A stretch of DNA of 54,639 bases from an uncultured Bacteroidales bacterium (GCA_964589855.1 CAZPVB010000006.1:1-54639); one strand, 5' to 3'; counted from the stretch's first letter, positions 1 to 54,639 are shown. Numbers and translations: made by a program. Notes: generated by a model not told the origin, from the sequence alone.

Positions 1-162
1 GTCTTTACTAATGTTTCCATTCAGCCAGCGCCACCAGGTGCGCGGTTGGTGCTGTGTTACAACAGATTGAAAATCTGATTTTAATTGCTGTTCATTTTGA
101 TCCGGGCTGCAAGCCGCTATGAGGAATAAAATACTCAATAATAATGATATTCTCTTTTTCAT
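1..162 (-). CDS. 5' part of a lipoprotein glycoside hydrolase, GH106 alpha-L-rhamnosidase-like (runs off the window edge)
   Basis: Manual translation from ATG at 162: MKKRISLLLSILFLIAAC-SPDQ...PRTWWRWLNGNISKD. Lipobox IAAC, plus the P-x-x-WW-x-W-x-NGN-x-S-K motif typical of GH106 N-termini. Not in the ORF track because it is truncated. Confidence 0.75.
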   Translation of the reverse strand, partial: MKKRISLLLSILFLIAACSPDQNEQQLKSDFQSVVTQHQPRTWWRWLNGNISKD

Positions 163-350
163 TTTAAACTGTTCTTAGTTTTTGTAACTGAACAAAAATA
201 GAAAAAAATGTACAGCCTTACATTTTTAACTTTTTAATAAAGTGTGTGGTATAAACCGGTATATTCTTAAAACTTTATTCTGTGCCTTCCCGACTCCAAT
301 CGGTTTCCGGGATTTCATACACATCCCCTGTTCGTAAATAACTACTTACT

Positions 351-1871
351 CTATTTCCATTCCATTGGCACTTTAGCATCTTCTTCAATTTTTTCCCCTT
401 GCCAGTAAGGTTCTCCGTCGATTATTTCGATTAACCGGGTTTTACTTCCCGGCGCCGGAGTGGCACTCTTTGGCAGGTGACCGGCAAGTTTTTCCATAAC
501 GGGCTCATACCCCTCCTCCCGGGCCAGATTATTCCATTCATAGGGATCTTCCCTGCGGTTGTAAAGTTCTCTTGAACCATCGGCATATTGTATGAAACGC
601 CATTGTTCCGTTACCACGACATTGTTATCCGGACCGTGGGTGCATATAGCCGGCCATTCACGCTTATAGTTCACATCATTCAAAAGCGGCTCCAACGAAT
701 GGCCTTCCAGTCCTTGTTTTTCAGGAAGACCGGCCAGATCGATTAGTGTGGGGTATAAATCCAGCAGTTCCACCGGAGCATCACTTGTTTTCCCTGTTTC
801 TTTTACGCCCGGGCCGGAAAAGATAAACGGTACCCGGGTACTCTCGTGCCACAGCGTATTTTTTCCGGTAATATTTTTGGTGCCCAGGTGATAGCCGTGG
901 TCGGACAATAAAACCACAATGGTGTTATCTGCCAATCCCTGCTGTTCAAGAACGTCGAGCAATCTGCCTACCAGCATGTCGGCAAAGCTTACACTGGCCA
1001 GATAGGCCCGTACCTTGGATTTCCATTCGTTGTGCATTTGCAGCCAGGCCAATCGTGGTTCGGGCAAATCCCAGTGCAGGTACCAGGCAAACGGGGGGAT
1101 GTCGTCCCTGTCGTCAGCACGCACGACCGGCAGCAAATAATCGTCTTCGGGATAGAGGTCGAACCACTGTTGACTTGCAAACAGGGGCACATGCGGGTGC
1201 CGAATGCCGACGGCCAGGAAAAAGGGTTTATCTTTCGGCGGGTTCTTCAACTGCTGTATAGCCCATTCGGTTACTTTCCAGTCGTCTTGCTGGTTGTCTT
1301 CCTCAGGGAAAACGCCCCAGTCAACCAGCGGATGCCCGGTGGCTTTTACAAAAGGTTCCTCGGGGCGGGGATAAAACCCTCCATGAAACCCCCATTTGGT
1401 AAACTCGGGCCCATCCCGGCGGTCTTCTTTCGGCGGATAGGCATCGTGATAAGTTTTACCCGTGCTCATGGTAACATATCCGTTATTCTCAAAATGTTGC
1501 GGAAGGGTTACAACATCTTCATATCCTTCAACTTCCCTGATCCATGGTCCAAGAGCGTAAATGCCAGTAGTGGTTGGACGCAACCCTGTCATTAAACTGG
1601 CACGCGAAGGATTACAAATTGGCGCCTGTACATGGGCATTGGTAAAAGCAACACCATTGGCAGCCAGTCGGTCCATGTGGGGGGTTTGTACTTTGGGATG
1701 GCCGCCGAGATGTCCCACCCAGTCGTTAAGATCGTCTATGGAAATCATCAGGACGTTGGGTTTTTCATTTTGTGCAAATGTAGGTTGTGGGATGAAAATG
1801 CTCAACAAACAAAGATGGGCAGGAACAGATAAAACAGACTGGAAACGATATTTTTTCATAGGTATGTTCAT
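351..1871 (-). CDS. Exported Cys-type formylglycine sulfatase (iduronate-2-sulfatase-like family)
   Basis: Motifs PNVLMISIDDL, CNPSRASLMTG (CxPxR), GKTYH, PHVP and SDHGYHLG; N-terminal signal peptide. True start may be ATG at 1859. Confidence 0.92.
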   Translation of the reverse strand: MNIPMKKYRFQSVLSVPAHLCLLSIFIPQPTFAQNEKPNVLMISIDDLNDWVGHLGGHPKVQTPHMDRLAANGVAFTNAHVQAPICNPSRASLMTGLRPTTTGIYALGPWIREVEGYEDVVTLPQHFENNGYVTMSTGKTYHDAYPPKEDRRDGPEFTKWGFHGGFYPRPEEPFVKATGHPLVDWGVFPEEDNQQDDWKVTEWAIQQLKNPPKDKPFFLAVGIRHPHVPLFASQQWFDLYPEDDYLLPVVRADDRDDIPPFAWYLHWDLPEPRLAWLQMHNEWKSKVRAYLASVSFADMLVGRLLDVLEQQGLADNTIVVLLSDHGYHLGTKNITGKNTLWHESTRVPFIFSGPGVKETGKTSDAPVELLDLYPTLIDLAGLPEKQGLEGHSLEPLLNDVNYKREWPAICTHGPDNNVVVTEQWRFIQYADGSRELYNRREDPYEWNNLAREEGYEPVMEKLAGHLPKSATPAPGSKTRLIEIIDGEPYWQGEKIEEDAKVPMEWK

Positions 1872-2380
1872 TGCATTGAATATATCAGACGATTTATTTA
1901 AGTTTGATATTTTTTGTTTGGTTAGAAGGAAACAAAACCAAAAATATCAAAATCCGGAAAGAGTTCAATTGATAAAATGCTTCGCAGAAATCACTCTTAA
2001 CATTATTTTACACAAATATATCCTTTTGTTTGAAAATGAGAAATATACATTTTGATTTTTTAATGTAGATTTTGATCTTATACTCCAAATGGAAAATTTG
2101 TAAATTATGAGTATTCAATCTCTTAAACATGAGGGTCAATTAAGGCATCGCTTAATTTTAATTCAAAAGGGGTGGTTCCCGAATCAGTGCTTACAATTCG
2201 AAAAAAAAGATGACGCTTCCGTGAGCCATTTTAAACCTTTTTCTTGTATCTTTAATTTATCAAGATATAAAAATATGTAAATAATCGCTTTTTACATATA
2301 CATAATTGATCTTCATCTAAAGTTTTGTTATAACCATTAATAGTTTCCGGATTAAACTCTCTTTTTGTTTTTCAATACAT

Positions 2381-2519
2381 GAACCCGCTCTGAAAAGTTT
2401 TTTATCCACGAATTACACGAATTACACGAATTAACACTAATTCAAATATTTAATATTCAGACAATTAAAAACATAGAATTTTCACGAATTTCACGAAAAC
2501 TTGTTTTCGGAGTGGACTC
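2381..2519. mobile_element. MITE family A, copy 1 (139 bp)
   Basis: Imperfect terminal inverted repeats GAACCCGCTCTGAAAA / TTTTCGGAGTGGACTC, flanked by a 6-bp direct repeat ATACAT (2375-2380 and 2520-2525). Internal CACGAATTA tandem. Homologous copy at 34954-35088. Confidence 0.8.
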
Positions 2520-2607
2520 ATACATTTGATCCGCATCAATCAAAAAAATATAATTATCCGTTTTACAGTCAACTTAAAGGTATATTCATTCATCAAATTT
2601 CATTGTT

Positions 2608-5600
2608 ATGAAAAATAGTTACCACCCTTCCTCTCGCAGTCATCAATTTATCTTTTCACTGATAGTGTGGTTTGGTATATCGCTTTTCCTTATACCGGAA
2701 TATAGTTATTCCAATGAGACCATACAAATAGGAACCGGTACATCAACAACCGGCACCAGTGAAGCATCCCCGATAAACATCAACCATTTGAGCATAAAAA
2801 GTCAGTGGGTTTATCAGCAATCTGAGATATCTGCTGATGAGCAACCCAAACTGATCACAGAATTTGGGCTATATATTGCTACAGCACCCGTGCATGCTTT
2901 GCCCAATTTTACCATCAAAATGAGACATACCTCAGCAACAGATGCATCAGCGCATATTGAGGAGCCGTTTACTGTGGTTTATCAAAACAGTGCTTATGAG
3001 CCGCAGGCCGGAGACTTTGATAACCTGACCCTTACCCGGCCATTCTTCTGGAATGGGACAGATAATGTCGCTGTGGAGGTTTGTTTTGATCCCGTACCTT
3101 CATCCAGCAATAGCGGTACCATCAGATACTACTCTCAAACCAACGGATTTCGATATATAAGATCAAACAATGAAGCGGTTTGTGACCTGGAAACGACTTC
3201 CACCAGTTCGCGCAAACCACAGGCAACCATTACGCTGACGGATATCAACGAAAATGATGCAGGCATCGTTTCTATTCTCAATCCGCAAATGCCTTTTGCT
3301 CCCGGACAAACAACCCTTGAAGCAGAAATAAAGAATTTTGGCAGCACCCCCCTTACTGCAGCAACAGTAAATTGGAGTATAAATGGCGCCGCACCCGGTT
3401 CAGTAAACTGGTCAGGAAACCTTTCAACAAACCAGACTGAAACTGTAGTGCTGGGAAATGAAAATTTCTCTGATACCGAAGTGTATGACATTGCAATTTG
3501 GACATCCGAGCCTAACGGAGAAACAGACCCTTTGGCAACCAACGACAGTATCATGGAATACGGATTGCTGACTTCCATGGCAGGCAGCTATACCATTGGG
3601 GGCAGTTCGCCTGATTTTGGCAGTTTTCAGGCGGCTGTCGACGAATTATCGGCCAGGGGAATAACATCTCCTGTAACCATCAATGTTCGCGATGGATTGT
3701 ACAACGAACAGGTTTTCATCCCCTTCATTTTAGGAACAAGTAATGACAACACCATTACTTTTCAGGCAGAATCCGGCAACCCCGAAGACGTCACACTGTC
3801 CTTTAACGCAACATCATCACAAAACTATACGGTATATCTTGAAAAAGTCGGCCACCTGAAGTTTCAAAACATCACTTTGGAGTCAGAAAACAGTACATAC
3901 GGCAGGGTATTCAGTCTAGGACCTGAAACATCCCATCTGACCATTGAAAACGCTGTGATAAAAGGCAATATCAGTACCAGCAGCTCATCTATTCGTGCTT
4001 TGGTATTTGGTGAGGGAGAAAATCTGGATAATATCAACATTCTGAATAACTATTTTGATGGGGGAGCATATGGTGTTCATCTCAATGGTGTATCAAATTC
4101 TCATGCATCCAATATTTTGATTGCCGATAATGAATATATCGACCAGGGATACACTGGGGTTTATTTGAATAGATTTGAGAACCTGGAAATAACCTACAAT
4201 GTCTTTTACTCAACAGGTTCATCCTATTTTGGCATTAATCTAAACAGTGGCGCCGGAGAAAGAAATTTTTCATCCAACCGCATTTATGCACCCAACGGCA
4301 GATATGGAATTTACAACAACAGCAATTCCGGCACAGCTGACCAGAGGGTTTTGATATCCAATAACTTCATCAGTGTGGGCAGCAATAGCACTGCTTATGG
4401 CATCACCCTGAACTGGTCTGACAAGTATATGGATATTTACCACAACAATATTTTGGTTACCGGCAACAGCAGTAACAGCAGCCGGGCTTTAACCACAAGT
4501 AGCACCAACGACAACCTGAACATTAAGAACAACAACTTCATCAATACCGGGGGTGGATATACAGTATACCTGGGTACACTGAATCAGGTGGAGATCAACA
4601 ACAACAACTACCTGAGCACAGGCTCCGTTTTGGCCAGGATAATCAACAATGAGCCAACAAACCTGGAAGAATTGCAACAATTTACCACCCAGGATGTATT
4701 TTCATTATCGCTTGATCCCTATTATGATTCAGACTCCTCACTGTATGTAAACCAGTTGGCACTTTACGATGCAGGTGTTTATGTTGGAGTTGATACTGAT
4801 ATTGACGGATCAGTGCGCAACACGGAAACTCCCGTAATTGGTGCCCATGAATTTGTACCGCCCGCCAACGATGCAGCCATACTCGCCATCAATGAACCCT
4901 CCCTTCCTTTCGATGCCGGTGTAAATAACATCAATGTCAAAATCAAAAACAACGGATCAGAAAATCTGACATCACTCTCAATACAATGGGAAGTAAATGA
5001 GCAGGTGCAAACTGCCCATGCCTGGAGCGGTAATCTGGTTCCGGGAGAAGAAGCAGACATCACCATAGGGTCGTTTGATTTTACCATCAATCAATCTCAT
5101 GATTTGAAAATATGGGCAGAACAGCCCAACGGACAACAGGATGGCTTTGCTCAGAACGACACAATCTTCTGGAATGCTGTTTATCCGGCACTCATAGGCA
5201 CCTACACTGTTGGTGGATCAACACCCGATTTTGAGAATCTTACCAATGCTACTGTCAATCTGAGAACCGGAGGGATTACCGGAGATGTGATCTTTGATAT
5301 TAGAGCAGGAAGCTACAATGAGCAGCTGGTTATTCATGAGTTTCCCAGAACTGACAGTACAAGCAGGGTAACTTTCCGGTCGGCAAATCAAAATGCTGAA
5401 GATGTTACCATCACATACAGTTCAAGTTGGTCAGATAATTATACCATCTTACTCACCAATGTGATCAATATTGAATTGAGTGATCTCACCCTGACTGCAA
5501 CAAATTCGAGTTATGCCAACATCATAGAATTGGTATCTGCAGAAAATATCCTTATACAAAACAATGTATTTCAGGGGGTGGAAACCACATTCACATCCAC

Positions 5601-8600
5601 ATCTAGAACATCTGTTTACTCCAACAGTTGGCACAATGGAATTGAGATAGAAAACAACACTTTTTTCCATAACAGTTACGCCATTTATCTGAATGGAAAT
5701 AGCAATACAGAAGGGACCATCATTAGCGGCAACAACTTCGAAGACCAGTCAGGACAAGGCATCTACATCAGGAATCAACGAATGCCCCTCATCCAAAACA
5801 ATCAGATTTCTACAACTGTGGCTTCCAGTTCTTTCACTGGCATCGAAGTCAGAGACAGCAATGAAGGATTCCAGATCAGCGAAAACACCCTTACCGCCAA
5901 CAATGGAACCTATGGTATCTACATAAGAAATGCCAACGGAACTTCAACCGATCGGGCAAGCATTCATAACAATTTTATACATATGCAGTCAAGTGGCACC
6001 TTTTATGGTGTTTACATATACAGTGCAGATTATCTGAATTTTGTCTTCAACAACATCCATGTAACCGGTGCATCAGAAAACAGCCATGCACTTTTTTCCA
6101 GATTTGGAAATAACCAGGTTTTGGTAAATAACATTTTTGCCAACTCCGCGGGTGGTTATGCCGCTTACATCAGCAGTCCTGCTGTTATAAGTAACATTGA
6201 CCACAACAATTATTTCGTTACCGGCCCATATTTGGGTTATTGGGATAACACATCCATTGCCGGTTTAACAGATTGGGCAAATGCAAGCGGTGGTGATGAA
6301 AATTCGCTTTCATTAGATCCTATTTTTGTTACAGACTCCGATTTGCATGTGCAGCAGGTAGGACTGAAAGAAAAAGGAACCCCCATTGCAGGAATAACAA
6401 CCGATATTGATGGCGAAGAACGAAATACCGAAAATCCCGACATAGGTGCTGATGAATTCCCTGTTCCGGAAAACGATGCCGGTATCGAAGCCGTATTGTC
6501 TCCTGTATCGCCATTTGGATCGGGAGAAAACATGGTTTCTGTATCACTTGCCAATTATGGTGTCAACAACCTTACATCTGTTGAAGTTGGTTGGGAGGTT
6601 AACAACGTTTCCCAACCTGTTTTGGAATGGACAGGAAACCTGGCGGCAGGTGAAAGCATTTCGGTTGACCTGGGCAATTATCCTTTCCAGGCAGGCATAT
6701 CGCATGAGATTAAAGCATGGACAAATCTGCCCAATGATGTAGCAGATGGTGTAAACTTCAATGATACCACCAGTGTAAGCGGATTAATCCCTGCCTTGCT
6801 GGGAGATTATACCATTGGTGGCGAAGCACCGGATTATGAAAACTTCGAAGCTGCAATCATGGCCCTGAATACCAGTGGAATTTTAGGCGCGGTAACCTTC
6901 CAGGTGCGCAGCGGCACTTACAACGAGCAGTTGATCATAAATGCCATAGAAGGCACCAGCGAAGAAAATACAATTACTTTCAGATCGGAAACGGCTGATA
7001 GCACTGATGTAATCCTCAGTTTCAATTCCGGGACATCTGATAATTATATTGTCCGGTTCGATGGAGCATCGCATGTGATCCTGGAAAACATGACGCTTCA
7101 GAGTGAAAACACATCACGCGCCCGGTTGGTTGAATTTATCAACAATTCAAAAAATATCCACTTATCAGGCAATGTATTGCCTGGAAGTACAACCAACACA
7201 ACCAGTACCAACACATCTTTGATTTTTTTGAGTGGGGATGAATTTGAGAATATCACTCTCGAAAACAACCTGTTTTCCAATGGTAGTTATGGGGTTTATA
7301 TTACGCCCAGCTGGAACAACTACCAGGGCCCGCTGCACATCAAAAACAATACTTTTGAAAATCAATATGCTACCGGGATACATGTTACTTTCATGGACAA
7401 CCTGGTGATTGAGGAAAATCATATTTCCACCCAATCAACCTATACATCCTACAATGGAATGAACATTGGCGGAAGAAATGCAACACTTATTTCATCCAAC
7501 ATTGTTCTTACCAATGATGGGAATCGCGGTATTACTGCAAACATCAACGGAACATCAGAAACCAAAGGAGAGATAGTAAACAACTTTATTTATCTTGCCG
7601 GCGTATCATCGGGCGGGTATGGTCTGGAAGTGAGAAACTCTTCTCACACAGATATTTTCCACAACAATGTGTATCTTACCACATCCCATAGTTCCAGTCG
7701 TGCTTTTTATGCGGCCGGGGGCAACAATCTTAGTGTAGTCAATAATAATTTTATCCACTCGGAAAATGGTTATGCCTTTTACACTTCTTCATCAAGCAAC
7801 CTGATAAACTCAGATCATAATAACCTCTATGCACCCATTGGTAAATTAGGGTACTGGAGCAACACAAATGCTGATGATCTGGAAACATGGCAATCTTTGA
7901 GTGGTTTCGACATCAATTCCTTATCGGTTGATCCCATTTTCAACTCCCATACCGATCTGCATGTCAATCAGTCTGCCCTTAACCAGGCAGGAACCGATGT
8001 TGGCGTATCAACGGATATAGACGGCGAACCCAGAAACAATACTACTCCCGACATAGGCGCGGATGAGTTTATTCCTTTGTCTCTCGATCTGGCAATGTTG
8101 TCTGTAGATGAGCCTTCTGTACCTTTTGCATCGGGCAACCAGGAAGTAAAGGTCAGTTTTAAGAACAACAGCACACAACTGATTTCATCCGTATTCCTTT
8201 TGTGGACTGTAAACGGCGAACCACAAACAAGTTACCAGTGGAGCGGAGAATTGCAACCCGGAGAATCAGCACAAGCTACCATAGGTAGTTATAATTTTGA
8301 ACTGGTGGTTCCTTATGATATCACCATAACAAGTTCCAACCCCAATGGTCTTACAGATCAACTGGCGATCAATGATACGGTTGCAGCAACCGGATTGTTC
8401 TCAGCCCTGGATGGTATTTACACCATAGGCGGAGATGATGCCGATTTTGAAAATTTCACCCAGGCAACTGACCTGCTAAACATGGCAGGAGTTTTCGGAC
8501 CCGTAACTTTTAGAGCGCGCCCCGGAGTGTATGAAGAACAGATCGTCTTTGAAAAGTTTCCCGGAGCATCGGAAGAGAACCGCGTAACTTTTACACCGGA

Positions 8601-11600
8601 AAATGATGCAGACTCCACAACAACCATCAGATTTAACCCGGGTAGTGGCAACAACTTCATTGCAAGATTCAACGATGCGGAATTTATTACCTTAAAAAAT
8701 CTCACCCTGGAGTCTGTCAACTCATTTTATGGAATAGTAATAAACATAAATGGATTGAGTAATCATCTGGAATTTTCCGGGAATACCATTATCGGATCAA
8801 ATACCAATAGCACAAGCACAGGAAGGTCTGCAGTGTATGCCGTAAACGAGCCTTTCAGCAACATCCTGTTTCATCAGAATCATATTCAATATGGAAGTTA
8901 TGGATTGTATCTGTATGGAAATGGTAACCAGCCTGGCATTGTCATCAGCGAAAATACGATTACCGATCAATACAGATACGGCATTTATCTGCGGAACCTC
9001 CCAGATGCCCGGATTTTGAAAAACACCATTCAATCGCAAACGGATTATTCATCCTATCATGCCATCCACCTTACATCTTCCCCGGGAGCATTCCAGATCA
9101 ACCAGAACAGGATCATGGGCAGTTTCGATGGTTATGGGATTTATGTCACCAGTTCTTCAGCATCCGTTCAGGACAGGGCATTGATCTCCAACAATTTTAT
9201 TCAGGCAGGCAGCAGCAACAATACAGACGGAATTCATCTGAACTCTTCGGGTAATATCGATGTAGTTTACAACAGTGTAAATATTACCTCAACCGCTGCA
9301 TCATCCTACGCTTTTAACTCAAACTGGAGCCAGGACAACATCATCAAAAATAACATCTTCGCCAGTACATCAGGTGTCCGAACCATGCGTTTTGCTCCTA
9401 CGTCCTATTCTTTCACATCAGACCGGAATAATTTTTACACTCCCGGAAATGTACTGGCCGACTTTGGCGGAGATATAGCCAATCTGGCTTCGTGGCAAAG
9501 CCAAACCGGAAAAGATGGGAACTCTTTGTCTGTGGATCCTGTTTTTGAATCGGACTCGGTACTGTACACCGGGCAAAATGAACTGGTTGGGGCTGCAGAA
9601 CCACAAAGCAGGGTAAATGTGGATATCGACGACAACACCCGCGATCCTTTCGCCCCTGTGATTGGAGCCCATGAACTTACTACCGCCACCGAAGATGCTT
9701 CAGTTGCGGATATCATCTCTCCGGTTATTCCTTTTGCGGAAGGGGTGAATGAACTGAGCATAAGCCTGCTCAATAACGCTCTGAATAACCTGACAGATGT
9801 TACCATTCATTGGATTGTAAACGGGCTGGAACAAACTCCCTATCAATGGAACGGTGACCTTTCTCCCGGATCGGTGGCAGAAATAACCATTGGCAATTTT
9901 AATTTCATATTTGGTGAATCGTACAATATTACCGTATATTCTTCCCTTCCCAATGGGGTCGACGACCAACGTCCTCAGAATGACACCCTGCACCTGGAAA
10001 ATATTTATGCCGGGCTAAACGGAACCTATACCATTGGCTCCGGACTGGCAGATTTCAGCGATTTTTCTTCTGCCATAGAAGCACTCAATAACGGTGGCAT
10101 TGCCGGAGATGTTGAATTTGTTGTAAAGCCTGGAACCTACACCGAGCAGCTACAAATTGGCAACATTGCAGGGACAAGCAATGGAAACACGGTTACATTC
10201 CGATCTGAAAACAATGATTATTCAGATGTAACCCTCACTTATGAGGGCGATTCGCAGGAAAATTATGTTGTGAAGATGAACAATACCAGGGGGGTTCATT
10301 TTGAGTACATCACCTTCGAAAGCATCCATGAAACCTATTCCAGAATTGTTGATCTTAGTGGCAATTTGCAGGATATAAGCTTAAAGAAGAACCGTTTTGC
10401 AGGCAACCAATCCACCAGCACATCCAACCTGCGCTCACTGATTTTTGGACAGGTTGCTTCGCTTCACAATGTAATTCTTGAAGAAAACAGTTTTCAATAC
10501 GGAAGTTATGCTGTATATCTGGAAGGAAACAGCAGCAATACTGACACAGATGCTGTATTTAGAAAAAACACCTTCTTCGATCAGTACAATGCTGGTGCTT
10601 ATCTTATCAACATTACAGCTCCTTTGATTGCTGACAATACCCTTACTTCGGCAGCAACCAGCAATTCATTTTATGGTTTTTATCTTCAAAACTGCAACGA
10701 AGGCATCAATATTTCCTCCAACAGCATTCACAGCATCGAAAATGGTTATGGTATTTATATAACATCCAGTTCATCGAACCTCACACGAAGCAATATTCTC
10801 AACAATTTCATTCAAACGGGTGGCTCAGGAAATGCTTATGGTATTTTTATGACAGGGAGTTCAAGGTTTAACATTTTCCACAATACCCTGCATGTAACCG
10901 GCACTTCAGCGAGCAACGGACGCGCATTTTACATCACCAGTGGAGCCAACAACCTGATCCGGAACAACATCTTTCACAACAGTGGCAGTGGTTATGCCCT
11001 GTATATCAACTCAACCGGATCAATCAGTTCATCCAATTACAACAATCTGTTTTCAACCGGCAGTAATGTAGGTTATTGGGGCAACACAGCCGTTGCAGAC
11101 CTTACTGACTGGCAAAATACCAGCGGTCAGGATGCCAATTCACTGTCGCTGGATCCGGTTTTTCTGGACACCATTGCACCATATATTACACAAGCCAGTT
11201 TGAGTGCATCTGGTGTTCCCATTGCCGAAGTTTCAACCGATATTGACGGAAATCCCCGGAAACCAGGAAATCCTTCTATGGGAGCAGTCGAATTCCTGCC
11301 CCTGAATCAACATGATGCCCAGGTTGTGGATATTCTGGAACCTTATGCACCCTTTGCAGCAGGTAATCAAGATGTTAAAATCAGCATCAGAAATAACGGA
11401 TCAGAAGAGCTTACTTCACTCTTAGTCAATTGGCGTATAAATGGAGAAAGTCAGCAAAGTTATTTGTGGGAAGGAAATTTGTCAACATCTCAAGAAGAAG
11501 AAATCATTATCGGCACTTATGAGTTCAATATTGCCGCTTCTCATCTGGTAAGTATTGAATTGACCCAACCCAACGGTGAAACCGATGAAAGTCCATCTGA

Positions 11601-14600
11601 TAATACACTGGCATCCGGTGAATTATATCCGGCATTAAATGGTTCGTATTCCGTAGGAGGATCATCTTCTGATTTTTCAAGCGTCAACCAGGCCATCAAC
11701 AATCTTAATCTGGGTGGTGTGATGGGCCCCACAGAATTGCTCCTGTCAAACGGGGTTTACAGCGGCAAAATCCACATCCAATCCTATCCGGGTATGAATG
11801 AGAACAGTCCGGTAACCATCCGCTCCGCAGCACAGGATAGCACGCTTGCATCCATTTATCATCTTGCCGGTAGCAACCAGGATAATTACACCATCCTTCT
11901 CGACGATGCATCTTATATCCATTTTAAACATCTCACACTCGAATCAAGAGGGTCTAACTACGGAAGGGTAATTGTTTTATCCAATGGCGCCAGCCATAAT
12001 TCTTTCACCAACAACATCATAAAGGGCGCCGTAAATACTTCTGCTTCTAATTCTAGAGCACTAATGTATTCAGGCAATACCTCAGATAATGATATAACCA
12101 TCAGCAATAACCTTTTCCTGAATGGTTCATCCGCGATCTATCTGGATGGTGGCAATCAAACCGGTATCCAAATCCTTGATAACATCATCAAAGATCAACA
12201 TGCTTATGGCATTTACCTTCGAAATCAAAACCGTCCTTTGATGGAAAGGAATGAGATTTCATCTGCAACCCCCCGGTATTCTTACACCGGTCTATATCTT
12301 TCCGGTATTTCCAACGGGATAAGCATTTATGGTAACAAGATCATTTCTCCACAAAATACCGGTATACTGCTGACTTCCAGCAGCGGCACTGCAGGATCCA
12401 GGTTCCTGATCGCCAACAATTTTGTTTCTGTTGGTGGAACCTCGCAGGCAACAGGCATTGATATCAGAAACACCAATTTCGTTGATCTTTTCTTTAACAA
12501 TGTGAATGTGTATTCAACAGAAGCATCGGGCAGGAGTTTATACACAACCGGTGGGCAAAACATCAACCTGGCTAACAATATCCTGTCGGCAAAGAAAGGA
12601 GCATTGGCACTGTATATTAACACACCTTCTGCCATCAGTAGTTCCAACCATAACAATCTCTTCACCACATCGCCCCCAATCGCCCATTGGAATGGTTCCA
12701 TCTCAGGTCTCGATCAGTGGCAGGAAACCACATCTTACGACAATAACTCCCTGTCTGTTGACCCGGTATTTTATTCTGACACTGTTCTTTATGTGATGCA
12801 ACCCCTGCTATACGGAGCAGGTACTCCACTGAGTGCAGTACCCGATGACATTGACGGAAACACCCGTGACGCAGAAGATCCTGCCATTGGAGCGCATGAA
12901 TTCGAACCCCTGCCCAACGACATGGGTCCGGTTGCCTTCGTTTCACCATTATCAGCCTGCGAGTTAAGCGACCAGGAATTCATATCCATTCAGGTACAGA
13001 ATTTCGGCACCAACGCACAAACCGGGTTTGAGATCTCTTATATTTACAACGGTGATCAGGTCACAGAGAATGTACAGGACATCACCATCGAACCCTTTGA
13101 AGTATATGAGCATACTTTTAGTAATCCAATAGATCTCTCAACAGAAGGGGATTATACCTTTGCCTTCATTACTCAACTTTCCGGCGATGAGAATACCAAC
13201 AACGACAACCTTTCCAATATTACGGTATCACATCTTGCTTCACCAACCGTTCAACTTGTAAGTGATCAGGTAATATGTGAAGGGGAATCCGTTTTGCTGG
13301 TTGCCGGGGGAGGCACCCAATATTTGTGGAGCAATGGCGAAATGACATCCAGCATACTGGTTTCACCCGAAACTTCACAAAACTATGAAGTAACGATAGA
13401 AAATGAATTAGGATGTAGCACTACAGCGTCAGTTTTGGTAGAGGTATTGCCTGCTGCCACGGCACCCATAATCACTGCCGGTGGAGAGATTGAGTTTTGC
13501 CAGGGAGAAAGTGTAACCCTTACTTCTGACATTGCACAAGATATCATATGGTCGACAGGAGAAACCTCACCATCGATAACCGCTACAGAATCGGGCAGTT
13601 ACAGTGTTACCCACACCAATGAATCCGGATGCCAGGCTGTTTCCAACGTAATAGATGTTGTGCTGTATCCTGCACCAGAACTGGAAGTGAGCAATCCCGG
13701 ACCAATATGCCCTGGTGAGGAAATATCGCTGGATGTTACGGGTGGTAGTAGTTTTGTATGGTCAACCGGTGAGCAGACATCCGGTATAGTGGTACAACCC
13801 GTTGAAAGCACGGAATACACAGTGGATGTAAGTGATGATACGGGATGTGATTATATTTTGTCGCACTTTGCAGAAGTGCTGCAGCCCGAAGTCCCCGGAG
13901 CAGTATCTAACATGCTTCCACCCAACCAAAGTGTAGATCTTTCCCTGCCCTTGTCTTTCAGCTGGGCGCCCGCCGATCATGCCACACTTTATGATCTCTA
14001 TATATGGCCACAAGGAGAAAGCACCCCTGAAAGCCCTGCTTTGGAAGGGATTACAACCATCAATGCCAATTTTGAAGGAGATCTGGACTACGGACAATCC
14101 TACAACTGGACCATATATGCCCGCAATGCCTGCTACTCTACTCCGGGGGAAACACAAACCTTTGGTTTGCGCGAGCTACCCGATCTGGTTGTCGAAGAAA
14201 TTCAGATCAATCAGGAAGTATTTGCAGGATTACCTTTGGATCTTAGTTATACGGTCAGCAATGCAGGAGCCGGAAGCACCGAAGCACAACCCTGGAAGGA
14301 TGCCATTTATGTTTCCTTTAATTCAACGTTTGACAATACGGCTGTTAGACTGGCCGAATTCACCAACCAGTCATACCTGAACCCCGGACAGTCATATACA
14401 CAAACCGTGGAGGTGGATATTCCGGGTAATCTGTTGGGAGAATATTATATTTTTGTGTTTGCCGATAGCCAGAGCAAAGTTATTGAGATATCCACAGACA
14501 ACAATGTAGCCAGAAACGAAGGCACGGAAGGCATTATGATCAGTCTGCCACCCTTGGCAAACCTGGAAGCACAAACACTCAACGTTGGTCAGGCTGCCTT

Positions 14601-17600
14601 CTCGGGCGACAGCATTAATGTTACCTACAGCGCCCAAAACACAGGAGATATTGCGGCTTCGGGTATTGAGTCCCTTTACCGCATGTTCACATTATTAATT
14701 AATGGACAAGTCTCCCAACACTGCTATTTCACCGAACGTATTTGGATTGACGGCATTTACCTTTCACAAAATCCTGTTTTCGACAGATTGGATGCCGAAC
14801 TAATTCATGAAAATACCGTAAAAATCAGAAGTGAAAACTATGATGGATCCCTTTCCTGCGAGGGTCTTACTTCCTGGAATAATGAACCCGACTACCTGGA
14901 TTCCGGTGAAGAGTATATGCGTGTAGTTCCCGCCTTGATACCTCATCAGTTGTCAGGTACATACTATCTGCATGTAGTGTTGAATGATGGAAATGTTTTT
15001 AGTGAATACAATAAGAATAACAATGTAATCACGTCACAACCCATTGAAATCGTATTGCGCCCACCACCCGATCTCATTGTGGAACAGATCAGCATTGATG
15101 AGCCTGTGGTTTCCGGAGAGCGCTATTCTGTGGAGTGGGCAGTGAAAAACCAGGGTGCCAACAATCCGGTTGAGAAGAACTGGAGAGATGCTGTTTATAT
15201 TTCTGAGTTCCCTTTCCTGGATGGTAATGCCATTTACCTGAATCAAAAAGGGGTTAACAAAGGTGATACCCTCTCAGCCAATTCACAATACATGCTTAGC
15301 ACCAACATAAACATCCCTGAAGGAATTGAAGGAGAGCACTATCTGCATGTATTGACAGATGCAAATAACAATGTATTTGAAAGCCTTTTCGATGACAACA
15401 ACAGCACTTCAATACCCTTAATGATTGAGCAAGGAAACTATCCTGATCTGGTTGTTTCAGAAGTTAACATGGAGCAAAATACCATAGCAGGAAACCAGGC
15501 ATTGGTAAACTGGACCGTATTAAACCAGGGAGAAGGGAAACCAAAATCTTCGTGGACAGACAGGATATTTATATCAGAAGATCCTGCGTATGATCCATCA
15601 AATGCTTACCAAATAGCCAACAGAACAAGAGTGCACAATCTGGATGCGGGAGAATCTTATTACAATCAGATACAGATCAATATTCCTGAAGGGCTGGAGG
15701 GTACATGGTATGTTCATGTAATTACAGACATCGAAAACAGAGTTTTCGAAGATGGCAGAAACGACAACAACCTTACCACCGGAAATGCATTCAATATTTT
15801 TGAGCAACCCGCTGTTCCATTAAGCGATCTGGCAATCACGCAGAGTTCCGCCAATGAAACGGGTTATTCCGGTACCAATCTGGATGTAAGCTGGTTGGTG
15901 GAAAATGTGGGAGAAGGTCGCAGTAACCACGGATCATGGACTGATAAGGTTTTTATCAATTCTGAACCTTCTTTGGATAATGCCATCTTTTTGAAAAATC
16001 AAACCCGCAATGGTTACCTGCAACCAGGTGAATCCTACCAAAGGTTTACAGATGTTACCCTCCCTGATGGTATCGCAGGAAATTATTATTTGATCGTAGT
16101 AGCGGATGCCAATGAAAAACTCAATGACACCATCAGAGACAATAACATTTCCATTCTGCCTCTGGAAGTTATTCTTTCTCCTTCACCCGATCTTGTAGTA
16201 GAAAGTTTCGAAATTGCAGAAACGATTTACTCAGGACAGGATTTCTGGGCGCATTATACCATTAAAAACCAGGGCGAGGGTGCTGCCGAAGGTCGATGGA
16301 CAAACAGAGTAAAGGTTAGTTCCACTCCAGACCTTTCGCAATCAGGCATAAGTGTAGGGAATAAAACCCGAACCCTGCAATTGCAACCCGGCGAATCTCA
16401 TAACGACAGTTTATTGGTGAGTATTCCCACCTACATTTCAGGCAATCGCTATCTGGTTCTTTCGGTAGACGATATAAATGATATTTATGAACACCAGGCA
16501 GAAGACAACAACCTTTTTCCCATTACAGCAAATATACTGGTTCCATTGCCTTCTGATCTGATAGTAGAATCAGTACAAATGCCCCCAGGTACGGTCGAAG
16601 CCGGCGAAGAGACAGCATTCCAGTACATTGTTTCCAATCAGGGAACCAATACTGCTGTGGGGTCTCTCAGAGATGTCGTGCATTTATCACCTGATCAGCA
16701 GCTCGATGCTGCCAACGATCCCATAGCAGGTTTCAAACAGCAAAGCATTGTTCTGGAACCCGGTGAATCGCAAACCAGAACAGTCAATACCCGCATGCCG
16801 GGAGTTATTCCCGGAGATTACTTCGGGATTGTACGCACCAATATCCTTGGCAATGTGCAGGAAACCGATCTTGCCAACAACACCCTTGCTTCCGATGAAA
16901 CCACGCAGGTCAGCATCAGTGAACTTCCCGTTGATGTTGTGGTAAACACCGAACTCGACATCGATGATATTAAATATTATCAGATTGCTACGGAACCCGA
17001 TAAAGATATGATTATAACCCTTACCAGCGATCAGTCGCATGGCGAGAATGAGATCTTTGTTGCTTATGACCGCGTTCCCGACAGGGTTAATTTTGATTTT
17101 TCACACGGGAATCCAAATTCAACAGAACAAACCGTGCTGGTACCTTCAACACTTGATGGAAATTATTACCTGCGTTTAAATACCAGAACGAACTTCCCCA
17201 ATGGGCAAACGGTGGGCATTCTGGCTCAACTATTACCCTTTGGTATACGGGAGGTTTCCCCATCTGTTGTTGGTCAGGGAAGAGTAACAACCTTGCTTAC
17301 CGGGGCAGGCTTCAGCACCGATTCTGAAATTTATCTTACCAATAACAGCGATGATATTATCGCTTACGGTGAAATTCATGAATTCAGAAACAGCATGCAA
17401 ATGTATGTTCGCTGGTATTTTGATGAAACTCCTTTAGGAACATACAATCTGAATGTTACCAATGCCGATGGAGATGTTGAAACGCTTATGGATGGATTGA
17501 TTATTGAAGAGACCCAAACTTTTGAGTTGGCTGAATATTCAATCATCCCTACTGCCATTGCTGCCAGCAGCACAGCATTCTATTCATTCAGTTTCGAAAA

Positions 17601-20600
17601 CCTGTCAAACATAGATATCCCCTATGCCGTGCTTACTTTCCGCTTTCCTTTGGGTACAGACCTGGTCAATTTCTCCAGTTCATCCAATGCATGGCAATTG
17701 AGCCAGCTCTACGAAAATGTTGGTTTCGATGAAGGTGATGATTATATTGACGACAATGAGTTCAGGAATGTACCCATTTTTGTTCGCGACCTGGCACCCA
17801 ACGAAGTATTCTCATCCAGTCTGGTTTTCAAAGGGTTTCCCGAAGCAAATTTTGCCTTGCAAACCGAGCAGATCGCCATGGAAACAGATGAATTCATGAA
17901 CCTTATCGCCAGTTCTGCCGAGACCAACCGGCAGTATATCATAAATAACCCCTCTTTATTCAATGATCCCGACTTTGAAGAATTGGTAGCACTTACAGTT
18001 ACAGAAGAGGTTTACAGAAACAGTTACTTTGAAGATTATATTGGCAGTGGTTTGGTTGACCCTGCAGATACTGTTGGTATAGACTTCGAATGCTTCGTCT
18101 GCGATCAGGAATTCGCTGATTCGGAAGATACAGGAAATAATAACTACACATACACCCCCGGATCATCTCCTGGCACCGAAGAATTTGATAACCTCACCTT
18201 TGGTAGCGGTGAATCGTATCTATGGGATATCAACAGATCGCTTTACTGGTCCGAATATGAAGGACCACTGGGTGTTGCCGGTCAATACCCCGGATGGGAT
18301 CTTATCAGGGTTGATGGGACGCTCGACATAACTTCCTCGTTTCTGAATCCATTCACTTTCTATATGAGATCTCTGTCTTACACCAATTACCGTGGCACTC
18401 TGGCAGGTTGGTACCCGGCAGAAGATGTGTGCTGGCCGGTAGTTGTTGCCGATCAGATTCTGGGATTCGATCCTGACAGGTTTGTGGTGAATTCATATTA
18501 TTTTGAGCAATACAACGATGTTTATGGTGGTACTTTCCATGTGGAGATGAGTGAAGGTTCTGACACCTTATATATTTGCTTTACAGCCTATAAACCCGGT
18601 ATTGGAGAAGACGGTGTACCCGGGGCACCAGGTGTATTTTGTGAACCCGGCAGCCCGGGAGGGCCCGGAGGCCCCGGTAATGGCACCATACCTCCTGGCA
18701 ATGGTGGTCGTGGTGGCGATGGTGGCGATTGCTTTGCTGAAGGACTGCCCGGTGGTGATGGTGGCCCCGGAGGGAAAGGTGGCAAAGGCGGATTTGGCCA
18801 GGATGGTGGCACCGGTGGCGATGGCGGAAATGGCGGCTATGGCGGACCAGATGCCAATGGTGGCGATGGTGGCGATGGCGGCGATGGTGGCGATAGCGGT
18901 GCTGGCGGCAATGGCGGACAAGGCGGCATGGGTGGCGATGGCGGCACCGGAGGAACCGGCAGCGGACAAGGCGGAAATGGCGGAGAAGGCGGAAAAGGCG
19001 GCTCTGTAGAGGTTAACACCGGCGTTGTTGGTGGATCAGGTGGCTCAGGTGGTAATGCCGGTGCCGGCCCGGGTGGCGATGGCAATCCTGGCCCTGGTGG
19101 ACCCGGAGTATTCCCCGATGGCCCTGATGGCCCCGATGGTGACCCACCACCAACATGTTGTCCTCCTCCTCCAACACCTCCCCCACCACCGGGAGATGAC
19201 CCACCTCCCCCGGAACCTCCTGTACCACCGGGAGATGACGACGACCCACCTCCTCCTCCACCTGGTGAGCCGGATCCTCCGATCCCACCACCGTGCTGTG
19301 GTCCCAATTTACCCGATCCTCCGCCAATCGATGACGATCCGTTTATTCCGGACGATGATGATGACAATGATGGTTTTGAACCCGCAGAATGCGGGCAGGC
19401 ACCCAGTGTAAGTCAGGGTGATTGCTCTGACCGATTCAAAGGACCTGATCCCTGCGCATCAGCAGTTGCCAACTGTGCCGCAGCTCTGGCAAAAATGCTG
19501 GCCAGGACATGCAGATTTGGACCACAGGCATGCAAAGTTGGGGCTGCTTTGGGAGCAGCAAAATGTGCTTTACTAACAGGCAAATGTGTTTACTCCCGAA
19601 TGGAGAAAAATCGAAAAACAAACGAACATTGCCGCCCCGTGGTCAGATCATGCGACCCTAACGATATATTAGGCCCCGATGGATATGGCGACGAGAGATT
19701 TGTGTCTGTAAACGATCAACTGGGCTATACCATCCGCTTTGAAAACGATCCTGAATTTGCCCAGGCACCCGCACAAACCGTTATCATCTCACAACAACTG
19801 GACGAAAATATTGATCCGTTATCATTTCGTCTTGGCGCATTTGGTTTTGCTGATTATGTTTTTGACGTTCCCGCAAATGTTTCCTCATACAACAAGCGTA
19901 TCGACCTCAGGGATTCTCTGAGCATATTTCTGGATGTTGTAGCAGGTGTAAATGTTGAAAGCAACGAAATTTTCTGGATCCTTTCATCTATCGATCCTGC
20001 AACAGGCGCCACTCCCAGCGACCCATTCAAAGGATTCCTGGCCATCAACGATGATACAGGTGTGGGCGAAGGTTTTGTTACCTATACAGTGAAACCAACT
20101 TCAGATTCACAAACAGGAGATAAGATTTTTGCAGAAGCAGAAATTATTTTCGATATCAATGAGCCTATTATAACCCCAGAGATATTCAATACCATTGATG
20201 CCATTGCTCCAACAAGCGCAATGCAGGAACTTGCAGATGTGTCCCCATCAAATATTGTTGAATTAAACTGGTCGGCAGAAGACGATACAAATGGATCCGG
20301 AGTAAAAGATTACTTTCTGTATGTATCGGAGGATGGAGATCCCCTGACCCCATTGGCAGGACCTCTGAATGAAAAATCCTACTCTTTCAGTGGTTTGCCA
20401 GGGATTACCTATGGCTTTGCAACCCTTGCCCGGGATAATGTGCTCAATACAGAGCCCACCAAAACGGTTCCTGATGTTAGCACAACCATTAACCCCGACC
20501 TGGAAGAATACCTGAGCATTACCTCTCCTGGTGCAGGCAGTGCTTACTGCTCTGAATCAACCATTTCCATTACCTGGGATCAGTTTGGTATAGAAATCAT

Positions 20601-22473
20601 CATGATAGAATATTCCGATGACGGAGGATCAACCTTTAACACCATTGCATCTGCTACAGATGCAACAGAGGGTACTTATAACTGGAGTGCATCTGAAGAA
20701 CTGCCAACAGGCGATCAGTATGTGATCAGAATAAGCTCCACGGATCCGGAAGGTTATCAGGACGCAACAGCAGCGTTCTCAATCATCGCTGAACCTGACC
20801 TTGAAACCAACTTTGGAGAGAACAGTTATTTGTGCGAAGGCAGTGTTCTCCATTTAAGCGTAAATACACAGGATGAATTTAGCTATCAGTGGTTCCACAA
20901 CGGTCAACCCATTGAAGGGGAAACTTCGGGCAGTTTGAATGTAGAACTACCGGGATACTACGAAGTGGAAGTTTTTTATGCAACAAATTGCAGTGTCCTG
21001 TTTGCCACACAGGTAGAATTTTCCGATAGCCCTGACATCATCTTTGAGCAAAACCTGCAATTTTGCATGAATGAATCGCCGGTTGAACTCAATATTGCCA
21101 CACCCGCCGGCGGAATCTGGTCGGGACCAGGTGTTGATAACGGTTTCTTCGATCCTTTAACAGCGGGAGAAGGAGAACATTATCTGGTGTATACTTTTGG
21201 TGAAACAGGAGAATGTTCCACTATAGATTCTGTAGAAGTAACCGTATTGCCATTTTACGATGAATTAACGATCAGTAATCTTGGTGAAGTGTGTGTTCTC
21301 AATGATCCATTCGCACTGCACTCTGATGATGTTCCCCCAGGTGGTACTTACGCAGGCCCTGGTATTACTGATGGTATCTTCGATCCGGAAGCTGCAGGTC
21401 CCGGAACCCATACCATAACTTATGCGGTTACCAATGAATGTGGTACCATGGAAGGATCCACCGAAATTACCGTTACGGAAGATACTCCTGAAGTATCTTT
21501 TGAACCATTTGCGGATGTATGCCTCAACCAGGAACCTTTTATTCTAAGCGGCGGCACACCATCTGGTGGAGAGTATTCAGGACCTGGCATTACAGATGGA
21601 ATGCTTGACCCTCAGGCAGCGGGTGAAGGTGAACACACAGTAGTATATACATTTAGCGATAATTGTGGAACAAATTCAGCGGAACAAACCATCAATGTGA
21701 TAAAATCTGTACCAGAGGTAATCGGAAAACCCGTTACCCTTTATCTGGATCAGAATGGCATCGCTAGCCTTACACCTGAAAATGTAAACGATGAAAGCTT
21801 TGACTCCTGTTCTGAGATCACTTTAAGTGTTGATCAGGAAACATTTACTTGCTCAGATTTAGGAGAAAACACAGTGGTTCTTTCCGCAACCAATGAGTTT
21901 GGACATTCAGGTTCTGCAAATGTTATGGTGACCATAGCAGATACCATTTCACCGGTGGTAGATGTGATCAACGACCTGACCATCCGTTTGGATGAAGATG
22001 GAACGGCAACCATCACAGCAGAAGACCTTGATAATGGTTCAACTGATAATTGTGAAATAGCAGAACTCACGCTCGATCAATACACATTCAATGAAAGTGA
22101 TATAGGTTTTCAAACCATTACCCTTACTGCAACCGATAGTAGCGGCAATAGTGCTGGTAAGCAAACCCAGGTGATCATTGAATCGGGCACAAACATTGCT
22201 GATATTGAACAGAATATGCATTTCAATGCATATCCCAATCCTTTCAGAGATGTTGTCTCTTTTGAGTTCAGTTCCAAAATCTCAGGTTATGCAACCATTG
22301 AACTTTACGACATGAATGGAGCACTGATATCGGTAGTTTATGAAGGATTTGTAGAAAACGGGCAATATTTTAAACTTGAACATCGCATTCCGGGCAATTT
22401 TACCGGTATGATATTCTACAAGTTAAGTATTGACCGTCATGTAAAAATCGGAAGGATGATGAGAGTTTACTAA
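2608..22473 (+). CDS. Giant (6621 aa) T9SS-secreted surface protein: 6x [Ig/CARDB-like + right-handed parallel beta-helix], Ig/Fn3, 7x CARDB, PPC/IPT-like domains, Gly/Pro/Cys-rich cassette, SxDPN domain, Fn3, Ig, HYR-like, T9SS type A C-terminal domain
   Basis: One uninterrupted ORF with an N-terminal signal peptide. Repeated N-x-I/F...YGI beta-helix rungs, PDLxV...NxG CARDB motifs, and a C-terminal AYPNPF...IELYDMNG...G-x-IFYKL...KxGR T9SS sorting signature. Confidence 0.9.
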   Translation: MKNSYHPSSRSHQFIFSLIVWFGISLFLIPEYSYSNETIQIGTGTSTTGTSEASPININHLSIKSQWVYQQSEISADEQPKLITEFGLYIATAPVHALPNFTIKMRHTSATDASAHIEEPFTVVYQNSAYEPQAGDFDNLTLTRPFFWNGTDNVAVEVCFDPVPSSSNSGTIRYYSQTNGFRYIRSNNEAVCDLETTSTSSRKPQATITLTDINENDAGIVSILNPQMPFAPGQTTLEAEIKNFGSTPLTAATVNWSINGAAPGSVNWSGNLSTNQTETVVLGNENFSDTEVYDIAIWTSEPNGETDPLATNDSIMEYGLLTSMAGSYTIGGSSPDFGSFQAAVDELSARGITSPVTINVRDGLYNEQVFIPFILGTSNDNTITFQAESGNPEDVTLSFNATSSQNYTVYLEKVGHLKFQNITLESENSTYGRVFSLGPETSHLTIENAVIKGNISTSSSSIRALVFGEGENLDNINILNNYFDGGAYGVHLNGVSNSHASNILIADNEYIDQGYTGVYLNRFENLEITYNVFYSTGSSYFGINLNSGAGERNFSSNRIYAPNGRYGIYNNSNSGTADQRVLISNNFISVGSNSTAYGITLNWSDKYMDIYHNNILVTGNSSNSSRALTTSSTNDNLNIKNNNFINTGGGYTVYLGTLNQVEINNNNYLSTGSVLARIINNEPTNLEELQQFTTQDVFSLSLDPYYDSDSSLYVNQLALYDAGVYVGVDTDIDGSVRNTETPVIGAHEFVPPANDAAILAINEPSLPFDAGVNNINVKIKNNGSENLTSLSIQWEVNEQVQTAHAWSGNLVPGEEADITIGSFDFTINQSHDLKIWAEQPNGQQDGFAQNDTIFWNAVYPALIGTYTVGGSTPDFENLTNATVNLRTGGITGDVIFDIRAGSYNEQLVIHEFPRTDSTSRVTFRSANQNAEDVTITYSSSWSDNYTILLTNVINIELSDLTLTATNSSYANIIELVSAENILIQNNVFQGVETTFTSTSRTSVYSNSWHNGIEIENNTFFHNSYAIYLNGNSNTEGTIISGNNFEDQSGQGIYIRNQRMPLIQNNQISTTVASSSFTGIEVRDSNEGFQISENTLTANNGTYGIYIRNANGTSTDRASIHNNFIHMQSSGTFYGVYIYSADYLNFVFNNIHVTGASENSHALFSRFGNNQVLVNNIFANSAGGYAAYISSPAVISNIDHNNYFVTGPYLGYWDNTSIAGLTDWANASGGDENSLSLDPIFVTDSDLHVQQVGLKEKGTPIAGITTDIDGEERNTENPDIGADEFPVPENDAGIEAVLSPVSPFGSGENMVSVSLANYGVNNLTSVEVGWEVNNVSQPVLEWTGNLAAGESISVDLGNYPFQAGISHEIKAWTNLPNDVADGVNFNDTTSVSGLIPALLGDYTIGGEAPDYENFEAAIMALNTSGILGAVTFQVRSGTYNEQLIINAIEGTSEENTITFRSETADSTDVILSFNSGTSDNYIVRFDGASHVILENMTLQSENTSRARLVEFINNSKNIHLSGNVLPGSTTNTTSTNTSLIFLSGDEFENITLENNLFSNGSYGVYITPSWNNYQGPLHIKNNTFENQYATGIHVTFMDNLVIEENHISTQSTYTSYNGMNIGGRNATLISSNIVLTNDGNRGITANINGTSETKGEIVNNFIYLAGVSSGGYGLEVRNSSHTDIFHNNVYLTTSHSSSRAFYAAGGNNLSVVNNNFIHSENGYAFYTSSSSNLINSDHNNLYAPIGKLGYWSNTNADDLETWQSLSGFDINSLSVDPIFNSHTDLHVNQSALNQAGTDVGVSTDIDGEPRNNTTPDIGADEFIPLSLDLAMLSVDEPSVPFASGNQEVKVSFKNNSTQLISSVFLLWTVNGEPQTSYQWSGELQPGESAQATIGSYNFELVVPYDITITSSNPNGLTDQLAINDTVAATGLFSALDGIYTIGGDDADFENFTQATDLLNMAGVFGPVTFRARPGVYEEQIVFEKFPGASEENRVTFTPENDADSTTTIRFNPGSGNNFIARFNDAEFITLKNLTLESVNSFYGIVININGLSNHLEFSGNTIIGSNTNSTSTGRSAVYAVNEPFSNILFHQNHIQYGSYGLYLYGNGNQPGIVISENTITDQYRYGIYLRNLPDARILKNTIQSQTDYSSYHAIHLTSSPGAFQINQNRIMGSFDGYGIYVTSSSASVQDRALISNNFIQAGSSNNTDGIHLNSSGNIDVVYNSVNITSTAASSYAFNSNWSQDNIIKNNIFASTSGVRTMRFAPTSYSFTSDRNNFYTPGNVLADFGGDIANLASWQSQTGKDGNSLSVDPVFESDSVLYTGQNELVGAAEPQSRVNVDIDDNTRDPFAPVIGAHELTTATEDASVADIISPVIPFAEGVNELSISLLNNALNNLTDVTIHWIVNGLEQTPYQWNGDLSPGSVAEITIGNFNFIFGESYNITVYSSLPNGVDDQRPQNDTLHLENIYAGLNGTYTIGSGLADFSDFSSAIEALNNGGIAGDVEFVVKPGTYTEQLQIGNIAGTSNGNTVTFRSENNDYSDVTLTYEGDSQENYVVKMNNTRGVHFEYITFESIHETYSRIVDLSGNLQDISLKKNRFAGNQSTSTSNLRSLIFGQVASLHNVILEENSFQYGSYAVYLEGNSSNTDTDAVFRKNTFFDQYNAGAYLINITAPLIADNTLTSAATSNSFYGFYLQNCNEGINISSNSIHSIENGYGIYITSSSSNLTRSNILNNFIQTGGSGNAYGIFMTGSSRFNIFHNTLHVTGTSASNGRAFYITSGANNLIRNNIFHNSGSGYALYINSTGSISSSNYNNLFSTGSNVGYWGNTAVADLTDWQNTSGQDANSLSLDPVFLDTIAPYITQASLSASGVPIAEVSTDIDGNPRKPGNPSMGAVEFLPLNQHDAQVVDILEPYAPFAAGNQDVKISIRNNGSEELTSLLVNWRINGESQQSYLWEGNLSTSQEEEIIIGTYEFNIAASHLVSIELTQPNGETDESPSDNTLASGELYPALNGSYSVGGSSSDFSSVNQAINNLNLGGVMGPTELLLSNGVYSGKIHIQSYPGMNENSPVTIRSAAQDSTLASIYHLAGSNQDNYTILLDDASYIHFKHLTLESRGSNYGRVIVLSNGASHNSFTNNIIKGAVNTSASNSRALMYSGNTSDNDITISNNLFLNGSSAIYLDGGNQTGIQILDNIIKDQHAYGIYLRNQNRPLMERNEISSATPRYSYTGLYLSGISNGISIYGNKIISPQNTGILLTSSSGTAGSRFLIANNFVSVGGTSQATGIDIRNTNFVDLFFNNVNVYSTEASGRSLYTTGGQNINLANNILSAKKGALALYINTPSAISSSNHNNLFTTSPPIAHWNGSISGLDQWQETTSYDNNSLSVDPVFYSDTVLYVMQPLLYGAGTPLSAVPDDIDGNTRDAEDPAIGAHEFEPLPNDMGPVAFVSPLSACELSDQEFISIQVQNFGTNAQTGFEISYIYNGDQVTENVQDITIEPFEVYEHTFSNPIDLSTEGDYTFAFITQLSGDENTNNDNLSNITVSHLASPTVQLVSDQVICEGESVLLVAGGGTQYLWSNGEMTSSILVSPETSQNYEVTIENELGCSTTASVLVEVLPAATAPIITAGGEIEFCQGESVTLTSDIAQDIIWSTGETSPSITATESGSYSVTHTNESGCQAVSNVIDVVLYPAPELEVSNPGPICPGEEISLDVTGGSSFVWSTGEQTSGIVVQPVESTEYTVDVSDDTGCDYILSHFAEVLQPEVPGAVSNMLPPNQSVDLSLPLSFSWAPADHATLYDLYIWPQGESTPESPALEGITTINANFEGDLDYGQSYNWTIYARNACYSTPGETQTFGLRELPDLVVEEIQINQEVFAGLPLDLSYTVSNAGAGSTEAQPWKDAIYVSFNSTFDNTAVRLAEFTNQSYLNPGQSYTQTVEVDIPGNLLGEYYIFVFADSQSKVIEISTDNNVARNEGTEGIMISLPPLANLEAQTLNVGQAAFSGDSINVTYSAQNTGDIAASGIESLYRMFTLLINGQVSQHCYFTERIWIDGIYLSQNPVFDRLDAELIHENTVKIRSENYDGSLSCEGLTSWNNEPDYLDSGEEYMRVVPALIPHQLSGTYYLHVVLNDGNVFSEYNKNNNVITSQPIEIVLRPPPDLIVEQISIDEPVVSGERYSVEWAVKNQGANNPVEKNWRDAVYISEFPFLDGNAIYLNQKGVNKGDTLSANSQYMLSTNINIPEGIEGEHYLHVLTDANNNVFESLFDDNNSTSIPLMIEQGNYPDLVVSEVNMEQNTIAGNQALVNWTVLNQGEGKPKSSWTDRIFISEDPAYDPSNAYQIANRTRVHNLDAGESYYNQIQINIPEGLEGTWYVHVITDIENRVFEDGRNDNNLTTGNAFNIFEQPAVPLSDLAITQSSANETGYSGTNLDVSWLVENVGEGRSNHGSWTDKVFINSEPSLDNAIFLKNQTRNGYLQPGESYQRFTDVTLPDGIAGNYYLIVVADANEKLNDTIRDNNISILPLEVILSPSPDLVVESFEIAETIYSGQDFWAHYTIKNQGEGAAEGRWTNRVKVSSTPDLSQSGISVGNKTRTLQLQPGESHNDSLLVSIPTYISGNRYLVLSVDDINDIYEHQAEDNNLFPITANILVPLPSDLIVESVQMPPGTVEAGEETAFQYIVSNQGTNTAVGSLRDVVHLSPDQQLDAANDPIAGFKQQSIVLEPGESQTRTVNTRMPGVIPGDYFGIVRTNILGNVQETDLANNTLASDETTQVSISELPVDVVVNTELDIDDIKYYQIATEPDKDMIITLTSDQSHGENEIFVAYDRVPDRVNFDFSHGNPNSTEQTVLVPSTLDGNYYLRLNTRTNFPNGQTVGILAQLLPFGIREVSPSVVGQGRVTTLLTGAGFSTDSEIYLTNNSDDIIAYGEIHEFRNSMQMYVRWYFDETPLGTYNLNVTNADGDVETLMDGLIIEETQTFELAEYSIIPTAIAASSTAFYSFSFENLSNIDIPYAVLTFRFPLGTDLVNFSSSSNAWQLSQLYENVGFDEGDDYIDDNEFRNVPIFVRDLAPNEVFSSSLVFKGFPEANFALQTEQIAMETDEFMNLIASSAETNRQYIINNPSLFNDPDFEELVALTVTEEVYRNSYFEDYIGSGLVDPADTVGIDFECFVCDQEFADSEDTGNNNYTYTPGSSPGTEEFDNLTFGSGESYLWDINRSLYWSEYEGPLGVAGQYPGWDLIRVDGTLDITSSFLNPFTFYMRSLSYTNYRGTLAGWYPAEDVCWPVVVADQILGFDPDRFVVNSYYFEQYNDVYGGTFHVEMSEGSDTLYICFTAYKPGIGEDGVPGAPGVFCEPGSPGGPGGPGNGTIPPGNGGRGGDGGDCFAEGLPGGDGGPGGKGGKGGFGQDGGTGGDGGNGGYGGPDANGGDGGDGGDGGDSGAGGNGGQGGMGGDGGTGGTGSGQGGNGGEGGKGGSVEVNTGVVGGSGGSGGNAGAGPGGDGNPGPGGPGVFPDGPDGPDGDPPPTCCPPPPTPPPPPGDDPPPPEPPVPPGDDDDPPPPPPGEPDPPIPPPCCGPNLPDPPPIDDDPFIPDDDDDNDGFEPAECGQAPSVSQGDCSDRFKGPDPCASAVANCAAALAKMLARTCRFGPQACKVGAALGAAKCALLTGKCVYSRMEKNRKTNEHCRPVVRSCDPNDILGPDGYGDERFVSVNDQLGYTIRFENDPEFAQAPAQTVIISQQLDENIDPLSFRLGAFGFADYVFDVPANVSSYNKRIDLRDSLSIFLDVVAGVNVESNEIFWILSSIDPATGATPSDPFKGFLAINDDTGVGEGFVTYTVKPTSDSQTGDKIFAEAEIIFDINEPIITPEIFNTIDAIAPTSAMQELADVSPSNIVELNWSAEDDTNGSGVKDYFLYVSEDGDPLTPLAGPLNEKSYSFSGLPGITYGFATLARDNVLNTEPTKTVPDVSTTINPDLEEYLSITSPGAGSAYCSESTISITWDQFGIEIIMIEYSDDGGSTFNTIASATDATEGTYNWSASEELPTGDQYVIRISSTDPEGYQDATAAFSIIAEPDLETNFGENSYLCEGSVLHLSVNTQDEFSYQWFHNGQPIEGETSGSLNVELPGYYEVEVFYATNCSVLFATQVEFSDSPDIIFEQNLQFCMNESPVELNIATPAGGIWSGPGVDNGFFDPLTAGEGEHYLVYTFGETGECSTIDSVEVTVLPFYDELTISNLGEVCVLNDPFALHSDDVPPGGTYAGPGITDGIFDPEAAGPGTHTITYAVTNECGTMEGSTEITVTEDTPEVSFEPFADVCLNQEPFILSGGTPSGGEYSGPGITDGMLDPQAAGEGEHTVVYTFSDNCGTNSAEQTINVIKSVPEVIGKPVTLYLDQNGIASLTPENVNDESFDSCSEITLSVDQETFTCSDLGENTVVLSATNEFGHSGSANVMVTIADTISPVVDVINDLTIRLDEDGTATITAEDLDNGSTDNCEIAELTLDQYTFNESDIGFQTITLTATDSSGNSAGKQTQVIIESGTNIADIEQNMHFNAYPNPFRDVVSFEFSSKISGYATIELYDMNGALISVVYEGFVENGQYFKLEHRIPGNFTGMIFYKLSIDRHVKIGRMMRVY
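3253..12915 (+). repeat. Six tandem ~537-aa protein modules (Ig-like + beta-helix)
   Basis: Module starts (xDA/xDL motif) at 3253, 4867, 6472, 8083, 9691 and 11311, with a 7th Ig at 12916; spacing 1605-1620 nt. Each module has Y(T/S)(I/V)G...D(F/Y) and ends DID...R...GAxE. Confidence 0.9.
14179..16915 (+). repeat. Seven CARDB-like repeats within the giant protein
   Basis: Repeated (P/S)DLxV...V/I-x-NxG...W-x-D-x-x-Y/F-x-S...L-x-x-GES...GxYY...D...E...NN units starting near 14179, 14554, 15067, 15442, 15820, 16183 and 16549. Confidence 0.8.
18595..19375 (+). repeat. GC-rich low-complexity GGxGGx (PGRS-like), then polyproline and poly-Asp coding tract
   Basis: GGTGGCGAT/GGCGGC repeats encoding GGDGGDGG..., then PPPTCCPPPPTPPPPPGDD... 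and DDDDDND. Confidence 0.9.
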
Positions 22474-22493
22474 TAGTCATTCTGAGATATAAA

Positions 22494-22530
22494 AAAAAGC
22501 AGGGCAATACGAATTGTCCTGCTTTTTGTT
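22494..22530 (+). terminator. Rho-independent terminator after the giant gene (possibly bidirectional)
   Basis: AAAAAGCAGGGCAAT-acga-ATTGTCCTGCTTTTT hairpin between convergent genes. Confidence 0.8.
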
Positions 22531-22627
22531 TGCTCAAAAAAAAAGGAAATTCCTGAAATAGAAAATCCTTTTTAATTTTTACATGTTAGCGACACGCCTT
22601 TTGTTACAAGGGGTGCAGAAAAAAAGT

Positions 22628-22795
22628 TTATGCGGGGTGAATTGCCTCAACGGGGCAAACATCTGCGCAAGATCCACAATCAGTGCATACATCAGGGTCT
22701 ATTTTGTAGATGTCGCCTTCGCTTATTGCGTCAACCGGGCATTCGTCGATGCAACTGCCACAAGCAGTACAATCTTCTGTTATTACGTAAGCCAT
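22628..22795 (-). CDS. 2[4Fe-4S] ferredoxin (55 aa)
   Basis: MAYVITEDCTACGSCIDECPVDAI...CTDCGSCADVCPVEAI contains two CxxCxxCxxxCP motifs. ATG at 22795 is preferred over the longer ORF-track start. Confidence 0.95.
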   Translation of the reverse strand: MAYVITEDCTACGSCIDECPVDAISEGDIYKIDPDVCTDCGSCADVCPVEAIHPA

Positions 22796-22837
22796 TGTTT
22801 TAAAATTTAAATTAGTAAAATGTATTAATTCCACTTG

Positions 22838-22877
22838 CAAATATACCATCTTAATTGTAAGAAATAAAATATATTTG
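22838..22877. promoter_or_regulatory. Back-to-back Bacteroidota -7 promoter elements (TAnnTTTG) for ferredoxin and korAB
   Basis: TATATTTG on the minus strand at 22838-22845 and on the plus strand at 22870-22877. Confidence 0.5.
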
Positions 22878-23185
22878 CCTTACCCCTCTAATTTGAAATG
22901 GGTTTAAATAAAGATAACTACATATTTTCTAATAAACCCTTGTTGTTAAAGGGTTCGCAAATCTAATTTAATTTAACAGTTTGCATATTATCTTCCATTT
23001 CCATGGCTTTGTCGAATGAAATACATCATTGAGAAGTTGCCTCAAAGCAGTTGAAAAGATTTAAGATTTTTGTCTTCAAATTCTAAATGATTTTTTTGAT
23101 CTGTTCGGAATTAAACAATTAACTTCGCAGACTAATAAACCCAATGTATCAAACATATCCAATCAAAACACAATTTTCACAGATT

Positions 23186-25033
23186 ATGGATAAACCAAAA
23201 AAAGTAATAGAATTAGAAGATGTTGTTGTTAAATTCGTGGGAGATTCGGGCGACGGGATGCAGCTTACCGGCACCCTGTTTTCCGATACTGCGGCACTAT
23301 CAGGCAACGATCTGGCAACATTTCCTGATTTTCCGGCTGAGATCAGAGCCCCTCAGAACACAGTAGCAGGTGTAAGTGGATTTCAGGTTCACCTGGGCAA
23401 AAGGAAAATTTTTACTTCCGGCGACATGTGCGATGTGCTGGTAGCGATGAACCCTGCCTCACTCAAATCGAACCTGAAATGGGCAAAACCCGGAGCTACT
23501 ATTATAGTAGACTCTACGGCTTTCACCAAAAAAGCAAATGAAAAAGCAGGGTACGCCACCAACCCTTTAGAAGATGGAAGTCTGAACTCATACCATCTGA
23601 TTCAGGCGCCCATATCTGTGATCACCAAAGAATCGCTTGCTGATCTCGACATTGACAAAAAAATTGCAGAAAAGACCAAGAACATGTTTGTTCTTGGGAT
23701 GATGTATTTTCTCTTTCAAAAAGACCTTGACAAGACACTTGACTTTATCAAGAAAAAGTTCAGTGCCAAGCCCAAAGTGGTGCAAGCTAACCAAATTGTT
23801 TTGAAAGCAGGTTTTAACTACGCTGAAACCATAGAAGCCATTTCTTCAACCATCAAAATTGATCCGGCACCATTACAAAAAGGGCGCTACCGGAATATAA
23901 CCGGTAATGTTGCCACTGCCTGGGGACTTTTGGCAGCATCAGAGAAAAGCCAAAGACCTCTTTTTTTAGGTTCTTATCCCATTACACCTGCCACTGAAAT
24001 ACTGGCTGAGCTTTCAAAACAAAAATCACTGGGAGCAAAAGTACTTCAGGCAGAAGACGAGATAGCGGGTATTTGCTCTGCTATAGGTGCCAGTTTTGCT
24101 GGTTCACTGGCAGTTACAACAACTTCAGGTCCAGGATTATCTTTAAAAAGCGAAGCCATGGGTTTGGCAGTAATGACCGAATTGCCTCTGGTAATCGTAA
24201 ATGTACAGCGTGCCGGACCCTCAACAGGAATGCCTACAAAAAGTGAGCAAAGTGATCTTTACCAGGCACTTTTCGGCAGAAATGGCGAGGCCCCCATGGT
24301 AGTGATGGCTGCATCAAGCCCGGCCAATTGTTTCCATTATGCTTATATGGCTGCAAAAATTTCTATGGAGCATATGACACCGGTTATATTACTTACCGAT
24401 GGATATATGGCTTTTGGTTCTGAACTGTTCAAAATCCCGAAAATGGCGGAAATGCCATCTATCAATCCACCTTTGGCCAAAGCGAACGATCCGGAATTTA
24501 AACCATACAAACGCGATCCGGTTACCCTTGCCCGCAACTGGGCAATACCCGGCGCCGAAGGTCTCAGACACCGGATCGGAGGATTAGAGAAAACCAATAT
24601 TGACGGAAACGTATCTACCGACCCGCTCAACCATGAATTGATGGTAAATATACGGGAGGATAAAGTAAACCGCATTGCCAACTATATACCCGACCTTGAA
24701 GTAAACGGTAACACTTCGGGAGACTTACTGGTTGTAGGATGGGGTGGCACCGAAGGTATGCTCAAATCTGCTGTTAAAAGAATGCAGGAAGAGGGTAAAG
24801 ATATCAGTTTGGCGCATTTCAACTACATTATGCCCTTGCCCCGCAATACTGATAAAGTATTCAGTAAATTCAAGCGAATCATTGTTTGCGAACTCAATAA
24901 AGGACAATTTGTCAACTACCTGCGTATGAAAATACCCGAATTTCGTTATCATCAATACAATAAAGTACAAGGTTTGCCCTTTCAGGTAAAAGAACTTACC
25001 CAAACATTCAATCATTTATTGGAGGAAAAATAA
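23186..25033 (+). CDS. korA: 2-oxoacid:ferredoxin oxidoreductase alpha subunit (gamma-alpha fusion)
   Basis: Motifs GDSGDGMQLTG, FPAEIRAP, YPITPA, QAEDEIAG, TSGPG and QRAGPSTGMPTK. Start at 23186 (MDKPKK) is preferred over 23144. Confidence 0.93.
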   Translation: MDKPKKVIELEDVVVKFVGDSGDGMQLTGTLFSDTAALSGNDLATFPDFPAEIRAPQNTVAGVSGFQVHLGKRKIFTSGDMCDVLVAMNPASLKSNLKWAKPGATIIVDSTAFTKKANEKAGYATNPLEDGSLNSYHLIQAPISVITKESLADLDIDKKIAEKTKNMFVLGMMYFLFQKDLDKTLDFIKKKFSAKPKVVQANQIVLKAGFNYAETIEAISSTIKIDPAPLQKGRYRNITGNVATAWGLLAASEKSQRPLFLGSYPITPATEILAELSKQKSLGAKVLQAEDEIAGICSAIGASFAGSLAVTTTSGPGLSLKSEAMGLAVMTELPLVIVNVQRAGPSTGMPTKSEQSDLYQALFGRNGEAPMVVMAASSPANCFHYAYMAAKISMEHMTPVILLTDGYMAFGSELFKIPKMAEMPSINPPLAKANDPEFKPYKRDPVTLARNWAIPGAEGLRHRIGGLEKTNIDGNVSTDPLNHELMVNIREDKVNRIANYIPDLEVNGNTSGDLLVVGWGGTEGMLKSAVKRMQEEGKDISLAHFNYIMPLPRNTDKVFSKFKRIIVCELNKGQFVNYLRMKIPEFRYHQYNKVQGLPFQVKELTQTFNHLLEEK

Positions 25034-26064
25034 TGTTAGAAAACACGATAGAGAAATCCCCGGTTCAAATTTCAAAAGAAGATTTTGCCAGCGATCAAAT
25101 GGTTAAATGGTGCCCGGGTTGTGGCGGCCATGCTATCCTGGCAGCAGTAGAAAATGTCTTTCCCAGAACGGGTTATAAAAAAGAGAACTTTGCCATGATA
25201 TCAGGGATCGGTTGCTCTTCCAGGTTCCCGTATTATGTAAACACCTATGGCATACATGGCATACATGGCAGAGCCAACCCAATTGCTACAGGCGTAAAAG
25301 TATCCAACCCCGAACTCAGTGTTTGGATTGCTACAGGCGATGGCGACTCCATGGCCATTGGAGGAAACCATTTCATCCATACCATAAGGCGCAATCTGGA
25401 TGTAAACATCTTATTGTTTAACAACCAGATCTATGGTCTTACAAAAGGCCAGTTTTCCCCCACCACTCCTATGGGAAAAGTAACCAAAACCTCTCCCTAT
25501 GGAACCATAGAACATCCATTCCTTACAGCTGGCCTGGTCATGGGTGCACAGGGTACTTTCTTTGCAAGGGTACCCGATAACAATATAAAACTCATGACCG
25601 ATGTGCTTTACGAAGCAGCCAAACACGATGGCACATCTGTGGTAGAGATTTTAGAAAACTGTGTGATATTTAATGATAAAGCACACGCAGATTATACCGC
25701 ACGTGCCAACAGAGAAGAAAACCAACTTATCCTCAGACATGGCGAACCGATGATATTTGGTAAAGATATGGATATGGGTGTGATCATGAAAGACCGTAAT
25801 TTATATTGTGTAAAAATTGGCGTAGGTGGTATAAAGGAAAAAGACATCCTTGTTCACGACCAATATAGCCAGGATCCGGGAGTTCACAGAAGATTGGGCA
25901 GAATGCTCGGACCAGACTATCCCATTGCTTTTGGAGTGATACGTTCTGCCAAAGCAGATACTTATGATGATAAGGTGGAAGAGCAAATCAAATATGCCAG
26001 GGAAACATCGCCAATAAAAAACATGGATGATCTGCTTAACAGTGGTGAAACATGGGAAATTTAA
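25033..26064 (+). CDS. korB: 2-oxoacid:ferredoxin oxidoreductase beta subunit (TPP-binding)
   Basis: Motifs WCPGCG, SGIGCSSR, GDGD...GGNH and NNQIYGLTKGQ; TAATG stop/start overlap with korA. Confidence 0.93.
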   Translation: MLENTIEKSPVQISKEDFASDQMVKWCPGCGGHAILAAVENVFPRTGYKKENFAMISGIGCSSRFPYYVNTYGIHGIHGRANPIATGVKVSNPELSVWIATGDGDSMAIGGNHFIHTIRRNLDVNILLFNNQIYGLTKGQFSPTTPMGKVTKTSPYGTIEHPFLTAGLVMGAQGTFFARVPDNNIKLMTDVLYEAAKHDGTSVVEILENCVIFNDKAHADYTARANREENQLILRHGEPMIFGKDMDMGVIMKDRNLYCVKIGVGGIKEKDILVHDQYSQDPGVHRRLGRMLGPDYPIAFGVIRSAKADTYDDKVEEQIKYARETSPIKNMDDLLNSGETWEI

Positions 26065-26133
26065 GTTTTTGAATTCCTTTATAACCCCTCTTTTGGAAAA
26101 TAAGACCCTCAAAAAAACCCGGTAGAAAAATTT

Positions 26134-26985
26134 TTATTCCTGCCGGGTTATTTTTCCTGTAAAAAGCAAATCGATGTTTTCTTTGTCTATCAATTTCCAG
26201 TAATAAACCCCGGGTGCCAGATCAGGAACAGATATGCCTTGTCTTGTGGTATTTTCAATCAGTATTCTTTCATTATCGTTGTTAAAAAACTCCACAACCA
26301 GGTTTTTATTTTCAGGATTCGACCACTTTAAAGAATCAAAATCAGACCAGTAAATGCTGGAAGGAACTTTTATCTTTATTGCTCTTCCTCTGTAAAAACT
26401 ATCTGAATTGTTGACGAGTTTTTCCAAATCCTCATGAGGTGTAAAACGGGCCAATAAAACCTGCGAATCGCTGGATTGCTGATTTTTTTCTTCCTCAGCA
26501 TTCGGCAATGTATCTTCATCCCCTTCATTTTCATCCTTTTCCTTTTCGGAAGTCACTGATGGATCATTACCTTCGGGTTGTGTATCGGTTTGAAGATCGA
26601 TTACCTCATGGTCTTGCGGTATCAGCGCATTGGATTCATGATATTCTTTGCTATCCGGATGTGTGCTTTCTGTAAGATTATTTTCAGTGGCAGGTTTCCA
26701 TAAAAAGGCAAAAACAACTACTCCAAAGCCAATAACAGCTGCTGCGGTCAATAGCGGGTAAAAGAAGGAGTAATTTTTTAAACGAAAGGTGCCAGGTTTT
26801 TGCTCTTTTTGCCCTTTTTTAAAATCGAAAGCTATATCTGCCACCATCAATACATCCGAAGAGCATTGGTCGCAATCTGTGAGATGCCTGCGAATCTCTG
26901 CATCTACTTTTTCAAAGCGATTTTCGTTGATCGCTTCGGCGGTAAAGGCAATTTGTTCAGGTGTGAGATGTTTTGAATCAGACAT
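26134..26985 (-). CDS. Putative ZAS-type anti-sigma factor: Zn finger, one transmembrane helix, acidic linker, periplasmic beta-sandwich domain
   Basis: N-terminal H...HLTDCDQC (HxxxCxxC), TM segment PLLTAAAVIGFGVVVFAFLW, and C-terminal LxPGVYYWKL...GK Ig-like signature. Lies directly downstream of a sigma-like gene. Confidence 0.75.
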   Translation of the reverse strand: MSDSKHLTPEQIAFTAEAINENRFEKVDAEIRRHLTDCDQCSSDVLMVADIAFDFKKGQKEQKPGTFRLKNYSFFYPLLTAAAVIGFGVVVFAFLWKPATENNLTESTHPDSKEYHESNALIPQDHEVIDLQTDTQPEGNDPSVTSEKEKDENEGDEDTLPNAEEEKNQQSSDSQVLLARFTPHEDLEKLVNNSDSFYRGRAIKIKVPSSIYWSDFDSLKWSNPENKNLVVEFFNNDNERILIENTTRQGISVPDLAPGVYYWKLIDKENIDLLFTGKITRQE

Positions 26986-27171
26986 TTAAAATTTATAATG
27001 ATAATTTTTAATCGGGTTAAAGGGATGCTTTCGAACGGTAAAAGCCCATCAAACATATCTTTTTCAAAAGGAAAATACAAAAACCTGAACATCCCATAAT
27101 AATAAATTGCTGTATGACCGTTCATTAGTCATCGCAAAAGATAATACAAAATTAGAAAAAAAAACAAACAA

Positions 27172-27897
27172 TCAGGATGATTTTCTAAGTTCCATCAAAA
27201 TTTGAAGACTTTCGCGGGTATGATTATAAATTCCATTCATATTGATCCGGTTCAGGATAACATCCAATTGCTTATTTACCCACATTCTTACCGAATCACC
27301 CTTTACATTTTTTTGTTCTACAAGATTGGTAACAAAAGCCAATCTTTCAAATAAATCACTTTTGTTTTTCGGAGAATCATCCGAAAGAACAGCATAAACC
27401 TCAAGGAATTTATCTCCTGAGTAATTTTGAATATCCGATTCGTCTAAAGAAATACGGAAATAGTATTTTACAAAAAGATTGATCTTTGAACCCTGTCCGT
27501 TGAAAAACAACATGGCATTTGCCAATCTTTTTACTTCTTCTTTTATGATTAGATTTTTTTCTGTATCGGAGGTGTAATGAACAGGTTTATAAATTTCAAA
27601 CTCATGCATATCATCATCTACAGGATACCAGTGCTTCTTTTCTTTGCGTATAATTTCGCAACACATTCGGTTCATGATCGCAATGTAATAGGTTGTTTTC
27701 TTTGATTTTCCTTCAAAAGCATGATCAATTCTATCCTTCTGCAGCAGAAATTTTTCAAGTATTGTCATGATCACGTCCTCTTTCTCTCTCTCCGGAATAG
27801 CAGATCGTAAAATATACCGGGAAACAACTTTTGTCGCGATATCCTTCATTTCATCCATAGGTATGTCTAAAGTAGGATCTGTCTGCTGATCAATCAT
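27172..27897 (-). CDS. Atypical ECF-like RNA polymerase sigma factor
   Basis: Region-2-like EDVIMTILEKFL...FEGKSKKTTYYIAIMNRMCCEIIRK; the C-terminal half is a divergent, extended region 4 (...GDSVRMWVNK). Confidence 0.7.
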   Translation of the reverse strand: MIDQQTDPTLDIPMDEMKDIATKVVSRYILRSAIPEREKEDVIMTILEKFLLQKDRIDHAFEGKSKKTTYYIAIMNRMCCEIIRKEKKHWYPVDDDMHEFEIYKPVHYTSDTEKNLIIKEEVKRLANAMLFFNGQGSKINLFVKYYFRISLDESDIQNYSGDKFLEVYAVLSDDSPKNKSDLFERLAFVTNLVEQKNVKGDSVRMWVNKQLDVILNRINMNGIYNHTRESLQILMELRKSS

Positions 27898-28924
27898 ATT
27901 TTCTAATTTATATTATAATGTTAGTGTGTGATGTTTTCCAGTTATGCTGCTTTAAGGCAATATGACATCAAAAAATATCGAAAAATATAGATACATCATA
28001 CCTGTTTCATTTTCTTTGCCGGAGTGTAAAAACACAATCAAATAATTTTTACAAACAACATTGAATATCAATCATAATGATCAATATCACATGATTTGTT
28101 TTTCCTCAACGCAATAATACAGGATAAACCTTTACAAAACCTCAAAGAAACACGTAAATTCACAAATTCACAAAACAATCTCTTAAAACCTTAAAAAACA
28201 ACTACTTTATGAACTTTTTTTATCATAAACAAGTGATTTCCGATACCCATCTAGGTTGAAGTGTTCGTTATTTTATTCATTTTTCCTTTTCTCAAAATCC
28301 ATTGATCAATGATTGAGGACAGTATAAAAAGGATATTGTCCACTAATGTCCCGAATGATCTCGCACTTAACAATCTGATTTTATGATACATGACAAACTA
28401 AAAAATGAACACGAACCTCTAAAAACAAGTTTGCAGACCAAGCTCATGATTAAAAATTTTAATCTTTTTTGATCAGACAAAGTAACCATTCAAAACTTTA
28501 GTGGTTTACCAGCAAAACCCTTGTTAATTCTTTTTTGTGGCGCTTTTGTAAAAATAAATTGAAGAAAACTTTGGATTTATTTTGCTGAATGGTCAATAAA
28601 TGACACTATAAATAAGATGAACCTGTCCTTTTACAAATAAAACTTTTATCACTATTTGAGCACCAGGCAAAAAAAAGACTACATAAAAAACATCATATCC
28701 CGGTATTTTTTTTAATTTTACGCCAGGAAAACAGGTCTAATATGCTTACTAAAAACAACTTACAAAACAAGATAAACAAAACAAGATCGCTTCTTTTTAA
28801 GATAAGAAACCAATTTTTGGATTCGAAACAAATAAGAATACCGCTGTTAAGCAAAGACAAAATATGGGATGTACGAAAACCACATACTTGTTTATTGTAG
28901 GCAAGAAAAATAATTTTTTCCATG

Positions 28925-29056
28925 TACCCGATGAGAAAGCGTCAAGTGCAAAGATTACGGTGACAGAAAAACCATAGTCTCGTTGAAAAAATGCGATGAA
29001 TGTTTTGATGGCAGACATAATGCAGCAATATCCTCTTTTCTTGCTGACACTAATTA
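28925..29056 (+). repeat. Dispersed structured element family B, degenerate copy
   Basis: Shares CAAGTGCAA, TGACxGAAAAAC, CATAAxGCAGCAA and TTTTCTTGCTGxCACTAATTA with 35139-35273. Confidence 0.65.
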
Positions 29057-29175
29057 GGTGAAATCAAACCCGGTGGTGATATCAAAAAAAAATTCCAAAC
29101 ATCAGGATTGCCTTATATAACAAACCAACAATAAAAAAAAGTGTTGTTTGATCAATCTGACAAAACTACAAGTCT

Positions 29176-32034
29176 ATGAATATAAGATCTGCTTTTTTAC
29201 TTACTGCATTTTTGCTGCTCTGCTTCACCCGGGCTTTTTCTCAGTACTATCCGTTTTATCCAGAGGAAAGAGAATTAAAAACTTATCCCTTCTTTACTGA
29301 CTATGAAAGGATCATAGAGGAGTATAATCAGGAAAAAAACATACCGCAAACTGTTCATGCCCTCGATAGTTTATCAAAATTGGTTTTAGAGCAAGAGGAG
29401 TATCGGGGATGGTTGTTTTTACAAAATGAAAAATCCAATTTCCTGAAGTTTAACAACCAAATTGAAGATGCACATGCTGTTGCTTATCAAGCCATACAAA
29501 CTTTTGCAGAAAATCACGATACACTTACACTGGAGTATGCAGTATCACTCCGGTTGCTCAGAGGTTATGAAAGACTTGGAAATATTGGCAAAAGGACAGA
29601 GAAGGAACTTTTTCAATCGCAAATGGCATTGATAAATAAACTGGGTGTTACAGGAGAGCCGCTTACCAACACCCTCGTTGAATATGGATTGTTCCAGCTG
29701 CGGGATCAAAGGAAAGAGGAAGCAATCGAAATCTTGTATCAGGCCAGAAAAAGTGCTTTAAAAAACGATGATCTTAAAAGTCTCGCCCTTGCAGATTATA
29801 GTATCATAACAAACATCGACAGAATTGATCTTCAACAGACAACGCTCGACATCATACTTACCGATATAGAGTTATTTGAAGAAAACCTTCACTCCATCCC
29901 CGTGCTGATTTACAACAGTTACTTTCATTACCTGGCTGGTGAAACTTATTACAAGTATTTCAACAACCCCGATACTGCTATCGATCATTACAAAACCGCC
30001 ATAGACTGCCTTGATACCCTTCAGTATCCTCAATGGAACCTTAAGGCATCTATACACTCCAGCCTGGCAAAAATAATTGCCGGTAAAAAGAACGAAATTG
30101 ATTTTCGTTATCACTACCAGAAGGCCTTTGCCATTGCATCTGAAAAACCCATGTCACCCTACAATCAGGCGTTATCACATTATAATCTGCAAAGTGCAAT
30201 GCTAAATTTTTATCCCGATTCTGTACTATTCAATCAGGAAAAACATGAACTACTCAAAGGATACCCGTTTTTTAAATACGACTTTCTTTCAAATGTAGTG
30301 AAGGCGAATATAAAACTTAAAAATTACGAAAAAGCACTGGCTCTTATCAATGAAAACTCCCCAGAGACAACCAGCATAGGGGAAGCTACTTTTCCTTCAG
30401 CAACCGACAGTCTTGATACTGGCGTTCAGATTTCTCTTTTATCACTTGCTTTTGAAACCATTACGCAATTATATGCCCGATATGGTTCAACAGACTTTGA
30501 GCGTGCACTGGTTAAGATCATAGAGGATCAAAACAACCTATATATAGATTGGGTGGAAGAGAATATTTTCAGCAACGAACTCTCATCCATTACAGATGAC
30601 TATCATGATTTCATCATGAAATCTCTTCATTTTTATCACCAAAACAAACTGGAAGAATCATATACTCACAAGATAGCAAAGCTTGTTTTTTCATCCAAAG
30701 CTATTGAGTTGAATAACAGTTTGGGCAAAAACAAAATACAAACACTGATAGAACAAGATACGGAAACGTTGCAATCTCTCATGACAATGGCATCGGAGAT
30801 ACAAAGCGTACGAAACGAAAAAAACAATCCGCACTTAGAAGAAGAAAGGCAAAGAGAACTCAACAAAGAATTGAATACTTTGCTCATTGACAATCTGATA
30901 GTAAGACAAAAGATCAACCCGGAGGAACATAATAAAATCAACTCTGTTAAAATTCCATCGCTTGCAGAAATACAGGAAAGTCTGCAACCAGGAGAGGTGA
31001 TTCTCGAATATTCTATCACTGATACAATGATTGTAAGGACATCTATAGGAAAAGATTTTTTCAACAGTTGGCATGTAATCCGGGAAGATATTGAAAAGCA
31101 ATTCAACAATGCCATCTACGATGTAAAAACAGGAAATTATTTTTCCGGAGAGTTTTCGACATTGCTATTGCAGGGTCTGGATGATGAATTACGATCTGCA
31201 AAAAAAATCATTGTTGTACCTGATAAAAAGATGCATCTGATACCCTTTGAATTACTCACCTGGGGTGAGGGGTTAATCATAAACTCCTTTCCCGTTGTTT
31301 ACAATTATTCTTCCTCACTCTGGTATCGTCAAAAATCCATGAAAAGAGAGGAAAAAAAGCATTCTTTTCTTGCCATCGCTCCGGTTTTTGATCAACAAAA
31401 AAACACGCCTGAAAATTTGCCTTTGCTTGCCTCTTCTTATCGCGAAAAAACAGATTTGGATCCCCTCACGCACTCAGGGGAGGAAGTAAAAGCCATTCAT
31501 GATCTTTTTACAGACAATGGATTACACGCCAAAACCTTAACCTACCATGAATCTACTGAGAACAATGTGCGAAAAAAGATCAATCAGTATTCAATTTTGC
31601 ATTTTGCCACCCATGGCATCGTAGACAAAGAAAACAGTGAAAGATCGGGTCTGGTTTTATTTCCTGATGAAGCAGACCCGGAATTATCCTTATCCGGGGA
31701 AGATAATTTTTTGAGTTTGGGTGAATTGTTTACCATCAGATTAAACGCTCACCTTGTAACATTGAGTGCCTGCAATACCGGCATTGGTGAGATCAGAGGC
31801 AGTGAGGGAGTGATAGCACTTCCGAGAGGCTTCATACATGCAGGTGTACCCAATGTTCTGGCTTCACTCTGGCGTGTGAATGATGAAAAAACCAAGTACC
31901 TGATGACCCGCTTTTACACCCATGTATTGGAAGAAAAAAGTTTTCCGGAGGCAATTCGTTTGGCAAAACAGGATTGCATTAACCGGGGATTTCTCCCCCT
32001 TGACTGGTCCGGTTTTGTACTTATTGGAATATAG
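29176..32034 (+). CDS. Exported TPR-like plus CHAT domain (caspase-like clan CD) protease
   Basis: Signal peptide MNIRSAFLLTAFLLLCFTRAFS; helical TPR-like repeats; CHAT motifs IVVPD...IPFELL, HFATHG (His codon 31612), VTLSACNTG (Cys codon 31771), ASLWRVND and DWSGFVLIG. Confidence 0.92.
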   Translation: MNIRSAFLLTAFLLLCFTRAFSQYYPFYPEERELKTYPFFTDYERIIEEYNQEKNIPQTVHALDSLSKLVLEQEEYRGWLFLQNEKSNFLKFNNQIEDAHAVAYQAIQTFAENHDTLTLEYAVSLRLLRGYERLGNIGKRTEKELFQSQMALINKLGVTGEPLTNTLVEYGLFQLRDQRKEEAIEILYQARKSALKNDDLKSLALADYSIITNIDRIDLQQTTLDIILTDIELFEENLHSIPVLIYNSYFHYLAGETYYKYFNNPDTAIDHYKTAIDCLDTLQYPQWNLKASIHSSLAKIIAGKKNEIDFRYHYQKAFAIASEKPMSPYNQALSHYNLQSAMLNFYPDSVLFNQEKHELLKGYPFFKYDFLSNVVKANIKLKNYEKALALINENSPETTSIGEATFPSATDSLDTGVQISLLSLAFETITQLYARYGSTDFERALVKIIEDQNNLYIDWVEENIFSNELSSITDDYHDFIMKSLHFYHQNKLEESYTHKIAKLVFSSKAIELNNSLGKNKIQTLIEQDTETLQSLMTMASEIQSVRNEKNNPHLEEERQRELNKELNTLLIDNLIVRQKINPEEHNKINSVKIPSLAEIQESLQPGEVILEYSITDTMIVRTSIGKDFFNSWHVIREDIEKQFNNAIYDVKTGNYFSGEFSTLLLQGLDDELRSAKKIIVVPDKKMHLIPFELLTWGEGLIINSFPVVYNYSSSLWYRQKSMKREEKKHSFLAIAPVFDQQKNTPENLPLLASSYREKTDLDPLTHSGEEVKAIHDLFTDNGLHAKTLTYHESTENNVRKKINQYSILHFATHGIVDKENSERSGLVLFPDEADPELSLSGEDNFLSLGELFTIRLNAHLVTLSACNTGIGEIRGSEGVIALPRGFIHAGVPNVLASLWRVNDEKTKYLMTRFYTHVLEEKSFPEAIRLAKQDCINRGFLPLDWSGFVLIGI

Positions 32035-32369
32035 ATTTTTAATATATTTATGCCAATAATTCCAAAATAAACTAAAAGTTCAAATTTATTAAGGAGTTAT
32101 GGGTTTTATTGGGGTGTTAAAATTATAAAGAAATTTTGTATATTAGCGGTCGTTTTAAAACAGGCACACTCCCGTGTCTTAGAAAACATTATGATTGTAA
32201 TGAGATGAACAAAACCATGAGAATAATATGAATGCTCAAGCAAATTAAGTTTGTTTTGCCATGATGTAAAACAAGTATGAATGATATTGTTGAATCATCT
32301 GACCGAATGAATCAAATCAGAAACAGATTAATCCTTATATTTTATTTATTATTTAACTATTATACCGTG

Positions 32370-33839
32370 ATGAAAGAAAGTATGTCAAGAAGGAAGTTCT
32401 TAGGTAATACAGCGCTGGCTGCTGCTGGTTTTACCATACTTCCCAGTACAGTTATCAGTGGATTGGGACACAAAATGCCCAGCGATAAACTCAATATTGC
32501 AGGCGTTGGTGTTGGTGGACGAGGTTTTGCTGTTTTAAAAGGGATGGAGAGTGAAAACATTGTAGCACTATGTGATGTAGACTGGCGATACAGCCAGGGG
32601 TGCTTTGATCACTACCCCAACGCCAAAAAATATTGGGACTGGCGCAAGATGTTTGATGAGATGGGTAATGATATAGATGCCGTAGTTGTGGCTACCGCCG
32701 ATCATACACATGCTATTGTTGCTGCCCATGCCATGACCATGGGGAAACACGTATATGTTGAGAAACCCCTTACCCATACAGTTTACGAATCGAGGTTGCT
32801 CACCAGATTGGCCGAAAAACACCAGGTAGCAACCCAAATGGGTAACCAGGGATCCTCACACGACGACGTACACAAACTCACCGAATGGTTGTGGAACAAC
32901 GAAATTGGCGAGGTAACAAAAGTAGAAGCATTTACCGACCGCCCCATTTGGCCACAAGGTTTGGCAACACCTGAAGGACAGTGGGTTCCCGATCACATCG
33001 ATTGGGATCTGTTTATCGGCCCTGCTCCTATGCGTCCTTACAATGAAATTTATACGCCCTGGAATTTCAGAGGATGGTGGGATTTTGGTACAGGTGCACT
33101 GGGTGACATGGCCTGCCATATTCTCCACCCTGTTTTCAAAGGATTACAACTCGGATACCCAATCAAAGCGCAGGGCAGCTCCACACTGCTACTTCAGGAT
33201 AGTGCGCCTACAGCAGAAAAGGTAAGACTCGTTTTCCCGGAGCGCAGGAAAATCCGCGAATCAAAAATGCCTTTCCCCGAAGTGGAAGTTACCTGGTATG
33301 ATGGAGGTTTACGCCCCGATATGCCCGAAGGTTGGCCTGCCGGAAAAAATATGAATGATGCAGGTGGTGGTGTATTGTTCCACGGAACAAAGGATACACT
33401 GATATGTGGTTGTTATGGTTTACGGCCATGGCTGCTCTCCGGACGCGAACCCAACGTAAAACAAACCTTACCACGTGTAGAACTTACACACTACATGGAT
33501 TGGGTACGTGCCTGTAAAGAGGACCCTGCAACCCGCAAAAAAACAGCATCTGATTTTAGCGAGGCAGGTCCATTTAATGAGATGGTTGTGATGGGCGTAT
33601 TGGCTGTTAGATTGCAAGAACTTAACAAAGAACTTGAATGGGATGGCGAAAAAATGGAATTCACTAACATCAATGATGATGAAGAGATCAGAATCGTGAT
33701 AGAAGATGGGTTCCAGATTAAAGACGGACACCCCACCTTTGACAAAACCATGACCGATCCAATCAATGCAAAAGCGTTTGCTCAGGAACTCATAAAACAT
33801 AACTACAGATCAGGCTGGAACCTCCCCAATATGCCTTAA
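32370..33839 (+). CDS. Tat-exported Gfo/Idh/MocA oxidoreductase (glycoside 3-dehydrogenase-like)
   Basis: SRRKFL twin-arginine signal, GVGVGGRG Rossmann motif, HVYVEKP, QMGNQG and GALGDMACH. Start at 32370 is preferred over 32277. Confidence 0.88.
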   Translation: MKESMSRRKFLGNTALAAAGFTILPSTVISGLGHKMPSDKLNIAGVGVGGRGFAVLKGMESENIVALCDVDWRYSQGCFDHYPNAKKYWDWRKMFDEMGNDIDAVVVATADHTHAIVAAHAMTMGKHVYVEKPLTHTVYESRLLTRLAEKHQVATQMGNQGSSHDDVHKLTEWLWNNEIGEVTKVEAFTDRPIWPQGLATPEGQWVPDHIDWDLFIGPAPMRPYNEIYTPWNFRGWWDFGTGALGDMACHILHPVFKGLQLGYPIKAQGSSTLLLQDSAPTAEKVRLVFPERRKIRESKMPFPEVEVTWYDGGLRPDMPEGWPAGKNMNDAGGGVLFHGTKDTLICGCYGLRPWLLSGREPNVKQTLPRVELTHYMDWVRACKEDPATRKKTASDFSEAGPFNEMVVMGVLAVRLQELNKELEWDGEKMEFTNINDDEEIRIVIEDGFQIKDGHPTFDKTMTDPINAKAFAQELIKHNYRSGWNLPNMP

Positions 33840-33879
33840 TAGATGTTTTTTTGACAAACAAACAGCATTTCAGATAATT

Positions 33880-33981
33880 ATTTGACAAGAAAACGCCGGA
33901 ATCAACTTTTATTTCCTGCAAACTTCAAAAAAATTTTGCAGCAATGGTTAAAAAAAGAGAATCAGGCGTTTTCTTTCAAAT
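33880..33981. repeat. Intergenic inverted repeat whose ends resemble family B ends
   Basis: ATTTGACAAGAAAACGCC ... GGCGTTTTCTTTCAAAT. Confidence 0.55.
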
Positions 33982-34042
33982 CTTCAGAAATAGATCTTTT
34001 AATTAATTACAGTTCAACTAATCACATTAAAGAAAAACAAAG

Positions 34043-34834
34043 ATGAAAAAAAAGAATTTTTTATTTTCAGTATTTAGTATGGTAACTGTTGCAGGTTTGC
34101 TGTTCAGCTCCTGCCAGCAAGGAACAAAAAACCAGGAATCAGATTCGCAGGAAACAGAAAAGGAAACTGTTAGCGGCCTTACAGAAGAAGAAAAAGAAGA
34201 AGGATTCTTTCTGCTTTTCGACGGTGAAACCACTGAAGGATGGCGAAATTACGGCGAAGAAACTTTTCCCGAATCAGGATGGGAAATACAGGAAGGCGGA
34301 ATATTGCACGTAATAGGTTCCGGGCAAGGTGAAGCAGGTGGTAAAGGTGGCGACATCATCTACGATGAAAAGTTTAAAGACTTTCACCTGAAAATGGAAT
34401 GGAAAGTATCTCCCGCTGGAAACAGTGGTATTTTCTATCTGGCAGAAGAGATGGAGGGAGAACCCATTTGGAAATCAGCCCCTGAAATGCAGATTTTGTG
34501 TAACGAAGAACATATTGACGCACAATTGGGTGTTGATGGCAACAGAAAAGCCGGTTCTTTGTATGATCTTATTCCTGCCGACCCGCAAAATGCAAATCCC
34601 ACCGGTGAATGGAATGAAGTAGAGGTAATGGTTTTCAAAGGTACAGTAGTACATAAAATGAACGGCGAAGTAGTTCTCGAATATCATTTAGGCACCCCTG
34701 ACTGGGCAAACATGATCGAAAACAGCAAATTTGCTGATTTTCCAGAGTTTGGAAAATACCGTGAAGGGTACATCGGATTACAAGACCACGGTGATGATGT
34801 TTGGTTCAGAAACATAAGACTCAAAAAATTGTAG
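34043..34834 (+). CDS. DUF1080 (3-keto-disaccharide hydrolase family) lipoprotein
   Basis: Lipobox FSSC; motifs LLFDGETTEGW, GNSGIFY, PEMQI, AGSLYD, GEWNE and IGLQDHG..VWFRNI. Confidence 0.9.
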   Translation: MKKKNFLFSVFSMVTVAGLLFSSCQQGTKNQESDSQETEKETVSGLTEEEKEEGFFLLFDGETTEGWRNYGEETFPESGWEIQEGGILHVIGSGQGEAGGKGGDIIYDEKFKDFHLKMEWKVSPAGNSGIFYLAEEMEGEPIWKSAPEMQILCNEEHIDAQLGVDGNRKAGSLYDLIPADPQNANPTGEWNEVEVMVFKGTVVHKMNGEVVLEYHLGTPDWANMIENSKFADFPEFGKYREGYIGLQDHGDDVWFRNIRLKKL

Positions 34835-34867
34835 AATCCCAATGGCAAATTAGCAATTCGCATTAGC

Positions 34868-34908
34868 AACAAAAAAAAGCCCGGCAAAATTGCCGGTCTT
34901 TTTTGTTT
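34868..34908 (+). terminator. Rho-independent terminator
   Basis: AAAAAAGCCCGGCAA-aa-TTGCCGGTCTTTTTT. Confidence 0.8.
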
Positions 34909-34953
34909 GCTCGTTTCTGAAAACAGGATCGGAAAAGATTGCTTTTCAATGAT

Positions 34954-35088
34954 GAGTCCACTCTGAAAAGTTTATTATCCAGTAGACAAATTACACAAAT
35001 TAAAACTAATATATATCTTTGATTACCAAACTACTAAGAATTTAATATTTTCACTTATTAATTAAAAATGACTTTTCGGAGCAGACTC
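34954..35088. mobile_element. MITE family A, copy 2 (135 bp)
   Basis: Terminal inverted repeats GAGTCCACTCTGAAAAGT / ACTTTTCGGAGCAGACTC; 6-bp direct repeat AATGAT at 34948-34953 and 35089-35094. Confidence 0.82.
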
Positions 35089-35138
35089 AATGATTAATAA
35101 TATAATTAACAAAAAAACGGAATCAAAAAAACAGTGAT

Positions 35139-35273
35139 TTAATTAGTCTTTGCAAGAAACCAACAAGTGCAACGCTTGCGATGACTGAAAAACAGGAGTT
35201 TACTTTTCGTAAATGACTGTTTTGAAGGCGAGCATAACGCAGCAACTGGCGTTTTCTTGCTGGCACTAATTAA
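35139..35273 (+). repeat. Dispersed structured element family B, best-preserved copy (MITE-like or ncRNA)
   Basis: Terminal inverted repeat TTAATTAGT....GCAAGAAA / TTTCTTGC....ACTAATTAA; inner stem AAAAACAG..GTTTAC-loop-GTAAAT..CTGTTTTT. Confidence 0.7.
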
Positions 35274-35578
35274 TATCTGTTGGAATTGATGATTATAAAA
35301 AAGAAACCAGAGAAGGAATAAAAAGAATTTGCCCTACCCGATTTTTCTCCAATCAACACAGGAATGATATTCAAATACCTTGTCCTTCTGATAAATTTCC
35401 GGATGAGGCTTAACCCAACAATCCGGAATATGTCAATGTTACCAGAACCACTGCCCGGCGAAGGTAATCTGTCAATGAACTCTTAATCTATAGGAATGTT
35501 TATTATAATAACAGGTAGATTTTAAAAATATCCGATCCTGGCAAACCCAATAATATTAACATAAATAAAAAATTTGCT

Positions 35579-36133
35579 ATGAAAATAACAGACTTTAAAA
35601 GAACAGGGTTTTATTTTACCTTAAGCATAACGATGGTGTTGCTTCTAACAGGATGTCAGCAAAAAACAGATAATAAAGAAAATCAATCAGGAAATTCGGA
35701 AATGACAGAAACATCCGATGAGGATATGGGCAAGCAACCATGGGTGCTGGATATTGAGAAAGCCACCGTTAATAATAACTTTTACCGTGAAGCTAAATGG
35801 ACAGGAGATTACATGCAAATGACGCTTATGTCGCTGAAACCCGGAGAGATTATTAATCTGGAATTGCACGAAAAAATTGATCAGTTTATTCGTATTGAGC
35901 AGGGAGAAGCACGTGTAAGGATGGGAGAAACAGAGGAAAACCTCTCTTTTGATGAAACGATTTCCGACGATTGGGCGATCTTTATCCCTGCCGGATATTG
36001 GCACGAGCTGCAAAACATCGGGGAAACCGACCTGAAATTGTATTCTATTTATACTCCTGCAGAGCATCCTTCAGGAACAATACACGAAACATATGAAGAG
36101 GCAAAGGATCATGAGCATGATCATGATCATTAA
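35579..36133 (+). CDS. Cupin domain lipoprotein with His-rich C-terminal tail
   Basis: Lipobox LTGC; cupin motifs LELHEKIDQFIRIEQG and IPAGYWH; ends HEHDHDH. Confidence 0.85.
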   Translation: MKITDFKRTGFYFTLSITMVLLLTGCQQKTDNKENQSGNSEMTETSDEDMGKQPWVLDIEKATVNNNFYREAKWTGDYMQMTLMSLKPGEIINLELHEKIDQFIRIEQGEARVRMGETEENLSFDETISDDWAIFIPAGYWHELQNIGETDLKLYSIYTPAEHPSGTIHETYEEAKDHEHDHDH

Positions 36134-36334
36134 TTGTTCCGGTCAGATTTATCCGGGTTGATAAAAGTGGAAGATTAGAATCCTGCTCTTCCCGTATTGC
36201 CAAATAAACTGCAGGCAACAACGGGTTTTTCCGGCGTATAGCTATTAATACCGAAGCTCCTCTCTTGTGCAATACCATAATTGATTGCCGGAACAACATC
36301 CATCCGGCATCACCTTACTTTTTTGGCTTTTCCG

Positions 36335-36459
36335 GTGCTTGCAGGACAACGCCAGTTGCTGTGTTGGGCTCATCTTCAAAAAAATCATTTCGTTTTATCT
36401 GTAAGAATCCTGTTTTTCAACCCCTCTCCCCTGCTCCTGAAATTTTCTTTATCAAGTAT
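36335..36459 (-). repeat. Dispersed structured element family B, inverted copy
   Basis: Minus strand reads AAAAACAGGA...AAATGATTTTTTTGAAGATGAGCCCAACACAGCAACTGGCGTTGTCCTGCAAGCAC, matching 35188-35266. Confidence 0.7.
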
Positions 36460-36578
36460 TCGGAAAATCATGGGTTTTCTTTCTGACAATTAATTAACAT
36501 GGCTTTTACTGGTATTTCTTCAAATTTATTATTATTTTAGATAAAGAAACCAGGGAAGGAATAAAAAAGGAATTTGCC

Positions 36579-38726
36579 ATGATCCGTTTTTCTCACATAC
36601 CTATGATCAGGATATTGACACCCATCTTTGCAGGTATAATAATATACAGCAAAACGGAATACAATTTCAATATCCCTGATTATGTATTGATTATGGGCAC
36701 TATTTTAGTGCTGATCATGCTTAGTTTCCGGTTTCTTCTTTCAAAATTCCGCTTCAGACATATACCTGGTATACTGATCACAATATTTCTGGTGGTTACC
36801 GGATTTGCCCTGGCACAATCCAGGTACCTTGCCAACCATCCGAATCATTTCAGCAATTATCATTGGGAAAATTCACATTTAAGGATCAGGATTACCGAAC
36901 CTGTTTCAGAGAAAACAAACTCTTATCAAATCACAGGAGAAGTAACCCACGTAATAAGGCAAGACTCCTTAGTTTCTACTGTTGGAAAAAAGATTATCTA
37001 TTTTGAGAAAGACGAGGCAGTGAAAGACCTTTTCTATGGTGACATCCTACTCATACCCGCAGACTATCAGCAAGTAAGAGATTCCAAAAACCCAAATACC
37101 TTTCAGTACAAACGTTTTTTATCCCGCCAAAACATCTTCCACCAAAGTTATCACCGCACAGGCTCATGGTATTTTACCGATACCAATGAGGGAAATCCGT
37201 TCATGAAAATGGCGCATCACATGCGCCAAAAAGCCATAGACATTCTGGAAAATAATGGATTAACAGGTAGAGAATTTTCGGTTGCAAGTGCTCTTTTGCT
37301 GGGTTATCGTGATTATCTGGATGAGGAATTGATGGAAGATTTTGCCGGAGCAGGAGCCATGCATATCCTGTGTGTTTCAGGGTTGCATGTTGGCATCATA
37401 TTTCTTTTTTTAAATACACTGTTTTCTTTTCTTACAAAAATTAAATACGGAACCTATTACAAATCCCTGATCATTATTCTGATTGTTTGGTTTTATGCCG
37501 CTATTACAGGTATGTCACCATCGGTAATGCGAGCTTCAACCATGTTTAGTTTTCTGGCAATCGGTCAGACCCTTAAACGCGCTACCAATACTTACAACAC
37601 ACTGGCAGCTTCGGCTTTAATTCTGGTTCTCCTGGATCCTTTCATTGTATTCAAGATAGGATTTCAATTGTCATACATCGCAGTGATAAGCATTGTAGCC
37701 ATCCAACCGATGCTTTACAAACAGGCTTATTTTAAAAACAAGATAATTGATAAAGCCTGGGCAATCATTACTGTGTCCATTGCCGCACAATTGGGCACAG
37801 GTCCACTGGCAGTCCATTATTTCAATCAATTTCCCAATTATTTCATTCTTGCAAATTTAGCAGTTATACCCCTTACGGGTCTGATCATTCAATGGGGTGT
37901 TCTTTTTTTTATGCTCTCGCCTCTTGAAATGCTCGGCAGTTTGTTCACCCAATTGTCCTTATGGGCAGGAAAACTTCTGTCGATGCTGATTTATGTTATG
38001 CACAAAACGGTTAGTTTTATCGAGAATCTTCCCTTGAGCACTTCCAACAATATTTACATAACTTTTACAGAAACAGTGATCATCTTTGCAATTATATTCT
38101 CGCTGATGATTTTTTTAACTCATAAAAACAAACATTTTCTTACTACAACTCTTATTTTTTTGCTAATATTAACTGCTTCTTTTTCTTTTCGATTATATAA
38201 GCAAAACCATCAGCAACAATTGGTTATTTACAACATGTCTGACGATTTTTCTATAGACATTTTCAACGGCAGAAAGTGCTATTCGATGGTGTGCGAAAAC
38301 CGGATTCCAGAGCAAAGAGATATCAAATTCAATGCAGAGGGAAACAGGTTATCTCTCGGAATCAAGCCATCAAACACGCTAATGACAACTTTGATGAGCG
38401 ATACACTGGTGGACAATGCTCTATACATAAACAACAACTATGTGAGTTTCAGGAATACCAGTTTAAAGATTGTTGACCGAACTACCGTTTTAACAGACAC
38501 AATAATATTTCCTGACACCTTGAATATTGTTGTATTGACAGATAATACAAGGATGAAAATAAACGAACTGAAAAATCATCTGCGTTTTGAAAAACTGGTA
38601 ATTGATGCATCCAATTCATACTATAGAAATCAATCGTGGATTAAGGAATGCAAAGAACTGGGTTTAAACTGCTGGTCGGTCAGAGACCAGGGAGCATACG
38701 TACACAATCTCACCCATACCGAATAA
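36579..38726 (+). CDS. comEC: ComEC/Rec2 competence (DNA uptake channel) protein
   Basis: Motifs NPNTFQY, ALLLG, GAMHILCVSGLHVG, SPSVMRA and GFQLSY; many TM helices; degenerate C-terminal domain ending ...GAY. Confidence 0.9.
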   Translation: MIRFSHIPMIRILTPIFAGIIIYSKTEYNFNIPDYVLIMGTILVLIMLSFRFLLSKFRFRHIPGILITIFLVVTGFALAQSRYLANHPNHFSNYHWENSHLRIRITEPVSEKTNSYQITGEVTHVIRQDSLVSTVGKKIIYFEKDEAVKDLFYGDILLIPADYQQVRDSKNPNTFQYKRFLSRQNIFHQSYHRTGSWYFTDTNEGNPFMKMAHHMRQKAIDILENNGLTGREFSVASALLLGYRDYLDEELMEDFAGAGAMHILCVSGLHVGIIFLFLNTLFSFLTKIKYGTYYKSLIIILIVWFYAAITGMSPSVMRASTMFSFLAIGQTLKRATNTYNTLAASALILVLLDPFIVFKIGFQLSYIAVISIVAIQPMLYKQAYFKNKIIDKAWAIITVSIAAQLGTGPLAVHYFNQFPNYFILANLAVIPLTGLIIQWGVLFFMLSPLEMLGSLFTQLSLWAGKLLSMLIYVMHKTVSFIENLPLSTSNNIYITFTETVIIFAIIFSLMIFLTHKNKHFLTTTLIFLLILTASFSFRLYKQNHQQQLVIYNMSDDFSIDIFNGRKCYSMVCENRIPEQRDIKFNAEGNRLSLGIKPSNTLMTTLMSDTLVDNALYINNNYVSFRNTSLKIVDRTTVLTDTIIFPDTLNIVVLTDNTRMKINELKNHLRFEKLVIDASNSYYRNQSWIKECKELGLNCWSVRDQGAYVHNLTHTE

Positions 38727-39006
38727 TTTAAAATTTACTAAAAACACATTTGTAAAATTCTCTTTATATAAATGATTTTAGAAACCCTGAGAAGTAATCC
38801 GTAGAAAACACCTGCAAAAAATCAGGTAAACAATACAGGGTAAACACGTGCATATAATCAGGTTAAATATAGTATATTTGCAAAACATGGCATGGTTTTT
38901 CGTTTTGCACAATGATACCAGAAACAATAATCTGAATTACACAATACACACAATTTTTCAACCGGAGAAATAACTGTAAAACTGAATTCTAAAAAAACCA
39001 AAATAT

Positions 39007-39540
39007 ATGAGACGACAAGTACTCTCTATCATGTTGATTTTACTTTTTACGTTAGCATCTTTTACGCTGCAGTCTCAAACCTCCAAAGATTTTGCACGCA
39101 TGGCCAAAGCCAAAATAGACCTGAAAGATTATAAAGGTGCTATTGATGATTTCTCCAGCATTATCCGCCTTCAACCCGAGTATGAGACGTTATACCAGGC
39201 TTACTACGGACGTGGGTATGCAAAATTTCTGGACGGCAATTTCAAGGGGGCAAAAAGTGATTTTGACCGGGCCATCAAGATATACCCCAACGATGCACAG
39301 GTATTTTTTTGGAGAGCCTACACCAAGTATAGGTTAAGATACAAAGCCAGTAGTGAAATAGCAGACTATAACCGGGCAATCCTGCTCAACCCCGATTATG
39401 CAGAGGCATACTTTAACCGTGGTCATGCTAAAATCAAAAACCGTCAGCCCAGGTCGGGATGCAAAGATCTGAAAAAAGCACTTGAATTGGGGTACCAGGA
39501 AGCAGAAACACATGTGAAAATTCATTGCGGTACTCCCTGA
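39007..39540 (+). CDS. Exported tetratricopeptide repeat protein
   Basis: Signal peptide; TPR motifs AYYGRG...A..DF..AI...P and AYFNRG...GCKDL.KA.ELG. Confidence 0.85.
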   Translation: MRRQVLSIMLILLFTLASFTLQSQTSKDFARMAKAKIDLKDYKGAIDDFSSIIRLQPEYETLYQAYYGRGYAKFLDGNFKGAKSDFDRAIKIYPNDAQVFFWRAYTKYRLRYKASSEIADYNRAILLNPDYAEAYFNRGHAKIKNRQPRSGCKDLKKALELGYQEAETHVKIHCGTP

Positions 39541-39560
39541 TAAGACTTAAAACAATATCT

Positions 39561-40553
39561 TCAACGTAAATATATTTTTTGCCCGGGTTCAGGTTGTTCA
39601 TCCTTTTCCAGGGCATTTCTTTTGTAAATAAATTTTTGTTTAATGCCATAGTGTTGCGAAATGCTGTAAACGGTTTCGCCCTCCTTTGCAACATGAAATT
39701 TCTGCTTATTTTTTCGTCTTTTGGGTTGAAGATAAACAATTTGACCAGGGATGATTTCCTGCCCTTTTTCTAACTCGTTATATTTTATAATTTCAATTTT
39801 CCAAATCCCCAAATCTTCAGCTATTTGAGCCGGGGTGTCATCTTCTCGTGCATAAATATACCGAATTCTGTTATTTTCAAAAACTCTCCTTACCTGGGTT
39901 GTCCCGATCAACTCATCAGCATCCATCTCATTGTTTTCCTGCTGATTGCGAGTACCTTGCCTGCTGTTATCAGATTCTGCATCTGCCACAGGCATAGTGC
40001 CAACTACTTTCTGATCGAGCAAATAGAGTTGATTTCGTTCAATCAGATCAATCAACAATTGTGGATAACGCGGATTAGTAGCATACCCCGCTTTTCGAAG
40101 TCCTCTGGCCCAGGCACGATAATCGGTTATTTCAAGTTGAAAAAGAGGTTCATACCGGCTTCTTCCGGTCAGAAATAAGGAATGGTCTTTAAAAGACTGC
40201 AAAGGATCATCATAAGCACGAAAACATTCATCAGGTGCATCGTCATCTTTATGAAAAACCCTTCCCTGCCATTCATGACATTTAATCCCAAAATGATTAT
40301 TGGCAACAGAGGCAAGATCGCTGTTACCAAAACCCGATTCCAAAATCGCCTGGGCCATTTTAATGCTGGCCGGTATCCTGTAAGTGCGCATATGCTCCAT
40401 TGCAACCGACTGGTAAGTATTGATATATTCCTCAAGAGATATGGAGGATTGCGAATAAACGGGTTTATTCAGATAAAATACTGAAACTATGATAATTAGT
40501 AAACACTTCAAAACCAGACAAGAAATAATTTGGTATGATTTGTTGAATTGCAT
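39561..40553 (-). CDS. GH73 glucosaminidase with LysM domains (peptidoglycan hydrolase)
   Basis: Motifs IPASIKMAQAILESG, NNHFGIKC and GYATNPRY, with two C-terminal LysM-like repeats. ATG at 40553 is preferred over TTG at 40589. Confidence 0.9.
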   Translation of the reverse strand: MQFNKSYQIISCLVLKCLLIIIVSVFYLNKPVYSQSSISLEEYINTYQSVAMEHMRTYRIPASIKMAQAILESGFGNSDLASVANNHFGIKCHEWQGRVFHKDDDAPDECFRAYDDPLQSFKDHSLFLTGRSRYEPLFQLEITDYRAWARGLRKAGYATNPRYPQLLIDLIERNQLYLLDQKVVGTMPVADAESDNSRQGTRNQQENNEMDADELIGTTQVRRVFENNRIRYIYAREDDTPAQIAEDLGIWKIEIIKYNELEKGQEIIPGQIVYLQPKRRKNKQKFHVAKEGETVYSISQHYGIKQKFIYKRNALEKDEQPEPGQKIYLR

Positions 40554-40961
40554 AGAGTGAAAAACGTAAGTATGAATACCAATTGACAATGATAAAACTG
40601 CTAATGCAAAAATATATTATTATTCGGAAATGATTCCTATTCAAAGTTTTTTCATTCGTTAACTTCTTAGAACATACATAAGAAAAAAATCAATATTTTT
40701 GCATGGTAAAGTATTAAAAACCCATAGAATAATGGTTCTCTCAGATTTTTTTAAACCTGATCAGAAAAAAAGGATTTTAACTTAAAAAAAAGAGACCACA
40801 ATAAATCAGTTCGTAAAACGAAGTAATATTCAAATCAATTATTGTCAGATAATCATAGGATCAATTACAAAACAAAAATCGCAATACAAATATTGCATTT
40901 ATCTGACTATTTTTAGGATTTTATGTTTGGCAAACATACACAAAATCAAACATCAAAAAAT

Positions 40962-41582
40962 ATGTATGAAGTTTTAAAATATTTTCCCAATATAGATATC
41001 CTGAGAGTGGATCTTTTCAAAAGCCTGGAACCTTTATATGCCGAATGGAATCATAGGATCAATGTGATCAGCCGTAAAGACATGCATAATTTTTATCTGC
41101 ATCATGTATTGCATTCGTTAAGCATCGCAAAAGCTTTCCAGTTTCAACCCCGCACCTCCGTGGCAGATATAGGAACAGGTGGTGGATTTCCGGGTATACC
41201 GCTTGCTATTTTTTTTCCTGAGGTTGAATTTGTTTTGGTCGACTCTATCGAAAAAAAGATAAAAGTTGTACAGGATGTAGCCAATCGTCTGAATCTGGAT
41301 AATGTGCAATGCATAAGAACCCGGGCAGAAAACCTGGAACAAAAATTTGATTTTATCGTTTCTCGCGCCGTTACAACCCTTCCGGTTTTCATGCAATGGA
41401 CAAAAGGAAAAATCAAAAATGAACATAAACATATCTTTCCCAACGGAGTTATTTATCTTAAAGGCGGCGATATCAGGCATGAAATTGCTAAAGTTAAGCA
41501 AAAACATAAAATAATTCATTTATCCGATTTTTTCGAAGAAGACTTTTTTCTCACCAAAAAAATCATTCATTTACATTCATAA
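40962..41582 (+). CDS. rsmG: 16S rRNA m7G527 methyltransferase
   Basis: Motifs WNHRINVISRKD, HVLHSL, DIGTGGGFPGIPLAI, SRAV and YLKGG. Start at 40962 is preferred. Confidence 0.95.
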   Translation: MYEVLKYFPNIDILRVDLFKSLEPLYAEWNHRINVISRKDMHNFYLHHVLHSLSIAKAFQFQPRTSVADIGTGGGFPGIPLAIFFPEVEFVLVDSIEKKIKVVQDVANRLNLDNVQCIRTRAENLEQKFDFIVSRAVTTLPVFMQWTKGKIKNEHKHIFPNGVIYLKGGDIRHEIAKVKQKHKIIHLSDFFEEDFFLTKKIIHLHS

Positions 41583-41628
41583 CAAATCTCAGTTTATTAT
41601 TTTCCGAATCCAACCTAATTCTATTTTC

Positions 41629-42249
41629 ATGACAGATAATATTCGTCGTTCGCTATCATTCCTAAACCATGAACTGGTTTCTGAGATTATGGAAAATTCA
41701 ACCATACAGGAATTTGCGGAGGGCACAACCATGGTAAAAGAAGGAGAATATATAAAAGTTATTCCTTTTGTTTTAACCGGGCTGATCAAAGTATTCACCT
41801 CTTATGAAGACAAAGAACTACTTCTTTATTACATAAAACCCAACGATAGTTGTATCATGTCTTTTTCAGCAGGCATAGCAAACCAACCCAGTAAAGTATA
41901 TGCCATTACCGAAAAAAAAACAACCGCACTTCTGATGCCTTCCAAAAAGATAAGCACATGGATCAGTCAGTACCCCGACATCAATAATCTTTTTTATCAT
42001 CAATATAAATTGAGATACAGCGAATTGTTGAATACAATCAATCATATTCTTTTCGACAAGTTGGATGTAAGAATTTTTGAGTATCTGCAAAAAAAGACAG
42101 ACCTCACAAAACAGAACCTGATGAAAATATCGCACAGACAAATTGCATCAGAACTGGTTACTGCACGCGAGGTTGTAAGCAGAACCCTTAAAAAACTGGA
42201 AACAGAAGGCAAAGTAAGACAAAGATCAGGGTATATTGAATTAATTTGA
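41629..42249 (+). CDS. Crp/Fnr family transcriptional regulator
   Basis: cNMP-binding fold (ELLLYYIKPNDSCIMS) and HTH (SHRQIASELVTAREVVSRTLKKLE). Confidence 0.9.
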   Translation: MTDNIRRSLSFLNHELVSEIMENSTIQEFAEGTTMVKEGEYIKVIPFVLTGLIKVFTSYEDKELLLYYIKPNDSCIMSFSAGIANQPSKVYAITEKKTTALLMPSKKISTWISQYPDINNLFYHQYKLRYSELLNTINHILFDKLDVRIFEYLQKKTDLTKQNLMKISHRQIASELVTAREVVSRTLKKLETEGKVRQRSGYIELI

Positions 42250-42255
42250 AATTTG

Positions 42256-42299
42256 GTGACTTTGGTCACTATTTTTTCATACAAAATACGTTAGTTTTG
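42256..42299 (+). promoter_or_regulatory. Crp/Fnr-type palindrome plus -7 promoter element upstream of the DUF2892 gene
   Basis: GTGAC-tttg-GTCAC (GTGA-N6-TCAC) at 42256-42269; TAGTTTTG at 42292-42299. Confidence 0.65.
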
Positions 42300-42418
42300 A
42301 ACAGACATTAAAGCACAGAAAGCACTTTTAAAGGATATCTTTTCATGTATCTGGTCTTTTTCAACTAACACATGTTAGATTTTACAATTTATTCATTTAT
42401 CACTAAAAATTTATTATT

Positions 42419-42631
42419 ATGAAAAAAAATATGGGTTCGGCAGACAAGATCATCCGATTTTTGATCGCTGCCATCATTGCAGTGCTTTATTTTACCAACG
42501 TAATTTCAGGAACACTGGGAATTGTACTTCTCATTTTGGCAGGTGTGTTTGTTCTTACCAGTTTGGTTAGCTTCTGTCCGTTGTACTATCCTTTTGGTAT
42601 CAAAACATGTGCAACCCGGCACGAAAAGTAA
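42419..42631 (+). CDS. DUF2892 (YgaP-like) small membrane protein
   Basis: MKKNMGSADKIIR, two TM helices, then SFCPLYYPFGIKTC. Confidence 0.9.
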   Translation: MKKNMGSADKIIRFLIAAIIAVLYFTNVISGTLGIVLLILAGVFVLTSLVSFCPLYYPFGIKTCATRHEK

Positions 42632-42676
42632 GACTTGTAAGGATAATACCGTGTATACCATAACAATGATTCCCTT

Positions 42677-42722
42677 AAAAAAACGGTTTAAAACCATTTG
42701 AGTTTTAGACCGTTTTTTTTTG
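42677..42722 (+). terminator. Rho-independent terminator
   Basis: AAAAAAACGGTTTAAAAC-loop-GTTTTAGACCGTTTTTTTT. Confidence 0.75.
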
Positions 42723-42869
42723 GAGAGGGATCAATAGAAAATGGAGAACAAAAAGCATAAAAACAAAACCATTTTCAGAGCAATGCAAAAAGTGATTCTC
42801 AGAACAGATTAAAATCATTTCCTTATCTTAGCCGGTACAAGCAATATTCAAAACAAAAAATACAATCCT

Positions 42870-44327
42870 ATGAACAGACACTTATCGGAACTATCTCCAC
42901 AGCCTTTATGGAATATATTTGAACAGATTTGCAATATACCACATCCATCCAAGAAGGAAGAAAAAATAACTGAGTTTGTAAAAAACTTTGGGGAGAACCT
43001 TGGTTTGGAAACACACGTTGACCCCGTAGGGAATGTAATAATCAGAAAACCTGCCACAAAAGGTTATGAGGACAGAAAAACTATTGTGCTTCAAAGTCAT
43101 CTCGACATGGTTCCACAGAAAAACAATGACACTGAACACGACTTTGAAAATGACCCTATTCAACCCTATATTGACCAGTTGTGGGTAAAAGCAAAAGGCA
43201 CTACCCTGGGAGCCGACAATGGCATTGGTGCTGCCGCTGCGCTGGCGGTTCTGGAATCCGATAATCTTGAACACGGACCTGTTGAATGCCTGTTTACCAT
43301 TGATGAAGAAACGGGTATGACAGGTGCTTTTGCCCTCAGGGAAGGATTTGTAAAAGGAGATATTTTACTAAACATGGACTCTGAAGATGAAGGCGAACTC
43401 TACATTGGTTGCGCTGGTGGCGTAGATACAAATGCCTATTTTGAATACGATAAGAAAAGATCGCCCATTGGAAGCAAAGGGTTTGAGATTGTTGTTAAGG
43501 GATTAAAAGGAGGGCACTCAGGATTAGACATTCATTTGGGCAGGGGAAACGCCATCAAGATTCTAAATCGTATACTTTGGAAAGCGAGCAAATACATTAA
43601 AATTCAACTTTGCGACATTGAAGGTGGAGGACTTCGAAACGCTATTCCGCGTGAAGCCAAAGCAACGGTAATTGTAGCCACAGAATTTGAGGAAATGCTG
43701 CAGAAGATCACCAATGATCTTACAAACAACATCAAAAATGAATTGAAAAATACCGAACCTGATCTTCAAATAGAAATAAATCCTGTTGAAACACCAGAAA
43801 TGTTTATAGAAGAAGATGTTACTAAACGCCTGATCAGTTCCCTCTATGCTTGCCCTAATGGAGTAATCAGAATGACAGACGATATGCCTGGTGTTGTGGA
43901 AACCAGCACAAACCTGGCCATTGTAAAATCAAATGAGGGTAAAATTGAGGTTTGCAGTTTACAAAGAAGCTCCGTAGACAGTGCCAAAGAAGACCTCAGC
44001 AATATGTTGTATGCTGTTTTTTCATTGGCTGGAGCAGAAACAGAACACACAGGATCTTATCCGGGATGGAAACCCAATGTGGATTCTCCCATTCTGAAAA
44101 CCATGAAAAAAGTGTATTTGGACAAATACGGCAAAGAACCAGCAGTAAAGGTGATACATGCCGGATTGGAATGTGGCATCATTGGCAGTACTTTCCCTCA
44201 ACTTGACATGATCTCTTTCGGACCCACCATCAGAAATCCTCATTCGCCCGATGAAAAAGTAAACATTAAATCTGTCTCGCTTTTTTGGGATTATTTGCTG
44301 GAAACGCTTAAAAATGCACCAAAATAA
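42870..44327 (+). CDS. pepD: Aminoacyl-histidine dipeptidase (M20)
   Basis: Motifs QSHLDMV, TTLGADNGIG, DEETGM, DSEDEG, GGHSG, HAGLECG and HSPDE. Confidence 0.95.
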   Translation: MNRHLSELSPQPLWNIFEQICNIPHPSKKEEKITEFVKNFGENLGLETHVDPVGNVIIRKPATKGYEDRKTIVLQSHLDMVPQKNNDTEHDFENDPIQPYIDQLWVKAKGTTLGADNGIGAAAALAVLESDNLEHGPVECLFTIDEETGMTGAFALREGFVKGDILLNMDSEDEGELYIGCAGGVDTNAYFEYDKKRSPIGSKGFEIVVKGLKGGHSGLDIHLGRGNAIKILNRILWKASKYIKIQLCDIEGGGLRNAIPREAKATVIVATEFEEMLQKITNDLTNNIKNELKNTEPDLQIEINPVETPEMFIEEDVTKRLISSLYACPNGVIRMTDDMPGVVETSTNLAIVKSNEGKIEVCSLQRSSVDSAKEDLSNMLYAVFSLAGAETEHTGSYPGWKPNVDSPILKTMKKVYLDKYGKEPAVKVIHAGLECGIIGSTFPQLDMISFGPTIRNPHSPDEKVNIKSVSLFWDYLLETLKNAPK

Positions 44328-44451
44328 TCAGAAATGTTTTAGTTTGAAAAACAAAATTTATTGATGTTTTTTATCCAAAAGAATTGACCATCACAATTTC
44401 TGTTCAGGATGTTTAATCTCTTTAAAAAATCAAAATATGAGTAGAAAACAT

Positions 44452-44481
44452 AAGCGGACTTTAAAGGGTTAAAGTCCGCTT
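44452..44481 (+). terminator. Perfect 13-bp hairpin downstream of pepD (probable terminator)
   Basis: AAGCGGACTTTAA-aggg-TTAAAGTCCGCTT. Confidence 0.65.
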
Positions 44482-44959
44482 TGGTGTTTTAATTTTTCTT
44501 TTTTCATATCCAAAATTGACAAAATTCCATCAGGTTATTTTTTATTTGTAGTAATTTTACATAACAGATAACAAAACTTTACGGATCAGGATTTACGGTT
44601 AATACCTGTAATTTACATCAGAACAGACTTTTGTTGAAAGATATATCCAAGGTTATCAGAAAATGATTGCTAGTATGACTGGTTGGCTCTTTTTAATCAC
44701 ACACATATATATATGAATACTTTTTATTCCCTGATTATTATTGTCATCATGGTTCAGGCATTTAGTTTTCTGTACACGAGTTGAAAGAAAATATTGAGAA
44801 AGTATCTGATGAGAAGAATTTGCGTTTTTATAGTCAAACAATATCAAATCAATGAAAAACCGCATAGTCCACAAATAAAACTATATTCTTTTAAGTAAAA
44901 AAGAGTTTATTGATCCACACAAAGAATAAAACAAGGAAAACCCAAAAACCAACACAAGA

Positions 44960-47101
44960 ATGAATACCAAGGAACCTTTCCCCGGCCAGCCTTATCCGTT
45001 AGGGGCTACTTTTGATGGAAGAGGAGTTAACTTTGCCCTGTTTTCAGAAAATGCCACAGCAGTAGAATTGTGCCTTTTCACTGAAGATGGGATGGAAAGT
45101 GAGCGCATAGCGGTAAAAAACCGCACCCACAACCAATGGCACGTTTACATACCGGGCATGAAACCCGGACAGTTATACGGATACAGGGTTTACGGCCCCT
45201 ATGAACCAGAAAACGGGCATCGTTTCAACCCCAACAAATTATGCATTGACCCTTATGCCAAAGCGCTTAGCGGAATTGAAAAATGGAATGATAACCTTTT
45301 TGGATACACCATCGGATCCACAAAGAAAGACCTGTCGATGAGCGAAAGTGACAGTGCTGAATATGTCCCCAAGGCAGTTGTTATTGACGACCACTTTTAC
45401 TGGCATGGCGATACACAACTAAAAATACCCCTTAACAAAACTGTTATTTACGAACTTCACATTAAAGGATTTACAAAAAATTTCCCCGGTATTCCAGAAG
45501 AAATAAAAGGTACTTATGCCGCCATCAGACACCCCGAAGTGATCAGTTATTTAAAAAAACTGGGCGTGAATGCTGTGGAGATCATGCCCGTGCATCATTT
45601 CATTCATGACCGTCATTTGGTTGAGGAAGGGTTATCGAACTACTGGGGTTATAACACCATAAATTTCTTTGCTCCCCATCCTGAATATTCCTCCACATCT
45701 CATGCGGGTGTAGAACAGATTTATGAATTTAAGAATATGGTAAAATCGCTTCATGAGGCAGGTATTGAAGTGATACTGGATGTTGTATACAATCATACCG
45801 GAGAAGGAAATCAGATGGGGCCTACGCTGAGTTTCAGGGGTATTGATAATGCTTCTTATTACAGACTTGTTGCTGACAACAAAAGATACTATATGGATTA
45901 TACCGGCACAGGCAACACGCTGAACACTATCCATCCAACCGTATTGCGTATGATCATGGACAGTTTAAGATATTGGGTTACCGAGATGCATGCAGATGGT
46001 TTCAGATTTGACCTTGCATCGGCATTGGCACGCGAGTTTAGTGATGTTGACAAGTGGGGTTCCTTTTTCGATGTGCTGCATCAGGATCCGGTGCTTTCCA
46101 ATGTAAAACTTATTGCCGAACCCTGGGATATCGGAGAAAACGGCTACCAGGTAGGAAATTTTCCGCAGGGATGGCTCGAATGGAATGGCAGATACCGTGA
46201 CCAGATGCGCGATTTCTGGCGGGGGCAGGGCGAAAGTATGGGAGAGTTTGCATGGCGGTTTTCCGGTAGCTCCGATCTTTATTACGATGACTGGCGCAGA
46301 CCTGTGGCATCTATCAATTTTATTACTGCTCACGATGGTTTTACCTTACGCGACCTGGTATCTTACAATGAAAAACATAATGAAGCCAACGGAGAAAACA
46401 ACAACGATGGAGAAAGTCATAACCGCTCCTGGAATTGCGGACATGAAGGAGACACTGAAGATGATCAGATAAATAAACTCCGCAAAAAACAGGTTCGTAA
46501 CTTTTTAAGTACACTCTTTCTTTCTCAGGGCATACCCATGCTTGTAGCGGGTGATGAATCCGGACGCACACAAAACGGAAATAATAATGCTTATTGCCAG
46601 GATAATGAGATTTCATGGATCGATTGGGAAAATAAAGATGAGCAATTGATAAATTTTACCTCATCACTTATACACCTGAGAATGAATCATAATGTCTTCT
46701 CGCGTTTGCAATGGTTTAAATATGAAACCATAAACGGTAGCAAAGTAAAAGACATAGAGTGGTTTATGCCTCACGGAGACATTATGACCATTGAAGATTG
46801 GGAAAATAAAAAATTAAAATCTATTGGTGTTTATTTATCAGGTGAGGGTATACTGGGACTTACCCAGGAAGGTAAAAAAATCAAAGACGATAATTTTTAT
46901 ATCATCTTCAATGCCCATCACCAAAAGCAAAAATTTAAACTCCCGCCTGAAGAATGGGCCGATGAATGGATTTTAATCATGGACACTGATGCAGGTTATT
47001 TTTATGCTGAAAATCATCAGAAATATAAAGCAGAGGAAGAAGTAACCGCCCAGGAGCGTTCTGTTATTTTGTTGATGAATCCAGCAGGACATCATTCCTG
47101 A
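44960..47101 (+). CDS. glgX: Glycogen debranching enzyme (GH13; GlgX/TreX)
   Basis: Motifs PYPLGAT, NYWGYNT, DVVYNHTGEG, DGFRFDLAS, IAEPWD and TAHDGFTL. Confidence 0.95.
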   Translation: MNTKEPFPGQPYPLGATFDGRGVNFALFSENATAVELCLFTEDGMESERIAVKNRTHNQWHVYIPGMKPGQLYGYRVYGPYEPENGHRFNPNKLCIDPYAKALSGIEKWNDNLFGYTIGSTKKDLSMSESDSAEYVPKAVVIDDHFYWHGDTQLKIPLNKTVIYELHIKGFTKNFPGIPEEIKGTYAAIRHPEVISYLKKLGVNAVEIMPVHHFIHDRHLVEEGLSNYWGYNTINFFAPHPEYSSTSHAGVEQIYEFKNMVKSLHEAGIEVILDVVYNHTGEGNQMGPTLSFRGIDNASYYRLVADNKRYYMDYTGTGNTLNTIHPTVLRMIMDSLRYWVTEMHADGFRFDLASALAREFSDVDKWGSFFDVLHQDPVLSNVKLIAEPWDIGENGYQVGNFPQGWLEWNGRYRDQMRDFWRGQGESMGEFAWRFSGSSDLYYDDWRRPVASINFITAHDGFTLRDLVSYNEKHNEANGENNNDGESHNRSWNCGHEGDTEDDQINKLRKKQVRNFLSTLFLSQGIPMLVAGDESGRTQNGNNNAYCQDNEISWIDWENKDEQLINFTSSLIHLRMNHNVFSRLQWFKYETINGSKVKDIEWFMPHGDIMTIEDWENKKLKSIGVYLSGEGILGLTQEGKKIKDDNFYIIFNAHHQKQKFKLPPEEWADEWILIMDTDAGYFYAENHQKYKAEEEVTAQERSVILLMNPAGHHS

Positions 47102-47263
47102 TAACACAAAGATAATCAACACCGCATCAACAGGATCAGGATAAAGATAGCATTACCTAAAACGATTATGATCATTTTGGGCTCGTGAAAGTCATAAGAA
47201 AAAAAACATGAATAACGAGATTTATCATTTATTTTACAAACCTGAAATTGAAACCTTAAAGAT

Positions 47264-49129
47264 ATGAATCACCAGATAACCAACAAACGAGATATAGGCA
47301 TCAATTTCCACCACGATATAGAACCCACGGCCAAAGTATGGGCACCACATGCCAAACAATTGCAATTAGAAATACAAAACAAGAAAGCTGTTTGCCTTAA
47401 AAAGGAAAATTTTGGTTTTTGGTATGCCGCCTGTCCGAATCTGGTTCCCGGCGACAGATACAAGATCAGGATCAACGGTAAGGATAGTTACCCCGATCCT
47501 GCATCGTTATCGCAACCTGCAGGAGTGCACGGTTATTCTGAGGCGCTGGATTTAAACCATATCAGCACCATCAGAGATAAAAACTGGAGAGGTATACCAC
47601 AGGAAAAGCTGATCATTTATGAATTGCACACAGGTACATTTACTCCGGAAGGCATCTTTGATGCAATTATCAGAAAACTGCACCATTTAAAAACCCTGGG
47701 TGTTAATGCCATCGAAATAATGCCGGTGGCAACTTTCCCCGGAAACCGAAACTGGGGTTACGATGGTGTTTATCCTTTTGCTGTTCATCATGCTTACGGT
47801 GGAGCAAAAAAACTGGCAGAACTGGTAAAAGCCTGCCACCAGGAAGGGTTTGCTGTGATATTGGATGTGGTTTATAACCATTTAGGACCCGAAGGAAATT
47901 ACCTGAATGCCTTTGGTCCTTACTTTACAAAAAAATACAAAACACCCTGGGGTGATGCCGTTAATTTTGATGATGCCTGGTGTGATGGAGTAAGAGATTA
48001 TTTTCTTGAAAATGCCATGATGTGGTTGCGCGATTTTCACATCGACGGATTAAGGCTGGATGCCGTGCATGCTATCAAAGATTTTGGCCCGAAACATTTT
48101 TTGAAAGAGCTCAGCGAAAATGTAGAAAAACTCAACCGCCAAACCGGTTTCAAGCATTTTCTGATTGCCGAATGCGACCTGAACGACACCCGGTACATCA
48201 AGCCAATGCAAGAATGTGGCTATGGAATGCATGCACAATGGTGCGACGAATGGCACCATGCTTTACATGCGCTCATTACAGAAGAAAACAGAGGTTATTA
48301 TTCCGATTTTGGCGAGATCAGGCATCTGGCAAAATCTTTCAGACATGCCTATGTGTATGATGGGATTTTTTCCCAACACAGAAAAAAAATATTCGGTACA
48401 TCTACTTCCGAAATCCCCGGAAGCAAGTTTGTGATTTTCAATCAGAACCACGACCAGGTTGGTAACCGGATGAACGGAGAAAGACTTAGCCAACTCACTG
48501 ATTTTGAAACCTTAAAATTAACAGCTGCGGCAACACTTTTTTCACCTTTTGTTCCTATGCTTTTTATGGGAGAAGAGTTTGCTGAAGACAATCCCTTTCT
48601 TTATTTCATCAGTCATACGGATAAAAATCTGGTTGAAAAAGTTAGAAAAGGACGTAAAAAAGAATTTCGCGCTTTCATTGAAGATGCACAACCACCCGAT
48701 CCCTTCGCTGAAGAAACTTTTTTAAAGTCGAAACTTAACTGGAATTTCCAGCAAAATAGCAAAAAACAATACATGTTTGAGTATTATCAAGAATGTATCG
48801 CCATAAGAAAAGAAAATCCTTTGATAAATGACTGCGATCGAAAAAACCTTTTGGTGAGAGAAAGTGAATCAGGAAATATTATCATTTTATTTTACCATGC
48901 CGGAAAAGAAAGTTTTTCCGTAATCCTAAACTTCTCTGAAAACCCCGTTTCCGACACCATAGAAGAAGCTGCCAGTTTTAAGACTAAAACAATATTATAT
49001 TCGGCTCACAAAAAATGGGGCGGACCTGTCGAAGATGAGGGCAAACCACTGATAACTTCCCAAAATATAACACGAATAAATATGGCACCAAGGTCTGCCG
49101 CTCTCACAAGCAACACTTTAATCATCTGA
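47264..49129 (+). CDS. treZ: Malto-oligosyltrehalose trehalohydrolase
   Basis: Motifs PDPAS..QP.GVHG, RNWGYDGV, DVVYNHLGPEGNYL, DGLRLDAVHAI and QNHDQVGNR. Confidence 0.94.
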   Translation: MNHQITNKRDIGINFHHDIEPTAKVWAPHAKQLQLEIQNKKAVCLKKENFGFWYAACPNLVPGDRYKIRINGKDSYPDPASLSQPAGVHGYSEALDLNHISTIRDKNWRGIPQEKLIIYELHTGTFTPEGIFDAIIRKLHHLKTLGVNAIEIMPVATFPGNRNWGYDGVYPFAVHHAYGGAKKLAELVKACHQEGFAVILDVVYNHLGPEGNYLNAFGPYFTKKYKTPWGDAVNFDDAWCDGVRDYFLENAMMWLRDFHIDGLRLDAVHAIKDFGPKHFLKELSENVEKLNRQTGFKHFLIAECDLNDTRYIKPMQECGYGMHAQWCDEWHHALHALITEENRGYYSDFGEIRHLAKSFRHAYVYDGIFSQHRKKIFGTSTSEIPGSKFVIFNQNHDQVGNRMNGERLSQLTDFETLKLTAAATLFSPFVPMLFMGEEFAEDNPFLYFISHTDKNLVEKVRKGRKKEFRAFIEDAQPPDPFAEETFLKSKLNWNFQQNSKKQYMFEYYQECIAIRKENPLINDCDRKNLLVRESESGNIIILFYHAGKESFSVILNFSENPVSDTIEEAASFKTKTILYSAHKKWGGPVEDEGKPLITSQNITRINMAPRSAALTSNTLII

Positions 49130-49180
49130 ACAACCCCACTTATATTTTTCATTTTTTAATGGTAAAAATCATCTGGCAAT

Positions 49181-51919
49181 ATGTATAATCCTGTTTCAAC
49201 TTATCGTTTGCAGTTCAATAAGTCATTTCAGATTCGTGACCTGAAACAGCACATTAATTATTTATCAGATTTAGGTATAAAAACCATTTATGCATCACCA
49301 ATATTTGCCGCTACACCGGGAAGCGATCATGGGTATGATGTGATTGATCCCACTGTTTTTAATCCTGAAATTACCACCGAAAAAGAATTTTTGTCACTGG
49401 CAAAAACGATTCAGAAAAAAGGGATGGGTTGGTTGCAGGATATTGTGCCCAACCATATGGCTTTTCATAGCGAAAATCATTGGTTGATGGATGTATTAGA
49501 AAAAGGGTTAAAATCTGATTATTATCCGGTATTTGATATACAACCCGATGTATTTCGGCAGGGAAAACCTTTAATGATTCCTTTTCTTGGAGTGAGTAAC
49601 GAAGAAGCAATTAAAAATAAGGAACTAAAACTGGGCTGGCATAAAGGAAATTTTGCCATTTACTATTACGAAAACAAGTATCCTGTAAATTTTGAAACTT
49701 TCCGCTTTATTGTTCAACCCTTTTTGACAGATGCACCAGTATCATTTCAGCAAATATGGAAAAGTGAAAATCTCGATACTCAGACACCCGGCAAAAAATT
49801 CCTGAAAACAGAGTGGGAAAATGCAAAAAAGATAATGCAGCATCTGTTTTCTTCCAGCGAAGCCTATTCAGGATTTATTGATAAGATTACTGAACCTTAC
49901 AACCAATCTGCTCAAAAGATGGCATCGCTGCTAAAAATGCAACATTACGAACTTTGCCATTGGCAGGAAACAGAAAAAAGGATCAATTACCGGCGGTTTT
50001 TCACCGTTAATGGACTAATTTGTTTAAGGATAGAAGATGAAAAAGTGTTTAACAAATATCATCAGTATATCAAAAAAATGATCAAAAAAGGACATTTTTC
50101 AGGTTTGAGGATCGATCATATTGATGGATTGAATAATCCCAACGAATACCTTATAAAGTTAAGGGATATGGTGGGAGATTCGACATATATAGTAGCAGAA
50201 AAGATCCTTGAAAGCGATGAGGAGCTCCCCCCCTTCTGGTCGTTGCAGGGAGACACCGGATACGATTTCCTTTCTACTGTAAACAATCTATTTACCCATG
50301 TAAAAAACTACCAAAAGCTGCGCGGTTTGTATAAACAGGTAACCAACATCAGGAAAAACCCCAACCAGTTAATTTATGAGAACAAAAAAATGATTCTGGA
50401 AACACGCATGCATGGCGAATGGGATAATATATCAAACCTGTTTCATGAAATGGGCTTTATTGATTATGAAAAAGAAAAAAGCATAACACCCGGAAATATA
50501 AACCAGTCTATTGGTGAATTTATGCTTGCATGCCCGGTTTACAGGCTTTATCCCAGAAACTTCCCATTGGGAGGAAGCAACAGAGAGATTGTAGAGCAAA
50601 TCTTTGAAAAAGCAAAAAAACGCAGACCCGACATCTTACCCTCTCTGGAGAAATTAGAACGGGTATTGCTTTCTCTGGATGATAAATCGGATGCATACAG
50701 CGCCAAACTCGAAAAGTTTTTTGCACGCCTGATGCAATTTACCGGTCCGTTAATGGCCAAAGGTGTTGAAGATACTTCCATGTATCAGTACAACTGTTTT
50801 ATTGCACACAATGAAGTAGGCGATGCCATCAATGCCAAAGGGATCAGCATCGAAGATTATCACCGGATCATGATCAGAAGAAATAAAAACTGGCCTCTGA
50901 CCATGAGCACCACCTCTACCCACGACACCAAAAGAGGTGAAGACGTAAGAGCCCGACTGAATGTAATTAGTGTTCTATCTGACCAGTGGGAAGAAAATGT
51001 GCGCAGGTGGATGACCATGAACCATAAAATGAAGATAAAACTGGAAACCGGATTCCTTGAACCCTCACTGAGTGTTGAGTATTTTATTTATCAAACATTA
51101 CTGGGAACGTTTCCCTTTAGCGGAAAATATAATAAAAATTACCTGAACAGGATTGACGAATATATGGTAAAAGCACTCAGAGAAGCGAAAAGAAAAGTAA
51201 GTTGGAGAGACCCTGACGAAACCTATGAGAATACGGTTTGTGAATTCATAAGACAGATACTGAACCCGCAGCATACGTTCCTGAAATCTTTCCAGTCTTT
51301 TCATCAAAAAGTTATCTGGAGAGGCATTGTCAACTCGTTATCGCAACTAACACTCAAATTTACCAGCCCCGGAACACCTGATATTTATCAGGGTACTGAA
51401 TTCTGGGATCTTTCCCTTGTTGATCCAGACAACAGGCAACCCGTTGATTACCCAAAGAGGTCAAAAATGTTAAAAGAGACAACGCAGGCATTTAACAAAA
51501 ACCCTGAAAAAACCATCTCCAAGCTTCATAACAACCCGTTTGATGGCAGAATCAAACTCCTGCTGACGCATCTTTTGCTGAATGAAAGAAAGGAAAGAGC
51601 GTCTCTATATGCCAAAGGAAATTATATCCCCGTTGAAACCAAAGGTATAATGAAAGATCAGGTGATAGCCTATGCCAGAAATTTGGATGATGACTGGGCT
51701 ATAACTATCGTGCCTGTAATAACAGAAAACATAAATCCTGAAAAGGAAAAGGATTTTTTCAACCAATTTCCCTGGGGAGATACCTGTATCGTTTTTCCGG
51801 AAAACGCACCCAAAAAATGGAAAAACCTTCCCACTGGCAAAAAATTCACCAACAATGGAGAACTGGTTTTAAAAGAGATCTTCAACAGTGTATCGGTTGC
51901 TATTCTTATAAACCAATAA
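49181..51919 (+). CDS. treY: Malto-oligosyltrehalose synthase
   Basis: Motifs PVSTYRLQF, GSDHGYDV, DIVPNHM, INYRRFF, GLRIDHIDGL, STHDTKRGEDVRAR and SLVDPDNR. Confidence 0.95.
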   Translation: MYNPVSTYRLQFNKSFQIRDLKQHINYLSDLGIKTIYASPIFAATPGSDHGYDVIDPTVFNPEITTEKEFLSLAKTIQKKGMGWLQDIVPNHMAFHSENHWLMDVLEKGLKSDYYPVFDIQPDVFRQGKPLMIPFLGVSNEEAIKNKELKLGWHKGNFAIYYYENKYPVNFETFRFIVQPFLTDAPVSFQQIWKSENLDTQTPGKKFLKTEWENAKKIMQHLFSSSEAYSGFIDKITEPYNQSAQKMASLLKMQHYELCHWQETEKRINYRRFFTVNGLICLRIEDEKVFNKYHQYIKKMIKKGHFSGLRIDHIDGLNNPNEYLIKLRDMVGDSTYIVAEKILESDEELPPFWSLQGDTGYDFLSTVNNLFTHVKNYQKLRGLYKQVTNIRKNPNQLIYENKKMILETRMHGEWDNISNLFHEMGFIDYEKEKSITPGNINQSIGEFMLACPVYRLYPRNFPLGGSNREIVEQIFEKAKKRRPDILPSLEKLERVLLSLDDKSDAYSAKLEKFFARLMQFTGPLMAKGVEDTSMYQYNCFIAHNEVGDAINAKGISIEDYHRIMIRRNKNWPLTMSTTSTHDTKRGEDVRARLNVISVLSDQWEENVRRWMTMNHKMKIKLETGFLEPSLSVEYFIYQTLLGTFPFSGKYNKNYLNRIDEYMVKALREAKRKVSWRDPDETYENTVCEFIRQILNPQHTFLKSFQSFHQKVIWRGIVNSLSQLTLKFTSPGTPDIYQGTEFWDLSLVDPDNRQPVDYPKRSKMLKETTQAFNKNPEKTISKLHNNPFDGRIKLLLTHLLLNERKERASLYAKGNYIPVETKGIMKDQVIAYARNLDDDWAITIVPVITENINPEKEKDFFNQFPWGDTCIVFPENAPKKWKNLPTGKKFTNNGELVLKEIFNSVSVAILINQ

Positions 51920-52032
51920 AAAATTCTTTGAATCTGCATCCTGCACATTTCCAAACAAAAATAAAAAAACAGATTATGATCCGTGAGAGAAAACTGAAAC
52001 AATAACCTTTGGCTATCCGTTAAACAAATCAA

Positions 52033-52452
52033 TCAAAAATCCGGTCTTTTACGGTCTGCTTTTTTCTGTGAATGCCTCATCTTATTTTCTTTTCTTTTCA
52101 TTCTTGAACGAAAGCTGGGTTTTGTAGATATCCTCTTTTTCGGTGGAGTAAGAGATTGAATGATCAGGGTTCTGAATTTATCTATGCAATCTTTCCTGTT
52201 TTTATTTTGCGACCGGGTTTTTTCTGAAGTGATAATCAGGCATTTTTCTTTTGTCAAACGATTCGAGAGTTTTTCGAGGAGAATCTCTTTTTCTTCAGCA
52301 GAAAGCACCTCAGATTCAGAAATACAAAACCTTAGTTCTACCCTTGTATTCACCTTATTTACATGCTGCCCTCCTGCGCCACTGCTTCTGCTGGCAACAA
52401 ATGCAAGTTCGGAAAGCAACCTGTCTGCCAGTTCCGTAATATCCTTCAGCAT
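52033..52452 (-). CDS. arfB: Alternative ribosome rescue factor B (peptidyl-tRNA hydrolase)
   Basis: RSSGAGGQHVNKV (GGQ motif), RSQxxN and a basic C-terminal tail. Confidence 0.93.
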   Translation of the reverse strand: MLKDITELADRLLSELAFVASRSSGAGGQHVNKVNTRVELRFCISESEVLSAEEKEILLEKLSNRLTKEKCLIITSEKTRSQNKNRKDCIDKFRTLIIQSLTPPKKRISTKPSFRSRMKRKENKMRHSQKKADRKRPDF

Positions 52453-52756
52453 AACAATCCCAAATAATATGTAAAAAAAAAGAATTTATCTGCAAAACTA
52501 CTGAAATACTGCTTGCAAGAAAACTGCCATTTATTGTGGTAGATTAGAAAATCTTCACAATAATACTTTCGTTGTTTTCGTCCTTACCCATGATGGTGAT
52601 GTCAAGGCGTATTTCTTTTGTTCTCTGATAAAAAAACAGAAACCAAACTTTCCATCAATTAAAACAAGATAGTAGAAATAATTTTTACGCTCATGCTGAA
52701 ATAAAAAAAGTTTTCAGTAAAATTATTTGTAGTTTTATAAAAGATTAGGAAAACCT

Positions 52757-54639
52757 ATGAGGCAAATCATAAAAAAGCACAGTGTTGTAATTATCATTTT
52801 ATTATGCAGCAGCATTTCTTTCACTGGCAACGCCAATCAACGGTATGAAAACAGCAAAACTGTACCCTCTGTTGATAGTTTGCTTGAACAAAGCTGGAAT
52901 TTACGAAACGCAGATCCGGATTACTCCTTGCATTTATCCTTAGCAGCCATTGAGCATTCCCTGGAGATGGAAGATTATTACAATCTGGCAAAAGCGCATA
53001 GCTTTGCAGGAGTTGCATCCCGCATCATGGGAAACTACAACCGGGCAATTGAGTATTTTTTTGAAGGATTGCATCTGTCAAAAGAGCATCATATTCCTGA
53101 GCAGGAAGGATATGCCTATATCAACATTGCCAATTTGTATCTTTATTTACAATACTACAACCAGGCACTGGAAAACCTGGAGGAGGCACTTACAATTGCC
53201 CTGGAAATTGACAATAAGAATATGCTTGGATATATCTATTTGTATCAGGGCAGGGCGGAGATGAACCTTCATGACTACGAAAATGCCATTGAAAGCATCA
53301 ATAAATCGCTGGAGATCCGAGAGGAACAAAACAATGTAGCCGGACAGGCAGTAAATTATAAATATTTGGGGGATTTGTACCTGCAAACAAACCGCGAGAG
53401 CGAAGCACTGGTCAATTACCAAAAAGCGATCGAACCAGCAAACAACAGCAAGGATAAAGATTTGCTGGGAAACATTTACATTAAAATTGCACAGATTTAT
53501 TGCAGGGAGCAGAATTATGAACAAGCAGTAGAAATGGCCAACAGATCGCTTGAAATAGGTAAACAAACCCATGCCAAACCTATTGTTCTTGATGCGCTGA
53601 AGATTCTGGAAAAGGATGCCCTGAATGATGAGAACTACAGGCAAGCCAATCATTACCAGCAACAAATTCAACTTTATCAGGATTCTATTTTCAACCAGCA
53701 ACTCAATGAAAAAGTGCTGGTACTTGAATTTGAAATGGAACAGCAGAAAAAACAGGCAGAACTGGCTTTAATGGAAAAAGAAAAAGAATTAAAAGCCCTG
53801 AATTTTAGCAAACAAAAGCAAATCAACAGAATCCTCATTGGATTTTTGGTGTTGTTTTTTCTGGCAGGAGTAATCTTGTATATTTTATTAAGAAAAATCG
53901 AAACAAAAAATAAATTACTCCATTCGCAAAAAGAAGAGTTGAAGCAAATCAATCTGGCAAAAAACAAAATGCTGATGATTATTGGTCACGATCTGCGAAA
54001 CCCGGTATGGAACCTCAAAGCCTTGATTGAGTTATTCAAAGAGGAATACAGCTTTGAAGATTCAGAAATAAACGAAAGCATTATGACCATGTCGAGATCA
54101 GCACAGTCTATATCAGACCTTTTGGAGAACTTGCTTTATTGGGCAAAATCGCAGGATGGCAGGCTGGTATTCAATCCTAAAGAGATCAAACCCGGTGAAA
54201 TTTTGACCAAAATATTGCAGGATTATGAGCACTGGGTGCGTTTTAAAAATATGCAAATCGAAAATTCCATCGATGAACAATGCGTTATAGTGGGAGATGC
54301 ACAAATGATATCAGCTGTTTTCAGGAATCTGATATCTAATGCCATTAAATTTAGCCAGAAAGGAGGCACTATTAATATTGAATTGCACAAAAAGGAGCAT
54401 GACTGTGTTTTTTCAGTAAAAGACCATGGCATTGGTTTTCAACCTCAAAAATTGCAGTATCTTCGGAAAGGTCTTTTTTCGGATGCAAAGAAAGGCACCG
54501 GCAATGAGCCCGGATCAGGTATAGGACTATCCTTGTGCTTCGATTTTATTGAAAAACATAGTGGAAACTTACACATAGAAAGTCAGGAAAATGCAGGCAG
54601 TACATTCTCTTTCACCATACCTTTGCTTAAACCAGACAA
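52757..54639 (+). CDS. TPR-containing sensor histidine kinase (3' end runs off the window)
   Basis: Manual translation from ATG 52757 (MRQIIKKHSVVIIILLC...): periplasmic TPRs, TM ILIGFLVLFFLAGVILYILL, H-box IGHDLRNP, N-box RNLISNAIKF, DHGIG and GSGIGL. Absent from the ORF track because there is no stop in the window. Confidence 0.9.
   Translation, partial: MRQIIKKHSVVIIILLCSSISFTGNANQRYENSKTVPSVDSLLEQSWNLRNADPDYSLHLSLAAIEHSLEMEDYYNLAKAHSFAGVASRIMGNYNRAIEYFFEGLHLSKEHHIPEQEGYAYINIANLYLYLQYYNQALENLEEALTIALEIDNKNMLGYIYLYQGRAEMNLHDYENAIESINKSLEIREEQNNVAGQAVNYKYLGDLYLQTNRESEALVNYQKAIEPANNSKDKDLLGNIYIKIAQIYCREQNYEQAVEMANRSLEIGKQTHAKPIVLDALKILEKDALNDENYRQANHYQQQIQLYQDSIFNQQLNEKVLVLEFEMEQQKKQAELALMEKEKELKALNFSKQKQINRILIGFLVLFFLAGVILYILLRKIETKNKLLHSQKEELKQINLAKNKMLMIIGHDLRNPVWNLKALIELFKEEYSFEDSEINESIMTMSRSAQSISDLLENLLYWAKSQDGRLVFNPKEIKPGEILTKILQDYEHWVRFKNMQIENSIDEQCVIVGDAQMISAVFRNLISNAIKFSQKGGTINIELHKKEHDCVFSVKDHGIGFQPQKLQYLRKGLFSDAKKGTGNEPGSGIGLSLCFDFIEKHSGNLHIESQENAGSTFSFTIPLLKPD

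Follow-up and report, generated by a model that had tools for sequence, protein, structure and literature searches.

A gene trio recurring in one order of Bacteroidota resembles a Myxococcus anti-sigma/CHAT protease fusion in split form

Three genes, encoding a probable divergent ECF-like sigma factor, a single-pass zinc-type anti-sigma factor, and a CHAT (caspase-fold) protease with putative export, recur together across one order of Bacteroidota, and their linkage is not a product of chance. Gene anatomy, motifs, and a coupling that is at once statistical, phylogenetic, and one of presence and absence bring them together. From neighborhood, phylogeny, and presence/absence, the trio very probably constitutes one functional unit, as the first-pass annotation of this DNA had proposed. 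By analogy, it looks like a trans-envelope signaling module, a split form of the DdvA/DdvS system of Myxococcus. Here, "the window" denotes the whole 54,639-nucleotide stretch analyzed, from an uncultured Bacteroidales bacterium (GCA_964589855.1, CAZPVB010000006.1:1-54639).

Results

Locus anatomy

All three open reading frames (ORFs) described in the first-pass annotation are present in the window, encoding 283, 241, and 952 residues. The sigma/anti-sigma pair is divergent from the CHAT gene and 1,278 bp away from it.

26134-26985 (-): single-pass zinc-type anti-sigma factor, 283 aa (motif conservation, AF2 model)
26806-26985 (-): its cytoplasmic three-helix domain with H6/H34/C38/C41, residues 1-60
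26701-26763 (-): its predicted membrane helix, residues 75-95
26479-26700 (-): its acidic disordered linker, residues 96-169
26137-26478 (-): its two helices and Ig-like, T9SS-sorting-domain-like sandwich, residues 170-283
27172-27897 (-): divergent ECF-like sigma factor, 241 aa (ORF; fold and weak profile matches)
27610-27882 (-): its sigma-2-like domain, residues ~6-96 (fold match)
27217-27576 (-): its sigma-4-like domain with insertion, residues ~108-227 (fold match)
27898-29175: AT-rich spacer between the divergent genes, 1,278 bp, no ORF longer than 76 aa
28306-28462 and 28901-29056: two interspersed repeats in the spacer, with copies elsewhere in the genome
29176-32034 (+): CHAT (caspase-fold) protease, 952 aa, putative export (PF12770, dyad)
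29176-29241 (+): its signal-like segment, residues 1-22, hydrophobic, ending AFS|Q
29242-31158 (+): its helical N-terminal region, residues 23-661
31159-32028 (+): its CHAT domain, residues 662-951 (PF12770)
31612-31614 (+): dyad His813 (HFATHG)
31771-31773 (+): dyad Cys866 (SACNTG)

A genome search placed the CHAT gene at the same position. The spacer has no Rfam match at E ≤ 1, and in L033, the nearest genome to share this arrangement, it measures only 106 bp. Genes for a 2-oxoacid:ferredoxin oxidoreductase, a Gfo/Idh/MocA oxidoreductase, and a 3-keto-disaccharide hydrolase flank the trio. No CBASS, CRISPR, or other defense genes were seen nearby, PADLOC assigned none of the three trio proteins to a defense family, and no cas-like ORF stands among those annotated at 22-36 kb of the window, in agreement with the earlier description of a system lacking cas genes.

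A divergent sigma factor

The 241-aa protein had been called sigma-like, which holds for its fold (Z of about 7) and its neighbors in language-model space but not for Pfam, where no sigma family, PF04542 included, is matched at E ≤ 1. NCBIfam ECF models remain below threshold (best E 0.0032, 17 bits against a cut-off of 236), as does TIGR02937 (12.6 bits, cut-off 42.9), and hhalign against 12 canonical ECF sigmas returned a probability of 4.4% (E 0.0093). At E ≤ 0.001, 65 of 280 candidate proteins belong to the sigma family. Two homologs carry the NCBI name "region 4 domain-containing protein". When the AF2 model (pLDDT 81.5) was compared with 48,161 chains in VIA-align, residues 6-96 aligned with BldN (Z 7.5, rmsd 2.8, 69 aligned), CnrH (Z 7.2), SigR, SigW, and SigC (Z 6.5-6.8), and also with SigB and sigma-70 domain 2; sigma chains fill most of the top 25 rows, consistent with a sigma-2 fold, every such match lying at Z < 8, a range that is common for helical models according to the tool. 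Residues 108-227, about twice the usual length of the domain, match sigma-4 of SigL (3hug_A; Z 6.3, rmsd 3.3, 77 residues) and also a LuxR-type HTH (3p7n; Z 5.2). Among Atlas language-model neighbors of one homolog (P0024), Sigma70_r2 occurs in 45% and 17% of members. Taken together, the sub-threshold NCBIfam matches, fold matches, and language-model neighbors point to a divergent ECF-like sigma whose identity is weak at the level of sequence.

A zinc-type anti-sigma factor with an Ig-like outer domain

The earlier reading of the 283-aa protein as an HxxxCxxC motif followed by a membrane helix and a periplasmic domain was borne out. H34-x3-C38-x2-C41 is invariant in 27 of 27 anti-sigma relatives and H6 is at least 90% conserved; in a first anti-sigma set the motif was found in 17 of 19, L046 and L047 being without it. 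In zinc anti-sigma (ZAS) factors, among them ChrR, RsrA, and RslA, a short helical N-terminal domain carries H-x3-C-x2-C together with a further ligand ~28 residues upstream. The window protein shares the domain, the motif, the upstream ligand, and the adjacent sigma gene, whereas it has no Pfam match at E ≤ 1, zf-HC2 (PF13490) included, and its family profile recovers no ZAS chain from the PDB at E ≤ 10. Atlas neighbors of the anti-sigma include zf-HC2 clusters at 0.95 and 0.93 and a Por_Secre_tail cluster at 0.92. Clusters among these neighbors have zf-HC2 in 45% and 59% of their members, which we take as a lead only.

The AF2 model (pLDDT 78.3) predicts disorder at ~100-170 and a beta-sandwich at 204-281. 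The sandwich matches only generic Ig/FN3 folds (Z ≤ 7.8), with T9SS sorting domains (Z 6.2-6.7) among many Ig-like folds. TIGR04183 reaches E 0.018 and 15 bits on the window protein, below its cut-off of 23, PF18962 reaches 19.1 bits on the L086 relative, below its cut-off of 27, and the family profile matches 8glk_D in the PDB at E 0.0066. Sequence and model suggest, weakly, a likeness of the outer domain to T9SS sorting domains (Por_Secre_tail) and not membership among them. In 28 of 34 loci, the sigma gene is followed immediately, in the same orientation, by a gene for an anti-sigma of at least 200 aa; this conserved operon makes the anti-sigma N-terminal domain a candidate binder of the cognate sigma.

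A CHAT protease with an intact dyad

PF12770 matches the 952-aa protein with E 1.3e-56 (192.6 bits, cut-off 24), identifying it as a CHAT peptidase. The HFATHG/SACxTG dyad reported earlier is intact, with His813 and Cys866 invariant in 7 of 7 aligned CHAT neighbors. A hydrophobic, signal-like N-terminal segment (KD11 2.82 at residue 7), also seen by Kyte-Doolittle scan in 35 of 35 CHAT ORFs examined, accords with the signal peptide of the original label "signal-peptide TPR-CHAT"; for the TPR part of that label, the window protein gives no significant match (TPR_1, E 0.35).

The three genes are coupled

We surveyed 34 sigma-family loci (the window and 33 others). Eleven of them have a CHAT gene no more than 10 kb away, nine within ~1.3 kb of the pair, where the number of CHAT genes and the size of each genome would lead one to expect 0.53 loci (Poisson P 1.5e-11, with relatedness disregarded). 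The co-occurrence anticipated for the three genes is thereby strongly supported. Linked loci include divergent, convergent, and co-directional orientations in genomes of different GTDB families. The other 23 loci have no CHAT gene within 10 kb, which counts against the proposed module. Genomes positive for the sigma carry a CHAT gene in 30 of 32 cases, versus 142 of 269 others (Fisher P 2e-6); related genomes are not independent, so these P values overstate the association.

Phylogeny points the same way. In a CHAT-domain tree of 35 rows, the eight CHATs adjoining this anti-sigma type form a clade (SH-aLRT 98), and the anti-sigma-type label requires 2 changes against a shuffled mean of 9.5, with 0 of 500 shuffles as low. 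The CHAT of the window belongs to this clade. When all CHAT domains of at least 230 aa from 15 further sigma-positive genomes were added (85 rows), the clade held (SH-aLRT 97) and numbered 17 rows; unlinked CHATs from G249, G058, G291, G041, G224, and G096 joined it, and none of the 24 rows labeled T or N fell inside. The sigma relatives nearest to the window's (E ≤ 1e-44) come from 15 genomes, of which all but G100 were examined; 13 have a clade CHAT or a strong match to the CHAT N-terminal profile, and one, G036, has no CHAT at all. That profile, at E < 1e-30, finds eight genomes, all within the 32 of 301 that are sigma-positive. Seven sigma-positive genomes examined (G140, G259, G114, G235, G261, G142, and G072) have no clade CHAT, so that in the sigma family at large the partnership is less than universal.

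Accident might have placed a widespread kind of Bacteroidota gene beside a sigma/anti-sigma operon, since CHAT genes occur in 172 of 301 genomes of the order, mostly with one to seven matches each, and a 1.28 kb repeat-bearing spacer separates the genes in the window. The neighborhood counts, the dedicated CHAT clade, and the confinement of the N-terminal profile to sigma-positive genomes contradict chance proximity, and we consider the absence of any functional link most improbable.

Coupling does not by itself give direction; were the CHAT gene the main target of the sigma, the same co-occurrence would be expected. CHAT would then be output, a principal member of the regulon and an exported protease produced when needed for remodeling, defense, or self-destruction, while the pair would sense envelope stress otherwise, for example where a general periplasmic protease acts or the zinc site comes under redox attack. 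ECF sigmas commonly control neighboring genes, the divergent genes have a common upstream region in the window, L033, and L044, and an adjacent CHAT is missing from two thirds of loci. A candidate promoter motif 5' of the sigma gene (exact in 7 of 34 loci, with at most one mismatch in 11 of 34; background 0.078 per window) was found upstream of none of 10 CHAT genes, which argues only weakly against CHAT as target, as the motif is also absent from our own window. Two further observations weigh against it. Sigma-positive genomes without CHAT (G036 and G102) have kept the sigma and lost the periplasmic part of the anti-sigma, encoding only zinc-motif proteins of 70, 99, and 73 aa. At L086, an anti-sigma of the window's type, with H-x3-C-x2-C, a single membrane helix, and a sorting-domain-like end, is paired with a sigma bearing canonical Sigma70_r4_2, and its CHAT still falls inside the clade, so that the CHAT clade here tracks anti-sigma type and not sigma type. 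The DdvA fusion, as described in the available parts of its report, likewise places CHAT on the sensing side (PMC11506125). We regard CHAT as output as fairly unlikely.

Related neighborhoods extend beyond this family. We drew 20 further CHAT genes in rank order from an order-wide list, and 8 of them adjoin a canonical ECF sigma and a single-pass protein (0.89 expected). The same holds for 4 of 6 CHAT genes in five further genomes; these four include the second CHAT gene of the window genome (contig 24), which a subtilase also adjoins. CHATs of this second type have a C-terminal hydrophobic anchor in 10 of 12 cases.

Modeling of the CHAT/anti-sigma pair

CHAT residues 62-952 were modeled with anti-sigma residues 175-283, alongside three controls. 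The pairing, suggested by the first-pass annotation, gave ipSAE values of 0.50, 0.53, and 0.49 (best of three controls, 0.00), with at least 79% of contacts agreeing between runs and partner pLDDT of at least 79. In the tool's calibration, which applies only roughly because our models used our own alignments, 58 of 80 solved complexes passed the mark, as did 2 of 110 mismatched pairs; scores up to 0.60 comprise 7 of the 80 solved complexes and both passing mismatches, so a pass in this band is more often wrong than right unless the pairing was likely beforehand. These predictions weakly suggest a complex between CHAT and the sandwich domain.

The score came from the folded sandwich and not from the linker, as might be expected of a partner that leaves the anti-sigma uncut. 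CHAT could be a co-sensor, an anchored enzyme, or an enzyme restrained by the anti-sigma in a securin-like manner, cutting other periplasmic or surface substrates, with sigma release, if coupled, following conformational change or partner loss. Separase held by securin is mentioned in the available text on DdvA (PMC11506125). The C-terminal anchor of second-type CHATs suggests membrane-proximal work on other targets. Against a non-cleaving partner stand the intact dyad in all seven neighbors and the long disordered linker, typical of a protease substrate. Regulated proteolysis is, moreover, the norm for single-pass anti-sigmas. We hold a non-cleaving role to be unlikely.

Discussion

Relation to known systems

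The earlier claim of novelty was too strong, as DdvA/DdvS of Myxococcus xanthus, in which a transmembrane zinc anti-sigma is fused to a periplasmic TPR-CHAT and paired with an ECF sigma, was published in 2024 (PMC11506125) and CHAT genes have been noted in ECF54 contexts (PMC8999054). In the parts of the DdvA report available, the shared features are a zinc anti-sigma domain at the N-terminus, a single membrane helix, a linker that is long and flexible, a CHAT module in the periplasm bearing a His/Cys dyad, an ECF-type partner sigma, and a proposed order of events in which CHAT cuts the linker, RseP follows, and the sigma is released; the CHAT site is described there as incomplete and the CHAT cleavage step is itself a proposal (PMC11506125). 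DdvA is one polypeptide, whereas anti-sigma and CHAT are here two genes on opposite strands; searching proteins of 497-2000 aa with the anti-sigma recovered no fused form at E ≤ 0.001, which is weak evidence. The DdvA zinc site is described as CHCC (PMC11506125), while ours, read from conservation, is H/H/C/C. Our anti-sigma also has a small Ig-like outer domain of its own, our sigma is too divergent for Pfam, and our host is a member of Bacteroidota in which no adjacent CBASS/CRISPR defense island was found. In the same available text, DdvA-like fusions are reported only in Myxococcota and one Comamonas, "Bacteroid" is not mentioned, and only a subset of DdvA-like pairs lies near defense genes (PMC11506125). 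No description of the split three-gene form in Bacteroidota was found in the literature searched. The trio thus looks like a split version of the Myxococcus fusion, with the split form in Bacteroidota apparently new.

In the type III-E craspase (Csx29, a TPR-CHAT; Csx30; CASP-sigma), as far as the available text describes it, a TPR-CHAT protease is likewise proposed to free an ECF-like sigma through cleavage of the partner that restrains it, but that protease belongs to a CRISPR locus and works in the cytoplasm, under RNA guidance and bound to Cas7-11 (PMC10028731), whereas ours pairs a CHAT with a predicted export signal and a membrane zinc anti-sigma, with no cas genes among the ORFs annotated around the trio. 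RseA/DegS/RseP exemplifies regulated intramembrane proteolysis of the sigma-E anti-sigma (PMC10028731, in the parts available). It shares with our trio a single-pass anti-sigma and a periplasmic site-1 cut followed by an M50 site-2 cut, both cuts being candidates here; its site-1 enzyme is a PDZ serine protease, while our candidate is a cysteine protease of caspase fold whose large helical region is a putative sensor, and a dedicated, co-inherited partner. The ECF54 group, whose sigmas are accompanied by carboxypeptidase, subtilase, and CHAT genes, read as proteolytic control, resembles our loci in its conserved CHAT gene, and in the subtilase beside the contig 24 CHAT, but is described in the available text without an anti-sigma (PMC8999054), whereas a zinc anti-sigma is present in 28 of our 34 loci.

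Proposed mechanism

At rest, the sigma would be held at the inner membrane by the cytoplasmic zinc domain of the anti-sigma (H6, H34, C38, C41). In activation, the exported CHAT would engage the periplasmic end of the anti-sigma, comprising the acidic linker and the Ig-like, T9SS-sorting-domain-like module. A periplasmic signal, perhaps sensed by the 640-residue helical N-terminal region of CHAT, would lead the His813/Cys866 dyad to cut the linker (site 1), after which an RseP-type site-2 protease encoded in the genome would clip the membrane helix. The freed sigma would direct transcription of a regulon. One Peptidase_M50 match was found in the genome (E 7.6e-59, contig 51); as such proteases are near-universal (14 of 14 control genomes), its presence is permissive only.

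In this scheme we infer sigma binding, CHAT binding, cleavage, and the signal. The first-pass proposal of an exported CHAT as ligand-gated site-1 protease fits the evidence, including the weak complex prediction, and matches the DdvA model, in which cleavage is a proposal (PMC11506125, available parts), as it is here. Modeling and analogy make cleavage of the anti-sigma by CHAT plausible, and we judge the chances that CHAT acts upstream on it as the site-1 protease described to be about even. With the protease and its candidate substrate as separate proteins, each may be tested separately, and the module is worth pursuing at the bench.

Organization of the trio

The first-pass annotation had described a sigma-like gene followed by a gene combining a zinc motif, a membrane segment, and a periplasmic domain, both divergent from a CHAT gene. 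This arrangement is confirmed by the ORFs, by motif conservation, and by an AF2 model.

Genes of the trio
26134-26985, minus strand, anti-sigma gene (283-aa ORF, 186 bp downstream of the sigma-like ORF)
27172-27897, minus strand, sigma-like gene (241-aa ORF)
29176-32034, plus strand, CHAT gene (952-aa ORF, divergent from the pair)

The gap within the pair (26986-27171) measures 186 bp; at most other loci it is 9-100 bp or the ORFs overlap slightly. The sigma-like and CHAT genes are separated by a 1,278-bp spacer in which the largest ORF is at most 76 aa. This spacer contains a single copy of an interspersed repeat of ~125-150 nt (28306-28462). Another 20 copies with 70-81% identity occur on other contigs of the same genome, two of these copies sitting just downstream of the genome's other sigma/CHAT cluster, on contig 24. 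The spacer's second repeat, at 28901-29056, recurs at 35155-35272 and on two contigs besides the window's. A structured-RNA reading of the interspersed repeat (plus strand) was dropped, with a consensus fold of -3.4 kcal/mol, no compensatory pairs, and no Rfam match; Rfam at E ≤ 1 returned nothing across 25500-32500.

The neighbors of the trio belong to ordinary metabolism (both subunits of a 2-oxoacid:ferredoxin oxidoreductase, a Gfo/Idh/MocA oxidoreductase, and a 3-keto-disaccharide hydrolase), and PADLOC gave no matches for the three trio proteins. A giant surface protein is encoded 3.7 kb from the anti-sigma gene by a 6,621-aa ORF (2608-22473), which combines repeats of beta-helix-like and Ig-like modules with a Gly/Pro-rich stretch and, at its C-terminus, a T9SS sorting domain (Por_Secre_tail, E 1.3e-5, slightly below cut-off). 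The window DNA is present in microbial-mat metagenome runs from two studies; the same search of sequencing runs listed no RNA runs.

A putative ECF-like sigma and its predicted membrane-bound partner

The family of the 241-aa protein escapes current domain models. Pfam yields no sigma match for this protein, and NCBIfam ECF models match it below threshold only. At E ≤ 0.001 the family has 65 members among 280 candidates, from Bacteroidota metagenome bins and Marinilabilia. Searches of PDB sequences with the single protein and with the family profile returned chance-level rows only, and hhalign against 12 canonical ECF sigmas was weak (probability 4.4%). The AF2 model, built on an alignment of 34 family members (pLDDT 81.5), places a disordered linker between two helical domains. 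Compared with 48,161 PDB chains, its residues 6-96 resemble region 2 of many sigma factors (BldN Z 7.5, CnrH 7.2, SigR 6.8, and SigW 6.5) and residues 108-227 align with SigL sigma-4 (Z 6.3); these values fall in a range common for helical models, and sigma factors dominate the list. Foldseek with the whole two-domain model gave no matches at E ≤ 0.001, with ECF sigmas at the top of the list. Atlas neighbors of the homologue P0024 include clusters in which 45% and 17% of members carry Sigma70_r2. Visual inspection finds the ECF region 2 pattern preserved in the family, with an acidic residue, then E-K-F, then F-x-G-x-S...T-Y...N-R...R. We read the protein as a divergent ECF-like sigma rather than a certified family member.

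Pfam has no matches for the 283-aa protein. H34, C38, and C41 are invariant across 27 anti-sigma relatives and H6 is nearly so, an H...H-x3-C-x2-C arrangement known from ChrR-type zinc anti-sigma domains. Its Atlas neighbors include zf-HC2 clusters at 0.95 and 0.93. The AF2 model (pLDDT 78.3) resolves into the following parts.

Parts of the anti-sigma model (AF2)
Residues 9-60, three helices (pLDDT about 96)
Residues 75-95, membrane helix
About 70 residues, disordered stretch
Residues 170-196, two helices
Residues 204-281, seven-strand sandwich (pLDDT >90)

Residues 96-169 (74 residues) hold 22 Asp/Glu and no Arg. The sandwich resembles generic Ig/FN3 folds only (best Z 7.8). The outer end (residues 170-283; window 26137-26478) appears weakly similar to the sorting domains that tag type IX secretion system (T9SS) cargo, through four weak, sub-threshold signals from independent tools: TIGR04183 on the window protein (E 0.018), the T9SS sorting domain 8glk_D for the family profile against PDB (E 0.0066), PF18962 on the relative at locus L086 (E 0.0017), and one cluster of Atlas neighbors with Por_Secre_tail in 34% of members. 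Such a domain, if real, would be oddly located on an inner-membrane anti-sigma.

The CHAT protein

Pfam CHAT covers residues 662-951 of the 952-aa protein (E 1.3e-56), and the dyad of H813 (HFATHG) and C866 (SACNTG) is invariant in an alignment with six neighbors from related loci. The N-terminus runs from a short basic stretch through a hydrophobic run to AFS|Q. The Gln after the cut agrees with the "Q-rule" that signal peptidase I substrates follow in Bacteroidetes. All 35 CHAT ORFs collected from the order have an N-terminal hydrophobic segment, and several others look, by eye, like lipoprotein signals. Of the earlier description as a signal-peptide TPR-CHAT with an intact dyad, the dyad and the N-terminal segment stand; TPR repeats fall below significance in the window's own protein (Pfam, E 0.35) and are clear in its relatives. 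PDB sequences gave no match to the CHAT protein at E ≤ 0.01, which precludes a sequence-level comparison with DdvA or craspase. No fused anti-sigma-CHAT proteins were found among the longer proteins searched. At locus L053 (genome G215, contig 139, 3186-8627), the CHAT region beside the pair is broken into four ORFs of 320-480 aa and may represent two genes or a broken gene.

The trio as a probable functional unit

Of 301 genomes sampled from the order, 36 carry the sigma family at E ≤ 0.001 and 32 at E ≤ 1e-10; at phylum level it is present in 6 of 401 genomes. The trio's three gene families were mapped on the flanks of 33 loci, 34 with the window. The neighborhood survey for co-occurrence that had been proposed bears the grouping out. 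In 28 of the 34 loci, the window among them, the gene immediately downstream of the sigma gene encodes a full-length anti-sigma; the anti-sigma gene is divergent in one, replaced by short forms (70-109 aa) in four, and cut off by a contig end in one. Eleven of the 34 (the window, L033, L034, L036, L039, L044, L048, L053, L055, L061, and L063) have a CHAT gene no more than 10 kb away, in divergent, convergent, or co-directional orientation. CHAT genes occur in 172 of the 301 genomes; from per-genome CHAT count and size, chance would give 0.53 linked loci (Poisson P 1.5e-11, inflated by relatedness).

In a CHAT-domain tree of 35 rows, the eight CHATs beside this anti-sigma type form one clade (SH-aLRT 98), and those of L055, L061, and L063, neighbors of distant sigma relatives, fall outside it. 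The tree was then enlarged with every CHAT domain ≥230 aa found in 15 sigma-positive genomes that lack an adjacent CHAT. The clade persists (SH-aLRT 97), unlinked CHATs of G249, G058, G291, G041, G224, and G096 join it, and none of the 24 other-context rows falls inside. The CHATs of G018 and G276 group with L055, a placement carrying a long-branch warning. A profile of the clade's N-terminal region matches 8 of 301 genomes at E < 1e-30, all eight sigma-positive. The closest sigma relatives occur in 15 genomes; 13 of these carry a clade-type CHAT, G036 has no CHAT, and G100 was left out (clade assignments omit G100, G157, and G238).

Only two of 32 sigma-positive genomes, G036 and G102, are without any CHAT. 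Their loci (L037 and L038; L057) encode only zinc-motif proteins of 70, 99, and 73 aa that have no periplasmic domain. These short proteins are soluble or have the membrane helix only; the genomes are 94% and 98% complete. At L086 the window's anti-sigma type is combined with a sigma whose region 4 is canonical, yet the CHAT of this locus also belongs to the clade. Partnership of the sigma with the CHAT clade is no universal rule, as seven genomes with the wider sigma family have no clade CHAT (G140, G259, G114, G235, G261, G142, and G072).

The absence of any functional link is rejected by the 11 of 34 linked loci against 0.53 expected, the dedicated CHAT clade, and profile matches confined to sigma-positive genomes. 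That the trio is one functional unit is strongly supported.

Related trios across the order

In five genomes, a Sigma70_r2 gene lies within 5 kb of the CHAT gene in four of six cases, including the second CHAT of the window's genome.

Second module of the window's genome (L064)
Contig 24, 4908-11475, ECF sigma, single-pass TPR protein, CHAT, and subtilase in a row

Here the sigma is a canonical ECF (186 aa), the single-pass protein has a periplasmic TPR (253 aa), the TPR-CHAT (1080 aa) has a signal peptide and a C-terminal hydrophobic anchor, and the subtilase carries a T9SS sorting domain. An order-wide list, sampled by rank, gave 20 more CHAT loci; in 8 of them an ECF sigma and a single-pass protein of this kind lie next door (0.89 expected). 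The sigma/TPR-protein/CHAT layout recurs in L065-L067 and in seven of these 20; the eighth associated locus is L086, with the window's anti-sigma type. With four of six and 8 of 20 CHAT loci so accompanied, trios of sigma, anti-sigma, and CHAT are general in the order, and their anti-sigmas follow at least two designs. Family F2 was dropped as a conserved partner, being a mixed cluster of common signaling proteins (hybrid histidine kinases and TPR proteins; 8 loci).

A proposed site-1 protease model and its alternatives

The closest described system is DdvA/DdvS of Myxococcus xanthus, in which a zinc anti-sigma domain, membrane helix, flexible linker, and periplasmic TPR-CHAT share one chain (PMC11506125). 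The authors propose that the CHAT cuts the linker, RseP follows, and the sigma is released. They report DdvA-like fusions in Myxococcota and one Comamonas only, and describe the DdvA CHAT active site as missing a three-helix motif (PMC11506125). Protease and substrate form a single chain in DdvA; the window's genes look like a DdvA divided between two proteins, and the fusion argument therefore predicts that anti-sigma and CHAT interact.

Modeling of this complex, as suggested at first pass, did return an interface, graded as "weak support" only. CHAT residues 62-952 with anti-sigma residues 175-283 gave ipSAE 0.50, 0.53, and 0.49 against 0.00 for the best control; the runs share at least 79% of contacts, with partner pLDDT of at least 79. 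In calibration, 58 of the 80 solved complexes pass the mark, as do 2 of the 110 mismatched pairs, and at ipSAE ≤ 0.60 only 7 of those 80 pass, plus both passing mismatches; these counts apply roughly, since the complex was modeled with our own alignments. An M50 site-2 protease gene is present on contig 51 of the same genome.

Given the DdvA precedent, the weak complex support, and the M50 protease, we favor a model in which the exported CHAT would make the site-1 cut in the anti-sigma, at roughly even probability; proteolysis is plausible rather than proven. A CHAT protein that partners the anti-sigma without cleaving it is an alternative that we consider unlikely. Slightly less unlikely is that the CHAT gene is an output of the sigma. 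Seven of the 34 loci carry an exact TTTCA-N16-GCAAC dyad upstream of the sigma gene, and 11 carry it when one mismatch is allowed (0.078 of random background windows); it is a candidate autoregulated promoter. In L016, L034, L036, and L041-L044, where the copy is exact, its distance from the annotated sigma start is 11-173 bp. The dyad is absent from the window and from all 10 CHAT upstream regions, and occurs too unevenly to outline a regulon or to discriminate between the rival readings.

Discussion

Other proteolytic routes to sigma factors have been described. In type III-E craspase, Csx29 cleaves Csx30, an inhibitor of CASP-sigma (PMC10028731). A review reports ECF54 sigmas as lacking anti-sigmas and having CHAT, subtilase, and carboxypeptidase genes around them (PMC8999054). 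Related topics in the literature are a type III-B CHAT cascade and CalpL/T/S. No description of the Bacteroidota trio was found in the full-text literature searched, a body outside which most subscription journals lie. Protease-gated ECF sigma signaling and the DdvA type are known; the split, widespread Bacteroidota form appears to be new.

The first cut by CHAT proteases in anti-sigma signaling is a structural proposal made for DdvA. In the trio, the candidate enzyme and substrate are separate, of purifiable size, and available in many natural pairs, so the site-1 question can be put directly to trans-cleavage, with a catalytic mutant as the control.

PorU, the T9SS signal peptidase, is a clan CD cysteine protease. 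Extending the site-1 model, we tentatively propose, as a possibility well short of even, that the order holds a large unrecognized class of trans-envelope switches in which a dedicated exported CHAT protease, an enzyme of the caspase fold, would serve its own anti-sigma as both sensor and site-1 protease. The designs, at least two (zinc domain with Ig-like end; single-pass with periplasmic TPR), would each co-diversify with their own CHAT clade. The outer domain of the window's type would mimic a T9SS sorting domain and be recognized and clipped by the CHAT much as PorU removes sorting domains.

The comparative data hint at the function of a considerable fraction of the order's abundant, unexplained exported CHATs, with 12 of the 26 sampled adjoining an ECF sigma gene. 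Candidate physiological roles of the trio are envelope stress, secretion state, and phage or predator sensing. If the extended proposal is true, sigma activation could depend on secretion or cell-surface state.
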